A stretch of DNA of 64,000 nt, taken from contig CAZNYS010000011.1 of assembly GCA_964577305.1 (NCBI GenBank), positions 1,507 through 65,506 on the forward strand. The letters are read 5' to 3'. A program made the translations under genes and the position numbers. Origin of the DNA: an uncultured Rikenellaceae bacterium (GTDB taxonomy: Bacteria > Bacteroidota > Bacteroidia > Bacteroidales > VadinHA17). Under the pieces are notes generated by a model. It made no database searches and was not told where the DNA came from. It saw only the letters and a program-made list of their open reading frames with translations. This document shows positions 1 to 64,000 of the stretch, one piece after another; positions within the stretch are counted from its first letter, which is position 1, and the number at the start of each line of letters is the position of its first letter.

Positions 1-1713
1 CGCGATATGCTCAAATACAGACAATCGGCAAATGCATACCGGCAGGCCATGATTATTGATTCAACTTTTTATATCCCGGCCTGGTTTGGATATGGAGAGG
101 TACAATTCCTGATTGGTAATTATTCTGAAGCAAGAAGTAATTTCATGTTATACCTGGACCTTGGAGGAGAACAAACTATCAATGCAGGAAAAACAAAGAA
201 GTATATCAGGGATTGTGATTTTGCGCTGGAGGCTATATTAAATCCTGTTGATTTCAATCCTGTTAACCTGGGTGAATCAATCAATACGAGTGATGATGAA
301 TACTGGCCGGCTATAACTGCTGATGATAATATGCTACTGTTTACACGGCAAAATTCAGTAAGGAGGCGTAACATGATAGGGAAAGAATACCAGGAAGATT
401 TCTATTACAGTTACAGGGTTGATGGAAACTGGGATGTTGCCAGAAATGCCGGGACTCCTCTGAATACCTCATATAATGAAGGTGCTCCAACATTGGAGGC
501 AGCTGGTAATTATATGTATTTCACAGCTTGCAACCGGGAGGACGGTAAAGGTGGTTGTGACATATACTATTCGGCCAGGACAGACAACGGATGGAAAAAA
601 GGCATAAATTTAGGTGGACCTGTTAATACAGCTCACTGGGAATCACAGCCATCACTCTCTTCTGATGGCTCAAGGCTTTTCTTTGTTAGTAACCGGCCTG
701 GAGGATATGGTGGAATGGATATCTGGGTAAGTAACCTGGTAAAGGATGGAAGATGGTCAGAACCTGTTAATCTTGGAGGTATTGTTAATACTCCGGGAGA
801 TGAAATGTCACCCTTTATACACTTTGATGGTAAGACACTGTATTTTTCATCCAATGGAAGGCCGTGTATGGGAGGTTTTGATATTTTTATGTCGCGATTT
901 AACAAAGAAGACAACACATGGTCAGAGCCTGAAAACCTTGGTTATCCAATAAACACCCAGACCGATGAAATTGGCATGGTAATTAATTCCTCGGGAGAAG
1001 TAGCCTATTTTTCATCTAAAATAAATACCCTTAAAGGCAGGGACCTGTATTATTTTAAAATGCCTGAATCTCTGAGACCTGATCCTGTATCTTATCTTAA
1101 AGGGAAAGTAGTAGATAAGTTGACAGGTAAAAAATTAAAAGCCACTTATGAACTCATTAACCTTAGTACAGGCAAGAGGGTGATTCAATCGTTTACAGAT
1201 TCTAAAGGTGATTTCCTGGTATGTTTGCCCACCGGCCATAATTATGGTATTAATGTGAGCAGTAAAGACTACCTTTTCTATTCGGAGAATTTTATGCTGG
1301 AAGGAGAGCACAGTTCAATAAAACCATTTGAAAAGACTATTTCCCTGAGTCCTATCCAGGTTGGTCAGCAGATGTCGCTTCATAATGTATTTTTTGCTTT
1401 TGACTCATGGGAACTGCGTGATGAATCACTACCCGAACTGGAAAAACTGTTTAGTTTGATCGAAAGCAACCATGGTCTGGTAGTTGAAATCGGGGGACAT
1501 ACTGACTCAACAGGCTCTGATGAACACAATCTTGTTCTTTCGGAGAAACGCGCACGTGTAGTTCGGGATTATCTTATCAACCGTGGTATATCACCTGATC
1601 GCTTGCATTATAAAGGTTATGGTGAAAAAGTGCCACTCTATGATAATGCCAGTGAAGAAGGTAAGCGCAAAAACAGACGCACTGATATACGTATACTGAA
1701 AATTTCGGAATAA
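1..1713 (+). CDS. OmpA-family protein with N-terminal TPR and TolB-like beta-propeller repeats (5' partial; frame is open to the window edge)
   Basis: ORF 7..1713, with the frame open upstream to nt 1. Repeated propeller motifs of the WPxxxxDG / LYFxS type. C-terminal OmpA-like domain: FAFDSWEL...GGHTDSTGSDEHNLVLSEKRARVVRDYL...RRTDIRI. Confidence 0.8.
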   Translation, partial: RDMLKYRQSANAYRQAMIIDSTFYIPAWFGYGEVQFLIGNYSEARSNFMLYLDLGGEQTINAGKTKKYIRDCDFALEAILNPVDFNPVNLGESINTSDDEYWPAITADDNMLLFTRQNSVRRRNMIGKEYQEDFYYSYRVDGNWDVARNAGTPLNTSYNEGAPTLEAAGNYMYFTACNREDGKGGCDIYYSARTDNGWKKGINLGGPVNTAHWESQPSLSSDGSRLFFVSNRPGGYGGMDIWVSNLVKDGRWSEPVNLGGIVNTPGDEMSPFIHFDGKTLYFSSNGRPCMGGFDIFMSRFNKEDNTWSEPENLGYPINTQTDEIGMVINSSGEVAYFSSKINTLKGRDLYYFKMPESLRPDPVSYLKGKVVDKLTGKKLKATYELINLSTGKRVIQSFTDSKGDFLVCLPTGHNYGINVSSKDYLFYSENFMLEGEHSSIKPFEKTISLSPIQVGQQMSLHNVFFAFDSWELRDESLPELEKLFSLIESNHGLVVEIGGHTDSTGSDEHNLVLSEKRARVVRDYLINRGISPDRLHYKGYGEKVPLYDNASEEGKRKNRRTDIRILKISE

Positions 1714-1729
1714 TACAGGTAAAAGAGAA

Positions 1730-1756
1730 AGAGCACCTACTGAAGGTGCTCTTTTA
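1730..1756. terminator. Hairpin between convergent genes, a candidate bidirectional intrinsic terminator
   Basis: AGAGCACC (1730-1737) pairs perfectly with GGTGCTCT (1745-1752) around a 7-nt loop. A T-run follows on the + strand and an A-run precedes it. It lies between the OmpA-family gene and the minus-strand kinase gene. Confidence 0.55.
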
Positions 1757-1806
1757 CCCATTTTGTGGCAGACATATAAAGGTAGGTGAAAGGATTCTAC
1801 TAATTA

Positions 1807-2631
1807 TCAGATTGCGATTCTAGATGAAACAGGTTCAGACTTATCCTTTTTCATAGCATTGTGTTCCGGAACTGAGAAATACATAGCAGTTCCGTTAACA
1901 CCATTAGGTCGTATCCATAATTCACCGTCCATACTCTCAATAAGTTTCTTTGAAAGTATGAATGAAACAGTAGTAAATGTGTTCTGATGTTTACTTAGAT
2001 ATTTTGTAAGGTTATTACAGGTAAGCAGTTCTCGATTCTTAGTGTAACCATTTCCTGAATCGATAACGTAAAATTCAACCCTGTTTTTTTGCTTCCTGTA
2101 GCCCAACTTAATATAACCTGATTCCGTATTTTCCAATGCATTGAAAAAGAGATTTCTTAAAACCCGATTAATCTTCTCTTTATCAATGAACATTGAATCA
2201 TGTCCGGATCTTTCATCAAGCAGGAGTGTAACCTTCTTCTTATCGAACCTGCTGATAGAATTGTCCAAATCATTCAGAATATCTCTGAGTAAAGTCCTGA
2301 GATCGCATCTGATGATAGTTGAACTTGGAACATCGGAATCGATTAAAGCTGAATCAAGAAAATTATCAAATAATGTAATTAACTGGTCGCATGAATTCAT
2401 AATATGATTATTATACTCGCTCCGCTCTTCCTCTGTGCAGTTATCATTATTACTCAGGAAGGTGAATGCTACTATGGAGTTCATGTAGGTTCGGACTTCA
2501 TGAGATAATCCGGTTAGTATGGAAGGAGTATATAGCATATCAGTGTTATGTACAGGATTTATCATTTCTGACTTTTCATTATGACCATGTTGTGATCCCT
2601 TCTCAATATTTTTCCCAAAAGTCATAAACAT
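1807..2631 (-). CDS. Small soluble histidine-kinase-like protein (HisKA + HATPase_c only, with no sensor or TM domain)
   Basis: H-box LSHEVRTYMNSIV. The C-terminal GHKL region contains RNLFFNALENT and YVIDSGNGY. No hydrophobic segments. Confidence 0.65.
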   Translation of the reverse strand: MFMTFGKNIEKGSQHGHNEKSEMINPVHNTDMLYTPSILTGLSHEVRTYMNSIVAFTFLSNNDNCTEEERSEYNNHIMNSCDQLITLFDNFLDSALIDSDVPSSTIIRCDLRTLLRDILNDLDNSISRFDKKKVTLLLDERSGHDSMFIDKEKINRVLRNLFFNALENTESGYIKLGYRKQKNRVEFYVIDSGNGYTKNRELLTCNNLTKYLSKHQNTFTTVSFILSKKLIESMDGELWIRPNGVNGTAMYFSVPEHNAMKKDKSEPVSSRIAI

Positions 2632-2661
2632 CTTCCTTATACTTATATTAATTTTTTCCTG

Positions 2662-3396
2662 TTAGCCAATTTTTCTTAAAAGTTTCCTGGCGTCTTTCTT
2701 ATGCCTGTTTTCAGAGTTTACGACACCCTCAAGCAACTCTTTTGCCTTATCTGCCTGGTCTGTTTGTATATAACAGACACCCAGGTAGAATATGGCATCT
2801 TCAATAAAGAGGTTATCATTATCTTCAACTACCTTGCTGAAGGAACCAATGGCCTCATTATATTGACTAATATGCATGTGGGATGATCCTTTAAGAAATT
2901 CAACCTGCATATCTGCATCAACTATCCTGTTGAACCATCTTATAGCTTCAGTGTAATTGCCTGAATTATAATACTCTGTTGCCCTGGTATAGGCTTCATC
3001 CAGTCCTGCCGATGATGAACGGTATGCAGCCAATGGAGCATATCCAGGTGAGTATTTTGTTGCGATATCCGCAATGTTGTTGTTCCTGATATAGAGACTA
3101 ATGGTCCCGATTAATATCAGGCCCGCAAATACAGCAGCATACTGGATGACCTGTTTTGTGGCAACCTTCCTTTTGGCTACAGTTTTTCTATGCCTGGTTT
3201 CAGCATTCATAAGACTCTGCCTGAAGGCAATAGCATCCTGGTTATCAACATATTTGTTTACCTTTCTGCGCAATTCAAGTTCTTTCTTTAAGCCCGGGTT
3301 ACCCTCAAGCTCTGCTTCGAACCATTCTTTTTCAGCGCTTTGCATATTGCCCTCGAGATATCTTTCGATAAAACGGGTGAATTCAATTTTTTTCAT
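2662..3396 (-). CDS. Anti-sigma-factor-like single-pass membrane protein with an extracytoplasmic TPR domain
   Basis: The N-terminus FIERYLEGNMQSAEKEWFEAELEGNPGLKKELELRRK resembles the Bacteroidota anti-sigma N-terminal helix pattern. One TM segment (VIQYAAVFAGLILIGTISLYI). TPR-like C-terminus (YNSGNYTEAIRWF, AIFYLGVCYIQTDQADKAKELL). Confidence 0.5.
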   Translation of the reverse strand: MKKIEFTRFIERYLEGNMQSAEKEWFEAELEGNPGLKKELELRRKVNKYVDNQDAIAFRQSLMNAETRHRKTVAKRKVATKQVIQYAAVFAGLILIGTISLYIRNNNIADIATKYSPGYAPLAAYRSSSAGLDEAYTRATEYYNSGNYTEAIRWFNRIVDADMQVEFLKGSSHMHISQYNEAIGSFSKVVEDNDNLFIEDAIFYLGVCYIQTDQADKAKELLEGVVNSENRHKKDARKLLRKIG

Positions 3397-3658
3397 AACG
3401 TGTAGTATTTCATTTTCATTTCATTTCGAATTTATTATTCTTCTGTTTATGTTAACTACCACATTATCAAAGTAATGTAGATAGATAAAGTACATTCATC
3501 ATCATTCAGTCATTGCCTGATAGCAATGCATTCAAAAACAGTGGTATATAGTATTTTTACATACTTTAGCCACCCCGGCCCTAATTTATTTAGCCGGTAC
3601 CGTAATACGGTTCTAATATTTTACAGATCGCTGTATTTCTTTTCCTTTGATCTGGCTA

Positions 3659-3793
3659 TTAGATCTCAGGTTCTGTGATAGGGGGAACTGTCATTTGTTT
3701 TTCACCATCACCGCCGCGTACGAGCAGCATTTCTTCGTCTGAAAGTAAAAAGTCGTTGAAATTTTCAAATTTTTCCTGATTTAAAGTTCTCAT
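3659..3793 (-). CDS. Double-glycine (GG) leader peptide precursor, 44 aa (not in the ORF track because it is under 60 aa)
   Basis: Manual reverse-complement translation gives MRTLNQEKFENFNDFLLSDEEMLLVRGG-DGEKQMTVPPITEPEI, then TAA. The leader fits the Bacteroidota GG-leader pattern (LN.EKF..F...LS.EEM....GG). A C39-peptidase ABC exporter and an HlyD gene lie 4 kb away. Confidence 0.7.
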   Translation of the reverse strand: MRTLNQEKFENFNDFLLSDEEMLLVRGGDGEKQMTVPPITEPEI

Positions 3794-4021
3794 CTTAATA
3801 ATTTTTTTGGTTACACTTCTAAATAATCGGGTTTATTATTACGTTACATATATACATGTCACTTTAATGCTTTTTGTGACACGAAAATTTCAACTTTTTT
3901 TTATGACAGTTTATAAAACCCAGATATACAAGAGTGTACATTATATATTTTTTTTGGCTTTTAGCTTTCTTATACTGATATTTGGTGCTTGTGTGGTAAA
4001 TAATTGTAAACATAATAATAA

Positions 4022-7021
4022 ATGCGGATTATTTCCAGATATATATTTATACGGATTATCATTATTCTATGTTTCATTCAGGATTTAGAAGCCCGTCAGT
4101 TTAACAATGTAAACGAGAAAGATTCAGTAATCGTAAACAAGCTCAACAGCTTTAAGACTGCTTTGCAGGAAAGCAGTCCCGATGCAAGCTTATATTATAA
4201 CTGGATTCTGAACTATCTTGGAACCAATGATATTAGCGACAGTATACTTATATCAGATTGTTATTACTATACCGGAACATATAAATACATCGGGAACTCT
4301 TACAATGATGCTATAGAATTATTACAGGAGGCAATCAGGTACAGGATTGCCGTTGACAGCATAGATGATATTTATGCCAGGGCTAGAACAAATCTGGCAC
4401 TTTCGTACATGTATACGGGTAAACCGGAGGAGGCTCGTGTAAACCTCGAAATGGCTCTTAAAACCAGGGAAGGGCTATTTGGAACTGAATCACCAATACT
4501 CCTCAGGACACTGTTGAATCTGTCAGCGATATATATTGACATGAATATGCATGAAAGAGCATTACCAATTTCGCTCAGGGGTGTCCATCTGGCAGAAAAT
4601 CACCCGGAAGATATCGATAAGGGGACCCTTGTGAACTTTTATTATAATTCCGGTGTGTCATATATGAATATTCTGGATTATAACAGAGCAAAAAGAAATT
4701 TTGAAATTGCCTATGACCTTGCGCAGGAAAGTTTGAGTTTAGATCCCGAAAAGCTTTTACTTTTATATAATTCAATCGCCGCATGTAATTATGAGCTTGG
4801 CAATTCCGATTTATCTGACCAATATTTTGGAAAAGCATTGGAGCTGATTGATTCAACTGGTTTTTCAGGAAGATTGGTAAATGCGGTATATGAGAATTAT
4901 GCTTTTTTCCTGGCCGGTATAGGGATGTATGACAAAGCAGAGCATTATTTATTATCATCAGTTGAAGAAGCTGAGAAAGAATACGGGAAAGAGAGCAGGG
5001 ATCATATAATACAGCTTCTGAATTACTCTTACTTCCTGATAAATAATATGGCAAATTACAGCGAAGCGGAAGAAATATTAAAAAAAGTACTGCCATATGT
5101 GAATGAAAATAAGCAAGATAAAAGGGTCAGGAGTGAGGCTTTTCTATATTTTTCCAGGCTGATGTATTATACAGGAAGGAATTCAGAAGCTTTGAGATAT
5201 ATTAATAACATAATTAATGATTCTTCAATAGTGGCTTCAAATATCAGGATTGCTTCTTTTATACATAAAAGTAAAATACTATATACGATATACAGGTCAG
5301 GGAATGATAGTCAGAATCTCAGGGAAGCTTTATCAGCAGTAGAACAAGCTATAGCTATTATAGAGGCTACGAGGCTGAGGATAAACGAGGATGAGAGTCG
5401 TAGCAGGGTGTCTGGCAGATATTTTGACGCTTACGATATAGCAATAGCCATATTGAATGAATTGTACAGCCTTACAAAAGATAAGGAATACATCGAACAG
5501 GCTTTTTCTATTTCAGAAAAATCAAAGGCTGCAGGTTTACTTGTAGCAACCAGGAATAACAGGGCAATGAATTTCCACCTGCCCAATGGTCTTGCCAGCC
5601 TTGAAAGAGAACTGCAGGCTGATATCAGAGATTATAACGAGGTGATATATAATGAATCTGCAAAACAAAAACCGGATAATGATCTTATTGATCGCTATCG
5701 CCATCTAAGCGTCAGGGCAGGTAGTAAGTATGATTCACTTGTACGGATCTTTGAACAGGAGTATCCCCGGTATTATAACCTTAAGTTTAACACGGCGGTG
5801 AGTTCTGCTGATGATATACGAAGAAGGATAGGCAGAAAAGGTAACTTTGTTGAATATTACTTATCAGATAGTCTCTTATATATTTTCCTGATAAACCGTG
5901 AAAGATTTGAGATTGAATCAGTGCCGGCAGGTGATGGTTTGCTTGAGATGATCCTTGATTTCAGAAATATTCTCACCAATCCGTCAATAGTCAATGAGTC
6001 CTGGACACAATACCTGGAATATGTTGAGCTCGCCTTAGAATTATATAAAAGACTGTTACTCCCGGTGAGGGATTACTTTATCTCAGAAAGGCTCATTATT
6101 TCTGCAGATGATATACTTTCATATATTCCTTTTGAAACACTGATAAGCGAAATCCCTGAATATAATGAAATAAATTACCGTGAGTTAGCCTATATGATGA
6201 GAGAATATGAGATAATCTATGAATACTCCGGTACCATATTATCAGAAACATTATCATCACACCGTAGCATAAATAATAAAGTATTGAGCTTTGCGCCGGA
6301 ATATACAGGGAGTATCGATATTGAAGAACTTATGATGAGCAGGCAGTTTGATCGTGACAATCTGACCAATATCCCCGGTGCCAGGGAAGAAGCAATATAT
6401 ATCAATAAATTGCTTGGTGGGAAACTATATATCGATGACCAGGCAACTGAAAGCATATTCAAATCAAATGTAATTGAAGGCGATATAATACACCTGGCCA
6501 TGCACACACTGTTGAACGATAATGAACCCATGTATTCGAAAATGATCTTTAACATGGAAGCCGACACAGTTGAAGATGGTATGCTTAATACCTTTGAGGT
6601 TTACAATATACCCGTTAAATCAAAGATGATGTTTCTAAGTGCCTGTAATACCGGAAGTGGTTACCTGCAATCTGGTGAGGGAGTAATGAGTTTGGCCAGG
6701 GGATTCTTCTATTCAGGAAGCCCGTGTGTAATAATGTCTTTATGGGAAGTGGATGACCGTTCGGGAAACGATATTGTAAAAGATTTCTATTCTAATCTAA
6801 AAATGGGCTTCTCAAAAAGTAAGTCACTTAAAAAAGCAAGAACTAAGTACCTTACAGATGCTGATCAGATGAGGTCGCATCCTTACTTCTGGAGTACCCT
6901 GGTGATAATGGGTAATGATGACTCTGTATATTTCCCTTTTAAAAGGTACCTCCTCATAGCAGTCCTTATCATCATCCTTTATTTTCTTGCAAGGTATTAC
7001 TACAGGTTAAAATCGGTGTAA
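4022..7021 (+). CDS. TPR-repeat CHAT-domain (caspase-like) protease with an N-terminal signal/anchor and a C-terminal TM helix
   Basis: Hydrophobic N-terminus MRIISRYIFIRIIIILCFIQDLEA. About 600 aa of TPR-like repeats. CHAT His/Cys dyad context: IIHLAMHTLL and MMFLSACNTGSG. C-terminal TM segment YLLIAVLIIILYFLARYYY. Confidence 0.8.
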   Translation: MRIISRYIFIRIIIILCFIQDLEARQFNNVNEKDSVIVNKLNSFKTALQESSPDASLYYNWILNYLGTNDISDSILISDCYYYTGTYKYIGNSYNDAIELLQEAIRYRIAVDSIDDIYARARTNLALSYMYTGKPEEARVNLEMALKTREGLFGTESPILLRTLLNLSAIYIDMNMHERALPISLRGVHLAENHPEDIDKGTLVNFYYNSGVSYMNILDYNRAKRNFEIAYDLAQESLSLDPEKLLLLYNSIAACNYELGNSDLSDQYFGKALELIDSTGFSGRLVNAVYENYAFFLAGIGMYDKAEHYLLSSVEEAEKEYGKESRDHIIQLLNYSYFLINNMANYSEAEEILKKVLPYVNENKQDKRVRSEAFLYFSRLMYYTGRNSEALRYINNIINDSSIVASNIRIASFIHKSKILYTIYRSGNDSQNLREALSAVEQAIAIIEATRLRINEDESRSRVSGRYFDAYDIAIAILNELYSLTKDKEYIEQAFSISEKSKAAGLLVATRNNRAMNFHLPNGLASLERELQADIRDYNEVIYNESAKQKPDNDLIDRYRHLSVRAGSKYDSLVRIFEQEYPRYYNLKFNTAVSSADDIRRRIGRKGNFVEYYLSDSLLYIFLINRERFEIESVPAGDGLLEMILDFRNILTNPSIVNESWTQYLEYVELALELYKRLLLPVRDYFISERLIISADDILSYIPFETLISEIPEYNEINYRELAYMMREYEIIYEYSGTILSETLSSHRSINNKVLSFAPEYTGSIDIEELMMSRQFDRDNLTNIPGAREEAIYINKLLGGKLYIDDQATESIFKSNVIEGDIIHLAMHTLLNDNEPMYSKMIFNMEADTVEDGMLNTFEVYNIPVKSKMMFLSACNTGSGYLQSGEGVMSLARGFFYSGSPCVIMSLWEVDDRSGNDIVKDFYSNLKMGFSKSKSLKKARTKYLTDADQMRSHPYFWSTLVIMGNDDSVYFPFKRYLLIAVLIIILYFLARYYYRLKSV

Positions 7022-7566
7022 TCACTGAATTCAGGGTCAGCTTTCACTATTTTAATCAGTGCTTCTTTACATAGATATTTTTTTCGGCGAGCGTAATCTG
7101 CTGATTTATAATTCATTTCACGGGCAATATGGCTATAATCATGACCTTTGATAACCATATTAAGCACTTCCTGGCATTCCGGTTTCAGTTTCAGGAAAGA
7201 CCGCTGTACTATTTGTTCCAACGGAGTGTCAAGCAAATTCGAAGGATCAAAATCATCAACCAGTTCTTTATCCATCTCAACATTTTTCCTCTTCTTCCTG
7301 AGATGCTCGTGCCATAAATTCTTGGAAACACCAAAGACATATCCCTTAACATCGGTATTTTCTTCAAGGTTGTTAAGTTGTATCTTCTTGAAAAGTACCA
7401 TCAGGGCATCCTGGAATATATCATATGCATCATCTTCCGTACCTGTATTCTTCAGTACATATGATTTTATGGTATCGAAAAATGAGTCATAGAGGTAGTT
7501 AACTGATTTATCGTCCCCCTTTCGTATTCCCTCTATTAATTTTGTATCTGAGTGTTTATTTAACAC
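7000..7566 (-). CDS. ECF-type sigma-70 family RNA polymerase sigma factor
   Basis: 188 aa. Region 2 (DAYDIFQDALMVLFKK ... GYVFGVSKNLWHEHLRKKRK) and region 4 HTH (CQEVLNMVIKGHDYSHIAREMNYKSADYARRKKYLC). Apparent GTG start. The 3' end overlaps the CHAT gene by 22 nt. Confidence 0.8.
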   Translation of the reverse strand: MLNKHSDTKLIEGIRKGDDKSVNYLYDSFFDTIKSYVLKNTGTEDDAYDIFQDALMVLFKKIQLNNLEENTDVKGYVFGVSKNLWHEHLRKKRKNVEMDKELVDDFDPSNLLDTPLEQIVQRSFLKLKPECQEVLNMVIKGHDYSHIAREMNYKSADYARRKKYLCKEALIKIVKADPEFSDYTDFNL

Positions 7567-7703
7567 TTCATAATAGTATTTGAGGCAAATATAGTATTTC
7601 CAAATAATTAACTCAATGATTTAAGACTAATAAGCAGTTGTAACAGTATGTTTGAATAGAATCAAATAATAGATATATTTACAGACTTTAACTATTGTTC
7701 GGT

Positions 7704-9890
7704 ATGTCATTTCCTTTCGAAAGGCAAGCAGATGCTATGGATTGTGGTCCTACCTGTCTTCAGATGGTTGCCCGTTTCTATGGTAAGAAGTTCAGCCTCC
7801 CTGATTTGAGGGGCAAGAGTTATATTACCAGGGAGGGAGTTTCTTTCCTGGGTATATCCGAAGCAGCAGAATCAGTTGGATTCAGGACTATTGGTGTTCG
7901 TATACCTTTTGCCAAGCTTGCTGAAGAGACTCCATTACCCTGTATTGTGCACTGGAGGCAAAAACATTTTGTTGTAGTACATAAGATTAAGAAAGACAGC
8001 GTGCATGTTGCCGATCCTGCAAGGGGACTGGTGAAATATTCCAGGGAAGAATTTGAGAAAAACTGGGCTATGACAACGATCGATGAGGAAAAGGTGGGTC
8101 TGGTACTGATACTTCAACCCACTCCTGAATTCTATGAGCAGGAAGAGGCAAAAGAGGGGAAATCAGGATTCAGCTTTCTTCTACGTTATATTAAGATGTA
8201 CAGGAAGTATTTCTTCCAGATCTTTCTTGGATTATTCATAGGTAGTCTTATACAGCTGATCTTTCCGTTTCTGACACAGTCGGTTATCGATATCGGTATA
8301 AATACCAATGACCTTGGATTTATTTACCTTATACTTTTTGCACAACTTGCCCTGGTTTTAGGGAGAATGACCGTTGAATTTGTTCGTGGATGGCTGTTAC
8401 TGCATATCAGTACCAGGGTTAACGTGGCCATTGTTTCAGGCTTTCTTTACAAACTGATGGCTTTGCCAGTATCATATTTCGATACCAAGTTAAGTGGTGA
8501 CCTGTTACAGAGAATTGAAGATAACCAGCGGATAGAGTCATTTCTCAGTAACACCTCATTAAGTGTGCTGTTCTCGTTTGTTAACCTCCTGGTTTTCGGT
8601 ATTGTCCTGGCTATATATAATTCAACCATACTGCTTATCTTCCTTGCCGGCACTACTTTTTACATTGCCTGGGTATCCGTTTTTATGCGGTCGCGTGCTC
8701 AGCTTGATCATAAGAGGTTTAAACAGCTGTCTGACAATAATGCCAAACTGATTGATATAATCACCGGTATGCAGGAGATTAAGCTTACTCAAAGTGAAAC
8801 AAGTAAAAGATGGGATTGGGAGAATGTCCAGGCATCACTGTTCAAAACAAGAGTAAAGGCAATGAGTCTTTCACAATACCAGCTTGCAGGTGGAAGATTG
8901 ATAAATGAAGCATCCAATGTGCTTATTACTATTATCGCGGCTGCTGCAGTATTATCAGGGAGCATGACACTTGGTATGATGCTGGCCGTACAGTTTATTA
9001 TCGGCCAGTTAAATATCCCGGTGAACCAGATGGTTGTGTTTTTCAGGACAGCACAGGATGCAAGAATGAGCCTTGACAGGCTTTCTGAAATACAATCCAG
9101 TCAGCCTGAAGAGTTGGAGGATGAAATGAAAGTAAAAAACCTGCCGGCAAACAAGAATATCTATATAAATAACCTATCATTCCAGTATGAAGGGCCACGT
9201 TCACCATTTGTCCTGAAAGATATCGATATAGTAATACCTGAGAAGAAGATCACTGCCGTGGTTGGTACCAGCGGCAGCGGAAAGACAACAATGCTAAAAC
9301 TTATGCTTGGATTCTATAACCCTGTTGAAGGAGATATACTGGTTGGCGACACAAACCTCAGGAATCTCAGTCTCAAAGTATGGAGACAAAAGATAGGTGT
9401 AGTGATGCAGGACGGTTATATTTTTCCTGATACCATAGCTAATAATATTGCTCCCGGCATTGATGTAATTGACAGTGATAAATTATTAAAATCAATCTCA
9501 ATTGCTAATATGAACGATTTTGTTGATACTTTGCCATTGGGCATAAATACAAGGATAGGACATAACGGTCATGGATTGAGCCAGGGACAGAAACAACGAA
9601 TATTGATAGCCAGGGCAGTATATAAAAATCCTGATTACCTGTTTTTTGATGAGGCCACAAACTCACTTGATGCCGCCAATGAAAAGAAGATAGTTACAAA
9701 TCTTAATGAATTTTTCTCAGGCAAGACAGTGTTGATAATTGCTCACAGGCTAAGTACGGTGCGTAATTCTGATAATATTGTGGTTATCGATAAAGGCCGG
9801 ATGATAGAAAGTGGCACTCATCCTGAACTGATAAGCAGGAAAGGCATATATTACAACCTGGTACGTGACCAGTTGGAGCTTGGTAACTGA
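7704..9890 (+). CDS. C39 peptidase domain-containing ABC exporter (bacteriocin/GG-peptide processing and export type)
   Basis: C39 catalytic Cys in DAMDCGPTCLQM and His in IVHWRQKHFVVVH. Six-TM exporter core. Walker A GTSGSGKTT, signature LSQGQKQR, Walker B LFFDEATNSLD. ATG at 7704 preferred over the TTG at 7695 used by the track. Confidence 0.9.
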   Translation: MSFPFERQADAMDCGPTCLQMVARFYGKKFSLPDLRGKSYITREGVSFLGISEAAESVGFRTIGVRIPFAKLAEETPLPCIVHWRQKHFVVVHKIKKDSVHVADPARGLVKYSREEFEKNWAMTTIDEEKVGLVLILQPTPEFYEQEEAKEGKSGFSFLLRYIKMYRKYFFQIFLGLFIGSLIQLIFPFLTQSVIDIGINTNDLGFIYLILFAQLALVLGRMTVEFVRGWLLLHISTRVNVAIVSGFLYKLMALPVSYFDTKLSGDLLQRIEDNQRIESFLSNTSLSVLFSFVNLLVFGIVLAIYNSTILLIFLAGTTFYIAWVSVFMRSRAQLDHKRFKQLSDNNAKLIDIITGMQEIKLTQSETSKRWDWENVQASLFKTRVKAMSLSQYQLAGGRLINEASNVLITIIAAAAVLSGSMTLGMMLAVQFIIGQLNIPVNQMVVFFRTAQDARMSLDRLSEIQSSQPEELEDEMKVKNLPANKNIYINNLSFQYEGPRSPFVLKDIDIVIPEKKITAVVGTSGSGKTTMLKLMLGFYNPVEGDILVGDTNLRNLSLKVWRQKIGVVMQDGYIFPDTIANNIAPGIDVIDSDKLLKSISIANMNDFVDTLPLGINTRIGHNGHGLSQGQKQRILIARAVYKNPDYLFFDEATNSLDAANEKKIVTNLNEFFSGKTVLIIAHRLSTVRNSDNIVVIDKGRMIESGTHPELISRKGIYYNLVRDQLELGN

Positions 9891-9896
9891 TTAATT

Positions 9897-11210
9897 ATGA
9901 CGAAACAGTCACATGAAATAAGATATTCCCGACCCGTGGAGGATATAATGAACACCCCTCCCAGGTCTATGGTTCGATGGGGCACTGCAATAGCGACAAT
10001 AGTAATAATATTGCTTCTGTTCCTTTCCTGGATTATAAAATACCCTTATATAATAAGGGCTGAAGCCGTAATAACAACAGAAAAGCCGCCGGCAAATATA
10101 GTTGCAAGGGTATCAGGTAATATAGAACATCTCTTTGTAAGCGACGGAGAAAAGATTTCATCAGGATCAATCCTTGGAGTAATGGAAACTACCGCTACTT
10201 ACGAGAGTATACAGTGGTTGAGTTCATTGCTCGATACGGTGAAAACAGAAGACATGTCATCTGCAAATGAAAAAGTGATCCGGAAATTACCGAATAACCC
10301 TGTTCTGGGTGAGATACAGGATCAGTATTCAACCTTCAGGAAAAACTACTATGACTATATAAACCATATAGAAATTGACTATTACGGGAAAAAAATAGAG
10401 GCTGTTAATGAGGAAATAAAGAGTATCGAAGACTATATCAGGCAGCTCAAAAGCAAAGAGGCCCTGACAGCCTCTAACCTTGAGGTAGAGAAAAAGAAAT
10501 ACCTGAGAGATTCACTACTGAACGAGCAGAACATTTTACCTGATGCTGAACTGGAAAATTCAAAGCAGAAATTTTATTCCTTAAAGATCGAACTGGTTCA
10601 GGTTGTACTGGAAGCTTCATCAAGACGTATTGACCTTGCATCTAAAAAGCAGGAGTTGCAGGATTTGACTGCTGCCCGCGAAGAAGAAAGACAAAGGTAT
10701 ATTTCCGCCGTTGACGATGAGCTTATGAAACTTAAAGCAAGACTCGAATGGTGGATACAGGATTACCTGCTCGTTTCACCCATTGACGGAAATGTGACTT
10801 TTACGAGGTACTGGTCAGAAAATCAGTCTGTAAGGGAAGGAGAAACAGTAATGACGGTTGTGCCCCAGGGCGAAAGTGAAATATTTGCCCGTATTATGAT
10901 CCCGATGGCAGGCTCCGGGACAGTGAAAGAAGGGCAGAATGTTAACATACAGCTGGAAGGATATCCTTACCTTGAATATGGAATGGTTCAGGGTATAATA
11001 GAATCACGTTCACTGGTCCCACAAGAAGATCTATATGTCCTCGATGTTAGTTTACCCGACGGCTTATCAACATTTTATGGAAAGCAACTCGATTTCAGCC
11101 AGAATATGTCAGGAAGGGCTGAAATTATAACCGAGGATATGAGGTTGATCGAGAGACTGATATATCCTTTTAAATACCTTGTCGAAAAGAACAGGAGAGC
11201 GGGCAATTAA
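9897..11210 (+). CDS. HlyD-family membrane fusion / secretion adaptor protein
   Basis: Single N-terminal TM (WGTAIATIVIILLLFLSWII), a long coiled-coil middle and a beta-rich C-terminus. It starts 6 nt after the ABC exporter gene. Confidence 0.8.
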   Translation: MTKQSHEIRYSRPVEDIMNTPPRSMVRWGTAIATIVIILLLFLSWIIKYPYIIRAEAVITTEKPPANIVARVSGNIEHLFVSDGEKISSGSILGVMETTATYESIQWLSSLLDTVKTEDMSSANEKVIRKLPNNPVLGEIQDQYSTFRKNYYDYINHIEIDYYGKKIEAVNEEIKSIEDYIRQLKSKEALTASNLEVEKKKYLRDSLLNEQNILPDAELENSKQKFYSLKIELVQVVLEASSRRIDLASKKQELQDLTAAREEERQRYISAVDDELMKLKARLEWWIQDYLLVSPIDGNVTFTRYWSENQSVREGETVMTVVPQGESEIFARIMIPMAGSGTVKEGQNVNIQLEGYPYLEYGMVQGIIESRSLVPQEDLYVLDVSLPDGLSTFYGKQLDFSQNMSGRAEIITEDMRLIERLIYPFKYLVEKNRRAGN

Positions 11211-11432
11211 TAATCAGTCGGCATTTTAATACAAAAAATTTAGATTTTTAGCATTCTGTCATCTTCGGCAATAGATATGACCAGTGTTTAAGTTGTTGTG
11301 TAACAGTGATAAAATATAAAAACTCTTATTCTTTGAGTTTTTCTAAATAATTCGATATTTTCGTAACCTTGATTGGTCTCAGATTTAAGTAATTAATAAA
11401 TCTGCAAATGTGCTCAAATAAAAGGATTAGTT

Positions 11433-13529
11433 ATGACTGTTATAAATCCGGATGATTCTGTTCGTGATGAACAATTCGATGCAGAAAATGAATCTGCCGA
11501 AACTAATAGTGAAACCAACAAAGCTGAAACAAAAGCTGAATCAAAAGAAGAAGGATCTACCACCAATGGTGAGGATTTGAAATCCGAACCTGATAAAGAG
11601 GCTTCCGTCTCCGCCATGGCTGCGGAGGATAAGAAGGTTAAGGGAAAAGAAGAAGAATCTACTAATGGTGAAGATTCAAAATCCGAACCTGATAAAAAGC
11701 AAAAAGCTGAGGAGAAAGAGGAGGCTAAGGCAGATGACATTTCAGAGGATAGTGAAGATTCGTCAGGAAAGGGAACTGAGGAAGAACCTGACGAATTGCC
11801 GGAGGTTGACTATACGGGGAGATCTAAGGTTGAGCTCACGGAAACTCTTGAATTACTTATTGAAAACAGGCCGCTGAATGAGATAGTCGATGATGTTGAC
11901 AAGATAAAAACCATATTCTATAAAAAGCATAAGGCAGAACTCGATAAAAAGAAGAAAAAATTCCTGGAAGAAGGAGGGAGAATTGAAGATTATCAGCCTG
12001 CCGATGATCCGTTGGAGCTTAAAATAAAAAACCTTCTTGCCCGCTTCAGGGGTAAGAAAACTGAATACAACAAACAGCTCGAAGTTGAGAAACAGGAAAA
12101 CCTCAGGAAAAAGTATGATATAATTGATAAGATAAAAGACCTGGTTAACAGGGAAGAATCAATTAATAAAACATTCCAGGAATTCAGGGATTTGCAGGCC
12201 CAGTGGCACTCAACAGGCATAGTGCCTCAGTCTTCGCTCAGGAACCTTTGGGAAACCTATAACCTGAATGTTGAAATTTTCTATGATTATATTAAGATTA
12301 ACAAGGAACTGAGGGACCTGGACTTAAAAAAGAACCTGGAAAGCAAAATTAAGCTGTGCGAAAAAACGGAAGAACTTTTATTGGACCCCAATGCTGTGAA
12401 TGCTTTCAGAGCTCTTCAGGAATACCACCAGCAATGGAGAGAAATAGGGCCGGTTCCAAGAGAGTCAAGGACAGAATTGTGGGATAGATTCAAGGCTGCT
12501 ACTTCAAATATAAATAAGAGACATCACGAATATTTTGAAAAGCAGAAGGACGAACAAAAAAAGAATTTGGAAGCCAAAACGGCATTATGCGAAAAAGTAG
12601 AGGAAATAAATAATCTTAAATTAAAAACCTTCAAAGATTGGGAAAGTAAAGCCAAAGAGGTAATTGAAATACAAAAAGTTTGGCGTACTATAGGCTTTGC
12701 TCCCAAAAGACATAATAACAGCATTTACCAGAGATTCAGAGAAGGCTGTGATGCTTTCTTCCAGGCAAAAAGAGAATTCTATGCCGAAAACAGAGAACAG
12801 CAGTTGGCTAACCTTCAGAAAAAAACTGAATTATGCATGCAGGCAGAAACATGGAAGGACAGCACTGAATGGAAAGAAGCAACTGATGCCCTGATAAACT
12901 TGCAGAAAGAATGGAAGGAGATAGGTACTGTTCCCAGAAAACACTCGGATAAAATATGGCGACGATTTAGAAAAGCCTGTGATCGCTTTTTTGAAAGAAA
13001 ATCAGAACATTTTACTGAACTGGACAGCTCCTTTGAAGATAATCTTAAAGAAAAAGAAAAGCTTATAGACGAACTTGAAAATTTCGATCCGGGGGACGAT
13101 ATTAATGAGGCTTTTGAAAAACTTAAGGAGATTCAAAGAAAATGGACTGAAGTAGGTTTTGTACCATATAAAGATAAGGATAAAATAGGAAACCGGTACA
13201 GGAATGCCCTGAATGAACAATTCGACAGGCTGAAAATAGATGAGGACGAGAAAGCTATTCTTAAATTTCAGACAAAGCTGGAGAATATCAAGGAAACGCC
13301 AAAAGCAACAAGAAAACTAAGGGGAGAGAGAGAAAAATTCATAAACAGGATTAAACAACTTGAGAATGACATTGTTGTGTGGGAAAATAATATTGGCTTC
13401 TTTTCAAAATCAAGCAATGCAGAGTCGATGATCCAGGAAGTGCAGTCAAAAATTGACAACGCGAAGAAAACAATAGAAGTGCTTGAAGAAAAAATAAAGC
13501 TGATTGACCAGTCGGGAATTGATAATTAA
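11433..13529 (+). CDS. DUF349 repeat protein with an acidic low-complexity N-terminus
   Basis: Multiple DUF349-type repeats of about 75 aa (W..IG.VP......LW.RF......F..). The N-terminal 120 aa are E/K/D/S-rich. Confidence 0.7.
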   Translation: MTVINPDDSVRDEQFDAENESAETNSETNKAETKAESKEEGSTTNGEDLKSEPDKEASVSAMAAEDKKVKGKEEESTNGEDSKSEPDKKQKAEEKEEAKADDISEDSEDSSGKGTEEEPDELPEVDYTGRSKVELTETLELLIENRPLNEIVDDVDKIKTIFYKKHKAELDKKKKKFLEEGGRIEDYQPADDPLELKIKNLLARFRGKKTEYNKQLEVEKQENLRKKYDIIDKIKDLVNREESINKTFQEFRDLQAQWHSTGIVPQSSLRNLWETYNLNVEIFYDYIKINKELRDLDLKKNLESKIKLCEKTEELLLDPNAVNAFRALQEYHQQWREIGPVPRESRTELWDRFKAATSNINKRHHEYFEKQKDEQKKNLEAKTALCEKVEEINNLKLKTFKDWESKAKEVIEIQKVWRTIGFAPKRHNNSIYQRFREGCDAFFQAKREFYAENREQQLANLQKKTELCMQAETWKDSTEWKEATDALINLQKEWKEIGTVPRKHSDKIWRRFRKACDRFFERKSEHFTELDSSFEDNLKEKEKLIDELENFDPGDDINEAFEKLKEIQRKWTEVGFVPYKDKDKIGNRYRNALNEQFDRLKIDEDEKAILKFQTKLENIKETPKATRKLRGEREKFINRIKQLENDIVVWENNIGFFSKSSNAESMIQEVQSKIDNAKKTIEVLEEKIKLIDQSGIDN

Positions 13530-13543
13530 TATACTCTTTGTAA

Positions 13544-15178
<1,635 letters not shown>

Positions 15179-15204
15179 TATAAAATTAATTACACGTGGA
15201 TTAA

Positions 15205-17190
15205 ATGGACAGAAATACATTAATCGGATTGGTACTAATGGTCCTTGTTTTTATAGGATTCGGCTTCTATAACAGCAATAAGCTAAAAAAATCATACGAA
15301 TCAGCTTTTATCGAAGCCGATTCATTATACAAGGAAGGTGAATATGAAGCAGCAAAGCTCAAATACCTTAAAGCGCTGGAATTTAAGCCCGGTACCCCTG
15401 AAGCTGTTAACAGGATCAATGAAATCAACAGGATTATTCAGCCGGATACAATAGTAGGTATACAGGATACTGTACAACAACGGGAGCAGGTTCCACAACA
15501 GGAAGTGAAGACCGTAGGCGGGGCTGCAGAAACAGAACAACCCATGCAGCCGACAGGCGCTTTTTCTGAAACCTATAATGGTAAACAGGAGTTCTTTATA
15601 CTTAAGAATGATATACTGGAAGTAACAATAGCAACTAAAGGAGGGCGTATCTATTCAGCCTTGCTGAAAGATTATACTACTTATGATCAACGCCCACTGG
15701 TACTTTTTGACGGTGACTCTACTAATTTTGGCTTTAAGTTCTTTACAAGTGATAATAAGCGTATCGAAACGAATAATCTGTACTTTAAACCTGTAAATAC
15801 ATCTCAGGTTACTGATGCTACCAACTCAAAAGCCAGTGCCACATTCAGGTTGGAAGTGTCTGAAAATGAATATATAGAATATGTCTATAGCCTTGAACCA
15901 GACCGTTATATGGTCGATTTTGATGTCAATTTCTTAGGCTTATCAGATATCATGCCTTCAAATATGAACTCTATTTCATTTGACTGGAAATCGTATATTC
16001 CACAACAGGAGAAGGGAAGACAGAATGAGAATAACTGGGCTAATATCAAATACAAACATTATCAGGATAATGTAGATGGCTTCAGGGACAGAGTGCATAA
16101 AGATTTTGAGGAAGCCGACATAACAACCCCATTAAGGTGGGTGGCGTTCAAGGACCAATTCTTTTCATCAGTATTAATCTCAAGTGGAAGTTTTACCAAT
16201 GCTTATGTGTCGTATACAACCATGCCTGAGGACAGCAAATACCTGAGGTATTGTACCGCCGAGCTTGGACTTCCATTTAATCCCGGTGATAAGGTTGAGT
16301 ATGATTTGAAACTCTATTTAGGGCCAAATCATTATAATACTCTTAAAAAATATGATGTTGGACTGGAAGAACTTGTAATGCTGGGTAAAAACGTCATCAA
16401 GTTTTTTAATAAATATGTTATAGTACCTATTTTCAATTGGCTGGATAATTACATAGGGAATTACGGAATAATAATACTGATCCTTACACTGATAATAAAA
16501 ATTGTGCTTTTCCCTCTTACTTTTAAGTCATTCCAGTCGCAGGCCAAGATGAAAGTTTTGAAACCAATGGTTGATGAGATAGGCAAAAAGTATCCTAAGA
16601 AAGATGATGCTATGAAAAAGCAGCAGGCTACAATGGACCTTTATAAGAAGGCCGGTGTAAGCCCGCTTGGAGGATGTCTGCCTATGGCACTGCAGATGCC
16701 CATACTGTTCGCTATGTTCAGGTTTTTCCCAACATCAATAGAATTGAGACAGCAGCCATTCCTTTGGGCGGAGGATCTGTCAACATATGACTCTATACTG
16801 GACCTTCCATTCAATATACCTATGTATGGTGATCATATAAGCCTGTTTACTCTTCTTATGACAGCATCCACAATTATTACTATGAAGATAAACAGCCCGT
16901 CATCAACGGGGCAGGAGCAGATGCCGGGTATGAAAATGATGACTTATATAATGCCTATTATGTTCATGCTTATATTGAATAACTTTTCAGCCGGTTTGAC
17001 ATATTATTATTTCCTGGCCAACCTGATAACATTTGGGCAGAATTTGATTTCCAAAAGGTTTATCGATGAAGAAGCTGTGCTGAAAAGACTTAACGAGAGC
17101 AAGAAAAAGCCATCTAAAAAATCAAAATTCCAACAGCGGCTTGAAGCAGCAGCAAAACAAAGAGGATATCAGCCGCCAAAAAGGAAATAG
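15205..17190 (+). CDS. yidC: Membrane protein insertase YidC
   Basis: N-terminal TM, large periplasmic domain, conserved C-terminal core (GGCLPMALQMPILFAMF, AGLTYYYFLANL) and a basic tail. Sits directly downstream of pyrG. Confidence 0.9.
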   Translation: MDRNTLIGLVLMVLVFIGFGFYNSNKLKKSYESAFIEADSLYKEGEYEAAKLKYLKALEFKPGTPEAVNRINEINRIIQPDTIVGIQDTVQQREQVPQQEVKTVGGAAETEQPMQPTGAFSETYNGKQEFFILKNDILEVTIATKGGRIYSALLKDYTTYDQRPLVLFDGDSTNFGFKFFTSDNKRIETNNLYFKPVNTSQVTDATNSKASATFRLEVSENEYIEYVYSLEPDRYMVDFDVNFLGLSDIMPSNMNSISFDWKSYIPQQEKGRQNENNWANIKYKHYQDNVDGFRDRVHKDFEEADITTPLRWVAFKDQFFSSVLISSGSFTNAYVSYTTMPEDSKYLRYCTAELGLPFNPGDKVEYDLKLYLGPNHYNTLKKYDVGLEELVMLGKNVIKFFNKYVIVPIFNWLDNYIGNYGIIILILTLIIKIVLFPLTFKSFQSQAKMKVLKPMVDEIGKKYPKKDDAMKKQQATMDLYKKAGVSPLGGCLPMALQMPILFAMFRFFPTSIELRQQPFLWAEDLSTYDSILDLPFNIPMYGDHISLFTLLMTASTIITMKINSPSSTGQEQMPGMKMMTYIMPIMFMLILNNFSAGLTYYYFLANLITFGQNLISKRFIDEEAVLKRLNESKKKPSKKSKFQQRLEAAAKQRGYQPPKRK

Positions 17191-17273
17191 CCTATAAAAA
17201 TATTGCATAAGTAGTAAACATTAATAGTGAGAAATATATTATATACAGCAGCTGACAATAAAAGCATTCTTAA

Positions 17274-18305
17274 ATGGGGAAAAGAGTAAAAATAAAAGAT
17301 ATAGCTGAGAAGTGTGGTCTTTCAAACACACTCGTTTCTCTTGTGCTTAATGACAAAGCTTCCTTACATGGCATAAAATCTGATACTCAGGAAAAAGTCC
17401 TTTTTATCGCAAGGCAGATGGGGTATTTTGAAGATATGCCGTCAGAAAAAAGAACTGCCCTAACACCAGCTGGAAGCATGGTTGGTATGATAGTTCCCGA
17501 TCTACAAAATCACTTCCTGTTCGAAATAGGCCCTCTGCTAAATAAAGCATTCTCAAGTATTGGCCTTACTTTCAGTATTATTTCTAAGAATCAAAATGAA
17601 CAAAGGTTTGAAACTATCATCAAAGACCTGAAAAAAATGTTCAGTGGTTTAATACTCTATGGTGATGCTGCCGAGGATATGATAGTACGTACTCTGAAAA
17701 AAACACAGTATCCTTTCGTTGTTCTTGAAAAAAAATTGGCCAGACACAGGTTAAATGAGGTAAACAGTGACTATTTAGAAGCCTGCAGACTGGTGGCGAT
17801 GCATATCCTCAGGCTGGGATATAAAAATATATCGGTAATTGAAAATAAGAAGTGCATAAACTGTATGGTTGAAACCAGCACGTTGATAACAAGTATACAA
17901 CATATTATTCCAGATATTAATATTTCAAGACATGCCCTTGGCAGTAATTTGATACTGGATATTACCGATACAGGAGAAGTAGTAAAGGCTCTGCGCCCAC
18001 CCGAGGCTTCACAATTATTTGTAGTAAAACATTCCGAGCTTGTATATCCGCTGCTCTCATTTTTCAAAAAGAAGAACATCAGGGTCCCATCCGATATTGC
18101 TCTAATTGCCATGGATAGCGGTATAGGCTTTAGCTTACTGGATCCCCCTGTCACAAGAATAAACAGGAAATATTCCTCACTGGCACTCAAGACATCTCAA
18201 ATGTTATGGTCTGAGATTAAGAATAATGGCAGAAGTAAGTATAAAAGATCAGTTAAAATCAGCCCTGAATTAATTATTGAAAAGTCATGTGGGGCTGTAT
18301 TATGA
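17274..18305 (+). CDS. LacI-family transcriptional regulator
   Basis: N-terminal HTH VKIKDIAEKCGLSNTLVSLVLN, followed by a periplasmic-binding-protein-like effector domain. Confidence 0.8.
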   Translation: MGKRVKIKDIAEKCGLSNTLVSLVLNDKASLHGIKSDTQEKVLFIARQMGYFEDMPSEKRTALTPAGSMVGMIVPDLQNHFLFEIGPLLNKAFSSIGLTFSIISKNQNEQRFETIIKDLKKMFSGLILYGDAAEDMIVRTLKKTQYPFVVLEKKLARHRLNEVNSDYLEACRLVAMHILRLGYKNISVIENKKCINCMVETSTLITSIQHIIPDINISRHALGSNLILDITDTGEVVKALRPPEASQLFVVKHSELVYPLLSFFKKKNIRVPSDIALIAMDSGIGFSLLDPPVTRINRKYSSLALKTSQMLWSEIKNNGRSKYKRSVKISPELIIEKSCGAVL

Positions 18306-18322
18306 GTAAATGAAATATTTTT

Positions 18323-20962
18323 ATGAAAACAAAGCTATATCCTTTAATGGCCTTTTTTTTTCTTTCTGTCATATCATGTAATAATAGACATCTTATTAAA
18401 GACAGTGAATACCTGGACAAATTGAATAATAAATTCCTAGAACGAAGAGAACTATTTTCGGGCAGGGATAACCAATTGTTCTCAGTTTTTGACCAGGATC
18501 TAAGCCAGGAGGAATCAGAAGCTTTGAAGTTTCTTTTTGCATACATGCCCCTATGTGATGTGGCTGACTATAATGGCAGGTTTTTCCTTGACAATATAAG
18601 ATTATCACTTAAAGTGCGGGAGCAGACAAAATGGGGTAACAGTATACCTGAAAACATTTATCTCCATTATGTTCTGCCCCTGAGAGTGAACAATGAAAAC
18701 CTTGACTCCTTCAGGATAGCTTATTATGATGAAATTCTTGACCGCATTGGCAACTGTAAAAGCATAGAAGAAGCGGCACTTGAAATTAATCACTGGTGCC
18801 ATGAAAAGGTATCTTATCAGCCTGCCGATATCAGGACTTCGGCACCTATGGCTACTATTTTATCGGCCAGGGGGAGGTGTGGAGAAGAATCTACCTTTAC
18901 AGTAGCGGCTTTACGTACTGCCGGTATCCCTGCCCGACAGATTTATACCCCGAGATGGGCTCATAGCGATGATAACCATGCATGGGTTGAAGTATGGGTA
19001 AATAGCGAATGGAAATACCTTGGGGCATGTGAGCCTGAACCTGTGCTCGACCGTGGCTGGTTCACCGAGCCGGCACGAAGGGCAATGCTCACACATACAA
19101 AGGCTTTTGGCTTGTACAGGGGTGATGAAAGCCTGGTAAAAAACGGAAAGAACTATTCAGAGATAAACACTCTGTCAAAGTATGCAAGGACAAAAATAAT
19201 CAGCATAAAAGTTATTGATCCTGATCAAAATGTTGTTGACAGAGCATTGGTAGAACCCAGACTCTATAATTATGCTGAATTTTATCCTCTGGCAGAAATT
19301 CAAACTGCTGAAAATGGCTTGTGTCAGTTCGAAACAGGACTGGGGGATCTTATAATATGGGCACGTAAAGACAACTGCTTCGGCTTTAAAAAGATAACAG
19401 TTGCTGAGACAGATACCGTGATAATAACACTTGGAACACATGCTGATATAAAAGATTATTATGAATTTGATATGCAGGCACCTTTAAAGCACACACCTTA
19501 TCCTGATACACTTTCAGAGCAGTTGAAAATTATAAATAAGGAAAGACTGAGAAAGGAAGACAGTATACGTCATGCTTATATTGATACATGGATGGATGAT
19601 AAACAGGCAGTGGAGCTTGCTGTTGCAATGGGACTTGATACCATGCAGGTAAAGGATATAATACACAGAAGCATGGGTAATTATAAAGAGATATCCCGGA
19701 TGATCAGGTCAACACCAAAGGAATACAGTGATATCCTCATGGAACTGCTTGAAGTTATTTCTGATAAGGACCTGAGAGATACCAGGGCATCTGTTCTTGA
19801 AGATCATCTGCTTAATGTAACAGGCTATTTAATCTCAGATGACTATCCTGAAGAAATATTTGCAGAATATGTTCTGAATCCACGTATATCATTTGAAATA
19901 ATAAAACCATGGAGATCATATATTCGTGGCTATTTTGAAAGTGAGACAGCTGATGCATTCATACGGAATCCTTATATGCTTGCTGACTGGATAGTTGCTA
20001 ATATAAAACTGACCAGTGAGGCAAATTATTATAATGTACCCGTATGCCCGGCTGGAGTGCTTGAGACCTGTTATGCCGATGTGCTCTCCCGTAATATACT
20101 GTTCATTGCATGCTGCAGATCTTATGGCATTCCGGCGAGGATTGAGCAAGGAACCAGGATACCTCAATTTTACCATAAAGGTATGTGGAATGATGTGCAT
20201 TTTGATGATAATAAATATGAAGGAAGGGAGGATGCTTATCTTGCTTTTTCTTATGAGGGAGGCATTCCGGTACCTGAGTATTATATTCATTTCATCCTGG
20301 CAAGATTTGAAAAAGGCAGATATATTACACTGGATTACGATTATAACAGGAAAATAACTTCATTTGATGGTTATTTGTCCCTGCCGGAAGGAAAATATAT
20401 GCTTGTTACTGGAAACAGAACAGATGAATTAACTGTCCTGAGTTCTGTTAGATTTTTTGATCTCGAAGCAGGAGAAAGGAAAACAGTTAAAATAGAATTG
20501 AGAAAGCAGATAAAACCTGCCCTGGTAATGGGAAAAATTGACCTTGACCAGGCTTTTGAACATGATAGTATCAAAAGAAACCTGGCAGCTTACGCAGACA
20601 CTGGACTAATAATTATATGGATAGATAATGATAAGGAACCAAGTAAACATATACTTAACGATATACCCCTTGTTAGGAAAGAATTTGATGAGCTGGGTTG
20701 CCAGCTTATTTTTCTGTCCGCCCCTTTCTTAAAAAGCGCTTCATATAAGCCTGAACTGGTCAAAGGATTACCGGGAAAATCATTGTTTGGTTTTGATGAG
20801 GATCTGAGTATACTCAAATCTGTTTATGGAAGATCACCCACTGAAATTCAAATGCCGTTCGTTTTGTATACTGATAATCACGGCAATATTTATTATAAGT
20901 CTGAAGGCTATCGTATAGGTATAGGAGAACAAATTCTGAAAAGTATTTTAAACAGTAAATAA
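18323..20962 (+). CDS. Transglutaminase-core (papain-like Cys/His/Asp) domain lipoprotein
   Basis: Lipobox LSVISC. Transglutaminase-like core GRCGEESTFTVAALRTAGIPARQIYTPRWAHSDDNHAWVEVW. Confidence 0.7.
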   Translation: MKTKLYPLMAFFFLSVISCNNRHLIKDSEYLDKLNNKFLERRELFSGRDNQLFSVFDQDLSQEESEALKFLFAYMPLCDVADYNGRFFLDNIRLSLKVREQTKWGNSIPENIYLHYVLPLRVNNENLDSFRIAYYDEILDRIGNCKSIEEAALEINHWCHEKVSYQPADIRTSAPMATILSARGRCGEESTFTVAALRTAGIPARQIYTPRWAHSDDNHAWVEVWVNSEWKYLGACEPEPVLDRGWFTEPARRAMLTHTKAFGLYRGDESLVKNGKNYSEINTLSKYARTKIISIKVIDPDQNVVDRALVEPRLYNYAEFYPLAEIQTAENGLCQFETGLGDLIIWARKDNCFGFKKITVAETDTVIITLGTHADIKDYYEFDMQAPLKHTPYPDTLSEQLKIINKERLRKEDSIRHAYIDTWMDDKQAVELAVAMGLDTMQVKDIIHRSMGNYKEISRMIRSTPKEYSDILMELLEVISDKDLRDTRASVLEDHLLNVTGYLISDDYPEEIFAEYVLNPRISFEIIKPWRSYIRGYFESETADAFIRNPYMLADWIVANIKLTSEANYYNVPVCPAGVLETCYADVLSRNILFIACCRSYGIPARIEQGTRIPQFYHKGMWNDVHFDDNKYEGREDAYLAFSYEGGIPVPEYYIHFILARFEKGRYITLDYDYNRKITSFDGYLSLPEGKYMLVTGNRTDELTVLSSVRFFDLEAGERKTVKIELRKQIKPALVMGKIDLDQAFEHDSIKRNLAAYADTGLIIIWIDNDKEPSKHILNDIPLVRKEFDELGCQLIFLSAPFLKSASYKPELVKGLPGKSLFGFDEDLSILKSVYGRSPTEIQMPFVLYTDNHGNIYYKSEGYRIGIGEQILKSILNSK

Positions 20963-20963
20963 T

Positions 20964-23165
20964 ATGAAGAAGCTCAATATCATTATTTTACTGATTCTCT
21001 TAATGATTATCGGTTCCTGTAATAATAAACAAGGTTTTGAACCGGTTAACTATGTTGATCCATTTATAGGTACAGCATATCACGGCCATGTATTCCCGGG
21101 GGCAACAGTGCCTTTCGGAATGGTTCAGCTGAGCCCTGATAATGGGACCAATGGATGGGACTGGTGTTCAGGTTATCATTATTCTGATACCGTAATTGCC
21201 GGATTTGGACATACCCATCTTTCAGGAACGGGTATAGGTGATCTGACCGATATTGTATTCCTGCCATCAATGAACGAATTCAAAGAAGGATACAGCGATG
21301 AAAGATCATCCATTGCTCAAGAAAACAGGTCTTCATTCAGTCATGATAACGAAGAAGCAGAACCAGGATATTATTCTGTAAAGCTGGATAATGGAGTAAC
21401 TGTTTGTCTTACAGCTACTAAAAGAGCAGGTTTCCAGAAATATATTGCTGAACGTGACGGTATAATGAATATACTTCTTGACCTGGGCTTTGCTATAAAC
21501 TGGGATAGACCTGTTGAATGCTCTGTCGTATTTGACGGGGATATGCTGAAGGGTAAAAGGATATCAACAGGCTGGGCATCCCGGCAGTACCAGTATTTCG
21601 CTACCATGTTTTCCGAGGAACCTGTAATGGTTAAAGGGATTAAAGAAGGAAAATTCAGTGACAATCTAACAGTCGAAGGCGAAAAGGCAGGTATGATACT
21701 GTCATTCAATGTTCAGAAAGGAGATGAGATCCTGGTCAAGACAGGTCTTTCAGCAGTGGATGAAGAAGGAGCTGAAAAAAACCTGCAAACAGAAATTCCC
21801 GGATGGGATTTTAACCGGGTCAGAAAATCAGCATCGTCTGAATGGAATAAGGAATTATCGGTTATTAATGCTTCTGTAAGCGATCCTGAAGTGCTTAAAG
21901 TGTTTTATACAGCCATGTATCATAGCATGATTGCTCCATATATCTATTCAGACCTTGACGGTCGCTACAGGGGAGCAGATGGTAAAATTCACCAATCTGA
22001 TAAATTTACCAACTATACAGTTTTCTCATTATGGGATACCTTCAGGGCAGCTCATCCTTTATTTACCGTGGTGCAGCCTGGGAGGGTAGCTGATATGATA
22101 AATGCTATGCTGAATATTTACCTTGAGCAGGGGAAACTCCCGGTCTGGTCGCTCATGGCTAATGAGACGAATACAATGATAGGATATCATTCAGTGCCGG
22201 TAATTGCTGATGCTATAACAAAAGGGATAGAAGGTTTTGATTATGAACTTGCCTTTGAAGCTGCGAAACATTCATCATTGCTTGATTTTGAGGGCCTTGA
22301 TCATTTCAGGGAATACGGATATATACCGGCTGACCTGGAAAATGAATCTGTATCAAAAACACTTGAATATTGTTATGACGACTGGTGTATAGCACAGATG
22401 GCCATGATTCTCGGTAAAGAAGAGGAATATGATCAATATATAAAACGGTCAGCTTATTACAAAAACCTGTTTGATGCTGAAACAGGCTTTATACGGGGAA
22501 AATTATCAGACGGCAGATGGAAAATCCCATTTGACCCCTTATATTCCAGCCATCGCCAGGATGAATATACAGAGGGGAATGCATGGCAATACACATGGTT
22601 TGTGCCTCATGATGTAAACGGCCTGGCAGAATTGATGGGTGGCAAATCCCTGCTTCTTCAGAAACTGGATTCCCTGTTCCTTCAGGAAGAAGGGGTAACA
22701 GGAGAAAATGCATCCTCGGATATTTCAGGCCTGATAGGAGCGTATGCACATGGTAATGAACCCGGACATCATACCGCTTATATGTTCAGTATGGCAGGTA
22801 AACCTCACAGGACAGGGGAAATTGTGCGAAGAATTATGACCGAGATGTACCATACCGGAAAAGATGGTTTATGCGGTAACGAGGACTGCGGAGAGATGTC
22901 AGCCTGGTATGTATTTTCAGCTTTGGGATTATATCCTTTCAACCCTGCTGACGGAAAATACGTGTTTGGCAGCCCCCTGCTCGATGAAGCTGTTATAAGC
23001 CTTCCGGAAAATAAGGTATTTATTATAAGAGCTGTAAACAATAGTCCTGCAAATCTATACGTTAGCAGTGTTTCATTAAACGGTGAAGTCATTAACCGTA
23101 ACTACATAAGCCATGAAGAACTTATGGCCGGCGGATTACTGGTTTTTACAATGAGTAATGAATAA
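20964..23165 (+). CDS. GH92 family alpha-mannosidase (lipoprotein)
   Basis: Lipobox IIGSC. GH92 motifs GHTHLSGTG, GNEPGHHTAYMF and NEDCGEMSAWYVFSALGLYP. Confidence 0.85.
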   Translation: MKKLNIIILLILLMIIGSCNNKQGFEPVNYVDPFIGTAYHGHVFPGATVPFGMVQLSPDNGTNGWDWCSGYHYSDTVIAGFGHTHLSGTGIGDLTDIVFLPSMNEFKEGYSDERSSIAQENRSSFSHDNEEAEPGYYSVKLDNGVTVCLTATKRAGFQKYIAERDGIMNILLDLGFAINWDRPVECSVVFDGDMLKGKRISTGWASRQYQYFATMFSEEPVMVKGIKEGKFSDNLTVEGEKAGMILSFNVQKGDEILVKTGLSAVDEEGAEKNLQTEIPGWDFNRVRKSASSEWNKELSVINASVSDPEVLKVFYTAMYHSMIAPYIYSDLDGRYRGADGKIHQSDKFTNYTVFSLWDTFRAAHPLFTVVQPGRVADMINAMLNIYLEQGKLPVWSLMANETNTMIGYHSVPVIADAITKGIEGFDYELAFEAAKHSSLLDFEGLDHFREYGYIPADLENESVSKTLEYCYDDWCIAQMAMILGKEEEYDQYIKRSAYYKNLFDAETGFIRGKLSDGRWKIPFDPLYSSHRQDEYTEGNAWQYTWFVPHDVNGLAELMGGKSLLLQKLDSLFLQEEGVTGENASSDISGLIGAYAHGNEPGHHTAYMFSMAGKPHRTGEIVRRIMTEMYHTGKDGLCGNEDCGEMSAWYVFSALGLYPFNPADGKYVFGSPLLDEAVISLPENKVFIIRAVNNSPANLYVSSVSLNGEVINRNYISHEELMAGGLLVFTMSNE

Positions 23166-25413
23166 CCCTGCATATTGGCAGGTACCGGGTTTTATTATGA
23201 ATACTTATTTCCCCATATCACACAATATTTCAGGCCAGTGCTGGTTTATTACCAAGTGTTTGATATTTAACATGTTACTAGCCTTATCATTTAATGGATT
23301 CTCCCAGATAGTATATAGCCCCGGATGGCCAGATAAAGATAAAATAGTCTTTTCCAATGCCATACTGAAGGAAATATACTTTGACAATAATGTAATCGAC
23401 AGTATGCGTATCGCATTCTACGAAATCCCGGGAAATACAACATTTGCTGTTAAACGTGCTGTCAATTATACTCCTGAAAACTCAGGAAAGGTGATCAAAA
23501 ATGAAGCAGGGGAGAGGGTTTGGTATCTCAGGATCAGATCTAAAGGTGCAAAATCTCTTAATATCATATTCAGTGATTACAGGCTGCTGAAAGATGAAAA
23601 AGTTTTTGTTTATGATAACATGATGCAATCACTTAGAGGTCCTTTTACATGGCGTAACAATAAACTGGCAGGTGGGCTGGCAATCATTCCTGTTGCAGGT
23701 GAAGAAATCATTGTTGAATATCATATGAAAGCTCCTTACGGGAACAATCGTCTGGAGATAGGGCAGGTAGCATATGATTATATAGGAATAATGGGTCAGG
23801 ATCAGTCAAAGGATATATATTACGGTAATTCCCAGCCCTGTAATGTTGATATCATCTGTGAGTCAGGTGATGAATGGCAGGTAGAGAAAAATTCAGTGGT
23901 AAGAATAATTGCAGGTGGAACGGAGCTGGGTAGCGGTTTCCTGGTAAATAATACAAGAGGTGAAAATCTGGCTTTTGTTGTAACGGCTAATCACGTAATA
24001 AGAACTCCGGAGAATGCAATAAATTCAATCTATGTATTCAGGTATGAAAGTCCATATTGCGATGGCCCGGATGGGTTAACAGATTACAGCCTGTCAGGAG
24101 CCGAGATGATGGCCGAGGATACAAGCACTGACTTTACAATAGTCAGGCTTGATGATTTTCCTCCTATCACATACAAGCCATATCTGGCAGGCTGGGATGT
24201 CAGAGGCGTAATACCGGCCAGCACCGTTACTATTCACCATCCTTCAGGAGATGTTAAAAAAATCAGTACCGACAATGACTCTCCTGTTATTGCTACATTT
24301 CAGGACTTGTACCAGAACGGGTTCTGGAAAGTGCTGCAATGGGATGAAGGAACTACCGAAGGAGGTTCATCAGGATCCCCATTATTCGATCAGAACCACA
24401 GGGTGGTTGGTTTTCTTACAGGAGGTGAAGCAGTATGTGGGAACAGTGTGAATGACTATTTTGCACGTCTGGATGTAGCTTATGACATCAGTCCTGATAT
24501 TCATAAAAGCCTGAAACCATGGCTCGATCCTGCAAGGTCCGGCTTACAGGTACTTGATGGTCGAGACCCATACGGGGAGATTAAGTCAGAATTTGATACC
24601 CTGTGTAATTGTGCCGGAGATGAGCGGGACCTTACTGAATATGAACTCCCCGGTACAGGGTATACAACCGGATTTAACAGTGACAGTATAATAATGTATG
24701 CAGAGAAATTTACTGTAGATGCAGGGAAGGAGATTACAGAGGTGATAATGGAAATAGGCGACCGCAGACTCATTCAGAATAATGACAGTATTACAATATT
24801 TATTATGTCCGGAATTACAAAGCCAGAATCGGTTATAGCCCGCCGTTCAATATTTATCAGGGAAGCCCTGGATTCCTCTGATTTACACTTCGACTTTTTT
24901 ACTTCTATACCGCTGCCCGAGGTATTTTTTGTTACCTGGCACCTGTGGTACAGGGAGCAGGCTCAGGATGAACAGCAACAATTCGCTGTTTTTCACGGGG
25001 CACCTGTAAGTATTTCTGAGAACACAGCATATTTCAAAGACCTGATAAACTGGTATCCGTTTTATGATCATCCATACCAGCCTGATGCGTTGAATTTATG
25101 CGTTAAGGTAATTACTGCTGATAGTACTTTATATACTAATATTGATATCGTTCCCGAAAATAAAGAAATGGGATATATATATCCCAATCCGGTTTCTCAA
25201 ATACTGAAGATAAAAATGCTGGATAAAAATCTTGGTGAGATCAGGTATTCAGTAATTGATTATTCAGGAATAACAGCCATTGAAGGATATTTTCAAAACA
25301 ATGGTTCGGGATCTGTTTTTGAGCTCGATGTGTCAACACTCCATCCAGGTATATATTACCTAACACTTGAGAATGATTATAGTTATGCTGTTTACAAACT
25401 GATCAGAAAATAG
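23158..25413 (+). CDS. Secreted trypsin-fold serine endopeptidase with a T9SS C-terminal sorting domain
   Basis: Triad contexts VVTANHVI (His), DFTIVRLD (Asp) and EGGSSGSPLF (Ser). C-terminal Por/T9SS tail YIYPNPVSQILKIKM...GIYYLTLEN. The true start may be the ATG at 23197. Confidence 0.8.
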   Translation: MNNPAYWQVPGFIMNTYFPISHNISGQCWFITKCLIFNMLLALSFNGFSQIVYSPGWPDKDKIVFSNAILKEIYFDNNVIDSMRIAFYEIPGNTTFAVKRAVNYTPENSGKVIKNEAGERVWYLRIRSKGAKSLNIIFSDYRLLKDEKVFVYDNMMQSLRGPFTWRNNKLAGGLAIIPVAGEEIIVEYHMKAPYGNNRLEIGQVAYDYIGIMGQDQSKDIYYGNSQPCNVDIICESGDEWQVEKNSVVRIIAGGTELGSGFLVNNTRGENLAFVVTANHVIRTPENAINSIYVFRYESPYCDGPDGLTDYSLSGAEMMAEDTSTDFTIVRLDDFPPITYKPYLAGWDVRGVIPASTVTIHHPSGDVKKISTDNDSPVIATFQDLYQNGFWKVLQWDEGTTEGGSSGSPLFDQNHRVVGFLTGGEAVCGNSVNDYFARLDVAYDISPDIHKSLKPWLDPARSGLQVLDGRDPYGEIKSEFDTLCNCAGDERDLTEYELPGTGYTTGFNSDSIIMYAEKFTVDAGKEITEVIMEIGDRRLIQNNDSITIFIMSGITKPESVIARRSIFIREALDSSDLHFDFFTSIPLPEVFFVTWHLWYREQAQDEQQQFAVFHGAPVSISENTAYFKDLINWYPFYDHPYQPDALNLCVKVITADSTLYTNIDIVPENKEMGYIYPNPVSQILKIKMLDKNLGEIRYSVIDYSGITAIEGYFQNNGSGSVFELDVSTLHPGIYYLTLENDYSYAVYKLIRK

Positions 25414-25416
25414 TAT

Positions 25417-26586
25417 ATGAGGTATGCAAAGACTGTAATATTGGGTGTAATAATACTGTTATCCTGTTGTAAAACAGGGCCTCCCGATAAGACCACAACT
25501 GGGGATGGTACAAATAATGAATATTCAGATCGTTTTATTATTAAAAAATTTAACGGGTACAGTAAACTAACAGTGATAGATCCGTGGCAGGGTGCGAATG
25601 ACCGGCATATTGACTATTATATTTCAGACGATATTTCACAAATACCTGCCGGTGCAGAAAGATCAAAAATTATTATTAGACCGGTTAAATCAATAGTGTG
25701 TACATCTACAACTCATATTGCTATGCTGGATGCTCTTCACGGAATAGAACTGGTAAAGGGAGTCTCGGGTACCGGCTTTGTTTATAATGAAAAACTCAGA
25801 AGCAGGATAGATAAAGGTATGGTATATGATATAGGATACGAGAACGGTTATAATACAGAGTTGATATACAGTATTGATCCTGATATAGTTATAGTGTACG
25901 GTGTTGGTAGTGAATCAGTTCCAGCCTTCAGCAGGCTTGCAGATATGGGTATCCCTGTTTTGTATATTGCCGACTACCTTGAGAATCACCCCCTGGCCAG
26001 GACTGAATGGATAAAGGTATTTGGCGAGTTACTTGATAAGCAGGATATGGCTGAAAGAATATTCCGCTCCGTCAGCAATGAATATAAAGGTATAGTGAAA
26101 AAGATAGATAATGAAGGTAAGTCAAAGCCTGATGTGTTGTTAGGATTACCTTTCAAGGATAAATGGTTCGTTTCACCAGGTAATTCATACATTTCCAGAT
26201 TAATAGAAGATGCAGGCGGCAAATATTTATGGGCTGAATCAAAATCGGATGTTTCCATCCCCATGAGCCTTGAGGCAGTCTGTCAGAAAGCCATGGATGC
26301 AGATGTATGGCTTAATGCAGGTGTTGCCCGATCAATTAATGATATTCGAATGGTCGATCCAAGGCTGGCTGATTTACCGGTTGCATCCGAAGGCTCAGTG
26401 TTTAATAACAACAGGAGGTTAAATAAATATGGAGGTAACGACTACTGGGAATCGGGTATTGTTAATCCACATCTTTTGTTAAAAGATATTGCCAGTATAC
26501 TTAACCCTGATGTCTTCCCGGGGCATGAACTTATATATTATACTGAATTGAAAGACGAATCAGATAGCACGGATGATAATGAATAA
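25417..26586 (+). CDS. ABC transporter substrate-binding lipoprotein (FecB/BtuF-type; iron-complex or corrinoid)
   Basis: Lipobox LLSCC. Class-III/8 PBP-like layout. Followed by a FecCD permease and an ATPase. Confidence 0.7.
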   Translation: MRYAKTVILGVIILLSCCKTGPPDKTTTGDGTNNEYSDRFIIKKFNGYSKLTVIDPWQGANDRHIDYYISDDISQIPAGAERSKIIIRPVKSIVCTSTTHIAMLDALHGIELVKGVSGTGFVYNEKLRSRIDKGMVYDIGYENGYNTELIYSIDPDIVIVYGVGSESVPAFSRLADMGIPVLYIADYLENHPLARTEWIKVFGELLDKQDMAERIFRSVSNEYKGIVKKIDNEGKSKPDVLLGLPFKDKWFVSPGNSYISRLIEDAGGKYLWAESKSDVSIPMSLEAVCQKAMDADVWLNAGVARSINDIRMVDPRLADLPVASEGSVFNNNRRLNKYGGNDYWESGIVNPHLLLKDIASILNPDVFPGHELIYYTELKDESDSTDDNE

Positions 26587-27637
26587 TAGTAACAATAAGC
26601 AGAATAGAGAGGTGACAATTCCACGCTCATATATTTTTATAATGCTTGGTATAGTATTAATTACATTATTCGTTGTTGATCTGTTAACAGGATCTGTTAT
26701 TATAAGCCTGGGTGATTTGGCAAGGGTTTTATCAGGGAAAGGGGACAGGGATATCATAAATATATTGTATGATTTCAGGCTACCCAGGGCTCTCACGGCC
26801 TTGATCGCGGGCATGGCACTATCGGTGAGCGGACTGCAGATGCAGACAGTCTTCCGTAATCCTCTGGCCGGGCCGTATGTTCTTGGTATCAGTTCAGGAG
26901 CAAGTCTTGGTGTTGCCATCCTGATACTTGGATTGTCATCTGTTATTTCTGTTAATATTTCAATGGTGTTCAATAGCTGGGCAATCGTTGGAGCAGCCTG
27001 GCTCGGATCAGGGCTGGTACTGGTGCTGATAATGATAGTGTCAGTCAGGGTAAGAGATATTATGACAGTGCTAATCCTGGGAATTATGTTTGCAAGTGCA
27101 GTCTCTGCCATTGTCAGCATTATGCAGTATTTCAGTGATGAATCTATGTTGAAATCATTCGTTATATGGACCATGGGTAGCCTGGGAAACCTGTCATGGC
27201 AGCAGTTGAATATATTGATTATATGTGTTATTGCAGGATTATTCCTGAGTATAAATACTACCAAGATGCTCAATGCACTACTGCTGGGCGAGGAACATGC
27301 AAGGAGTTTAGGGCTCAGACTTCGAACGGCTAGGATACTGATCTTTTTAAGCACAAGCATATTGGCTGGCAGCGTAACAGCTTTCTGTGGGCCTCTTGCA
27401 TTTATAGGAATAGCTGTTCCCCATATCTGCCGCCTGGTTTTTGCCACCTCGTCGCATAACTACCTCATACCTGGCACCATATTGGTTGGGAGCATCGCCC
27501 TGCTGACAAGCGATATTATCAGCCAGCTTCCGGGGAGCGGCAAAATACTGCCGGTTAACTCGGTGACTGCGTTAATTGGTATACCGGTGCTTATATGGAT
27601 AATCATACGGAGAAATAAATTTATCAGGCTTTCATAA
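26573..27637 (+). CDS. FecCD-family ABC transporter permease
   Basis: Highly hydrophobic multi-TM protein with FecCD-type motifs (RLPRALTALIAGMALSVSGLQMQ, NPLAGPYVLGISSGA). Overlaps the upstream gene by 14 nt. Confidence 0.85.
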   Translation: MIMNNSNNKQNREVTIPRSYIFIMLGIVLITLFVVDLLTGSVIISLGDLARVLSGKGDRDIINILYDFRLPRALTALIAGMALSVSGLQMQTVFRNPLAGPYVLGISSGASLGVAILILGLSSVISVNISMVFNSWAIVGAAWLGSGLVLVLIMIVSVRVRDIMTVLILGIMFASAVSAIVSIMQYFSDESMLKSFVIWTMGSLGNLSWQQLNILIICVIAGLFLSINTTKMLNALLLGEEHARSLGLRLRTARILIFLSTSILAGSVTAFCGPLAFIGIAVPHICRLVFATSSHNYLIPGTILVGSIALLTSDIISQLPGSGKILPVNSVTALIGIPVLIWIIIRRNKFIRLS

Positions 27638-28656
27638 TGGCTTTTAATGATGACATATTAAATTTAGAGTTACTCTGTATAGGTTATAATGCCGGCACAA
27701 GGAATGAAAAAGTATTATTGCCACCCTTAAATTTATCTGTAAGGAAGGGTGAGATGGTTGCTTTACTCGGACCTAATGGAATAGGTAAAAGCACATTATT
27801 GCGAACAATAGCCCGGTTACATCCAAGGATAAATGGAGAAATAAAGCTTTCAAACCAAAAACTTGAACACTATTTAAACTCAGAGCTTGCCAGGAAAATA
27901 AGCTTTGTCTTCACAGGTGGTATAAATGTATATAATATGTCGGTTTTTGAGATTGTTTCATTGGGCCGTTTTCCCCATACAAACTGGCTGGGTCGGCTGA
28001 CTAAGTCTGACAGGTTCATTGTTGAGAGATCTATTAACGCAGTGGGACTGGCGAAATACTCCGGTAGTAATATAGGGGAATTATCGGACGGTGAAATACA
28101 GAGAGCAATGATAGCCAGGGCACTGGCCCAGGACACAGAGCTTATTGTGCTGGATGAGCCAACTGCTTTCCTTGATCTTCCCAACAGATATGAACTGGTC
28201 TCATTGCTCAGAAAATTGTCTGTAGAAAGTAATAAATCAGTTATTTTCTCTTCTCATGATATCCATATTGCAATACGTGAGGCTGATAAAGTGTGGCTGG
28301 CAACCAGGGATGGCATTGTGCAGGATTCTCCCGAAGATCTTGCACTGTCAGGAACATTCAATCATCTTTTTCCTGATTCAGACCTTAGCTTTGTACCCGG
28401 TGAAGGTGTTTTTAAATATCCAGTGCGTACCAGGATGACAATAAAACTTGAAGGTAAAGGCCTGGTCCTGTACTGGACTGAGAGAGCTTTGAACAGGCTG
28501 GGCATCAAAGCAAAACCCGGTGAGGGAAGCCCATCTGTTACAATTTTATCGGATGAGGGTAAATATACATGGGTATATGAGAGTTCAGTAGTGAAAAAAC
28601 AGTTTGCTGATATCTATAACCTTATTCTTTATATGAAAGAAGTACTGAAAGGATAA
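27637..28656 (+). CDS. ABC transporter ATP-binding protein (FepC/BtuD-like) with a C-terminal extension of about 90 aa
   Basis: Walker A GPNGIGKST, signature LSDGEIQR, Walker B LIVLDEPTAFLD. The start codon overlaps the permease stop codon (TAATG). Confidence 0.85.
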   Translation: MAFNDDILNLELLCIGYNAGTRNEKVLLPPLNLSVRKGEMVALLGPNGIGKSTLLRTIARLHPRINGEIKLSNQKLEHYLNSELARKISFVFTGGINVYNMSVFEIVSLGRFPHTNWLGRLTKSDRFIVERSINAVGLAKYSGSNIGELSDGEIQRAMIARALAQDTELIVLDEPTAFLDLPNRYELVSLLRKLSVESNKSVIFSSHDIHIAIREADKVWLATRDGIVQDSPEDLALSGTFNHLFPDSDLSFVPGEGVFKYPVRTRMTIKLEGKGLVLYWTERALNRLGIKAKPGEGSPSVTILSDEGKYTWVYESSVVKKQFADIYNLILYMKEVLKG

Positions 28657-28662
28657 TCTTGC

Positions 28663-30087
28663 CTAACGATTCAAACGCCTGTAACTATCTATGAAATCTT
28701 CCAGGTTGTCGACCGGTAATTTCTTGGCAATAATTTCTTTATCCTCATTTAGAATGTAAAGAAGAGGAGTAGCCCTGACATTATAATAAAAATCATAGCC
28801 AGTGGTCCTCATAGGATCCCAACCATTTATCCATTCCAGATTGTTTTCAGCAATATATTTCTCCCACTCTTCCTTGTTATTCTGCGTGCAAATGGCAAAG
28901 ACTTCTATACTTTTATCCTTGTATTTTGTGTAAAAGTCCCTTAATTTGGGCGTTACAGTTTTGCAATGCCCGCAGTTCGGTTCCCAGAAATACAGGATTG
29001 TAAATTCTGAATTAATGTCATAAAGTGACTTCCAGAGCCCTGAATAAGTTTCCATAGTAATATCTACTGCTTTCTTGCCTATGAGGCTTGGGCGTATATT
29101 TGCCACATCTTTTTTCAGATTATCCTGAAACTTATCGTCTACCCAGTCAGCCCTGCCGTTTAAGTAATACTCGTCGGCGAGCATCACTACAATAGCGTCA
29201 TGACCCATTATCTGGCTATCGCGGAAATGGTTGAAAAGAAAAACTAAAGCATATTGGAAAGTCTCCGGATTACTTTCGGTCATACTTACAATTTTCCTTA
29301 TCTCTGAAATCACAGAATCAGGGGCCTGGATAATTATATTGGTGAAAAATGTTTTAAGCTTGTTGTGGAGAACAGGAGTGCGGATAAGCCTGGGATCATC
29401 AAGGCTGACTTTATCAAAGAAATGATTTTTATTATAGTTGTAACCCATTACCCACCGCATTGAATCCCTGTTTGATACATTATCAGGGATATCAAAGTCA
29501 GGCACTTCAACCGGTAACATCGAGTATAGCATGGCTGACAACAGGCTGCCCCTGTATTTATCAGCTGTGCTTTCAATATATCCTAGTATCTCCTGCTCCA
29601 TATTCTTAAATTCTTCCTGGAGCATATTTATTGAATCCTTATTGGAAACATTAGCAAGTTGTTGCCTGTAGCTGGTGGCTTCAGACTGGAAATGCATCCA
29701 TTTTTTCCTGTACGCAAGGAAAGCACTGTTTTCTTCGGAATCGCTGAACTTAAGAGTGTTTATTATATCATTACTGTTACAGCTAATACCAAATTCCTGG
29801 TCATCAGATATTATAAGCTCAAAAAGATTGTTATCGGGAAAGACGATCATGTAAAGACCCTTTTCAAGAGCTTCTTCCTCCCGATACAAGGCATGTCCAT
29901 TGGCATCGGTATGTATAGTATCCTTTATATATTGCTTGTCGTCCAGGTGGTAGGCAAGGCTCACAAAGCTATTCCTATGGCCTTTGAAGTTAAGTGATAT
30001 ACTGCAGCCACCCTGATCCTGTGCTGTTGAACCAACTGCAAGGATTAGTGCAAAAAACGCTATTATTCCTCTTAACATTTTCTTCAT
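28663..30087 (-). CDS. TlpA-like thioredoxin-fold thiol:disulfide oxidoreductase family protein
   Basis: Signal peptide MKKMLRGIIAFFALILAVGSTA (internal ATG at 30087 preferred). C-terminal thioredoxin fold with the CxxC motif in YFWEPNCGHCK. Confidence 0.75.
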   Translation of the reverse strand: MKKMLRGIIAFFALILAVGSTAQDQGGCSISLNFKGHRNSFVSLAYHLDDKQYIKDTIHTDANGHALYREEEALEKGLYMIVFPDNNLFELIISDDQEFGISCNSNDIINTLKFSDSEENSAFLAYRKKWMHFQSEATSYRQQLANVSNKDSINMLQEEFKNMEQEILGYIESTADKYRGSLLSAMLYSMLPVEVPDFDIPDNVSNRDSMRWVMGYNYNKNHFFDKVSLDDPRLIRTPVLHNKLKTFFTNIIIQAPDSVISEIRKIVSMTESNPETFQYALVFLFNHFRDSQIMGHDAIVVMLADEYYLNGRADWVDDKFQDNLKKDVANIRPSLIGKKAVDITMETYSGLWKSLYDINSEFTILYFWEPNCGHCKTVTPKLRDFYTKYKDKSIEVFAICTQNNKEEWEKYIAENNLEWINGWDPMRTTGYDFYYNVRATPLLYILNEDKEIIAKKLPVDNLEDFIDSYRRLNR

Positions 30088-30193
30088 TTTTTCTGAATAA
30101 ACAGAACAAAAGTAATTGTTACAAATACCTTTCCAAATTTTACTGGTTTCATACAGCATTATTTTCTATATTAGAGGTTCAATTAAGGAGGGT

Positions 30194-31117
30194 ATGATTT
30201 CAATTTTAATCCCGGTATATAATTATGATATTGCATCACTGGTAACCGGACTTCAGCAGGCAGTGAAGGATATTGAAGAGTATGATGAGATAATCATAGG
30301 TGCCGACGGTTGTTCAGATGATTACATTAGCATGTATAAAGCATTAAGTAAACTGGATAAAGTGAGTTTGCTTGTGAGTGAGGATAACGTTGGAAGGGCA
30401 ACCATACGGAATATGTTGGCAGACAAGGCCAGTGGCGATTACCTGCTTTTTATTGATGCTGATGCACTTATCCAGGGCAATCCGAAAGATTACCTTACTC
30501 GGTGGCTGGAAAATTATAAAACAGCACCGGTTGTTTGTGGTGGAACAGATTATCATAAAACACCTCCGGATAATCCCGATAAGTACCTGAGATGGCATTA
30601 TGGGTACTATAACGAAAAAAAATCACTGAAAAAAAGAAGGAAACGTCCATATTCTTCCTTTTCTGGATTTAACTTTCTTATTGAACGTCAAATATTGAAT
30701 AAATTCAAGTTTAACGAAGAACTGAAGAAATATGGCCACGAGGATACACTGTTTGCTTACCAGCTTAAAAAGGCAGGAATTAATCTGGAACATACTGATA
30801 ATAGCCTGATACATGATGGTCTGGAATCGAACCGTGATTATGTTCTTAAAACAAGAGACAGCATCAGTAATCTCAATATCCTCTATGATAAAGTGACTGA
30901 TAAAAGAACCTTTGCCAGTATCGTCAAACTTCTAAGAAACTATCGCAGGCTCAGGTTACTGGGTATTACAAGACTCCTTTCTTATATCTACAGGAAAAGA
31001 CAAAGAAGAATAGAGATAATGCTGCGGTCAACAAAATGTTCGTTGAGAATATTTAAGATTTATAAACTAGGCCTCTTTTGTTACCATCGTTATAATATAG
31101 AATATTCTGAATCCTGA
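30194..31117 (+). CDS. Family 2 glycosyltransferase
   Basis: ISILIPVYNYD start, GADGCSDD, and DxD in LLFIDADA. ATG at 30194 preferred over the track start at 30116. Confidence 0.75.
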   Translation: MISILIPVYNYDIASLVTGLQQAVKDIEEYDEIIIGADGCSDDYISMYKALSKLDKVSLLVSEDNVGRATIRNMLADKASGDYLLFIDADALIQGNPKDYLTRWLENYKTAPVVCGGTDYHKTPPDNPDKYLRWHYGYYNEKKSLKKRRKRPYSSFSGFNFLIERQILNKFKFNEELKKYGHEDTLFAYQLKKAGINLEHTDNSLIHDGLESNRDYVLKTRDSISNLNILYDKVTDKRTFASIVKLLRNYRRLRLLGITRLLSYIYRKRQRRIEIMLRSTKCSLRIFKIYKLGLFCYHRYNIEYSES

Positions 31118-32217
31118 GATACCTGTCGCATGTGGTCAATATTCTCGCCACTTGTAAGCATATAGCTTCCCATGCAATCGGCTGTAAGACAAGAATGTAC
31201 TGGTATGACTGCAAGTAGGTCTCCGGGTAGTACTTTCTTAATAAGCTTGTTCTTTGAACAATCAATTATACCATGCTCCTGTGAAAGAGAGGATATATAT
31301 ATATCATCTTCAGGTTGGTACCAACCCGTATTATCCAGCCCGACTACCATACCATAAACATGTCTGTTGTTTATGACAATATTATCTTTTGAAAAGTGAA
31401 CTGCACCTCCATGTACAACAATAGTCCTGGAATCAGGTCTTATATCTATTACGGGACATAAAAGGGCGACAGCTATATTATCAAACCGGCATGAACCGTT
31501 TATATACTGCATGAGGTCATAAAAAATAAAATTTCCGGGTCTCAGTTCATCTATTCCGTTGAAATTTTCCACCACTGAAGCTGATGGGGTATCACCAACA
31601 GATATTATAAGATCATTAATGCCTGAATTTTGGCAGCTGGTGTTTATCCTGTGAACAGATGTTTCATAATACTCCAGTATTTTCTCCCTGCTGTTTAAAC
31701 CATAGGTGCTGCCATCGTGGGTCATTAACCCCCGGATTTTTATCATGCTGTTGGTACTGAGGTGTTCGATGCTTTCTTTCAGGCTTTCAATATCATTCCA
31801 CCTGATACCTGTCCTGTTATAACCTGTGTCAATTTTTATCATTACTTCAAGGGGGAACCGGCACTGACTGGCAAGGATACGGCATGTACCGGGGCAGCTT
31901 ACCGTAGCCTGCAGCCTGCATTTGCCAGATAATTTTTCATATAAAGCATATTCCCTGGGATTATATGCTATACCAACCAGGATATCTTCCCACCCATCAT
32001 TTGCGAAGTAATATGCCATCTTAATGGATGATACAGTGATCCTGTCCACCCCATATTTTTTGAACCATCGCCCGATGGCAATTGATTGGTGAGTTTTGAA
32101 ATGAGGCCTGAATATTAAATTGTTATCCTTTGCCTTCCGCAACATATATTCAATATTGGCAATGCATTTCCCCTTGTCAATTATTAATTGAGGACCTGTT
32201 ATGTTAGTGGTTTCCAT
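31090..32217 (-). CDS. D-threonine aldolase / D-serine dehydratase-like (alanine-racemase-fold) PLP enzyme
   Basis: PLP-lysine motif FRPHFKTHQS. TIM-barrel-like N-domain and a C-terminal beta domain. The start is either 32217 (METTN...) or the track start at 32256. Confidence 0.65.
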   Translation of the reverse strand: METTNITGPQLIIDKGKCIANIEYMLRKAKDNNLIFRPHFKTHQSIAIGRWFKKYGVDRITVSSIKMAYYFANDGWEDILVGIAYNPREYALYEKLSGKCRLQATVSCPGTCRILASQCRFPLEVMIKIDTGYNRTGIRWNDIESLKESIEHLSTNSMIKIRGLMTHDGSTYGLNSREKILEYYETSVHRINTSCQNSGINDLIISVGDTPSASVVENFNGIDELRPGNFIFYDLMQYINGSCRFDNIAVALLCPVIDIRPDSRTIVVHGGAVHFSKDNIVINNRHVYGMVVGLDNTGWYQPEDDIYISSLSQEHGIIDCSKNKLIKKVLPGDLLAVIPVHSCLTADCMGSYMLTSGENIDHMRQVSQDSEYSIL

Positions 32218-32313
32218 AATACCCTGCTTTTCTTCGAAAATAAATAAATTTAGCATAAAGGCAATTATTATCCCAATTAGTATCTTTGTTGGATGTACAC
32301 TAATAAGGGATCA

Positions 32314-33651
32314 ATGAAAAAGATAAGTGAATGGATCAGTCGTAAAATAAAATATATTACGGAAGATATCTGGCGTATTCCACTGGGTGAGCTGCCAAAA
32401 CGAAAGACGTTTCTCCTAAGGGAAATACGGATACTGGTACTTGCATTTAAAGGTTTCAGGGAAGATAAAGTACAGCTAAGGGCTTCTGCATTAACTTTTA
32501 ATACCTTGTTGTCGATTATCCCCGTTGCAGCAATAGCATTTGGCATCGCTCAGAGCTTTGGTTTCAAAGAGAGACTGGAGATAGAGATACGTAATGCACT
32601 GGAAGGTCATGAAGAAGTGATGAACTGGATACTGGCGACCACTGAGAATTTCCTGCAAACTAGCAGTGGTGGTTTTATTGCAGGTATAGGACTTGTTATT
32701 CTGTTATGGTCGGTTATGCAGGTTCTTAATCATATTGAGAAATCATTCAACCATATCTGGCAGATAAAAAGATCAAGACCATGGGTACGAAAATTCGCTG
32801 ATTATCTTTCTATTATGGTGGTGGCCCCCATATTCATTGTCTTATCTGGAAGTGTCACGGTTTACCTTAATACAAAGATGAGCAATATATCTGACCAGGC
32901 CCTGATATTGAGCACCATAAAACCAGCACTGGTCTTTTTACTGAAATTTATTCCCTATGTAATTATGTGGCTTGTTTTAACGATGCTGTATATGATAATG
33001 CCAAATACAAGGGTTAAATTCAAATCAGCTTTTGTTGCCGGTGTTATTGCAGGTACAATCTTCCAGCTTGTACAGATGCTCTACATTAACTCACAGATTG
33101 GAGTGTCAAGGTATTCCGCAGTATACGGCAGCTTTGCCGCATTTCCCCTGTTTATAGTGTGGATGCAGATAAGCTGGTTAGTAGTACTGATGGGAGCAGA
33201 GATATCGTTTGCAAACCAGAATGTTAACAGGTACGAGTTTGAATACGAATCACTGAATATAAATTCATACCAGAAAAGGATACTCACACTCCTTATATTG
33301 AATATAATAGTGAAAAGGTTTATTGCCGGTGATAACCCGGTAAGTGCATCAGAGATTTCAAAGAGTATTCAGATACCGGTAAGACTCGCAAGGGAAATAT
33401 TGTATAACCTTAATGCAGCCGGCCTTATAACCGAGATCAATATTGAAAAGCCAAGGGAAAGACTTTACCAGCCCGCCATGGATACCCGCAGGATGACCAT
33501 GGAGCATGTTCTTTCCAGAATAGATAAAGCGGGAGGTGAAGATATACCGGTAAAGCAAACAAATGAATACAGAAAATTCAACAGTATTATTAGTGAATTT
33601 GGTAAGAAGCTGAAGGAGAGCGATATGAATCTACTTATAAGCGAAATTTAG
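32314..33651 (+). CDS. YihY/BrkB-family inner membrane protein
   Basis: RASALTFNTLLSIIPVAAIAF motif, six predicted TM segments and a soluble C-terminal extension of about 120 aa. Confidence 0.75.
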   Translation: MKKISEWISRKIKYITEDIWRIPLGELPKRKTFLLREIRILVLAFKGFREDKVQLRASALTFNTLLSIIPVAAIAFGIAQSFGFKERLEIEIRNALEGHEEVMNWILATTENFLQTSSGGFIAGIGLVILLWSVMQVLNHIEKSFNHIWQIKRSRPWVRKFADYLSIMVVAPIFIVLSGSVTVYLNTKMSNISDQALILSTIKPALVFLLKFIPYVIMWLVLTMLYMIMPNTRVKFKSAFVAGVIAGTIFQLVQMLYINSQIGVSRYSAVYGSFAAFPLFIVWMQISWLVVLMGAEISFANQNVNRYEFEYESLNINSYQKRILTLLILNIIVKRFIAGDNPVSASEISKSIQIPVRLAREILYNLNAAGLITEINIEKPRERLYQPAMDTRRMTMEHVLSRIDKAGGEDIPVKQTNEYRKFNSIISEFGKKLKESDMNLLISEI

Positions 33652-34332
33652 TCCGCTTTTGTCCAGCAGGTCTTTTATCATATTATCAAAACTACCCCAG
33701 TAATAAAAAGGATAATGGGGCTGGTCAATGGTGAAGTGCCTGGTGTCTTTCCTGTTGCTCCAGTAGTTAATCTGGTTGCTTGGAGGGAAAACCCTGTCGT
33801 TAATACTCGATACTGCTATATCCCATCTGTATTTCTTGTCAGGATTCTCCATTATCCTGTTATATAACCACCTGAGTTCAGCACCATAAGAGTCAATATT
33901 TCTCTTTGATAATTTATCTGTATTATTTTCCAGAACAGCCTTACTCCCGAATAACCGTATATTAAACTTATCAATCCCCGATTCATTCATATTATTAAGG
34001 GTACCCTCAAAGATATTAAGTGGTATTCCGTATTTGTCATCTGCCGGTACAGGTGTCCCGTTAACGGCAATTGTAAGGTTGGGATTCAGATTCATTGATT
34101 CAGACATATATTCTGCAGCCCATACACCCAGCGACCAACCAATAAGAACTACCTGCTTGTATGTTTTACGGTCGGGCAGGACCAGGGGTTCATTAGCTGA
34201 ATAATTATAATATAGAATAAAATCATGTGACTCGGTGCACAGGGGAATAAAAGCATTCTGATCTATCCCCCAGCCACTAAAAACTATAATCAGTTTTTCA
34301 TTATTTTCTCTTCGCCTTATATGAGTTTTCAT
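33631..34332 (-). CDS. DUF452 / BioG-like alpha/beta hydrolase (pimeloyl-ACP methyl ester esterase family)
   Basis: LIIVFSGWGID near the N-terminus. Nucleophile elbow VVLIGWSLGVWAA. About 230 aa. No other bio genes are nearby. Confidence 0.55.
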   Translation of the reverse strand: MKTHIRRRENNEKLIIVFSGWGIDQNAFIPLCTESHDFILYYNYSANEPLVLPDRKTYKQVVLIGWSLGVWAAEYMSESMNLNPNLTIAVNGTPVPADDKYGIPLNIFEGTLNNMNESGIDKFNIRLFGSKAVLENNTDKLSKRNIDSYGAELRWLYNRIMENPDKKYRWDIAVSSINDRVFPPSNQINYWSNRKDTRHFTIDQPHYPFYYWGSFDNMIKDLLDKSGLNFAYK

Positions 34333-34657
34333 AAGGGCAAGAATTTTTTGCTAAGATAACTAGATTTTTTTAAGACTGTGAATCAGGATTTTTTCAATAA
34401 AAAAAGAGGAGCGAAGGCTGGTTATGGAAGACGGGAACGGGTTCTCTTAAAAGATAATCCCGGAATCTACTGTCTGATAATAAGGAAGACTCTCCTTTCT
34501 CGGAGGTCCTAATTGTGAAAGTCAATGTCTGCAATACAATCCTGTTCTTTCACATAACCATTACCTTAATTCACTCCTCTTATGCTAATAGCATGAGCTT
34601 CTACACAAATATACATTATAAATATTGAATTTTCAAATAATTCTGGTTAAAAAAAAA

Positions 34658-34749
34658 TGGTTGTTCGGCCTTTATTCATGACTCCACGCAATATAAATGC
34701 TTTGGATCTGATTTATAGTAAGGTCTATTAAGAAATGGCCGAACAACCA
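34658..34749. repeat. Perfect 13-bp inverted repeat with a 66-nt spacer, inside a 680-nt gene-free region
   Basis: TGGTTGTTCGGCC at 34658-34670 and its exact reverse complement GGCCGAACAACCA at 34737-34749. Confidence 0.8.
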
Positions 34750-35011
34750 AGTACCCAATTGAACCCTGACTTTGAATCTGTGGAAATGATTCAAAATCGA
34801 TTGTAAAATAAACAATAATAATCCAGAAATACCATAAAAATGTCAGAAATATGTAATAATATGTTAAATATATTTAGATATACACTTTCCCTGGTTGATT
34901 ATAAGTACTTTGGTATAATGTGGGCTTATGGTCTTATTATGTTCCTTAAAACATCCTCTATTTGAATAACATTTCATACTTTTATTTTTTAAATAATCAA
35001 TACGACGGAAA

Positions 35012-36472
35012 ATGAAGAGAATAAACTTTGTTCTGATATTTTTACTTTTTGCCGGTTTCATTACCGGACAGTCCATTTCCGGAGAATTTAACTGTTCAAC
35101 TATAATAGTAGGGAAAAATGCCTCGGCTACCGGAAACGTACTTATTGGCCATAACGAGGATGATGGAGGAATGCAGGTTGTGAATTTCTATAAGAGGTAT
35201 GCAGATAATAATCCCGGGGAGAAAATAGTATTAAAAAATGGGGCTGTTATAGACCAGTCAGAAAGCACCTTTGGTCATATATGGCTGGAAATGCCGGGGC
35301 AGGATTTTGCCGACAGTTTTCTCAATGAGAATGGGGTGCTTATAACTTCAAATTCTTGCCCTTCGATAGAAAGGTATGGAGAAATAATTGATGGCGGCAT
35401 TGGTTATAATTTGAGAAAAATAGTGGCTGAAAGAGCCGAATCAGCCCGCCATGGAGTAGAAATTGCAGGTGAAATTTTATCAGCCGTTGGTTATAATGCC
35501 TCGGGGAGGACATATACCATTGCTGATACAGAGGAAGCATGGATGCTTTCAGTTGTTAGAGGGAAACACTGGGCTGCAATGAGGATACCTGATAACCATG
35601 TTGTATACCTTCCTAACTTTTACATAATCAGGGAAATTGATTTTGAGGATCACGAAAAATTCATGACATCACCAGGTCTTAAAGAATATGCTATTAGAAT
35701 GAAATGGTATGATCCGGAAAGTGGGGAATTCAATTTCAGGCAAGTATATGGTAGCCCGCGATCTGCAGAAAGTATGTCAAACATAGGCCGTATGTGGACC
35801 GGGGTCAATTTACTTTCAACTGATAAATATGATATCAGCAATGAACTGCCTGAGTGCTTCATTCCTGCGAAACCTGTTACTATTGAGGATCTCATAGATA
35901 TCCTGGGAAACCATTATGAAGGCACCCAACTTGATGATTCAGAACATTATACCCTGCATAATCCTCATGAAAATAAGATTATGAATATTTGTGCTCGTCA
36001 TCAGCAATTGTCATTTGTTGCCGAACTGAGGAGTGGTCTGCCTGTGGAAATAGGATGCCGTTTATGGATAGCACCAAGGAGAGGATGTGTTCATACATAT
36101 ATAACTGTATATTATGGTATTAATGACTTTCCAGCGTCTTACAGGTACTATGAAGATGATAATAAGGTGTACGAAATGCATTTTCAGCCACCTGATGATA
36201 TGTATAATAAGGAAAACGGGAAAGCATGGTGGGCATTTATGGAAGTTACTGACTATGTAGATGAAGATTATAAGGCAAGAATAGGGGAGAGGAGAAAATT
36301 CAAGAATGAACTGCAGCAGGAATATTTTAAACTGGCTGAAGGCGTTGATGCTGAGATTACCAGTTTGTGGCAAAAAGATCGGTCAAAAGCTCTTGAGGAG
36401 ATTACAGAATTCAGTAATATGATATTTGATAAAGCCCTGAAGAGCAATATCAGATACATGGAAGAAAAATAA
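35012..36472 (+). CDS. C69-family dipeptidase
   Basis: Signal peptide followed by the N-terminal nucleophile context FNCSTIIVGKNASATGNVLIGHNEDD. Confidence 0.8.
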   Translation: MKRINFVLIFLLFAGFITGQSISGEFNCSTIIVGKNASATGNVLIGHNEDDGGMQVVNFYKRYADNNPGEKIVLKNGAVIDQSESTFGHIWLEMPGQDFADSFLNENGVLITSNSCPSIERYGEIIDGGIGYNLRKIVAERAESARHGVEIAGEILSAVGYNASGRTYTIADTEEAWMLSVVRGKHWAAMRIPDNHVVYLPNFYIIREIDFEDHEKFMTSPGLKEYAIRMKWYDPESGEFNFRQVYGSPRSAESMSNIGRMWTGVNLLSTDKYDISNELPECFIPAKPVTIEDLIDILGNHYEGTQLDDSEHYTLHNPHENKIMNICARHQQLSFVAELRSGLPVEIGCRLWIAPRRGCVHTYITVYYGINDFPASYRYYEDDNKVYEMHFQPPDDMYNKENGKAWWAFMEVTDYVDEDYKARIGERRKFKNELQQEYFKLAEGVDAEITSLWQKDRSKALEEITEFSNMIFDKALKSNIRYMEEK

Positions 36473-36551
36473 ATCAGCTTCTTTTTAAGCGGTTATAATC
36501 TTTGCATTCTTAATGCTAAATTTGTTGAGATAGAACCGCAAAAATACTATT

Positions 36552-38363
36552 ATGGGAATGACAATTATTGAAAAAATACTCTCCGGCCATTCTGACAGCA
36601 AGGTGGTAAAACCGGGTGATATTGTTGATGTTACTATTGATGCAAGGGTGGCACGCGATTTCGGTGGGGCCAATGTGGTTAAAAATATACTGGAATACAA
36701 TCTGGGTATTGACGATCCAGAAAAAACCCTGTTCACATTTGACTGCAATCCTACAGGCTCAGACCAGAAATACGCTGTCAATCAGCATTTATGTCGCTTA
36801 TTTGCCAGGAAGCAGGGTATAAAAGTTTATGATATCAATTCAGGCATAGGTACCCATTTGCTTATTGATGAAGGATATGTGTACCCGGGCTCTACTGCGG
36901 TTTCGACCGATTCGCATGCCAATATCCTCGGCGCAGTTGGCGCCTTTGGCCAGGGTATGGGGGATAAGGATATCGCAGCTGCATGGAACAAAGGGAAAAT
37001 ATGGTTCAAAGTGCCGGGATCAGTCAGACTTAACCTGCATGGTAAATTACCGGGTAATGTATATGCGAAGGATGTTGTCTTAAACCTGCTGAATGAATTT
37101 GGTGCAAATTCATTACTGGGATATTCAGTTGAAATTTATGGCAATTGTGTTGATAAGATGGGAATTAGTGACAGAATAACAATATCATCAATGGCAACTG
37201 AAATGGGAGCTATAATAATACTCTTTCCTCCCAATGAGGATGTAATCAATTATTGTGCAGAACGTACAGGTAAAAATTTTAAAGCAGTATATGCAGATAA
37301 GAATGCTCAATATGAAAAGATATTCAATATTGATGTTAATACATTCAGGCCTATGCTTTCAAGGCCGGGCAAACCTCATGATACGATTGTTCTGGATAGT
37401 GAAAAAGGGACCAAAATAGATTCAGCTTTTATTGGCAGCTGTACAAACGGCAGGATCGAAGATATGAGAGCTGCGGCAAAAATACTGGAGAAAAGGAAAG
37501 TGGCACCAGGAGTAATCCTGAAAATAGTTCCTGCTACTGACGAAGTCTGGAATAAATGCCTGAACGAGGGCATAATTGATATCTTCAAAAATGCAGGGGC
37601 ACTTGTATCAAATGCAGGCTGTGCAGGTTGTGCAGCCGGACAGGTTGGACAGAACGGACCAGGTGAAATTACCATAAGCACAGGTAACAGGAATTTCCCT
37701 GGCAAACAGGGTAAGGGAAGTGTATATCTTGCTTCACCAGCCGCAGTAGCTGCATCTGCTGTGGCAGGATATATTACACATGAAAACGATATCCCGGATA
37801 AACCGGCAGTGTTTAAAACAATAAGCACAACAGAGAAAATTGAAAAAAAGGAGAAGGTAAAATATAAAAAAGCAGATATGCCTGAGATTATTAAAGGCAG
37901 ATGCTGCATAATAGACAGGGATAATATTGATACTGATATGATATTTCATAACAGGTACCTGGCAATCACGGATATTAAAGAGATGGGAGCATATACATTT
38001 GATAATCTCGAAGGATATGAAGATTTCGCCAGGAAAGCAGGAAAAGGAGATATTGTTATATCAGGTAAAAACTTTGGATCCGGTAGCTCAAGACAACAGG
38101 CTGTTGATTGTTTTGTTTCACTGGGTGTCCAGGCTATCCTGGCTGGGTCATTCGGGGCTATCTATGAAAGAAATGCAATAAATGCTGCATTCCCGGTACT
38201 TACATATAGTAACCTGACGGATTTAAACCTGGAAAACGGAGATGAAATTGAAATTAATCTCAGAGAAGGCAATATGATTAACCTGAAAACAGGTGACAGA
38301 ATAAAAATAAATCCCTTCAGCCAGGTGCAGATGGAAATATATAAAAACGGAGGCCTCCTGTAA
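36552..38363 (+). CDS. Aconitase-superfamily dehydratase, fused large (LeuC-like) and small (LeuD-like) subunits, paralog 1
   Basis: Fe-S ligand contexts GSCTNGR and NAGCAGCAAGQ. Swivel-domain motif GKNFGSGSSRQQA in the C-terminal 180 aa or so. Confidence 0.8.
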   Translation: MGMTIIEKILSGHSDSKVVKPGDIVDVTIDARVARDFGGANVVKNILEYNLGIDDPEKTLFTFDCNPTGSDQKYAVNQHLCRLFARKQGIKVYDINSGIGTHLLIDEGYVYPGSTAVSTDSHANILGAVGAFGQGMGDKDIAAAWNKGKIWFKVPGSVRLNLHGKLPGNVYAKDVVLNLLNEFGANSLLGYSVEIYGNCVDKMGISDRITISSMATEMGAIIILFPPNEDVINYCAERTGKNFKAVYADKNAQYEKIFNIDVNTFRPMLSRPGKPHDTIVLDSEKGTKIDSAFIGSCTNGRIEDMRAAAKILEKRKVAPGVILKIVPATDEVWNKCLNEGIIDIFKNAGALVSNAGCAGCAAGQVGQNGPGEITISTGNRNFPGKQGKGSVYLASPAAVAASAVAGYITHENDIPDKPAVFKTISTTEKIEKKEKVKYKKADMPEIIKGRCCIIDRDNIDTDMIFHNRYLAITDIKEMGAYTFDNLEGYEDFARKAGKGDIVISGKNFGSGSSRQQAVDCFVSLGVQAILAGSFGAIYERNAINAAFPVLTYSNLTDLNLENGDEIEINLREGNMINLKTGDRIKINPFSQVQMEIYKNGGLL

Positions 38364-38387
38364 ATTCACTTATCAATCCTAAAACCC

Positions 38388-38427
38388 TTAAACACTTCAA
38401 CAATTAAACACTTAAACACTTAAACTT
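38388..38427 (+). repeat. TTAAACAC octamer repeat (one copy plus three tandem copies, the last partial) in the 69-nt spacer before paralog 2
   Basis: TTAAACAC at 38388-38395, 38404-38411 and 38412-38419, then TTAAAC at 38420-38425. The ATG is at 38433. Confidence 0.85.
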
Positions 38428-38432
38428 TCTAT

Positions 38433-40214
38433 ATGAAACCCCGCACATTTGTAGAAAAAATATTTGATGCTCCTGCAGGAGCAATTGTATTCAAAAAGCC
38501 TGATATTATTCTTACCCATGATAATACAGCCAGTATATACGAAACTTTTAATAAAATGGGTTCAGGTAAAATCTTTGACCCCGGGCAATTGCTTGTTGTA
38601 CTTGATCATAATGCACCACCCACCAATGCAAAACTTGCCACACAGTATGAAAAGATACGTGAAATGGTCAGAAAACATAAAATCGAAAAATTCTATGATG
38701 CAGGCAGGGGTATATGCCATCAGTTAATGTCATATCATGCCCTCCCGGGGATGATTATCGTGGGAAGTGATAGTCATACATGTACAGCGGGAGCTTTTAA
38801 TACTATGGCTGCAGGAATCGACAGGACTGAGTCAGCTGGAATATGGACACGGGGGGAAACATGGTTCAGGGTGCCTGAATCGATAAAAATTACATTGCAT
38901 GGCAAACTGAATAAAAATGTCTATGCTAAAGATCTATCATTGTGGATCATAGGGATGATAGGAACAGCAGGTGCAAATTATATGTCAATTGAATACCACG
39001 GTGAAGGGGTTAGCTCATTGAGTATTTCTGACAGAATGACCATAGCTAACCTGGCTTCGGAGATGGGAGCAAAGAATGCAGTATTCCCTGCTGATAATGT
39101 TCTCAAAGAATATCTGCAGGATAAAGAATATAAAGAAGTATGGGCTGAGGAGGGAGCTGAATATACGCGGGAAATTGAAATTGACCTGGATAAAATTTAT
39201 CCCCTGGTTGCTGCACCACATAATGTCGACAATATAAGGGGAATTTCCGAAGTTGCAGATACTCAAGTTCAGCAGGGATTGATTGGTACATGTACAAACG
39301 GAAGAATTGAAGATATTCGTATAGCAGCAGAAATTCTCAGGGGCAAAAAAGTTAAATCAGGCTTTCAGTTGCTGGTAATCCCCGCAAGCCGCGAAATATA
39401 CCTCCAGGCTATTGAAGAAGGCCTGGTAACAGTGCTTATACAGGCCGGCGCAAATATTCTCAGTCCCAGTTGTGGTCCTTGCCTCGGCACAGGCCAGGGT
39501 ATACCTGCTGATGGTTATACCGTAATATCTACTGCCAACAGGAATTTCCCTGGCCGGATGGGAAACAAGAATTCAGAGATATACCTGGCTTCACCGGCAA
39601 CTGTCGCCTGCTCAGCTATTGCAGGCACAATTACTGATCCGCGTGAAAAAGCTGGAAATGAAAAATATATTATCGACAGGAAAGAGGCCGGCAGCGTATA
39701 TATTGATGACGATGAAAACAGAAAGGTCAACGGTGTTTGGAACTACAGCGATTGCAACAACCTTAATACAGACCAGATGTTTGCCGGAAATCTTACTTAT
39801 AATATACTCAGCTCTGATCCCGAATCTATTTTGCCACATTTATTCGAAGGGTTTGATAAATCATTCCGTGCAAATGCAGAAAAAGGTGATATAATAATTG
39901 CAGGAGATAATTTTGGTTGCGGCAGCTCTCGTGAACATCCGGCTGTGGTGCTTGCACATATAGGTATTAAGGCTGTTATTGTTAAATCGGTTAACAGGAT
40001 ATTCTACCGGTCATCTATAAACCAGGGTCTGCCTGTTATCGTTCTTCCTGAAGCAGTGAAAGCATACAGGGGAGGCGACAGGGTTGATATTGATTTTGAG
40101 CGGGGTAAGGTGATAGTAGGGGACAGGGCAATAAATTTTGAGCCCCTTCCGGATAAGCTTAACGAGATAATACAGAGCAAGGGATTGGTTAACTGGATCT
40201 CAAGTAGAACCTGA
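38433..40214 (+). CDS. Aconitase-superfamily dehydratase, fused large and small subunits, paralog 2
   Basis: Fe-S ligand contexts GTCTNGR and SPSCGPCLGTGQ. Swivel-domain motif GDNFGCGSSREHP. Confidence 0.8.
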   Translation: MKPRTFVEKIFDAPAGAIVFKKPDIILTHDNTASIYETFNKMGSGKIFDPGQLLVVLDHNAPPTNAKLATQYEKIREMVRKHKIEKFYDAGRGICHQLMSYHALPGMIIVGSDSHTCTAGAFNTMAAGIDRTESAGIWTRGETWFRVPESIKITLHGKLNKNVYAKDLSLWIIGMIGTAGANYMSIEYHGEGVSSLSISDRMTIANLASEMGAKNAVFPADNVLKEYLQDKEYKEVWAEEGAEYTREIEIDLDKIYPLVAAPHNVDNIRGISEVADTQVQQGLIGTCTNGRIEDIRIAAEILRGKKVKSGFQLLVIPASREIYLQAIEEGLVTVLIQAGANILSPSCGPCLGTGQGIPADGYTVISTANRNFPGRMGNKNSEIYLASPATVACSAIAGTITDPREKAGNEKYIIDRKEAGSVYIDDDENRKVNGVWNYSDCNNLNTDQMFAGNLTYNILSSDPESILPHLFEGFDKSFRANAEKGDIIIAGDNFGCGSSREHPAVVLAHIGIKAVIVKSVNRIFYRSSINQGLPVIVLPEAVKAYRGGDRVDIDFERGKVIVGDRAINFEPLPDKLNEIIQSKGLVNWISSRT

Positions 40215-40388
40215 GGCTAAGGCACAGATTATCCCGCTGGCGCGGATCTCCAGCTTCGCCCGCCGAAGCTCTGCGTAGGTGGGTTCCGTGCCAAAGGGAT
40301 TCGTCGAGCTCACTACCCTCACTTGCTTACGCGAACTTGGGTAGCTCGGTTCCAGATTCGTTTCTGACTACGGCGGACAAGGCAAGAC
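40215..40388. repeat. GC-rich structured intergenic repeat, long copy (A)
   Basis: Starts GGCTAAGG immediately after the TGA stop and ends TACGGCGGACAAGGCAAG. Contains GGATCTCCAG and CTGCGTA, both shared with copy B. Hairpin AGCTTCG/CGAAGCT at 40252-40270. It fills the whole convergent gap before rsgA. Confidence 0.75.
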
Positions 40389-40396
40389 TATTATCT

Positions 40397-41464
40397 TTAG
40401 TGATTATTCTTCTTCATGGTTTTCTTATAGTCCTTTACGATCTTCCCAAATTCTTTTTCCTTTTTCCGTATCTCTGCAACACTCGAATTGAAATGTTTTT
40501 TTTCTCTCTCCATCTTCAGGTAATTCTCATATGAAGATTTATCTATTATTCCCTTTTCAACAGCTTCAATAACAGCACACCGGGTCTCATGAGTATGAGT
40601 GCAATCCTTGAATTTACAACGTTGTGAAATAATGGCTATCGTGTTAAAAGTGATTTCCAGGCCTCCTGTTGTGTCTGCAATTCCAACTTCCCGCATGCCG
40701 GGGTTGTCAATAAGAATTCCCCCTTCTTCCAGAATGATCAACTCCCTGTGACTGGTAATGTGTCTCCCTTTATTTGTACTCTGACTTATTTCGCCAGTTC
40801 GCATTATGATTTTGCCGGAAAGATTGTTTAATAGTGTTGATTTTCCGACACCAGAAGAACCGAGCATACAGTAAGTTTTCCCCTTTTCAAGTATTATCTT
40901 TATTTTATCGTATCCAACCTGTGTCTCATTACTTAAAGCAATTACCGGAACATTTTTTATCCTTAGTTTTATGCTATCTGAAATCCCGGAAATCCTCTCC
41001 TTACTTACTAAATCAGTTTTACTGAGTACTATTATAGGGCTTATTTTAGATGAATTACAAACAGTAAGGTATCTTTCTAACCGGTTAATATTGAAATCCC
41101 TGTCAACAGCCTGTACTATAAAAGCATAATCAATGTTTGCTGCAATCACCTGTATCTCTCCAAATTGCCCGACTGCCTGTCTTTTAATTATTGAGAATCT
41201 TGGCAGGATTTTATGTATTATCGCGATATCTTCATTATAAGTTATTAATGCCACCCAGTCACCAACAACTGGAAAATCTTCACGATTTTTTGCAGTAAAA
41301 CGTAAATTACCTGTTACCTCGGCTTCAAATTCACCATTAATTGTCCTGACAATATACCGTTCCTTATGTTCTGAGGTAACTCTCCCTATCTCAAACCTGT
41401 CGAGATTTTTCTCAATCCTGAATCTTTCAATTTTATCATTGTATCCAAAATCTTCTAACCTCAT
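40397..41464 (-). CDS. rsgA: Ribosome small-subunit-dependent GTPase A
   Basis: OB-fold N-terminus. Circularly permuted GTPase with GSSGVGKSTLLN. Zn-finger CKFKDCTHTHETRCAV. Confidence 0.9.
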   Translation of the reverse strand: MRLEDFGYNDKIERFRIEKNLDRFEIGRVTSEHKERYIVRTINGEFEAEVTGNLRFTAKNREDFPVVGDWVALITYNEDIAIIHKILPRFSIIKRQAVGQFGEIQVIAANIDYAFIVQAVDRDFNINRLERYLTVCNSSKISPIIVLSKTDLVSKERISGISDSIKLRIKNVPVIALSNETQVGYDKIKIILEKGKTYCMLGSSGVGKSTLLNNLSGKIIMRTGEISQSTNKGRHITSHRELIILEEGGILIDNPGMREVGIADTTGGLEITFNTIAIISQRCKFKDCTHTHETRCAVIEAVEKGIIDKSSYENYLKMEREKKHFNSSVAEIRKKEKEFGKIVKDYKKTMKKNNH

Positions 41465-41470
41465 TTCAGT

Positions 41471-42340
41471 TTATTGTTTATCAGTGATCATATATGCCAC
41501 TAATTTATTTGTTAACAAAGTTGGGACTATCAGTATATTTTTACTCTGTATCAATTCGAAATCAGCAATCCAGTTCTGTTCACTTTCTGTATTCAGTATT
41601 ATCTGAAAAGTGCCGGATTCCTTTATCACAAACATCTCGTATCTCCAGGATACAATATAATCCTTTTTGAACTTCTTTATCCCATCAATCCCAACGGAGA
41701 TATTTGATGCTATTACCCTGGTTTTCTTATCAGGTATTGAAACAGATATCAGGTTCGAATTACCCTGATTACCGATTATCAGATGATTATTATCAATATA
41801 GAGTCCATTTATGTTATGCAATAATGTATCAGTCAGCCATAACTCACATTTCTTATTGGTGATTCTATGAATACTGCTCTGTCCCATATCAGAGATGTAA
41901 ATATCCCCTTTTTTATCTATGGCAATATCGTTTACAAACCCTGAGTTATTAATCGGTATTCTCTCTACAACAGATTGATTATCAATATCAATTTTAGTCA
42001 GATAACCTCTCTCAATAACATATAAAGTATCATTATAAATAGAGACACCGGTAGGTCCTATTAAATGATCAACCCACCTTAACTCTATGATATTGCCATC
42101 AACATCCACTTTAGAAATACACTCATCATATATTGTATCTCCACTGTTTCTGAATCCTCCTTTGTCATTGAAGTTGCTCACATATAAACAATTCCGGATA
42201 CTGTCATATACTACAGATTCGGGTGTCATGAATACACTATCCGTTTCCCATAATTTAGTTATATTGATTTCAGTCCCGGTAAATGATAAAGATTGAATTA
42301 CCAGGGGTACCACTATTATAATGATCAGTGTTTTCTTCAT
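41471..42340 (-). CDS. Secreted six-bladed beta-propeller (SMP-30/NHL-like) protein, function unknown
   Basis: Signal peptide. Repeated blades of about 45 aa with LYVSN / IYISD / LIIGN-type strands. Confidence 0.45.
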   Translation of the reverse strand: MKKTLIIIIVVPLVIQSLSFTGTEINITKLWETDSVFMTPESVVYDSIRNCLYVSNFNDKGGFRNSGDTIYDECISKVDVDGNIIELRWVDHLIGPTGVSIYNDTLYVIERGYLTKIDIDNQSVVERIPINNSGFVNDIAIDKKGDIYISDMGQSSIHRITNKKCELWLTDTLLHNINGLYIDNNHLIIGNQGNSNLISVSIPDKKTRVIASNISVGIDGIKKFKKDYIVSWRYEMFVIKESGTFQIILNTESEQNWIADFELIQSKNILIVPTLLTNKLVAYMITDKQ

Positions 42341-42396
42341 GTTTCTTTTTTTTGGTTGGTAACTAACATTACCCGGAAACCCGGGATTACAGTCGG

Positions 42397-43650
42397 TTAT
42401 TTAACTATGAAATTATATAATTCTTCCTTAAGATCTTCCTTTTTCATTAGGTTTTCGATCTGCCTGGCTTTTTTCTTATAGCTATTATTATTAATTAATT
42501 CCAGGATTTTCGGTTCAAGATTATTTCTGGTGATTTTACCTATTTTAATTCCTTTTGGCCCGGCACCGAGATCAGAGATAATCTTATTCCATACAAATTG
42601 GTCAATAATATGAGGAATAATCATTGTTGCACAACCGTATTTAAGTGCCAGGTGAGTTGTTCCTGAACCACCGTGGTGAATGACGCCGTATATTCTTGGA
42701 AAAATCCAGTCATATGGGATCTGGGATACAAAATGTGTTAGCTCAGTATCAGATTTAACAGGTTTGATAAGTCCACCAGAAGCAGTATTTATGATTGCGG
42801 GAATTTTATTTCGTTTAAGTATGTCAAGAATTATTTTAGTCTTTTTTTCAGGCTCGGGATTTATCATGCTTCCAAAAGTGATAAACAGTATTTTATTGTG
42901 TCTTTCTATAAAATCAGCTAAAGCTTTGTCGGGTTGCCAGTTAAATGTTTTTTTTCTCTCGTGATATCCTAGTACCTTAAGATTTTCATTCCAGTTTCCC
43001 GGTCTTGAGAAAAGGGAAGGGGAAATTGTATAAATTGATTTGTTATTCCTGAGAATGGTTAGTATATCTTTCCTACTTATCTTTTCAGTGATTTTCAGCC
43101 ACCTTCTGGTTATCATTATGGTTGTGACCATTCCAAAATGAGCCAGGGAAAAACTTAATTTATTAAGAACAGTCCCAAAATTGCTGTTAAAGGCAACATG
43201 TGTATGTCCTTTTGCATAGTGCATATAAGGCACAGGGCTAATAAAAATTGTCTTACCTCTGTTTTTCAATTCCCAGATCATAGGATATACAGCCTTCCCG
43301 TTGTAAACAACTCTGTCAGGCTTTTCCCCTTCAATTAACTCATATTGTTTATTGACAAGTTCTTTATTGACTTCTGTTTGATGCATGGCAAGCCTGACAT
43401 AAGCAATAAATTTACTAAAACCAGAACCGCTCCCACCCATAGCAGCCCTGCCGTCATCACTATCAAGCAGGTCAATAAATCTTGATCCCAGGGAAGCAAA
43501 TGCAAGATTTGACTCTTCAGCAATTTCTCTGTACTGCTCCGGGAAAGCGCAGATCACCCTGTGTCCTTTCTCTTTTAATATATCACCTATTGACACAAAA
43601 GGTTCCATATCACCACGGGTTCCTATTGAGATTAAAATTATATTCATCAA
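42397..43650 (-). CDS. GT1-family (MGT/UDP-glycosyltransferase, GT28 N-terminal-like) glycosyltransferase
   Basis: N-terminus IGTRGDMEPFVSIGDILKEKGHRV. C-terminal nucleotide-sugar motif HHGGSGTTHLALKYGCATMIIPHIIDQFVW. Confidence 0.75.
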   Translation of the reverse strand: MMNIILISIGTRGDMEPFVSIGDILKEKGHRVICAFPEQYREIAEESNLAFASLGSRFIDLLDSDDGRAAMGGSGSGFSKFIAYVRLAMHQTEVNKELVNKQYELIEGEKPDRVVYNGKAVYPMIWELKNRGKTIFISPVPYMHYAKGHTHVAFNSNFGTVLNKLSFSLAHFGMVTTIMITRRWLKITEKISRKDILTILRNNKSIYTISPSLFSRPGNWNENLKVLGYHERKKTFNWQPDKALADFIERHNKILFITFGSMINPEPEKKTKIILDILKRNKIPAIINTASGGLIKPVKSDTELTHFVSQIPYDWIFPRIYGVIHHGGSGTTHLALKYGCATMIIPHIIDQFVWNKIISDLGAGPKGIKIGKITRNNLEPKILELINNNSYKKKARQIENLMKKEDLKEELYNFIVK

Positions 43651-43703
43651 TCCTTAAATTCAATTCTATCTTACCTGTCTCTTATATATGTTGTCATGTT
43701 TAA

Positions 43704-44252
43704 TTAACTATTCAATTCTTCCTCGATTAATTTAATATTATCCTTTTCTAAACTTAAAACATGTGTAAGGTTATCAATTTGTTTGCTGATTATATCATCA
43801 AAATATGTGCGGCATAACAATCCTGGCTTGTTTTTTAAATAGCCCGTAATTATTCCCCATTCAGGGCAAGCTTTCAAATTGATAGCAATGACCGGGATAG
43901 CATGGTTAATCTGTGTAATTATTTTCTGATATAAATCTTTAATGTCATCAAAGCTATTATCATCAATAGTATGTAGTTCGCATTTATATCCGAGCGAATT
44001 AAACAATACTCTGGAAACATCAAACCCTGTTGTAGAATCACCGGAGCTTGGACAAAAATCCGGATGAAAATGCAATCGGAAAGCTGCTCCTGAAATACCC
44101 ATTAAAAAATCATATGTGTAATTCTCTCCAAGTGAATTTAAAGTCAGTTGAGCAGATCTAATAAAACTATTATCAGTGTTTTTTCCCCATTCAAGTGGAG
44201 GGATATTATCTATGTAGATTTTATCATTTGATTCTGTAGCTTTTAGTTTCAT
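43704..44252 (-). CDS. Hypothetical protein (possibly a papain-like / BtrH_N-like fold)
   Basis: 182-aa ORF whose start overlaps the S41 peptidase stop codon by 4 nt (ATGA). No confident motif. A Cys sits in FHPDFCPSSGDS. Confidence 0.4.
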   Translation of the reverse strand: MKLKATESNDKIYIDNIPPLEWGKNTDNSFIRSAQLTLNSLGENYTYDFLMGISGAAFRLHFHPDFCPSSGDSTTGFDVSRVLFNSLGYKCELHTIDDNSFDDIKDLYQKIITQINHAIPVIAINLKACPEWGIITGYLKNKPGLLCRTYFDDIISKQIDNLTHVLSLEKDNIKLIEEELNS

Positions 44253-45262
44253 TGTTTTAAAAATTCAATTGCGTATTCTAATTGTTTATCTATACCATTT
44301 TCAATATCTTCTTTTGTTTGCTGGATAAGAATATCAGGTGGAACGCCAATCCATTCATAGGGTAATCCATCATAACGACGCCAATCTGTTGTACCGACAA
44401 AAATTCGTTTACCACTTGGCAGTTCAAACTCGGCAGGGGCTTGACCAGTGGATCCCGATGATCCACCGGCAGTTGTATCCCCAACCAGGGTAACAGTTGA
44501 TATCTGCTTCATTATTTCAGGAAAGATATCACCTGTACTGTAACATACCCCATTAATTAAAACAACAACGGGATTAGTATATTGGAATTGGCCTTGAGGT
44601 TCAAAAGGTGGTAATGGAATTAGCTCGCCCAGCACATAATATTCAGGTTTATTTAGAGGGGAAGTAATAAATCTGCTAACACCCGCCACCAGATTCTGGT
44701 ATGATCCGCCATTGTTATGTCTTATATCTAAAATAATTGATTTCGTATTTTTAACATATTCAAGTGCTTCTGAGAAATAGTTTAATATGTAATCTTCATC
44801 AAAGGAAGCCAGGTAAACATAGCCAATATTCCCTGGAATTATTCCATACTCTATCCTGCCTTTACCGGTGACTTTCAGTTCCTTATCAAAATATTTTCTA
44901 ACAACAATTGGATCGTATGCATATTTGTCTTTCTTCCATCTTGGCGCCAGATAAGTACTTAAATATCCCCCTCCATCAGTTTTTACATGAACATGCATGT
45001 CTTTTAGTTCTCCCAGCATCTCAATGAGCACTGTATAAATTTCATCTCCCCTGGCTTGTTCTGCAAGAGGTTTGTAAACGAAGTATAAACTATCCCAGTT
45101 AATATTTTTAAATTCAAGATAGGGATAAACTGCATTTACTCTTTGCCAGGTCGCCTCGAAATCTTCAACGTTAAGATCTGATTCTGCCGGTTTAACAATT
45201 ATATCTTCGCAGCTGAATAAAATGAATGCAGAAATTATTGCAATGGTTAATCTTATTTTCAC
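44249..45262 (-). CDS. S41-family peptidase lipoprotein
   Basis: Lipobox ILFSC. S41 active-site region SIILDIRHNNGGS, with a downstream GDTTAGGSSGS segment. Confidence 0.75.
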   Translation of the reverse strand: MKIRLTIAIISAFILFSCEDIIVKPAESDLNVEDFEATWQRVNAVYPYLEFKNINWDSLYFVYKPLAEQARGDEIYTVLIEMLGELKDMHVHVKTDGGGYLSTYLAPRWKKDKYAYDPIVVRKYFDKELKVTGKGRIEYGIIPGNIGYVYLASFDEDYILNYFSEALEYVKNTKSIILDIRHNNGGSYQNLVAGVSRFITSPLNKPEYYVLGELIPLPPFEPQGQFQYTNPVVVLINGVCYSTGDIFPEIMKQISTVTLVGDTTAGGSSGSTGQAPAEFELPSGKRIFVGTTDWRRYDGLPYEWIGVPPDILIQQTKEDIENGIDKQLEYAIEFLKQ

Positions 45263-45267
45263 CGTTA

Positions 45268-46047
45268 TTAAAATTTATATTTTAAAGAAATGATTACATT
45301 ATCACTTGCAGCAATATACGGGTTCCATTTATTAATCCTGGAAAAATCAAATTTATAACCAAGACAGATTGAAATTCTATTGATAAAATAATAGTATATG
45401 GAAAAGTCAAAATCAAGTTTTGTTGCAGTAAAAACTGTAAGTAACCCCGGACTTGATTCATTATGTACCTCTTCGTCAATTAATTTATTTGAAACTGAGA
45501 TCAAATTTGATCTTAAAAAACCATCTATGCCTAATTTCCTATTAATCTGATAAATAAACTCCGTATTAATTCCTAAAGAACCCATATTCCCAAATGATTT
45601 AGGAACTATAAAAGTCCCGGGCTGAACAAAATTGTAATTGATATCATAATAGAAATATTGTAAAGAAGGTCCCAAAAAAACATAAATACTTTTGGAAAAA
45701 AGCGAAAAACTTCCAACTGGATAGAAAAAATCTTGATTAAGAGCGAACTGCTTTGCTTCAGCAGATATATTGTTGTTTTTAATACTGTTTGAGTTCCGGT
45801 ACTCAAACTCTAAACGGTAACCATTATTATTATGAAATCGTACCCATTCAACATTTAAATATGGTAGATTCCCTGAATATTTCTCTTCTGAAACATATTC
45901 ATCCTTCACGGAATATAGACCATGTCCGTATCCAACTGAAATACCTGAAGGAAATACAGTTCTATAGTCTATGGTATCTTGTCCGGGTAATCTTATAGTT
46001 ACCAAAAGTGCTATAGTCAAAATAACAATCATTATTTTGGTTTTCAT
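45268..46047 (-). CDS. Putative outer-membrane beta-barrel protein
   Basis: Signal peptide. Alternating hydrophobic/aromatic beta-strand pattern. C-terminal ...ISLKYKF. It is the first gene of the minus-strand operon. Confidence 0.5.
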   Translation of the reverse strand: MKTKIMIVILTIALLVTIRLPGQDTIDYRTVFPSGISVGYGHGLYSVKDEYVSEEKYSGNLPYLNVEWVRFHNNNGYRLEFEYRNSNSIKNNNISAEAKQFALNQDFFYPVGSFSLFSKSIYVFLGPSLQYFYYDINYNFVQPGTFIVPKSFGNMGSLGINTEFIYQINRKLGIDGFLRSNLISVSNKLIDEEVHNESSPGLLTVFTATKLDFDFSIYYYFINRISICLGYKFDFSRINKWNPYIAASDNVIISLKYKF

Positions 46048-46458
46048 AGGTTTATATTTTATGGAAAACTTTCATTTAAAGGTTGCACATAAATGTCTGT
46101 ATATAAACACCTGTGGTTTTATTTCTCTTATCTTATTGTTTTATTGCTTATATACACCTGAAATAAGGTTATATGAACATCATTCCTGTTATATGAACTA
46201 ACTATGCAATTTAAAGAAATAATAGATTACAGGCATTAAAAAATTCTTTTTCATTGCTCATTTTTTTGTCATAAATTAGCATTATATAAAGTGTATGATT
46301 AACATTTATTAATATACACCTCAGATATCTGATCTTAAGATCCGATCCGGGCAAGACCAATAGGATTTATAAAAATGGAAGTGAATTCAATGGGGAAATA
46401 AAAAACATAATCATAGAAGTACTCGACGAAGATTAAAACTAACTAACTACTTATAAAC

Positions 46459-49200
46459 ATGTTGCGATCTGCTTTTTTATTATTCGTGTTACTGTTTACT
46501 TCAGCTACAGGTGCGGTATCACAGAGGAATGTTACCCTGACGACAGGGAACATTCAGGCTGAGTTTACAGGCCGTGGACTATCATCACTGGTGTGTACTG
46601 ACGATCCATACCGGGTAAGCCCTGTCACAGGTGCATTTGGAAGACCAGTGATAAGGTACAGAATTGCCGAAGGTGACTGGCTGTCACATAATACAGGCAG
46701 CACCGAGATGACCAGCGGAGAAGATTTTGTGAATTACATACACTTCATTGAAGGTATGCCCATGAGCCTTGAGCAGGAATTCAGGGCAGAGAATGGGGGT
46801 ATTAACTGGAAAATGAAGCTGAAAACCGAAATGGAATTCCCGGTGAAGATAGGCGATTTTGCTGTCCCAATTCCCTGGAACAGGCCACGCGGTGGTAATC
46901 CTGAAGATATATTTGAAAAAGGATTTACCAAGCATCACTATATCGCAGGGGATGGTTCTTTTATCTATTTTACCAGACCATCGGGCAAACCGCCTTACTT
47001 TATCATAATGGCCATGCCTGGAACCAAACTGGAGTATTTTGATTCTGAAAACGACTACCAGGTGTTTATACATTCAGGACATGCAGGAAACCTACAGGAA
47101 GGTAACTGGCGTTATGAACATACTTATATTGACCTTGCACCTGCAGGAGAGGATGGATCTGAGGTTGAGTATAATTTCAGGATGGAATGGGCTGGCAGCT
47201 ATGATGAGCTTCGTGAAATACTGTACAGGAACGGATTGCTGGATATAAGGGTGGTGCCCGGAATGAGTGTCCCTGCAGACCTGGAAGCAAAAATAGCTAT
47301 ACGTTCAGAAGATGGTGTCAAACAAATAAGGGCTGAATACCCCGGAGAAACAGATATTGAATTTATTGAAAAAACTGCTGACGATCATTATATATACAGT
47401 ATAAAGTTCAACAGGCTGGGCGAGAACATGCTCTATGTCGATTATGGCGATAACCTTACCAATCACCTCGAGTTCTTCTCAACTGAGGACCTGGAAACAC
47501 TTTTCAAAAAGAGATCATCTTTCATAGTGAACAGCCAGCAGCATAAAATGCCGGGCAAATGGTATGACGGATTGTATTCTGTTTACGATATGAAAAACAG
47601 TGTACTGCGCGGACCAGAAAATACTGATGGCTTTGATTACTGGTGGGGGTATGTCCTGGCCTGTGATGATCCTGCCCTGTGCAAAGCCCCATATGTGGCA
47701 GCTAAAAACGTATATTATCCTGATGATAAAGAGATAGCATCAGTAGAATATTACCTTCAAAATTTTGTCTGGGGAGGCCTCCAGAGAACAGATGAAGAGA
47801 CCCCCTATCCCTATGGGATATATGGGACTCCCAACTGGAAGGTAAACCGTGATCCCCTGCTCAGGGCAGGAGTTAAGAACACAAACCTTGATAAGATGAA
47901 CGTATGGCGCTCATATGATTATCCTCATATCGTGATGCTCTACTATCATATGTACCAGATTGCTAAAATGTACCCGGATAAGGTTAAATATCTTGATGCT
48001 GACGGATACCTGGAACGGGCTTGGCAAACGGCAAGAGCTTATTTCATTTATCCTTACGAGATACTTCCATGGTACGATACTTATAAATGGGGTTGTTATA
48101 ATGAATTGGTAATTGAAGATCTTATTATTGCCCTTGAGGAAGCAGGAAGAAATGATGAAGCATCGTGGCTGCGTAACGAATACGAAAAAAAGGTTAAATA
48201 TTTCATTTATGACGATGATTATCCTTACAGGTCTGAATATGCTATAGACCGTACGGCTTTTGAATCATCCTACGCATTTGCTCGTTATGGTGCAACAACA
48301 GATATGAAACCCGACTCAAACCTATGGTATGATGTCAAACTTGAGAAATGGTGGTCGCATCCAGAAGTGAGTAAAGAGGATGCACTTGATTTCATGGAGC
48401 AGCAACATTACGCCGGGCTGGCAGTAAGAGGATGGCTTGAAACAAAATATTTCCTGCTGGGATCGGACTTCACAACCAGCTCCGACAGGCATTGTCTTTC
48501 ATATATGGCAAGAATGGGAGGATGGTCAATACTTGATTACGGTTTAAGGTTCTCAGATAATCCCTGGGATTGGCTTCAGCTTGGATATGCTTCTTATCTC
48601 AGTGCCTGGTCGCTTATGAACACGGGGACAGAGGAAAGCAATTATGGATACTGGGCCCCGGGGAAAGAAAATGACGGGGCTACGGGCTGGGCATTTATGT
48701 CGGCAAAAAAGGGCAGGGCATGGATAAGAAAAGATGTGGAAAGAGGAACATGGTTCTATGATGGAGAACAGGACCTCGGGCATGGCTCAGCGGTAAGAAT
48801 AGCATCAACAATTCTGGCTGAAGATCCTTTGTTCGGATGGTTAACTTACGGTGGATTGCTCAGTATTAATGGATCAGAATTACATATAATCCCCAGGGAT
48901 GGCCTCAGGTGCAGGTTCTGGGTGGTAACTGAAGATGAACGTGTTGGACTTGAACTCGAAAGGGACGGTTTTAAGAAAGATTCAGAGATTGTATATGATA
49001 GCGTTAAGGACAATATTAGTGCAATAATTGAGAATAGGACAGGTAACAGGCATATCTCTCGTATTTTCCTGAGCTCGCCTGGTAACCGGGAATTGAAAAT
49101 TGATGGTAAAAAAATCAGACTCAGAGAATCAGGAAATAAGGTGTATGCCGACCTTATAATATCGGGCGATACTCATTTGCTGACTCTTGAAAAAAAATAA
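46459..49200 (+). CDS. Large secreted protein of unknown function, leading a glycan-degradation cluster
   Basis: 913-aa ORF with a cleavable signal peptide (LLFTSATGAVSQ). Rich in W/Y/D, as carbohydrate-active enzymes are. I recognise no catalytic motif. Confidence 0.6.
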   Translation: MLRSAFLLFVLLFTSATGAVSQRNVTLTTGNIQAEFTGRGLSSLVCTDDPYRVSPVTGAFGRPVIRYRIAEGDWLSHNTGSTEMTSGEDFVNYIHFIEGMPMSLEQEFRAENGGINWKMKLKTEMEFPVKIGDFAVPIPWNRPRGGNPEDIFEKGFTKHHYIAGDGSFIYFTRPSGKPPYFIIMAMPGTKLEYFDSENDYQVFIHSGHAGNLQEGNWRYEHTYIDLAPAGEDGSEVEYNFRMEWAGSYDELREILYRNGLLDIRVVPGMSVPADLEAKIAIRSEDGVKQIRAEYPGETDIEFIEKTADDHYIYSIKFNRLGENMLYVDYGDNLTNHLEFFSTEDLETLFKKRSSFIVNSQQHKMPGKWYDGLYSVYDMKNSVLRGPENTDGFDYWWGYVLACDDPALCKAPYVAAKNVYYPDDKEIASVEYYLQNFVWGGLQRTDEETPYPYGIYGTPNWKVNRDPLLRAGVKNTNLDKMNVWRSYDYPHIVMLYYHMYQIAKMYPDKVKYLDADGYLERAWQTARAYFIYPYEILPWYDTYKWGCYNELVIEDLIIALEEAGRNDEASWLRNEYEKKVKYFIYDDDYPYRSEYAIDRTAFESSYAFARYGATTDMKPDSNLWYDVKLEKWWSHPEVSKEDALDFMEQQHYAGLAVRGWLETKYFLLGSDFTTSSDRHCLSYMARMGGWSILDYGLRFSDNPWDWLQLGYASYLSAWSLMNTGTEESNYGYWAPGKENDGATGWAFMSAKKGRAWIRKDVERGTWFYDGEQDLGHGSAVRIASTILAEDPLFGWLTYGGLLSINGSELHIIPRDGLRCRFWVVTEDERVGLELERDGFKKDSEIVYDSVKDNISAIIENRTGNRHISRIFLSSPGNRELKIDGKKIRLRESGNKVYADLIISGDTHLLTLEKK

Positions 49201-49243
49201 AACCTGGAAATCACAAAATAAAAATACAGAAATAAATGAAAAT

Positions 49244-51772
49244 ATGAAGACATATAAACACCAACCATTAACAGCCATAATATTTATGATCCTTGTTCTG
49301 TTAACAGGATCTTGTAAGGAAAAAGAAATTGCTGCAGGACCAGATTATACTTACTCAGATTGGCCTCATCCGGTGCCGGCAAGGATCTCAGATGAAAACA
49401 ACGATGAACTTTTCCTGATGGCACTCGGGGATGTTAAAACAAGTCTTGCCGACGGTACTTTTGACCCGGTGAAAGATGAGATTACCCTCAATGATGGAAC
49501 AATAATCCCGGACTGGTACAGGGATAGCCTTGGACTTAAATACTACAGCCCGATAAATAAGGAAATATTCCCTCTGCCGCCTTCAGGTTTATGCACATGG
49601 TATTATTATTACCAGCATATTAATGAAGACGAAGTTAAGCTTAATGCGAAATGGATAGGTGAAAACCTGTTGGATTATGGTGCTACATATGTCCAGGTTG
49701 ACGATGGATGGCAGAAAGAAAGGGCAGATGGAGGGCACGGCTCACGCGACTGGACCGGTATCGATATGGCATTTCCTTCGGGAATGGCAAAACTGGCTGA
49801 GTACATAAGAGAGCAGGGATTAATTCCCGGTATCTGGATAGCCCCGCATGGCCAGTCAAACGATTCCGTGGTAATGGCTAGTCCGGATGTTTTTATTTTC
49901 AGGCCAGACAGCACATCAGCATCAAGTACATGGGAGGGAAACTGGTTAATTGATCCGACCACTGAAGCTGCCAACAAATATCTTTTCGATCTGTTCGAAA
50001 TGATGGTTAAATGGGGCTATGATTATTATAAGATTGACGGACAGCCAATTGTTGTCAGGGAATATGAACGTGTAAATGAGTTTATGCGATCACCCTGGCA
50101 GGATAATGAAGAATTGTATCGTAAAACCCTGAATACTATCAGGGAGGCAATAGGGCCAGAAAGATACCTGCTGGGTTGCTGGGGGATTCCTACTGAAGGT
50201 ATTGGAATAATGAACGGTTCAAGAACAGGTGGTGACGTAGTCCTGGGATGGAGTGGCTTTGATGTGGCATTAATGCCTACCATGAGTTATTATTACCAGC
50301 ATAATATTGTGTGGTATACTGATCCGGATGTTATGATGTTACGTCAACCACTTACCCTGCAGCAAGCACAGGTATGGGCAACCTTGCAGGGACTGACCGG
50401 ACAGGCACTCATGACCAGTGACAGGCTTACAGATCTCTCAGATGAAAGAATAGAGCTTCTTAAAAAAGTATATCCTGCCGTTGATATCAGACCGGTAGAC
50501 CTTTTTCCTGCGAATAGGAGAAAAACCCTGTGGGACCTGAAAATTAATCACCTGAGCAGGCAATATGATGTGGTTGGCCTTTTTAATTTTGGAGAAAAAG
50601 AATTGCAGCAGCATGTACTGAAATTCTCTGATATCGGCATTGAACATGATGGCCCATGCCATGTATTCGATTTCTGGAATGATGAATATCTTGGAGCGTG
50701 GGAGAAAGGATTGGCATTTGAAATACCCCCCACAAGCTGCAGGGTAATTACAATTATGCCGGATAATGGAGAGATAAAGTTGATATCTACAAACAGGCAT
50801 ATTACGCAGGGCTGGATTGACCTGGAGGATATTGATTATGATAATGGAAATAAAACATACTCGGGCTTAAGCAATGTGATAAAAGACGATCCTTACCAGC
50901 TGCATTTTGCATATCCGAGAGGTGAATATTATAAAATCAGTAATGTTCAACTCAAAGGTGCGGCAGGATTAAAGAGCGAGATAACAAATCACCAGGGTTG
51001 GTCAACACTTACAATATACTCACCCCGGACGACTGAAATAAGATGGACTGTATCTTTTGATACAGCATATTCATATAAGTACATGACCAGGGAACCTGGC
51101 AGGTTGTCAGCAGAGGCAGTAGGCATTGATGCAGTTAAGCTGAGCTGGGGAGCACAATACTACCTTAATTCAGGATACCAGGTTTATCTTGATGATGAAC
51201 TCATTGGCTATTCTCCTGCCACTTATTTTACTTTAAATGGATTGGATCCTGAAAAGGAATACACAGCAGATGTGAGAACAGTATGGAAAGACGGTGAGGT
51301 TAATCAACGACCTGAAGGAGATGAACAGGAACATGGAATCAAGATAAGGCTTAAATCACTTATACCTGATGTGGTAGAACTCACAGATGTTAAGTCTTCA
51401 GAAGGTGAACCACGATTCACATGGACAGCAGAAATGAATGACAATAGCTTCACCAAGAGTATAGGTGCCTTCGCAGGTAGCAGAACAACATATGACATAA
51501 ATGGTATCTTTAATGAATTTACTGCCATAATAGGAGTTGATGATAAGTCAAGAGTTAGTGATAACAGTGAAGGCATGGTTTTCATTGTTGAAGGTGATGG
51601 GAAAGTTCTTTACAGAAGTAATAGTATGAAATTATCACATAAACCTTTAAATATCTCGGTGAATATATCAGGTGTTAGAAAACTTGTTCTCACATCTGAG
51701 AGCACAGGCGATAATTCACGCCGTAGATTTGGTTTGATGGGTAACTGGGCTGACCCGCTAATAAAAAAGTAG
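49244..51772 (+). CDS. Clan GH-D (GH27/GH36-like) alpha-galactosidase-like lipoprotein with a C-terminal NPCBM-type carbohydrate-binding domain
   Basis: Lipobox LLTGSC. TIM-barrel motifs VQVDDGWQ and YDYYKIDG. The C-terminal 150 aa or so resemble NPCBM/NEW2 (IIGVDD...FIVEGDGKVLYRS...LVLTSESTGDN). ATG at 49244 preferred. Confidence 0.65.
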   Translation: MKTYKHQPLTAIIFMILVLLTGSCKEKEIAAGPDYTYSDWPHPVPARISDENNDELFLMALGDVKTSLADGTFDPVKDEITLNDGTIIPDWYRDSLGLKYYSPINKEIFPLPPSGLCTWYYYYQHINEDEVKLNAKWIGENLLDYGATYVQVDDGWQKERADGGHGSRDWTGIDMAFPSGMAKLAEYIREQGLIPGIWIAPHGQSNDSVVMASPDVFIFRPDSTSASSTWEGNWLIDPTTEAANKYLFDLFEMMVKWGYDYYKIDGQPIVVREYERVNEFMRSPWQDNEELYRKTLNTIREAIGPERYLLGCWGIPTEGIGIMNGSRTGGDVVLGWSGFDVALMPTMSYYYQHNIVWYTDPDVMMLRQPLTLQQAQVWATLQGLTGQALMTSDRLTDLSDERIELLKKVYPAVDIRPVDLFPANRRKTLWDLKINHLSRQYDVVGLFNFGEKELQQHVLKFSDIGIEHDGPCHVFDFWNDEYLGAWEKGLAFEIPPTSCRVITIMPDNGEIKLISTNRHITQGWIDLEDIDYDNGNKTYSGLSNVIKDDPYQLHFAYPRGEYYKISNVQLKGAAGLKSEITNHQGWSTLTIYSPRTTEIRWTVSFDTAYSYKYMTREPGRLSAEAVGIDAVKLSWGAQYYLNSGYQVYLDDELIGYSPATYFTLNGLDPEKEYTADVRTVWKDGEVNQRPEGDEQEHGIKIRLKSLIPDVVELTDVKSSEGEPRFTWTAEMNDNSFTKSIGAFAGSRTTYDINGIFNEFTAIIGVDDKSRVSDNSEGMVFIVEGDGKVLYRSNSMKLSHKPLNISVNISGVRKLVLTSESTGDNSRRRFGLMGNWADPLIKK

Positions 51773-51781
51773 AAGAGAAGT

Positions 51782-53404
51782 ATGGGACTTTCAGGAAATA
51801 TTGTAATTAAGTCTATTATACTTGCATTTGCTTTAACTCTCTTATCATGCAGCAAATCTGAAGATAAACCGAACATCGTTCTTATTATGGCCGATGATAT
51901 GGGTTTCTCTGATATAGGATGTTATGGTGGAGAGATAGAAACACCTAATCTTGACCGGCTGGCATCAGAGGGTATACGTTTTATACAATTTTATAATAAT
52001 GCAAGATGCTGCCCTACCAGGGCAGCCCTGTTGACCGGCCTTTATCCACATCAAGCAGGTCTTGGCCATATGGTTGATGGAGTGGTACGGGATGGTGGTT
52101 ATTATGGTGAAATAAACAGGAATTGTGTTACAATAGCTGAAGTATTGGGCTCTTCGGGTTACTCAACATATATGTCGGGTAAATGGCATGTTTCACGCTC
52201 CGTGCGACCTGAGGATAAGCGTAACTGGCCTCTGCAGAGAGGATTTGATGACTTTTTCGGCACAATTACAGGTGCTGGCAGTTTTTATGACCCGGCAACT
52301 CTAACTCATATGAATGAACCAATAGAAGCAAACTCTGGTTTTTATTATACAGATGCTATATCTGATACAGCCTGTGCATTTATTGAATCGCACTGTCGTA
52401 AAAGAAAAGAAATACCATTTTTCCTGTATGTTGCCTATACCGCCCCTCACTGGCCGCTTCATGCTCCTGATGAAGTTATACAAAAATACCAGAAACTATA
52501 TGAGCAGGGCTGGGATTTACTCAGGCAGAAAAGGTTTGACAGACTTAAAGAACTGGGCATTATGGGCTATGACCTGGTCTTATCTGACAGGGATAGCAGG
52601 GTGCCCGAATGGAAGTCGGTTGAGGAAAAAGAATGGCAGGCCAGGAGAATGGCAACCTATGCTGCCCAGGTTGATATTATGGACCAGGGTATCGGACGAA
52701 TAGTGCAAACACTCCGTGAAGAAAAGCAACTGGATAACACGCTAATACTTTTCCTCTCTGATAATGGAGGATGTGCAGAAGGATGGAATTCCGAAACGGA
52801 GTGGGTGAGAAGATACGCACCGGAATTTAATTTTGATGGCGTCGAACTTCAATTTGGCAATAATCCTTCAATAATCCCCGGGCCCGACAGTACTTACGCA
52901 AGTTACGAGACCGAATGGTCCAACCTGAGCAATACACCATTCAGGTGGTATAAACACTATGGCCATGAAGGAGGTGTGGCTTCACCTTTTATCATGCACT
53001 GGCCAAATAGCCTGGATGATAAAAATAGCCTGAGAAACCAGGTAACTGGAATTATAGATATAATGGCAACCATAGTGGATGTAACAGGAGCTGAATATCC
53101 TGAATTGTACAATGGCAATGCAATAATACCAATGGAGGGCCTGAGCCTTATTGATGCAGCAATAAATAATTCCCCTCTGGACAGGGATGCATATTATTTC
53201 GAGCATGAGTGGAACAGGTACATAAGGAAAGGAAAATGGAAACTGGTGGCTTTATGGAATGGCGACTGGGAATTATACGATATGGAGAAAGACAGAACCG
53301 AGTTGAATGATCTTTCGGATGAATATCCGCAACTGGTGGAGGAACTTAGAGATGAATGGGAAAGATGGGCATGGCGAACCGGTGTTCTGCCAAATGACAG
53401 ATAA
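51782..53404 (+). CDS. Arylsulfatase-family (formylglycine-dependent) sulfatase lipoprotein
   Basis: Lipobox TLLSC. MADDMGFSD metal site. CxPxR motif in RCCPTRAALLTG. Confidence 0.9.
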   Translation: MGLSGNIVIKSIILAFALTLLSCSKSEDKPNIVLIMADDMGFSDIGCYGGEIETPNLDRLASEGIRFIQFYNNARCCPTRAALLTGLYPHQAGLGHMVDGVVRDGGYYGEINRNCVTIAEVLGSSGYSTYMSGKWHVSRSVRPEDKRNWPLQRGFDDFFGTITGAGSFYDPATLTHMNEPIEANSGFYYTDAISDTACAFIESHCRKRKEIPFFLYVAYTAPHWPLHAPDEVIQKYQKLYEQGWDLLRQKRFDRLKELGIMGYDLVLSDRDSRVPEWKSVEEKEWQARRMATYAAQVDIMDQGIGRIVQTLREEKQLDNTLILFLSDNGGCAEGWNSETEWVRRYAPEFNFDGVELQFGNNPSIIPGPDSTYASYETEWSNLSNTPFRWYKHYGHEGGVASPFIMHWPNSLDDKNSLRNQVTGIIDIMATIVDVTGAEYPELYNGNAIIPMEGLSLIDAAINNSPLDRDAYYFEHEWNRYIRKGKWKLVALWNGDWELYDMEKDRTELNDLSDEYPQLVEELRDEWERWAWRTGVLPNDR

Positions 53405-53430
53405 CTGTAGCTTATTAAAAACAAAATAAC

Positions 53431-55788
53431 ATGAAAAAACTGATTTTCTTAATTCTTGGAGCTTTATACATTGCTTCATGCGGTAGCGATGAAAACCAGC
53501 CCCTGACAGGATCACAATGGGGTGAACTGAGGAACGGATCAGCCGAAGATGTAGTATCTTCCGAGGTATTATTCTGGACCCCTGAAAGCCGAAGGGGAGG
53601 AGCAGTGCTTTTCTATGATTTTGATGCCAGAGAAGGAAATAAGAGCCTTACAATATACAGCGACAATCCTTCATATGGCAGGTGGTTCAACAAGGTTAAC
53701 CTGAAACCCTGGTCAAAATACAGGTTTACCGGGTGGGTAAAAACCGATAATCTTGTCCCAGGCGGAAAAAAGGGGGCAGGTATAAGGATAGATGGTATGC
53801 CTGTGGAAACAACAGGCTTTAACGGAACAAATGACTGGACGCAGGTGGAATATGTATTTGAAACAGGTGATAACGATGCGGCAATTGTATCCTGCGTTTT
53901 CGGCCTTGACGGAAGGGCAACAGGAAGAGCATGGTTTGATGATATGAAGTTTGAACTGATATCTGAAGAAAAATTAACTACTTCAATTTCCATTAACATT
54001 GAGGATACCGGGGCACCAATCTCAAAATATATATATGGTCAGTTTATCGAACACCTGGGCCGCTGCATATACGGGGGTATCTGGGCGGAGATGATCAATG
54101 ACAGGAAGTTCTACTATCAACCGGGTACTGAAGAATCAACATGGAGAATCCATGGGAACCGTGAACTTCTTAAAACAGATAATATAAATTCTTATGTTGG
54201 TGAAATTACACCAGTTCTCAGTATCATGCCGGATGATGATGTATCGCTTGTTCAGAGTGAACTGGGACTGAAAGAGGGAATGGGATATACCGGCAGGATA
54301 GTGTTGAAAGCTGACAGTGGTATTGAGAAAGTGACCGTTAACCTGTCCTCGGGAGATTATGTAGAGTCAGTTACAATAGATTCTTTAGAATCCGGTTATA
54401 AAGATTATCCTCTAAATTTTACATCGGATGTGTTTACTCATAATGCATCAATAGAAATTAGTGCTGAAGGAACGGGGAATCTGTATACAGGCACCATCAG
54501 TCTTATGCCAGCTGACAATATTGATGGTTTCAGGAAAGATGTTATAGCGCTTTTAAAAGAGCTTAACTCACCTGTTTACAGGTGGCCGGGAGGTAATTTT
54601 GTAAGCGGCTACGACTGGAATGATGGTATAGGACCACGTGACAAAAGGCCGCCCCGCAAAAACCCGGCATGGACAGGTGTTGAGCATAATGATGTCGGAA
54701 TGCATGAATTCATACAGTTCTGCCGCCTTCTCGGCACAGAACCTTATATAGCCGTGAATGCAGGACTTGGTAATGTGGAACAGGCCCGCCAGCAGGTTGA
54801 ATATTGCAATGGTGATCAAAGTACACCTATGGGCAGGCTGAGGGCTGAAAACGGTGATCCTGAACCATGGAAGGTTAAATGGTGGTCAATAGGTAATGAG
54901 ATGTATGGCAGCTGGCAGCTGGGACATATGTCAACCGAGGCATTTGTTGATAAGCATAATGGTTTTGCGAAAGCAATGAGATCGGTCGATCCTGACATTG
55001 AACTAGTGGCAGTGGGTGAAGTAGGAGAATGGGATGAAATGATCCTTGCCAACTGTGCAGATAATATGGACCTGATAAGTGAACATTTTTACCGCCAGGA
55101 CTGGCATGGTGGCGGATTAATGACACATGCACTTCAAATACCCAGGGCAATAAAAGGTAAAGCCGATGCCCACCGAAGGTACAGGGAAGAAATACCGGGA
55201 CTGGCTGATAAAGATATCAGGATATGCCTTGATGAGTATAATTACTGGTATGGTCCACATATTTATGGTGAACTGGGAACAAGATATTTTATGAGAGATG
55301 CACTGGGAATTGCAGCAGGTATGAACGAATTTTACCGGCAATCGGATATTATTTATATGGCCAATTATGCACAGACCGTTAATGTTATAGGATGTATAAA
55401 AACAAATACCACACATTCAGTAATGGCCTCAACAGGACAGGTGCTTAAGCTTTATCGTGCCAGGTACGGGACTATTCCTTTAAAGGTGGATGGTGAAGCT
55501 CGACCTCTTGATATTGCTGCCGCTCTCAATGATTCATCTGATACCCTGGTGATTTCAGCAGTAAATCCTACATGGAAAAAGGTGGTTATGAATTTTGATA
55601 TTGAAAATGCTGATATAGGTTATGTAGCTGAACACTGGTCGATTACAGCTCCTGATGATATGGCATATAACGAACCGGGCAAACCTGAAAAAGTGGTAAT
55701 TAACGGACCTGTGAGATTATCCGGTATAAAAACCATGGAAATAGATCCCGTGAGTATCAATATTTTCAGAATCCCGCTCAACAAGTAA
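53431..55788 (+). CDS. GH51 alpha-L-arabinofuranosidase with an N-terminal CBM4/9-like module
   Basis: Lipobox YIASC. GH51 motifs YRWPGGNFVSGYDW and WWSIGNEMYG (acid/base Glu). An N-terminal beta-sandwich of about 170 aa ends in RAWFDDMKFE. Confidence 0.8.
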   Translation: MKKLIFLILGALYIASCGSDENQPLTGSQWGELRNGSAEDVVSSEVLFWTPESRRGGAVLFYDFDAREGNKSLTIYSDNPSYGRWFNKVNLKPWSKYRFTGWVKTDNLVPGGKKGAGIRIDGMPVETTGFNGTNDWTQVEYVFETGDNDAAIVSCVFGLDGRATGRAWFDDMKFELISEEKLTTSISINIEDTGAPISKYIYGQFIEHLGRCIYGGIWAEMINDRKFYYQPGTEESTWRIHGNRELLKTDNINSYVGEITPVLSIMPDDDVSLVQSELGLKEGMGYTGRIVLKADSGIEKVTVNLSSGDYVESVTIDSLESGYKDYPLNFTSDVFTHNASIEISAEGTGNLYTGTISLMPADNIDGFRKDVIALLKELNSPVYRWPGGNFVSGYDWNDGIGPRDKRPPRKNPAWTGVEHNDVGMHEFIQFCRLLGTEPYIAVNAGLGNVEQARQQVEYCNGDQSTPMGRLRAENGDPEPWKVKWWSIGNEMYGSWQLGHMSTEAFVDKHNGFAKAMRSVDPDIELVAVGEVGEWDEMILANCADNMDLISEHFYRQDWHGGGLMTHALQIPRAIKGKADAHRRYREEIPGLADKDIRICLDEYNYWYGPHIYGELGTRYFMRDALGIAAGMNEFYRQSDIIYMANYAQTVNVIGCIKTNTTHSVMASTGQVLKLYRARYGTIPLKVDGEARPLDIAAALNDSSDTLVISAVNPTWKKVVMNFDIENADIGYVAEHWSITAPDDMAYNEPGKPEKVVINGPVRLSGIKTMEIDPVSINIFRIPLNK

Positions 55789-55797
55789 ATAATAGTC

Positions 55798-57249
55798 ATG
55801 AAGAAATACGGATTATTTCTTATGGCAGTTATATTATCCATGCTGTCATGCCAGGAGAAAAAAAGACAGCCTGACGTGCTTTTTATTGCCATTGATGATA
55901 TGAATGACTGGATTACCCCGCTGGGAGGCAGGGATGATATGCATACACCCAATCTTGATGCACTGGCTGCCAGGGGGATGATCTTTGAGAATGCACATTG
56001 TACGGCTCCTGCCTGCTGCCCTTCGCGCACAAGTGTGATGACAGGTGTTCGACCCAGTACATCAGGTGTATATGCAAACACTCAACTATGGAGAAAATCA
56101 CCGGTACTGGGCAAGGCCTTAACCATTCCTGAATTTTTCAGGAAACAGGGATATATAGTAAAAGGAGGTGGAAAAATATTCCATGCACTGTCGTGGATCC
56201 AGACAGCATACGGTATCGACCAGAATGATTCAACAATATGGGATGAATACTTTCCTTCCAAATCAAGGTCACTACCACCTTCAATATGGCCTGAGTCATA
56301 TGAAATTAATGATGTTGGGACAGTAACGTGGGATAATATTGCAGGGGCAGGTACAGAAAACAGGCCACCATATTACTTTGACTGGGGGCCCCTGGGTAAA
56401 GAAGAGAATATGGCTGATTATAAAGTTGTAGAATGGGCAGTTTCTGAACTGCAGAAAAAACATGATAAACCACTATTTCTTGCTGTTGGTATTTTCAGAC
56501 CTCATATACCATGGTTTGTACCCCGGGAGTACTTTGATATGTACCCGGTAGATGAAAGGGAATTGCCTAAAATACTTGAGAATGACCTTGATGATGTATC
56601 ATCTGCATCATACCCCTGGCTGAGAAGGCAGTGGCAGAAGTGGATACTTGAGAATGACCAGTGGAAATCTGCCGTTCAGGCTTACGAAGCCTGCATTTCA
56701 TTCTCTGATGCCATGCTTGGTAAACTTATCAGGGGACTTGATGAAAGCGGCAGAGCTGATAATACAATTATTGTACTTTGGTCAGACCATGGTATGCATA
56801 TAGGGGAGAAAGAGCAATGGGAGAAATTTACCCTTTGGGAAGAATCAACAAGAGTACCCTTGATATTTATTGCTCCCGGAATAACAGCACCAGGCTCCCG
56901 CACAGCTGAAGCCGTCAGCTTGCTTGATGTATACCCTACACTTGTAAGCCTGGCAGGAGGGGAGCAATTTGAACAACTTGAGGGAACCGACCTGGTGCCA
57001 CAACTCAGAGATCCCGGAGCCCAGAGAGATGAACCGGCAATAACAACTTACCATAAGGATAATCATTCAGTGAGGACGGAAAGATGGAGATATATCCGCT
57101 ATTATAATGGTGATGAAGAATTATATGATCATAAGAATGACCCTGATGAATTTCATAATATTGCCGATTCCGCCGAACTGAGACCATTAATAGAAGAACT
57201 GTCTAAATGGTTGCCCGAAATCAATGCAGAGGAATTTAGGAATAACTGA
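55798..57249 (+). CDS. Formylglycine-dependent sulfatase lipoprotein (iduronate-2-sulfatase-like)
   Basis: Lipobox MLSC. IAIDDMNDW metal site. CxPxR motif in PACCPSRTSVMTG. Confidence 0.9.
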   Translation: MKKYGLFLMAVILSMLSCQEKKRQPDVLFIAIDDMNDWITPLGGRDDMHTPNLDALAARGMIFENAHCTAPACCPSRTSVMTGVRPSTSGVYANTQLWRKSPVLGKALTIPEFFRKQGYIVKGGGKIFHALSWIQTAYGIDQNDSTIWDEYFPSKSRSLPPSIWPESYEINDVGTVTWDNIAGAGTENRPPYYFDWGPLGKEENMADYKVVEWAVSELQKKHDKPLFLAVGIFRPHIPWFVPREYFDMYPVDERELPKILENDLDDVSSASYPWLRRQWQKWILENDQWKSAVQAYEACISFSDAMLGKLIRGLDESGRADNTIIVLWSDHGMHIGEKEQWEKFTLWEESTRVPLIFIAPGITAPGSRTAEAVSLLDVYPTLVSLAGGEQFEQLEGTDLVPQLRDPGAQRDEPAITTYHKDNHSVRTERWRYIRYYNGDEELYDHKNDPDEFHNIADSAELRPLIEELSKWLPEINAEEFRNN

Positions 57250-57316
57250 ATTATCAGACATTAGCCACAAAATATTATCTATTTTTGCTTGAAATTATCT
57301 ATAATTTCAATTTAGA

Positions 57317-58612
57317 ATGAAGATCGAGAATATCCTGATCACTCCATTCCAGAAATTCGTTAAAGTTGAAAGCCTGAGTGGTGTTTTACTGTTCGGGGCA
57401 ACTATTATAGCGCTTATATGGGCAAATTCACGCTTTGCCACGGTATATGATTCCATCTGGCAATATGAAATTGGGATTAAGACAGCTGATTTTGAGTTAT
57501 CCAAACCACTGATATTATGGATAAATGATGGTTTGATGGCTATCTTTTTCTTCCTGATAGGCCTGGAGATAAAGCGTGAAGTGATGATAGGGGAACTGAA
57601 TAACCTAAAGAAAGCCTCATTCCCCATATTTGCTGCACTTGGAGGCATGATAATACCTGTTAGCCTTTATATCATACTCAATAAAGATCCCGGAACATCA
57701 CATGGCTGGGGTATACCTGCAGCAACAGATATTGCCTTTTCACTTGCCATATTGCAATTACTTGGGAAAAGAGTGCCTGTAAGCCTTAAGGTTTTCCTGG
57801 CCGCTTTTGCAATTGTTGATGATATTGGAGCTGTTGTCCTTATAGCAGTATTTTACAGTACTGGCATAAAATGGGCTTTGCTGATAATCGCATTGGCAAT
57901 AATTATCATTCTTATTATCCTGTCTTCCAGGAGTATATACTCAAAATATTTATTTTTTATCGCAGGGTTTGTGGTCTGGCTCCTTTTCCTTAAAGCCGGT
58001 TTTCATCCTACTGTGGCTGGTGTTTTACTTGCCTTCACGATACCAATAAGAAAAAAGATTGATGTTAATACATATGCCGTTAATTTGTGCAGCATAGCAG
58101 ATAAGTTCAGGGATGCAGGCGATGGCAAAAGTCCTGTGCTGTCGAAAGAGCAGGTTGAATATATTGACGACCTGGAAGACTGGACAAGCAAGGTGCAATC
58201 CCCACTGCAGCATCTGGAGCACAGCCTGCATAACTGGGTGGCCTATCTAATTATACCAATTTTCGCTTTTGCAAATGCCGGTATTAACCTGAGCACAGGT
58301 ACTGATCTTAATTATGACCTGATACTGACAATAATGGTAAGCCTTTTTGCAGGAAAGTCAATTGGCATTTCATTGTTCACCTGGTTGGCCAGGAAATTCA
58401 AGCTTACAGTAATGCCGAAGGGAATAAACAACTGGCAATTAACGGGTATTACTTTCCTTGCAGGAGTGGGATTTACAATGTCAATATTTATTTCAAACAT
58501 CGCTTTTGCTGATAATCCTGCCGTGGTAAATTCAGCTAAAATAGGAATAATAGCCGGGTCATTGATCTCCGGGCTGACCGGCTATTTAATTCTCAGGTTC
58601 ACAGCAAAATGA
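57317..58612 (+). CDS. nhaA: Na+/H+ antiporter NhaA
   Basis: Typical NhaA N-terminus (FVKVESLSGVLLFGATIIALIWANS). Conserved IPAATDIAFSL and AIVDDIGAV motifs. About 11-12 TM segments. Confidence 0.9.
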   Translation: MKIENILITPFQKFVKVESLSGVLLFGATIIALIWANSRFATVYDSIWQYEIGIKTADFELSKPLILWINDGLMAIFFFLIGLEIKREVMIGELNNLKKASFPIFAALGGMIIPVSLYIILNKDPGTSHGWGIPAATDIAFSLAILQLLGKRVPVSLKVFLAAFAIVDDIGAVVLIAVFYSTGIKWALLIIALAIIIILIILSSRSIYSKYLFFIAGFVVWLLFLKAGFHPTVAGVLLAFTIPIRKKIDVNTYAVNLCSIADKFRDAGDGKSPVLSKEQVEYIDDLEDWTSKVQSPLQHLEHSLHNWVAYLIIPIFAFANAGINLSTGTDLNYDLILTIMVSLFAGKSIGISLFTWLARKFKLTVMPKGINNWQLTGITFLAGVGFTMSIFISNIAFADNPAVVNSAKIGIIAGSLISGLTGYLILRFTAK

Positions 58613-58616
58613 TTCA

Positions 58617-58683
58617 GGCTAAGGTCTGGATTGATGAAGTGGATCTCCAGATCCATACCTGCGTACGGCGGACAAGGTGAAGT
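58617..58683. repeat. GC-rich intergenic repeat, short copy (B)
   Basis: GGCTAAGG lies 4 nt after the nhaA stop codon. GGATCTCCAG, CTGCGTA and TACGGCGGACAAGG appear in the same order as in copy A, but the roughly 95-nt middle of A is missing. Confidence 0.75.
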
Positions 58684-58894
58684 TTATAAATGATGGAGAT
58701 TTTATACCGTATCCCCATATCAAACATTTTAGCAGTCAAACGATCAAACCTTTTTAAACCCACTCTCAACCCATTCTAAACCTTTTCAACCTAATAAGTA
58801 TTTATAGTTACTCAAATACCATTTTTTATCCTATTGCTGTATAAAAGCTTATTCTTTTCATTTGCATTTAGAATTATCCTAAATCAATTCCGAA

Positions 58895-59314
58895 ATGGAA
58901 GAGATTATAAAAGAAGCGGGAAAGCCCGGGGAATCAAGCGAAACAGTAGAGGCTAAAACTGCTGCAAAGACTAAAAAAAGATATCGCGGGAAAGTGCCTG
59001 CGCCACCCACTGTGCGCAAACAAAGGGTAACCCGCGACCGCCCGATTAAAAGTATAGTAAAAGCTATAACCTGGCGATTGATTGCTTCTGCTACAACTTT
59101 TGGGCTGGCATACCTTTTCTTTCACAAGGACCCGTATGCTGCCCAGAAGGCTACAGGCATAGCAATAGCTGAAGCATTTATAAAAATGTTATTATATTTC
59201 TTTCATGAAAGATTATGGGAACGTATTAGGTGGGGACGTATGCTGGTGATCATACGAAGGGGCACACGTAAGTCGAAGAGGTCAATAAGGAGGATAATAT
59301 TAATGAAACCCTGA
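58895..59314 (+). CDS. DUF2061 family membrane protein
   Basis: KAITWRLIASATTFGLAYLF ... IAIAEAFIKMLLYFFHERLW with basic N- and C-terminal tails. The stop codon overlaps the cysH start codon by 1 nt. Confidence 0.7.
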   Translation: MEEIIKEAGKPGESSETVEAKTAAKTKKRYRGKVPAPPTVRKQRVTRDRPIKSIVKAITWRLIASATTFGLAYLFFHKDPYAAQKATGIAIAEAFIKMLLYFFHERLWERIRWGRMLVIIRRGTRKSKRSIRRIILMKP

Positions 59315-60021
59315 TGATGGATAATAAAGCTGAAGAATTACTGTCTGTTTTGCATGATAAGAGCCCTGTAGATGGATTACAACTCCTTGCTGAGCTATAT
59401 CCCGGCGAGATTGTTTTTACAACAAGCTTCGGTATAGAAGACCAGGTTATCACCGATATGATCTTTTCAAATAATATTAAGATTGAAGTGATAACACTTG
59501 ATACCGGCCGGCTGTTCAAAGAAACATATAAGGTATTCAGCAAGACCATTGAAAAATATGGAAGGAACATAAAAACATATTTTCCTGATGCAAGCTCCGT
59601 AGAAAAGCTGCTTTCAGAAAAAGGTCCGTATAGTTTCTACGAATCAATTGAAAACAGGAAAGAATGCTGCCATATACGCAAGGTTGAGCCTCTCAACCGG
59701 GCCCTGGAAGGAATGAAGTGCTGGATCACTGGTATCCGGGCAACACAATCCTCAAGCCGTGATGAACTGGAAATGATAGAAACTGATGAAGAAAGGGGTA
59801 TATACAAATATAATCCTTTGCTTAACTGGGAATTAAGCGATGTGGAGGAGTATATTAAAAAGCATAATGTCCCATACAATATATTACATGACAAAGGTTA
59901 TGCAAGCATAGGTTGTGAGCCATGTACACGTGCTATTAAACCAGGCGAGGACCTCCGCGCCGGAAGGTGGTGGTGGGAATCCGGCTCCAGCAAGGAATGC
60001 GGCCTGCATGAGAATAATTAA
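59314..60021 (+). CDS. cysH: Thioredoxin-dependent adenylyl-/phosphoadenylyl-sulfate reductase (CysH), Fe-S cysteine-pair type
   Basis: PAPS_reduct fold. C-terminal redox motif KECGLH. Cys pairs KECCHIRKVEPL and SIGCEPCT, as found in the [4Fe-4S] APS-reductase class. Confidence 0.85.
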   Translation: MMDNKAEELLSVLHDKSPVDGLQLLAELYPGEIVFTTSFGIEDQVITDMIFSNNIKIEVITLDTGRLFKETYKVFSKTIEKYGRNIKTYFPDASSVEKLLSEKGPYSFYESIENRKECCHIRKVEPLNRALEGMKCWITGIRATQSSSRDELEMIETDEERGIYKYNPLLNWELSDVEEYIKKHNVPYNILHDKGYASIGCEPCTRAIKPGEDLRAGRWWWESGSSKECGLHENN

Positions 60022-60125
60022 GGCTAAGGTAAGACAGAAGGTTGTTTTATTTTTAAAGTTCTTAGCACTTCGCCCTTTGATTTGTGCCCTACGTAACCCA
60101 AAACCCAAACCGAGCTCCGAGAATA
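60022..60125. repeat. Possible divergent third copy (C) of the GGCTAAGG-initiated intergenic element
   Basis: GGCTAAGGT starts on the nucleotide right after the cysH TAA stop. Internal stem GCTAAG/CTTAGC. Only patchy similarity to copy A otherwise (TTCGCCC, CCTACG, AACCGAGCT). Confidence 0.4.
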
Positions 60126-60477
60126 GTGTAAATTTACTTAACCTCAACCTGTATAGAATTCACTTTCAGTATTTCTTTAAAGGTATTCAGCTCGTAATCC
60201 AATTTTATCCAAATCAAAATATTATTTAGGATATTACCGTTTATTAAAGCAGCTGGCAACTTGTTTGTTGCATATTTCATTTATCTGACATAAAAATACG
60301 ATAGCTGAAAGATGAAGTCAAATATATTTTTATATGCTTATAATCAGGATTTTTATTTAAGGTTCTTAGGGAGATTGATTGCTATTGACTAAATTGCATC
60401 TGATAATGCATTTTATATTGATATTGTGCAGACTCAATACTGTCAGTTTAATATATGTCAAATCAAATTGATAAGCA

Positions 60478-62142
60478 ATGGTAATATCAGACCGAATACC
60501 GATTACTGTAGGTGTTATAGGTCATCTTGATGTTATAACAACAGACGAACACAGGGTACAAATAGAAAAATTGTTCAGCGATCTGGCTGCAAAGTATCCC
60601 AATACACCTGTTCACCTTTTTTCCTCAATTGCAGAAGGTGCCGACAGGTTCGTTGCTGAAATCTTCTTAAATATGAAATGGGAAAATGAAGAATACCATG
60701 ATAGGTTCGAACTGATTGTCCCTTTGCCTTTTGATCCTGAAGAATACAAGGCAGACTTTGATGATTTTTCTGATAAAGAATTTGATGCCCTGCTTAAACA
60801 GGCAAAAAGAAGTTTTATCGTTGGCTATGATGGTAAAGAGATTGACAGGCCCCGTCAGTATTTAAAAACCGGCAAACTGGTAGCAGACAGTTCTATGATT
60901 CTGATTGCCCTGTGGGATGGAAAGGTGGGAAAGAAAGGAGGAACGGCTGATATAGTAAAACACAAAATAACGGGGGACGATGATACAGTTGCTGAAAGCA
61001 CATTTGAATATGATGGTACTGTCTTTATTTTACCCAGTCAAAGGGAACAGTCTCCAGATAATATTTCAAAAAAATATAAAAACATCGAATCTCTGTCCCT
61101 GGATCTTGTTCTAAAAGATGTTACACTGAGAGAGGCCCTTGAAAAAATTGAAGAGATAAACAGGGATTCAGTTCATATTGGTCAGGCCGACCTTGAAAAA
61201 TCACAACCATATTTGTTTAATAAGCCTGAGAAACTGAATATTCCTCAGAGGTCATTGATGGTATGGTATTCACTTCTTGATCAGTTATCACTGAAATGCA
61301 GGAAGAAAGATCTGATGGCTACTGCCTTGCTTTTTGTTTTAGGATTGTTCTTTATCCTGGGACTGGAAATATATTCAAATATATGGGTTAACAGACTTGT
61401 ACTGGCAGTTACTATGTCTCTTCTTGTTCTTGCGACCGCAGTATTGATTTATTCGAGGATAAAAAAAGATCATGCTAAATATTTATACAACAGGACCCTG
61501 GCAGAAGCTTTAAGAATCCAGTTTTACTGGAACTTTGCAGGGTTGCAGGAAAATGTCTCTGATTATATCCTGAGAATACACCGCAAGGAATTCACCTGGG
61601 TAAAACACATTCTTTCTGCTCTTTATGGACTAACATATAACACTAGATCCATAAATCCTGAAACAATAGAGGACCTTACAGATAACTGGATTAAAGACCA
61701 GGCCTCTTTTTTCAATTCTTCAATAATTAAGATGAACGAACGAATAACCCGTTATCACAGGGTATCCAATGTGGCATTTGTTATGGCATTTATTCTTTTT
61801 GTTTCAATATTCTTTCTGGGTACTTTCTATGCATCAAATGATTTTCTGCTTAACATATTACTGGTTATAGCTCCAATATTACTGGGGATCTTTGCTTTAA
61901 TCAGGACATATATTAATATGAAGGGATATGAGCAGTTAGTGAATCAGTATGAGCTGATGCAGGTTATTTATAAAAGAGCTGAAGCTAAGATTGCCGAGCT
62001 GCATCAAACACCTCTAAAATCAGGGGAGAGGGATTCGTATTTCAGGGAACTGTTTTTTGTTATCGGGAAAGAAGCACTTATCGAGAACGGTATCTGGTAC
62101 CTGATATTTAAAGAGAAAGAGCCGGAGCTTGAAGTTGGATGA
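60478..62142 (+). CDS. SLOG-like (LOG/DprA-type Rossmannoid) N-terminal domain fused to two 2TM SLATT/DUF4231-like membrane modules
   Basis: N-terminus ITVGVIGHLDV ... SSIAEGADRFVAEIFL ... LIALWDGKVGKKGGTADIVKH. Two hydrophobic hairpins follow: ALLFVLGLFFILGLEIY/LVLAVTMSLLVLATAVLIY and VAFVMAFILFVSIFFLGTFY/LLVIAPILLGIFALI. Each is preceded by an amphipathic helix. Confidence 0.55.
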   Translation: MVISDRIPITVGVIGHLDVITTDEHRVQIEKLFSDLAAKYPNTPVHLFSSIAEGADRFVAEIFLNMKWENEEYHDRFELIVPLPFDPEEYKADFDDFSDKEFDALLKQAKRSFIVGYDGKEIDRPRQYLKTGKLVADSSMILIALWDGKVGKKGGTADIVKHKITGDDDTVAESTFEYDGTVFILPSQREQSPDNISKKYKNIESLSLDLVLKDVTLREALEKIEEINRDSVHIGQADLEKSQPYLFNKPEKLNIPQRSLMVWYSLLDQLSLKCRKKDLMATALLFVLGLFFILGLEIYSNIWVNRLVLAVTMSLLVLATAVLIYSRIKKDHAKYLYNRTLAEALRIQFYWNFAGLQENVSDYILRIHRKEFTWVKHILSALYGLTYNTRSINPETIEDLTDNWIKDQASFFNSSIIKMNERITRYHRVSNVAFVMAFILFVSIFFLGTFYASNDFLLNILLVIAPILLGIFALIRTYINMKGYEQLVNQYELMQVIYKRAEAKIAELHQTPLKSGERDSYFRELFFVIGKEALIENGIWYLIFKEKEPELEVG

Positions 62143-62223
62143 CTTCAGTAACAGAAAGACCTGCGATAATGATTTTATCCAGGTTATATTTTTTTCGTAA
62201 CTTTATTTAAATGAATTGTTGAT

Positions 62224-64000
62224 ATGGCAAGTATAATTGAAGGATACGAATACGATATCTTTATCAGCTACAGGCAAAAGGACAACAAATACGATGGGTG
62301 GGTCACCGAGTTTGTCAATAATCTCCAGCGGGAACTGGATGCTACCTTTAAGGAAGATGTGTCGATATATTTCGATGAAAACCCACACGATGGATTGCTT
62401 GAGATTCATAATGTCGACAAAAGTCTTGAAACAAAACTCAAATCTGTGGTATTTATACCAATTATCTCCCAGACATACTGTGATCCGAAAAGCTTTGCAT
62501 GGCATAATGAATTTGTTGCATTCAACAAAATGGCAGGTGAAGATCAGTTTGGCAGGGATATTAAGCTGCCAGATGGCAATGTCTGCAGCAGGATTATACC
62601 TGTGAAAATTCATGATCTTGATCCGACCGACACTGAACTGGTTGAAAATGAGCTTGGCTGCAGGCTCCGTTCAATAGACTTCATTTTTTCGAGTGCCGGG
62701 GTGAACAGACCTTTAACACCTCACGATAATCCGGACAAGAATCTCAACAAGACTTATTACCGAGACCAGATCAATAAAGTGGCGAACGCTGTTAAGGAGA
62801 TCATTTACGGACTTCATCCTGATAAGAAAAAAAGGATCACAAAAACATACCAAACCAGGACTCAGGCAGGATACATTGATGAACCTGCTAAAATAATGGA
62901 TGGAAGAGATGCAAGACCAAAATGGTTGACCGGTAAGATAATTGCTCCCGTAGCCATAGGGATACTGGCAATACTTGCAATAATATATGTAATACCCAAA
63001 TTGTCGCAGAAAGCCGAAAAGCAAATATTACCTGACATATCAATAAGAAAAGCGGTTGCTGTAATGCCCGTTTCCAATTTTACAGGCGACCCTGAGATGG
63101 GCTGGATCGCTGATATGATCCAGAGTGATCTGACCGGCCAGCTTCAGGGTATCAGTAACCTGGTCGTAAGGCCAAAACAAACAACATTGCAGTTCAGGAA
63201 CAGTCAGGAACCGGTACAGGATATCGCCAGGAAACTGAGTGTAAATAACCTTATAGAAACTTCTATAAAGGGAACCGAGGATAAGCTTCAGGTGGAAATA
63301 ACGGTTCTTGAAGCATTCCCGGAAGAAAAATACCTGTATCGTTCTTCATTCACCCACAGTTTTTCTGAACTGGCAAATATATACAGTGATATGGTCAACC
63401 GGATACTCAAGGAAATGGAGGTTAAACCAACAGAAGATGAAGAGGCAACAATATCAGCAAGAACCGTTAACCCTGAAGTACGAAAAGCCTGTGCGCGGGG
63501 ATCATATTATATGAGTCAGCTTACCCAGGAGGGGTTTGAAAAAGGGGTGGAGTATTATGAAGAGGCTATAGCTATTGATCCTGCTGATCCTGAACCATAT
63601 ATAGGACTGGCACTGGGTTATGGAAGTGCCGGCCATGGTGCCGGTATTGCATCCCTTAATATGGCTAAAGCCTATGCCCTTAAAGCCATAGAACTCGATC
63701 CTGAGGAACTGCATCCCAATCTTGCCGATGCCCACGTAGTACTGGCTGAAACATATCTTTACCATGATTATGATTTTGTGAAAGCCGAACACCACCTGAA
63801 ACGAGCCATCGACCTTAATCCAAACAGCGCACCAGCCCATTATACATATGGATGGTATATTGCCCTGACCGACCAGGTGGATGAAGCCGCAGATGAGATG
63901 AGGATAGCCATGCAGATAAATCCCCTTGCTCCCATATGCCCGGGATACCTTGGCTGGATGTTTCAGTGGTTCGGCCGTTATGAGGAAGCAATAAGCTATG
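62224..64000 (+). CDS. TIR domain - TM - TolB_N-like - TPR protein (3' partial; not in the ORF track because no stop codon lies in the window)
   Basis: Manual translation from the ATG at 62224 (in-frame TGA at 62212) stays open for 592 codons to nt 64000. TIR start YDIFISYRQKDN and W..E motif FAWHNEF. TM segment IIAPVAIGILAILAIIYVI. Then VAVMPVSNFTGDPEMGWIADMIQSDL and TPRs (YYEEAIAIDPADPEPYIGLALGY...). Confidence 0.8.
   Translation, partial: MASIIEGYEYDIFISYRQKDNKYDGWVTEFVNNLQRELDATFKEDVSIYFDENPHDGLLEIHNVDKSLETKLKSVVFIPIISQTYCDPKSFAWHNEFVAFNKMAGEDQFGRDIKLPDGNVCSRIIPVKIHDLDPTDTELVENELGCRLRSIDFIFSSAGVNRPLTPHDNPDKNLNKTYYRDQINKVANAVKEIIYGLHPDKKKRITKTYQTRTQAGYIDEPAKIMDGRDARPKWLTGKIIAPVAIGILAILAIIYVIPKLSQKAEKQILPDISIRKAVAVMPVSNFTGDPEMGWIADMIQSDLTGQLQGISNLVVRPKQTTLQFRNSQEPVQDIARKLSVNNLIETSIKGTEDKLQVEITVLEAFPEEKYLYRSSFTHSFSELANIYSDMVNRILKEMEVKPTEDEEATISARTVNPEVRKACARGSYYMSQLTQEGFEKGVEYYEEAIAIDPADPEPYIGLALGYGSAGHGAGIASLNMAKAYALKAIELDPEELHPNLADAHVVLAETYLYHDYDFVKAEHHLKRAIDLNPNSAPAHYTYGWYIALTDQVDEAADEMRIAMQINPLAPICPGYLGWMFQWFGRYEEAISY

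Follow-up and report, generated by a model that had tools for sequence, protein, structure and literature searches.

Type I Thoeris is a two-gene system in which the effector ThsA (SIR2-SLOG) is activated by the 3'cADPR made by a TIR protein. Type VII Thoeris comprises a TIR protein and the SLATT effector ThsH, the signal being canonical cADPR, and ThsH should, by prediction, form oligomers that breach the membrane (bioRxiv 10.64898/2025.12.03.692087). SLATT is expanded in Pfam as 'SMODS and SLOG-associating 2TM effector domain'. Type III Thoeris was reportedly described in Pseudomonas aeruginosa. Papers that cite the original work (Van den Berg et al. 2024) describe it as several TIRs with a non-STALD SLOG effector, ThsD, of the SMF/DprA type. 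TIR-derived nucleotide signalling of the Thoeris kind is currently expanding fast, and the literature describes the YpsA-like SLOG clade as including cADPR-sensing members. Outside Thoeris, Burroughs et al. are said to have predicted in 2015, by computation, conflict systems that combine SLOG or SMODS with SLATT. TRPM2-type channels, which are gated by ADP-ribose, carry an N-terminal SLOG-like MHR1/2 region on a transmembrane channel.

The locus described here lies in a 64-kb window, the whole stretch of DNA that was analysed, and comprises a gene for a SLOG domain followed by four transmembrane helices (SLOG-4TM) and an adjacent TIR gene. We rate as somewhat better than an even bet that the two form a Thoeris-like pair in TIR-dependent nucleotide signalling, with SLOG-4TM as the receiver and effector half. 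The SLOG-4TM gene occupies positions 60478..62142 of the + strand, begins with ATG and encodes 554 aa, exactly as the initial annotation had it. It is a real and widely conserved gene, a chance reading frame being excluded. Homologs were identified in 294 clusters of a 90%-identity database (E<=1e-3), nearly all of 552-554 aa and aligned from Met1, and an exhaustive profile search yielded 6027 representative clusters at E<=1e-3 (956 at E<=1e-30), most of which keep the full-length architecture. The AF2 model of the protein has a pLDDT of 80 and a pTM of 0.79. All six motifs quoted by the initial annotation were located: VGVIGH (11-16), AEGADRF (52-58), LWDG (145-148), KGGT (153-156) and the two helices WYSLLDQLSLKCRKK (263-277) and WIKDQASFFNSSIIKMNERITRYHR (404-428). 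Upstream, after the end of cysH at 60021, is an AT-rich intergenic region of 456 bp (60022..60477, + strand, GC 0.31), presumed to be the promoter region. A terminator-like hairpin (60256-60271) is found in this gap, 3' of cysH, and scans for sigma-70 and Bacteroidota TAnnTTTG promoters gave no confident call for the SLOG-4TM gene.

The SLOG-4TM family comprises thousands of clusters, is unnamed and is covered by no curated model at threshold. The window protein reached threshold with none of the models of Pfam, NCBIfam or PADLOC, and the last of these lacks a model for the family. Its members are labelled 'hypothetical' in the sources, and the source names of the distant ones are uninformative. 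Matches of the window protein to hAT RNase-H, holin and UbiA in single-sequence scans were discarded as transmembrane or compositional noise.

The N-terminal domain (aa 7-190; 60496..61047, + strand) was delimited by AF2 secondary structure, Foldseek, alignments and hhalign, and the model places it in the SLOG fold, in the YpsA/DUF1273 branch. The predicted order of its elements is E9-15, H23-39, E45-48, H55-69, E77-83, E111-114, H124-138 and E141-146, and both the model and Foldseek give the three-layer Rossmannoid alpha/beta arrangement of SLOG proteins such as YpsA, DprA and LOG. The best structural match was Bacillus subtilis YpsA (PDB 2nx2, DUF1273/PF06908; E 1.4e-4, prob 1.0, TM-target 0.68). 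DprA was also matched (prob 1.0) and so were TRPM channels, the latter with an rmsd of about 30 A and TM-scores of 0.1-0.25, which amounts to a likeness of architecture and confers no membership. ThsA was absent from the top 50 Foldseek matches of the domain; its SLOG is of the STALD type according to a review, unlike the YpsA/DUF1273-like one of SLOG-4TM. YpsA itself differs from SLOG-4TM in being a soluble single-domain protein. Profile searches against PDB sequences (A1, A2 and A5, the last being the alignment of the N-domain) gave nothing significant beyond transmembrane noise, OmpH and a YpsA match with an E of 1.4, so that the fold comparison alone was informative there.

Weak sequence matches to PF06908 (YpsA), PF10686 (YAcAr) and DprA agree with the fold. 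The best PF06908 match in the family had an E of 1.5e-5 in a single member, and PF10686 was matched in 12 of the 23 members scanned (best E 0.002). For the window protein, none of the curated SLOG models (PF06908, PF10686, LD_cluster4 and others) rose above threshold. The initial annotation had read the domain as SLOG, which these matches of fold and sequence uphold, no profile search having assigned it to an unrelated fold. Its suggestion of a cluster-4 type was given up in favour of YpsA/DUF1273, as LD_cluster4 gave no signal in the 28, 50 or 23 members scanned. Labels of PF06908 or DUF1273 are carried by some family members and by standalone SLOG relatives. In alignments at 25-40% identity, conservation reaches at least 90%, and in part full invariance, at G12, G15, H16, A52, G54, D56, D147, G154, G155 and T156. 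A conserved glycine-rich loop follows strand 1 and, together with a late GGT loop, makes up the putative nucleotide pocket.

The SLOG domain is followed by a helical linker (aa 205-254; 61090..61239, + strand; AF2 helices 208-212, 215-231 and 236-246), which varies more than any other part of the protein. Hydropathy identified four transmembrane segments forming two tight hairpins with K/R-rich flanks and a long helix before each, an arrangement already noticed in the initial annotation and reproduced by AF2. Module 1 (aa 255-353; 61240..61536, + strand) is formed by a juxtamembrane helix, TM1 (~280-301), TM2 (~306-329) and a cytoplasmic helix with the invariant motif YxRxLAExLRxQ (R339, E343, R346). 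Module 2 (aa 394-510; 61657..62007, + strand) is formed by a long helix, TM3 (~429-452), TM4 (~455-482) and another cytoplasmic helix. The protein ends in a conserved cytoplasmic helix (aa 515-546; 62020..62115, + strand) with the motif GKEALxENGxW, in which E536 and W540 are invariant. Comparison of module 1 with module 2 gave a weak similarity (hhalign prob 67%, E 5e-5, 69 columns), suggestive of a shared origin by duplication.

The SLATT pattern of a 2TM hairpin with flanking cytoplasmic helices is thus present twice (255-353 and 394-510), and the link of SLATT to SLOG, SMODS or TIR by fusion or operon is present as well, SLOG being fused and TIR adjacent. In the window protein the matches were SLATT_3 at 264-346 (11-12 bits against cutoffs of 26-45), SLATT_1 (NF033634) at 418-495 (E 4e-4, 20.3 bits against a cutoff of 41) and PADLOC RTasSLATT at 409-506 (E 0.004). 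Among 50 diverse members, SLATT_1 was matched in 13 (best 3.4e-9) and SLATT_3 and DUF4231 in 8 each, and a full-length relative from Caballeronia carries the NCBI annotation 'DUF4231 domain-containing protein'. Of the models that the initial annotation had singled out, those of SLATT/DUF4231 recur over the family, in keeping with its claim of SLATT-like modules, but stay sub-threshold for the window protein, and LD_cluster4 was never matched.

SLOG-4TM shares with the predicted SLOG/SMODS-SLATT systems the concept of a TIR-associated protein in which a nucleotide-sensing SLOG is joined to a 2TM SLATT effector. It departs from them in escaping the curated SLATT and SLOG models, in its tandem 4TM arrangement and, in Bacteroidales, in its stable place on the chromosome and the TM-anchored TIR-TPR paralogs that accompany it. 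TRPM2 shows the same design logic, in that a nucleotide sensor of SLOG fold is mounted on a module for membrane permeation, but is a 6TM tetrameric channel whereas SLOG-4TM has 2x2TM hairpins, and the transmembrane domains are unrelated. The output of ThsA in type I Thoeris is a SIR2 NADase, that of SLOG-4TM four transmembrane helices. The description of ThsH mentions SLATT alone and puts the ligand pockets between SLATT protomers (bioRxiv 10.64898/2025.12.03.692087), whereas SLOG-4TM has a dedicated SLOG and two tandem SLATT-like modules that fall below the SLATT thresholds.

The TIR gene (62224..63999, + strand) begins 81 bp downstream of SLOG-4TM, on the same strand, as the initial annotation had supposed in naming a neighbouring TIR gene, and the spacer (62143..62223, + strand) has no terminator-like hairpin on the + strand. 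The gene runs past the end of the window, 592 aa being seen, and its orthologs in six other loci have 729-739 aa. Its product is formed by a divergent TIR domain, a single transmembrane helix, a juxtamembrane domain and a TPR array. The TIR domain (aa 1-205; 62224..62838, + strand) has YDIFISYRQKD as its betaA motif and an AF2 model with a pLDDT of 78, whose top Foldseek matches were TcpB/BtpA, Roq1, AbTir, L6, RUN1, RPS4 and TLRs, with prob ~1. A purpose-built HMM of canonical TIRs matched it at 1e-5 to 1e-8. Pfam TIR_2 gave 15 bits (E 0.036), below its cutoff of 28, and the domain is of a divergent subfamily. Glutamate E96 (62509-62511), in the motif SFAWHNEF (SxxWxxEF), is invariant in 26 sequences and located where alphaC (helix 91-106) begins. 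Judged by motif and secondary-structure position, it is the probable equivalent of the catalytic glutamate, which would thus be retained.

The transmembrane helix of the TIR protein (aa 239-257; 62938..62994, + strand; hydropathy maximum 2.94) is found at the same position in about 20 TIR paralogs. The region that follows (63007..63999, + strand) is predicted to be extracytoplasmic and comprises a juxtamembrane domain of ~150 aa and TPR repeats from ~aa 430, the repeats being supported by Pfam matches. As the TIR is N-terminal, has no signal peptide and precedes a single transmembrane helix, the TPR region would be periplasmic. This membrane anchoring of the TIR partner is a further difference from type I Thoeris. 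The same TM and TPR module was also found in proteins where an AraC HTH replaces the TIR.

Linkage of SLOG-4TM to genes of signal-generating TIR enzymes, which the initial annotation had expected, is real and repeated. A TIR-type gene was identified within 3 kb in 22 of the 32 informative loci, and within 300 bp in 12 of these. The density of such genes is 1.35 per 10 kb near SLOG-4TM and 0.26 per 10 kb further off, and in the 64-kb window the partner is the sole TIR-type ORF. TIR_2 is above threshold in the partners of six loci (L001, L005, L033, L039, L045, L053) and of the P0170 contig. Above-threshold TIR_2 proteins of several architectures occur in Flavobacteriaceae, in Saprospiraceae and on a Caballeronia plasmid; in the last, an annotated TIR protein (TIR plus WD40) adjoins the SLOG-4TM relative. 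The architectures identified were TIR_2-TPR (L033, L005), TIR_2/ThsB_TIR (L045), TIR_2 (L039) and TIR_2-TM-FGE (L001), and further linked ones were nSTAND2-TIR_2, ThsB_TIR-WD40 and DUF4062-NACHT-TPR. The linkage extends to Chitinophagales, Burkholderiales (plasmid) and unclassified metagenome lineages, that is, to several phyla, and the orthologs are not confined to housekeeping contexts devoid of TIR. Unexpectedly, arrays of TIR-TM-TPR paralogs surround one SLOG-4TM gene in three loci (4 paralogs in L001, 4-5 in L025 and L026); other TIR-like paralogs are dispersed in the genome, and arrays also occur at distances above 10 kb from the nearest SLOG-4TM gene. For c3 (358 aa) and c4 (Metallophos), two neighbours that recur, the PDB contains no sequence relatives.

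The adjacent TIR gene is a trait shared with Thoeris. As in type I, a SLOG protein, here proposed as the receiver, would respond to the product of the adjacent TIR in a two-gene arrangement, and as in type VII the TIR gene adjoins a SLATT-type membrane effector. The several TIR genes and the non-STALD SLOG recall type III, the N-domain matching DprA by fold and weakly by sequence, and the likeness to ThsD is one of description, taken from the citing papers.

The analysis itself establishes the folds of the domains, the elements of membrane topology, the conserved pocket residues and TIR glutamate, and the recurrent linkage to TIR genes. By analogy with ThsA, ThsH and TRPM2, a ligand, TIR catalysis, gating, a pore and a biological role may be proposed for the Thoeris-like pair. 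SLOG-4TM would be an inner-membrane protein with a cytoplasmic YpsA-type SLOG sensor, a helical linker and two SLATT-like hairpins, and the TIR protein would be anchored in the membrane with TIR toward the cytoplasm and the TPR array toward the periplasm, with paralogs elsewhere in the genome. A trigger at the repeat domain would make the TIR domains assemble, and the TIR active site, with Glu96, would convert NAD+ into an ADP-ribose-derived messenger, e.g. a cADPR isomer. The messenger would enter the glycine-rich pocket of SLOG (GxxGH, AEGAD, WDG...GGT), and the conserved juxtamembrane helices (YxRxLAExLRxQ, GKEALxENGxW) would relay the change to the four transmembrane helices, which would oligomerise or open. 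The membrane would be depolarised or permeabilised, leading to growth stop or cell death. The pair may act in defence by abortive infection; its context in the window is one of housekeeping genes and no defence island. Nothing related to defence or mobile elements was found among the neighbours there, namely cysH, nhaA, a DUF2061 gene and sulfatase/glycosidase genes, and in 10 of the 32 informative loci the flanks have no TIR-type gene; both facts count against the Thoeris-like reading. So do the members standing alone among housekeeping genes (SprA, RuvA, aconitase), the unremarkable GC content of the locus, the lack of SLOG-4TM relatives in phage records and IMG/VR viral contigs, the TIR-like arrays far from any SLOG-4TM gene, and the scores of the window protein, which stay below the cutoffs of all curated SLOG and SLATT models. 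The predicted periplasmic sensor, unusual for a TIR that senses phage, is a further point against it. With its putative SLOG sensor joined directly to a candidate membrane effector, SLOG-4TM is a clean test case for such signalling and is useful for finding which cADPR-type ligand the SLOGs of the YpsA clade read.

In a different reading of the same TIR-nucleotide and SLOG-membrane biochemistry, an unlikely one in our estimate, it serves physiological sensing of the envelope or the environment and is not a suicidal anti-phage module. The locus would be, though this is doubtful, a resident transmembrane pathway of these Bacteroidales and no mobile abortive-infection module, with TIR receptors converting envelope or extracellular cues to an NAD-derived messenger. 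Equally tentatively, a receptor family (periplasmic TPR or FGE, one TM, cytoplasmic TIR) would gate a single SLOG-coupled conductance, a logic that resembles Toll-like receptor topology and ADPR-gated TRPM2. Stable chromosomal synteny with housekeeping genes was an unexpected feature. Close relatives have housekeeping or PUL neighbours in stable synteny, and fixed chromosomal positions beside housekeeping genes were found in at least four synteny groups, which, with the lack of defence and mobile genes near the window gene, favours a resident pathway. The topology of an N-terminal TIR without signal peptide and one TM, by which the TPR or FGE-sulfatase region is expected in the periplasm, points the same way, as does the AraC HTH, a classical signalling output, that replaces TIR on the same module. 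Further support comes from the several TIR paralogs per SLOG-4TM gene (L001, L025, L026) and the others dispersed, from the 1661 TIR-like clusters found against 294 of SLOG-4TM, from a TIR-like domain conserved at 60-95% identity with variable C-terminal regions, and from the TRPM channels among the Foldseek matches.

The distant members speak against a sensing role. One is on a mobilizable plasmid and others adjoin STAND, AAA_15 and HTH_17 genes, and the contexts with nSTAND-TIR, NACHT-TPR, TIR-WD40, HTH_17/AAA_15 and the plasmid are typical of conflict systems. TPR and FGE are also common sensors of conflict systems, and SLATT is known in the literature only as a toxic effector. Within one synteny group, moreover, the TIR partner is present in the window and two further loci (L003, L013) and replaced or lost in three (L005, L027, L046), which resembles the turnover of defence loci. 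The TIR partners with outward repeat domains raise the question whether bacterial TIR enzymes report envelope or outside events like animal Toll-like receptors, and the grouping of numerous TIR sensors about a single effector would be new wiring for such systems. If the resident pathway were true, TIR-nucleotide signalling would serve outside-in sensing in bacteria, from many sensors to one effector, and SLOG-4TM would be the prokaryotic counterpart of ADPR-gated TRPM2.

Quite improbable is a SLOG that acts as a membrane-tethered nucleotide-processing enzyme, e.g. a LOG-like N-glycosidase or a cADPR hydrolase, so that the protein would degrade or modify the TIR product as an off-switch or immunity factor and the transmembrane helices would be mainly an anchor. 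LOG-family enzymes are among the relatives of SLOG, some SLOGs are predicted in the literature to process ADPr derivatives, the polar positions H16, D56 and D147 vary little if at all, and the SLOG clade also has a standalone copy in TIR-caspase operons, which already have their caspase effector. Against an enzyme stand the transmembrane region, with its two SLATT-like modules and the family-wide invariant residues R339, E343, R346, E536 and W540, the fusion of a sensor to SLATT, which is the architecture behind the Pfam name, and the cADPR-sensing members attributed to the YpsA clade. Given the LOG enzymes and the standalone copy beside a caspase effector, the SLOG may nonetheless have a catalytic or signal-degrading role. 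A housekeeping membrane protein foreign to TIR signalling, its TIR adjacency being inherited synteny in one Bacteroidales lineage, would fit the window, the housekeeping context in loci L038 and L047 and the approximately one third of informative loci without a TIR-type gene, but is disfavoured and highly improbable, since the linkage recurs from Flavobacteriaceae, Saprospiraceae and Chitinophagales to Burkholderiales and metagenome lineages, and the TIR subfamily, gene order and orientation differ from case to case, a pattern that inherited synteny does not account for.

The effector published for TIR-caspase operons is a caspase-like protease, hypothesised to bind N7-cADPR via its own C-terminal domain. 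The standalone gene found in these operons, likewise an unexpected feature, encodes a DUF1273-type SLOG of the same clade as SLOG-4TM, whose SLOG domain matches it in hhalign (99.5%). Its presence suggests that some type IV Thoeris loci have a third component that has been overlooked.

The SLOG-4TM gene occupies window positions 60478-62142 on the + strand and encodes 554 aa from an ATG start. A word-indexed search identified 294 protein clusters at E<=1e-3, almost all of 552-554 aa, 60-99% identical and aligned from the first Met. With a profile of the family, exhaustive HMMER searching recovered 6027 representative clusters at E<=1e-3 and 956 at E<=1e-30, most of them matching the profile in full length. 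The ORF is a real gene; source names, where given, read 'hypothetical protein' or come from spurious automated labelling. The ORF lies exactly where the initial annotation had placed it, and contains all six motifs quoted there: VGVIGH (11-16), AEGADRF (52-58), LWDG (145-148), KGGT (153-156) and the amphipathic stretches at 263-277 and 404-428.

The N-terminal domain of the window protein had no match in Pfam, NCBIfam or PADLOC. The AlphaFold2 model, built from a 28-sequence alignment (mean pLDDT 80.3, pTM 0.79), is confident and places a Rossmann-like domain of beta-alpha-beta type at ~9-186, with three linker helices after it. Its best PDB fold match in Foldseek was Bacillus subtilis YpsA (2nx2; E 1.4e-4, prob 1.0, target TM-score 0.68); DprA (prob 1.0) and several TRPM channels came next. 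All of them belong to the SLOG superfamily in the Aravind classification, where DprA and the TRPM N-terminal region were reportedly placed by Burroughs et al. in 2015. YpsA-like proteins form a clade within that superfamily (PMC9503650). At the sequence level PF06908 (YpsA) was matched in one close homolog (E 1.5e-5), and with the N-domain alone PF10686 (YAcAr, a YpsA-related SLOG family) was matched by 12 of 23 diverse members (best E 0.002) and DprA by 4 of them; YpsA reached a non-significant E of 1.4 in a PDB sequence search. These matches, weak but consistent, all point to a YpsA-type SLOG. The SLOG fold first proposed is thus borne out by the predicted structure, whereas the cluster-4 type named with it gives way to a YpsA/DUF1273-like identity, LD_cluster4 being absent from every scan. 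The pocket residues invariant at 25-40% identity in family alignments (G12, G15, H16, A52, G54, D56, D147, G154, G155 and T156) are the classical SLOG loop positions.

The membrane part contains four hydrophobic segments (Kyte-Doolittle), which pair into two tight hairpins (~280-301/306-329 and ~429-452/455-482) bordered by K/R-rich stretches. It is all-helical in the model, with a long helix before each hairpin and cytoplasmic helices after it. The matches of the window protein in Pfam, NCBIfam and PADLOC were all sub-threshold: SLATT_1 (NF033634) at 418-495 (E 4e-4, 20.3 bits against a cutoff of 41), SLATT_3 at 264-346 (E 0.25) and PADLOC RTasSLATT at 409-506 (E 0.004). Among 50 diverse members SLATT_1 was identified in 13 (best 3.4e-9), and SLATT_3 and DUF4231 in 8 each. 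A SLATT-like character, also suggested earlier, is therefore supported by the paired hairpins and by these recurrent family matches, although the window protein stays below the curated threshold. The two 2TM modules resemble each other weakly (hhalign prob 67%, E 5e-5). Further invariants are R339, E343 and R346 in YxRxLAExLRxQ, on the cytoplasmic helix just past hairpin 1. Two more, E536 and W540, belong to the GKEALxENGxW motif of the C-terminal cytoplasmic helix; both helices are candidate coupling elements.

The TIR partner starts at 62224 (+), 81 bp downstream of SLOG-4TM with no terminator-like hairpin in that gap, and continues beyond the window end. Its N-terminal ~205 residues open with YDIFISYRQKD and match Pfam TIR_2 only at E 0.036; against a small in-house HMM of canonical TIRs they score 1e-5 to 1e-8. 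The modelled domain (pLDDT 78, pTM 0.75) had as its best PDB matches, all at prob ~1, TcpB/BtpA, Roq1, AbTir, L6, RUN1, RPS4 and TLRs. The neighbouring TIR gene of the initial annotation is thus present, as a divergent TIR by fold and by the canonical HMM. All 26 sequences aligned keep E96, which sits within SFAWHNEF where helix alphaC (91-106) begins, and by motif and secondary structure its position matches the catalytic Glu of NAD-cleaving TIRs. The C-terminal part carries clear TPR repeats. With a single strong TM helix at 239-257 and no signal peptide, the TIR domain is predicted to lie in the cytoplasm and the TPR region in the periplasm.

Genome loci encoding SLOG-4TM relatives were fetched (46, plus further loci for remote members; named L001-L060, each in its own coordinates). 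By all-ORF clustering the most recurrent neighbours by far were proteins with the TIR-like N-domain or the TM-TPR module (52 genes in 27 loci). TIR-type genes were counted by HMM scans of six-frame translations, where the TIR partner is the sole TIR-type ORF of the whole 64-kb window. Of 32 loci whose flanks reach 2.5 kb or more on each side, 22 carry a TIR-type gene no more than 3 kb from SLOG-4TM, 12 of these within 300 bp; such genes number 1.35 per 10 kb inside that 3-kb distance against 0.26 beyond it. The flanks of the other 10 showed no TIR-type gene. One Chitinophagales member lies between ruvA and aconitase, and another member is downstream of a PatA_N-TPR gene.

The linkage is independent of the divergent TIR subfamily and of Bacteroidales synteny. 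Partners that score above a TIR threshold or are annotated as TIR come from many settings: TIR_2 plus TPR in L033 (Flavobacteriaceae, 63.5 bits) and L005 (76.6 bits); TIR_2, also ThsB_TIR, in L045 (Winogradskyella pelagia, 64.8 bits); TIR_2 in L039 (Saprospiraceae, 39 bits); TIR_2 plus TM and FGE-sulfatase in L001 (83 bits); nSTAND2-TIR_2 on a metagenome contig, 20 bp upstream; ThsB_TIR/TIR_2-WD40 on another contig; and DUF4062-NACHT-TPR and DUF4062-methyltransferase on further contigs, DUF4062 being presumably TIR-like. The mobilizable Caballeronia plasmid pSBC2-4 encodes a full-length family member (hhalign 99.7%, 442 columns) under the name 'DUF4231 domain-containing protein'; the genes after it code for an annotated TIR protein and a WD40 protein. 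Proximity and canonical partners across lineages together uphold the link to a signal-generating TIR enzyme.

The window context is that of an ordinary Bacteroidales chromosome, with ordinary GC content at the locus. Upstream of SLOG-4TM are a polysaccharide-degradation (sulfatase/glycosidase) cluster (46459-57249; DUF5695, melibiase/NPCBM, two sulfatases and an alpha-L-arabinofuranosidase-like protein), nhaA (57317-58612), a DUF2061 gene (58895-59314) and cysH, a PAPS reductase (59314-60021). The order nhaA-DUF2061-cysH-SLOG-4TM is kept, whole or in part, in six other genomes (L003, L005, L013, L027, L030 and L046), the closest syntenic relatives being labelled uncultured Rikenellaceae, and there are three or more further conserved chromosomal contexts. 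The phage records and viral contigs searched contained no relatives. Within one synteny group the partner may be the divergent TIR or a canonical TIR-TPR, or may be missing. In a comparison of the window with L003 the TIR-TPR protein is 92.6% identical (62224-63999 and 6539-8743), nhaA 85% and cysH 78.5%, and SLOG-4TM 69.5% (60478-62142 and 4697-6358), so the putative effector gene diverges faster than its partner and neighbours or was exchanged.

The TIR-like paralogs share a constant layout: the TIR-like domain comes first, then one TM helix (~230-280), then a large C-terminal region, which contains TPR in 25 of 30 paralogs and FGE-sulfatase in 4 of the 30. Several can surround one SLOG-4TM gene (4 in L001, 4-5 in L025 and L026), and databases hold 1661 TIR-like clusters against 294 of SLOG-4TM. 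Membrane-anchored partners also occur beyond the divergent clade, in L039, L053 (TIR-TM-WD40) and L001, but are not universal. Arrays of 2-5 TIR-like/TM/TPR-or-FGE-sulfatase paralogs, some flanking a single SLOG-4TM gene, are found at L001:323-6506 and 9699-12329, L025:1472-6084 and 11525-13942, L026:1-6922 and 11652-12233, and L020:2458-6872 and 11553-13148; those at L059:10001-14734 and L060:10001-14052 have no SLOG-4TM gene within 10 kb. The arrays look like a receptor-like multigene family. Some paralogs (924-931 aa; L015:5710-8502 and L037:660-3431) have other C-terminal domains, that of L015 bearing FGE-sulfatase and then an alpha/beta-hydrolase (PETase/DLH-like) in place of TPR, which suggests diverse extracytoplasmic sensor or enzymatic heads. 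Two others (L004:4177-6153 and L007:3374-5377) keep the TM and TPR module with an AraC-type HTH instead of the TIR-like domain; the module is thus joined to different cytoplasmic output domains.

The best-supported reading, and a reasonably probable one, is that a TIR-made messenger gates a SLOG-coupled membrane effector. The folds, the TM layout, the conserved pocket residues and TIR Glu, and the genomic coupling are observed, whereas ligand, catalysis, gating and outcome are drawn from analogy with type I Thoeris, in which the SLOG domain binds 3'cADPR, and with types II and VII. On this reading a trigger would cause the TIR partner to assemble and produce an NAD-derived messenger; the SLOG pocket would bind it, the change would pass through the conserved juxtamembrane helices, and the four TM helices would oligomerise or open, depolarising or permeabilising the membrane. 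The initial interpretation is kept in outline, with its SLOG type corrected and its abortive-infection role now put as an inferred one. Stable synteny, paralog arrays, membrane-anchored TIRs and the variable partner are departures from a textbook defence module; that the same TIR/SLOG chemistry serves physiological outside-in signalling is unlikely, though a serious alternative. A SLOG domain that is itself catalytic or degrades the signal appears improbable. Coincidental adjacency is very improbable given the recurrence of the TIR linkage across lineages.

The combination of SLOG, SLATT and TIR is already established as a computational prediction, reportedly made by Burroughs in 2015. It is given as such in the Pfam SLATT description. 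Type II Thoeris employs a Macro-TM protein, type VII a TIR with the SLATT effector ThsH and cADPR (bioRxiv 10.64898/2025.12.03.692087), and type III, as described in citing papers, several TIRs with the SMF/DprA-type SLOG effector ThsD, with which SLOG-4TM may conceivably be identical. From the known systems compared, SLOG-4TM differs in the fusion of a YpsA-type SLOG to two tandem SLATT-like modules, in falling below all curated thresholds and being absent from PADLOC, in being a stable chromosomal gene in Bacteroidales, in its tie to a family of membrane-anchored TIR-TPR paralogs, and in the standalone occurrence of the same SLOG clade in TIR-caspase operons.

This standalone gene (149-162 aa; hhalign 99.5%) is the third of a TIR and caspase operon in B. 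subtilis pBS72 (L057:4635-6489) and in the Agrobacterium Ti plasmid pTiCFBP5877 (L058:4642-6483). Its UniRef name is 'DUF1273 family protein', and PF06908 was identified in two members. The configuration is that of type IV Thoeris, whose preprint describes an operon of two genes and does not mention this one.

Other neighbours recur. In one Bacteroidales lineage three genes adjoin SLOG-4TM and stay beside it despite inversions and reordering (L017:6932-11400, L019:6718-11540, L022:6917-11388, L024:5044-10320, L025:6297-8000 and L029:9633-12500). They encode a Metallophos calcineurin-like phosphoesterase of ~335 aa, most often ~50 bp upstream, a ~200-aa DUF4956 membrane protein and a 358-aa protein that matches nothing in Pfam or the PDB; they could be accessory parts, for example a signal-degrading phosphoesterase, or local synteny only. 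Seven syntenic genomes have a LigT/2H phosphoesterase gene one or two positions upstream of SLOG-4TM (cluster c6; L004:2803-3357, also L006, L007, L009, L011, L014 and L028). The substrates of 2H enzymes are cyclic-phosphate nucleotides, including ADPr derivatives; this neighbour may be plain synteny. RyR-domain proteins recur near family members of unrelated lineages (L029:5059-7846, L019:1729-4611, L036:3149-5800, L025:14059-17002 and L054:12-407), in one form as a RyR + SpoIIE (PP2C phosphatase) gene paired with a SiaC/DUF6272 gene, a pair that directly precedes SLOG-4TM in L029, and in another as a 131-aa RyR-domain gene that ends 56 bp ahead of P0187, a remote member.

Follow-up and report, generated by a model that had tools for sequence, protein, structure and literature searches.

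A TIR-like membrane receptor of Bacteroidota and the SLOG-SLATT gene that facultatively precedes it

Introduction

The last open reading frame in a 64,000-nucleotide stretch of DNA from an uncultured Rikenellaceae bacterium (contig CAZNYS010000011.1 of GenBank assembly GCA_964577305.1; the whole stretch is referred to here as the window) raises the question of whether a TIR-type domain held at the membrane beneath a periplasmic sensor could signal to a SLOG-domain protein encoded just upstream. The original prediction had read the frame as a TIR-TM-TPR protein and the two genes as a Thoeris-like pair. To our knowledge, all characterised bacterial TIR signalling, namely that of the Thoeris types, uses soluble TIRs that respond inside the infected cell. 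The ligand of the SIR2-SLOG protein ThsA of Thoeris is 3'cADPR, and the SLOG and SLATT domains were reportedly defined by Burroughs et al. 2015 (NAR). Thoeris types I and III employ SLOG effectors, and type VII Thoeris combines the TIR protein ThsB with the SLATT effector ThsH, the signal being canonical cADPR (bioRxiv 10.64898/2025.12.03.692087). SLOG domains of the YpsA clade have been linked to cADPR sensing, and SLATT has been predicted to be a permeability effector regulated by ADPr derivatives (PMC9503650).

Results

Reading frame and organisation of the receptor

Translation of 62224-64000 on the forward strand confirmed that a stop-free frame of 592 codons extends from the ATG at 62224 to the edge of the window. 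Both motifs quoted in the original prediction were located in the product, YDIFISYRQKD at residues 10-20 and SQTYCDPKSFAWHNEF at residues 82-97. The remainder of the gene was recovered from a JGI metagenome contig (L001) that is 100% identical to the window over 62100-64000 and completes the receptor at 735 aa. The N-terminal 407 aa matched a further 3,239 proteins at E<=1e-5, and the frame is therefore a genuine, conserved gene rather than an ORF arisen by chance. Its absence from the gene track is plausibly explained by the mechanical ORF list of the window, which omits frames left open at the end of the window. The frame at 62224 thus encodes a membrane receptor of Bacteroidota, the features of which are as follows.

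62224..64000, forward strand: receptor gene, codons 1-592 of 735 (TIR-like domain, TM helix, alpha/beta module, TPRs)
62245..62823, forward strand: divergent cytoplasmic TIR-like domain, residues about 8-200 (from the fold model, Foldseek and invariant columns)
62929..62997, forward strand: single TM helix, residues about 236-258 (Kyte-Doolittle peak of 2.94 over residues 233-264)
63037..63438, forward strand: extracytoplasmic alpha/beta module, residues about 272-405 (conserved motif KSIAVLPF.N)
63496..64000, forward strand: TPR array, continuing past the window to residue 735 (Pfam, L001)

The receptor is a single-pass, N-in protein with the TIR-like domain in the cytoplasm and the TPR sensor outside, and the architecture is as had been described. 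The single helix is borne out by the hydropathy peak, and the repeats by matches to TPR_17, TPR_1, TPR_2, TPR_11 and TPR_19 above the Pfam cut-off over residues about 438-570. The module between them, which had been called TolB_N-like, was not matched by any Pfam family, and its profile gave insignificant matches to FlgO (E 0.9) and LpoB (E 1.1). In NCBIfam, the same stretch weakly matched HilA/EilA and CadC. Some sources name homologs 'TolB-like protein', 'TPR protein', 'adenylate cyclase' or 'serine/threonine-protein kinase', so that the TolB_N-like label finds its support in source names and not in Pfam or the profile matches.

N-terminal domain of the receptor

No above-threshold sequence match to the TIR superfamily (TIR_2, PF13676, or TIR, PF01582) was obtained for the receptor, Pfam TIR_2 scoring 15-15.7 bits (E 0.02-0.04) against a cut-off of 28 bits. 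The TIR_2 match was sub-threshold in 11 of the 12 family members scanned (best E 0.0026), this being the only Pfam family matched by 11 of the 12, and the precomputed Pfam lists of 120 receptor homologs contain no TIR family. The isolated domain matched PADLOC ThsB at E 0.0039, a match that falls short of the curated threshold. A profile built from this domain alone gave nothing significant among PDB sequences (L6 TIR, E 1.6); the full-length receptor profile found TPR proteins only in the same set and is silent on the N-terminal domain.

In the AF2 model of the domain (pLDDT 77.7, pTM 0.80), the secondary structure elements follow the order βA-αA-βB-αB-βC-αC-βD-αD-βE-αE, which is the canonical TIR order. 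The TIRs of SARM1, Roq1, TLR5, MyD88, RPS4 and TLR10 occupied Foldseek ranks 1, 2, 3, 5, 9 and 12, respectively, with probabilities of 0.98-1.0. The scores themselves were modest (E 1e-3 to 1e-2, TM 0.45-0.60 on the target), flavodoxin-like folds were interleaved with the TIRs and scored nearly equally, and DNPH1 and a nucleoside deoxyribosyltransferase-like protein were also among the matches. The domain exceeds the canonical TIR length by ~60 residues.

Alignments of the domain showed Y10, D11, S15, R17, S90, W93 and E96 to be invariant, and the F-I-S-Y motif of strand A aligned with canonical TIR_2. In NADase TIRs, the catalytic Glu is located early in helix αC, after strand βC. E96, found in all of the 27 sequences aligned, falls early in the predicted helix αC (residues 92-106), which follows strand βC (residues 76-81), a region in which hhalign was not confident; the S90-x5-E96 spacing equals that of S69-x5-E75 in the canonical TIR_2 found here, again within a segment that has no confident hhalign alignment. 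Comparison with a single canonical TIR and with a 17-sequence TIR_2 profile aligned only strand βA with any confidence, and forced hhalign alignments (low mact, global) of the TIR-like profile are unreliable. Because the confident alignment is confined to strand βA, a residue-level equivalence of E96 with the catalytic Glu is not established. The TIR label of the original prediction, which falls short of the sequence threshold and agrees with the predicted fold, therefore depends on fold prediction. The N-terminal domain is probably TIR-like and hidden from sequence models, and an NADase role is predicted for it.

Upstream SLOG-SLATT gene

The gene preceding the receptor had been described as SLOG-2TM. 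Its features and the spacer that follows it are listed below.

60478..62142, forward strand: SLOG-SLATT gene, 554 aa, with an N-terminal YpsA-like SLOG followed by two SLATT-like 2TM hairpins
60478..61047, forward strand: SLOG domain, residues about 1-190 (beta-alpha secondary structure, YpsA fold match)
61303..61464, forward strand: first TM hairpin, residues about 276-329 (hydropathy segments 276-305 and 301-329)
61756..61923, forward strand: second TM hairpin, residues about 427-482 (hydropathy segments 427-455 and 450-482)
62143..62223, forward strand: intergenic spacer, 81 nt (sequence)

The best Foldseek match of the SLOG domain, taken from an AF2 model of the 554-aa protein (pLDDT 79, pTM 0.79), was B. 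subtilis YpsA 2nx2 (E 1.4e-4, probability 1.00, 186 columns, target TM 0.63). SeThsA 7uxt was present in the same list with a probability of 0.80, and TRPM8, TRPM4, TRPM5 and TRPM2 lay within ranks 2-12. The homolog alignment contains invariant columns at G12/G15/H16, S49-S50-x-A-E-G-A-D56 and G154-G155-T-A157. The SLOG label is confirmed by the predicted fold despite the lack of any SLOG Pfam family in the window protein even at E<=10; one of the 294 homologs (P0236, 62% identical) carries a precomputed match to YpsA, PF06908. The profile of the SLOG-SLATT protein found nothing among PDB sequences, and PADLOC gave no match to the SLOG part, ThsA included.

The four TM segments form two hairpins within long helices, which coincide with weak SLATT matches: Pfam SLATT_3 over residues 264-346 (E 0.25) and NCBIfam SLATT_1 over residues 418-495 (20.3 bits, E 4e-4, cut-off 41). 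NCBIfam SLATT_3 gave 11.4 bits (E 0.23, cut-off 45), and the PADLOC RT-associated SLATT model matched the region of the second hairpin at E 0.002. The earlier description thus holds, with two hairpins found. The SLOG fold of the upstream protein is confirmed at the level of the model as YpsA-type, and the two hairpins that follow it are SLATT-like.

Linkage of the two genes

As claimed, the two genes lie on the same strand, the upstream ORF at 60478-62142 ending 81 nt before the ATG at 62224. A terminator scan detected no hairpin of terminator type in the 81-nt spacer, and a sigma-70 promoter scan, with a model unsuited to Bacteroidota promoters, gave a signal at the level of shuffled sequence. 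In 31 other loci the SLOG-SLATT/TIR junction measures 24-127 nt, and gaps of this size leave room for separate promoters.

Linkage was counted in 79 metagenome loci, each with a SLOG-SLATT homolog at its centre. The co-oriented gene at position +1 encodes a TIR-TM protein in 26 of 35 loci; for the remaining positions taken together the figure is 21 of 364 genes (Fisher p about 1e-20, a value that overstates independence because the loci used are related to each other and are not phylogenetically independent). A TIR-TM gene occurs no more than three genes away in 35 of 58 SLOG-SLATT loci. The TIR-TM genes concerned represent three TIR lineages, all membrane-anchored and two of them canonical TIR_2-TM; unrelated canonical TIR_2-TM proteins occupy the equivalent downstream position in L084, L085 and L088, and a convergent one is found in L154. 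The adjacency recurs in at least three unrelated genomic contexts, also with distant paralogs (34-39% identity), and one TIR-adjacent SLOG-SLATT protein is just 38% identical to that of the window. SLOG-SLATT is present without the TIR gene in L091 and L105, which are syntenic with the window. The proposed pairing of the two genes is supported by the neighbours of the effector: it is real, non-random and specific for position and orientation, yet one-sided and facultative.

From the TIR side the picture is different. In GTDB species genomes, SLOG-SLATT lies upstream of 3 of 91 full-length members of the receptor family (5 of 93 when two fragmented copies are included) and of none of the 63 paralogs below 50% identity, and about 5% of the family have a SLOG-SLATT partner. 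At least seven MAGs (L006, L016, L018-L020, L024 and L026) retain the TIR ortholog at the same syntenic site in the absence of SLOG-SLATT. Clustered at 50% identity, proteins with the TIR-like domain fall into no fewer than 1,116 groups; among the matches listed, the domain is N-terminal throughout and 63-80% identical to that of the window. The sensors joined to it vary (TPR, PD40 propeller, or PEGA with FGE-sulfatase and hydrolase), and tandem arrays of up to 4-5 receptor paralogs occur with no effector gene nearby. The original prediction had named a widespread stand-alone family as one of the findings that would count against the pairing; seen from the receptor side this holds in part, the family being widespread and for the most part without a partner, while the effector-side pairing is non-random. 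The receptor of the window belongs to a large family of Bacteroidota in which a near-invariant TIR-like output is joined to many sensors, and within its orthologous subclade a SLOG-SLATT gene often, not always, precedes the receptor.

Genomic context

The genes neighbouring the pair have housekeeping functions (NhaA, DUF2061, PAPS reductase, LigT, DUF4294 and DUF3267), and no defence island was recognised among them. PADLOC gave no match at E<=0.01 to the whole receptor protein, and a scan of IMG/VR viral contigs found no relatives of either family. The tie to phage defence implied by a Thoeris-like pairing thus found no backing at this locus. A PADLOC match to BrxP corresponds to the ordinary PAPS_reduct protein beside DUF2061 and NhaA; it is a shared-domain match and does not indicate a defence island.

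Further components had been suspected beyond position 64000. The receptor is followed there by a 63-aa ORF and a gene for a secreted MBL-fold protein, the N-terminus of which resembles a signal peptide. Both are also found in L091 and L105, which lack the TIR gene, and since they occur with or without it they look unlike further components. The MBL-fold gene bears a precomputed 'Anti-Pycsar_Apyc1' Pfam match; the Pfam scan made here gave generic Lactamase_B families only, and both genes were rejected as extra components.

Discussion

Proposed mechanism and alternatives

In the mechanism proposed here, an envelope cue would gather receptor molecules, and the assembled TIR-like domains would convert NAD+ to an ADP-ribose-derived signal. 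Binding of this signal by the SLOG domain would then lead the SLATT hairpins to alter membrane permeability, and the outcome may be abortive phage defence or an envelope-stress/signalling response. The reading in which the receptor TIR makes an NAD-derived signal for a SLOG-gated SLATT pore, a Thoeris-like logic with the trigger outside the cytoplasm, is drawn by analogy and could as easily prove wrong as right. As the link to SLOG-SLATT recurs but is optional, the pair may represent Thoeris-type signalling run from the outside in. Tentatively, the family might be taken more widely as unannotated 'Toll-like' receptors of Bacteroidota, in which a repeat sensor drives a TIR-like NAD-messenger enzyme and SLOG-SLATT is one ligand-gated output. 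It is possible, rather than probable, that such a family would provide a general outside-in route beyond phage defence, with SLOG-SLATT common to many paralogous sensors.

The evidence from the TIR side bears most directly on the alternative that the receptor stands alone, its TIR-like domain being either an NAD+-consuming effector (SARM1-like) or a homotypic adaptor and SLOG-SLATT an independent neighbour. The absence of a SLOG-SLATT neighbour from ~95% of the family (88 of 91 full-length genes), the tandem paralog arrays that lack a nearby effector gene, and the occurrence of either gene alone at the same syntenic site would all fit, and partnerless TIRs are known as NAD+-depleting effectors (bioRxiv 10.64898/2025.12.03.692087). 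An independent neighbour is, however, less readily reconciled with an enrichment so strongly tied to position and orientation, or with three membrane-anchored TIR lineages adjoining SLOG-SLATT homologs, one of them only 38% identical to that of the window; moreover, SLOG and SLATT are established readers and effectors of TIR products. We regard this alternative as rather doubtful. A classical Thoeris-type abortive infection system, in which the pair would be a phage-defence operon and the periplasmic sensor would detect phage at the envelope, is unlikely. The types of component do match those of Thoeris types I, III and VII, and the variable presence of both genes at fixed sites is reminiscent of defence-gene turnover, but the neighbours are housekeeping genes, the PADLOC results are insignificant, both families are absent from IMG/VR contigs, and many paralogs per genome with receptor-type sensors are not what is seen with ThsB.

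Each of these readings takes the N-terminal domain to be a TIR, and a different flavodoxin-like or nucleoside-processing fold with other chemistry would make the likeness to Thoeris superficial. All sequence matches to TIR models are sub-threshold, the extra ~60 residues are atypical of a canonical TIR, and flavodoxin-like, DNPH1 and deoxyribosyltransferase-like matches accompany the TIRs in a Foldseek list with E of about 1e-3 and TM of 0.4-0.6. TIRs are nevertheless the top and the commonest of the high-probability matches, TIR_2 is the sole Pfam family matched by 11 of 12 members, the F-I-S-Y motif of strand A aligns with canonical TIR_2, and canonical TIR_2-TM proteins take the equivalent genomic position, so that a non-TIR fold appears very unlikely.

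If the preferred reading of a receptor TIR signalling to a SLOG-gated SLATT pore is true, a TIR-type enzyme would form the cytoplasmic terminus of a membrane receptor that has its sensor on the periplasmic side, and NAD-derived nucleotide signalling could be driven from outside the cytoplasm. The TIR-like domain of this family of at least 1,100 clusters is unrecognised by public annotation, and surveys starting from Pfam TIR matches would therefore miss it. The facultative, position-specific SLOG-SLATT partner offers a concrete candidate sender-receiver pair.

Comparison with known systems

Among the Thoeris types, type VII is similar in that a TIR-type gene adjoins one for a membrane protein with SLATT-type 2TM hairpins, and also in its predicted logic, with a membrane effector that would open or assemble in response to a nucleotide made by the TIR. 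ThsB of type VII is soluble, whereas the TIR described here forms the cytoplasmic part of a receptor that crosses the membrane once and carries its TPR sensor in the periplasm; the effector here adds an N-terminal YpsA-type SLOG and has two SLATT modules, and the linkage is facultative and lies outside any defence-island context. Types I and III share SLOG as the presumed receptor of the TIR product, SeThsA being among the fold matches, but they have a SIR2 output, while the protein described here has SLATT hairpins, a SLOG nearest to YpsA and no PADLOC match to ThsA.

The TM/TolB_N-like/TPR module is a general sensor in bacterial signalling. Receptors of the COG5616 type may share their extracytoplasmic module with the present one, to judge by homolog names and the weak matches to HilA/EilA and CadC, and differ in having a Ser/Thr kinase, adenylate cyclase or CadC/HilA-type wHTH output where a TIR-like domain is found here.

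The TRPM channels have a SLOG-like N-terminal MHR1/2 domain, and TRPM2 is gated by ADP-ribose. The likeness lies in the fusion of a SLOG-fold domain with a module for membrane permeation, which is a 6TM tetrameric channel in TRPM and two 2TM SLATT hairpins here; because the alignments have a high rmsd, the two are to be seen as analogous in domain logic, and the match gives no evidence of orthology. Toll-like receptors have, like the receptor of the window, a repeat-solenoid sensor outside, one TM segment and a TIR-type domain inside. Their sensor is built from LRR and not TPR, the polarity is reversed relative to the N-terminal TIR and type II topology found here, and the TIRs of animal TLRs act as adaptors, not enzymes; there is no evidence for common descent of the whole architecture. 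Taken together, SLOG-SLATT and the receptor would, if the proposed signalling is true, form a bacterial parallel both to the ADPR-gated TRPM channels and to the Toll-like plan of sensor, TM segment and TIR.

Completion of the TIR receptor gene

Translation reproduced an uninterrupted frame of 592 codons reaching the window end, as described in the original prediction, together with its quoted motifs and its 81-nt spacing from a gene on the same strand. The two genes are:

60478-62142, + strand: SLOG-SLATT gene, 554 aa
62224-64000, + strand: TIR receptor gene, stop-free from the ATG at 62224

YDIFISYRQKD occupies receptor residues 10–20 and SQTYCDPKSFAWHNEF residues 82–97. The SLOG-SLATT stop codon ends 81 nt ahead of the receptor ATG, and no terminator-like hairpin was found in this spacer. 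The receptor gene is absent from the gene track, probably because the ORF listing leaves out frames running off the window end.

A look-up of public assemblies with the SLOG-SLATT protein returned four contigs, among them L001, a JGI metagenome contig 100% identical to window positions 62100–64000. L001 provides the extension beyond 64000, where the gene had been expected to continue, and completes the receptor at 735 aa. Beyond the receptor lie a 63-aa ORF, an MBL-fold gene of 280 aa and, on the opposite strand, an ORF of 138 aa. The 63-aa ORF (MGKAIVKLNIATYAGEEYVV..., L001:7328-7519), just past the window end, begins 3 bp after the receptor stop codon, matches no Pfam family and is retained at 81–94% identity in seven other loci, two of which lack the receptor gene.

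Domain organisation of the two proteins

A single TM helix was located by hydropathy at about residues 236–258 of the receptor, and its only Pfam matches are TPR families at about residues 438–570, in agreement with the predicted helix and TPR repeats. Since the intervening segment (about 272–405) has no Pfam match, and its profile matches to FlgO and LpoB were insignificant, the 'TolB_N-like' label originally given to this module is unconfirmed and derives from source names of homologs ('TolB-like protein').

The N-terminal TIR assignment held at the level of predicted fold but not of sequence score: the first 200 residues reached 15 bits against TIR_2, under the cut-off of 28. TIR_2 was the sole recurrent Pfam family in 11 of 12 receptor family members (best E 0.0026), and PADLOC gave a weak ThsB match (E 0.004). 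The AlphaFold2 model of the domain, from 27 sequences (pLDDT 77.7, pTM 0.80), arranges its strands and helices in the order of a TIR and carries a C-terminal extension. Its best PDB matches are the TIR domains of SARM1, Roq1, TLR5, MyD88, RPS4 and TLR10 (prob 0.98–1.0), these being modest (E 1e-3 to 1e-2, TM-scores 0.45–0.60 on target) and interspersed with flavodoxin-like proteins. The domain is termed divergent TIR-like. The catalytic Glu of NADase TIRs sits early in helix αC, and the invariant E96 of the receptor lies early in the predicted αC. Because profile-profile alignment with canonical TIR_2 was confident over strand βA only, the equivalence of the two residues is considered plausible.

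The upstream neighbour, originally described as a SLOG-2TM protein, received no SLOG family from Pfam. In its AlphaFold2 model (pLDDT 79) the N-terminus forms an α/β domain whose top PDB match is the SLOG protein YpsA of B. subtilis (E 1.4e-4, TM 0.63 on target), followed by TRPM channels and SeThsA. Four hydrophobic segments make up two hairpins by hydropathy, and NCBIfam gave weak matches to SLATT_1 (E 4e-4, residues 418–495) and SLATT_3 (residues 264–346). The family, with 294 members detected of about 553 aa, shows invariant glycine-rich motifs, as is typical of SLOG domains that bind nucleotides; the Pfam YpsA family was found on one member. Taken together, the fold match, hairpins, SLATT matches and invariant motifs predict a SLOG domain with two SLATT-like modules.

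The receptor family

The N-terminal 407 residues of the receptor matched 3,239 proteins (E≤1e-5), and the 200-residue domain alone matched 1,116 representatives of 50%-identity clusters (E≤1e-3), 513 of them at E≤1e-30. Among the matches listed, the domain nearly always spans residues 1–197 of proteins of mostly 650–1,000 aa and is 63–80% identical to that of the window. TIR is never mentioned in the public names of receptor homologs, nor in the precomputed Pfam lists of 120 of them. Conservation of the cytoplasmic domain is far above that of the remainder, and sensor parts differ, being mostly TPR arrays but also PD40 β-propellers or, in metagenome locus L084, a PEGA, FGE-sulfatase and α/β-hydrolase combination (L084:3-2648, with a family-type TIR-like domain).

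At least 443 stretches in GTDB species genomes encode receptor relatives. Of these, 78 loci were retained, nearly all from Bacteroidota MAGs (Bacteroidales, Rikenellaceae, Cytophagales, Cyclobacteriaceae, Chryseolinea) and one from a MAG labelled Candidatus Dojkabacteria. More than one receptor copy is present in 26 of the 78, with tandem runs of up to 4–5 within 18 kb. Variable sensors, a conserved domain and tandem copies thus give the profile of a receptor family sharing one output domain, not of a single-copy defence gene.

Arrays of up to 4–5 paralogs per 12–18 kb occur in L029, L035, L040 and L053, and others in L031, L047 and L058; single MAGs also supply several separate loci (e.g. CAWBNA01: L034, L035, L055, L056). 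In another ortholog subgroup (L007, L011, L023, L074; about 7088-12100 each), an AIM24-family gene lies 5' of the receptor and a class-V aminotransferase of 638 aa is encoded directly 3', its start overlapping the receptor stop by 4 bp; this suggests a different operon partner.

Linkage of the two genes

Pairing in other genomes depends on the side from which it is viewed. In a survey of 79 metagenome loci centred on SLOG-SLATT homologs, the co-oriented +1 gene was a TIR-TM gene (TIR or TIR-like domain plus TM helix) in 26 of 35 loci, versus 21 of 364 genes at all other positions (odds ratio 47, Fisher p about 1e-20, the loci not being independent). A TIR-TM gene lay at most three genes away in 35 of 58 loci having at least three other genes. 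Junctions measure 24–127 nt, and the two genes are found side by side in several contexts unrelated to one another, also with distant paralogs at 34–39% identity (L112, L113, L136, L153). In three loci the TIR at +1 is of another kind, a canonical TIR_2 recognised by Pfam at E 1e-20 to 1e-24, next to SLOG-SLATT homologs 73–81% identical to that of the window:

L085:4544-7126: TIR_2-TM gene 3' of SLOG-SLATT; complete, with TIR_2, TM, PEGA, FGE-sulfatase and hydrolase
L084:5883-7877: TIR_2-TM gene 3' of SLOG-SLATT
L088:7489-7758: TIR_2-TM gene 3' of SLOG-SLATT

In L154 another TIR_2-TM protein, of a third TIR lineage, adjoins a SLOG-SLATT only 38% identical to that of the window.

From the receptor side, SLOG-SLATT lies directly 5' in 5 of 78 GTDB loci (L005, L015, L022, L048, L064), or upstream of 3 of 91 full-length family genes (5 of 93 when two copies in fragments are included). 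Every paired receptor belongs to the orthologous group of the window's (≥50% identity); among paralogs the count is 0 of 63. At the Rikenellaceae-type site (LigT, DUF4294, TIR receptor, DUF3267), SLOG-SLATT is present in L022, L048 and L064 and missing from L006, L016, L018, L019, L020, L024 and L026. Conversely, two loci match the window gene for gene (NhaA, DUF2061, PAPS reductase, SLOG-SLATT, orf63, MBL, orf138) except that the receptor is cleanly missing between SLOG-SLATT and orf63:

L091:6001-9627
L105:4305-8211

Given these counts and same-site absences, the link is strong from the SLOG-SLATT side, weak from the receptor side and obligate from neither.

In the long-read MAG contigs L048 (8001-10596) and L064 (8001-10165), the receptor is fragmented. 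Adjacent unrelated genes are fragmented too, which favours assembly indels over pseudogenes as the cause.

Other genes recur nearby. A protein with RyR and PP2C/SpoIIE phosphatase domains adjoins SLOG-SLATT or the receptor in L115, L129, L131, L134, L135, L136 and L145; in L131 the genes for RyR-PP2C, TIR receptor (4 bp after the RyR-PP2C ORF), Metallophos and SLOG-SLATT follow one another in one direction. In one SLOG-SLATT subclade (19 loci among L114-L139; for example L118:4932-5939), the gene about 45 bp 5' of SLOG-SLATT encodes a calcineurin-like metallophosphoesterase whose N-terminus is hydrophobic; on the 3' side are a DUF4956 gene in convergent orientation and a 358-aa gene that has no annotation.

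Genomic context

The pair is surrounded in the window by genes for PAPS reductase, DUF2061, NhaA, sulfatases and an arabinofuranosidase, and other loci likewise contain housekeeping genes. PADLOC gave no significant match, and neither family was found in IMG/VR viral contigs. The sole hint of a defence role is presence/absence at fixed sites, which resembles defence-gene turnover. At window 51782-57249, a GH-type α-L-arabinofuranosidase-like gene lies between two sulfatase genes; this looks like a polysaccharide utilisation context, consistent with the Bacteroidota origin.

Relation to Thoeris

The original reading is partly supported: the pair would be a form of Thoeris-like TIR signalling whose receptor is built to work from outside in. 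Computation supports the gene and domain order, the predicted TIR-like and SLOG folds, the TM topology from hydropathy and the position-specific linkage. That linkage is facultative, most of the receptor family is unpaired and defence context is lacking. The sensor would drive oligomerisation of the TIR-like domain, which may then make an NAD-derived nucleotide; binding of this nucleotide by SLOG would gate the SLATT hairpins or cause them to assemble. The most far-reaching reading, judged less likely than not, is that the receptors make up a general family for transmembrane signalling by TIR domains in Bacteroidota. A full-text literature search of limited reach found no description of such a receptor family.

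Published work connects SLOG domains of the YpsA clade with the sensing of cADPR, and SLATT with permeability regulated by ADPr derivatives (PMC9503650; PMC6459960). The nearest validated systems are type VII Thoeris, which combines a TIR protein with a SLATT effector and uses cADPR as signal, and types I and III, which use SLOG effectors (bioRxiv 10.64898/2025.12.03.692087). In contrast to Thoeris, the pair is facultatively linked and stands outside a defence context, its receptor is expanded into paralogs, the effector is a SLOG-(SLATT)2 fusion, and the TIR protein is of receptor type, anchored in the membrane with an extracytoplasmic sensor.
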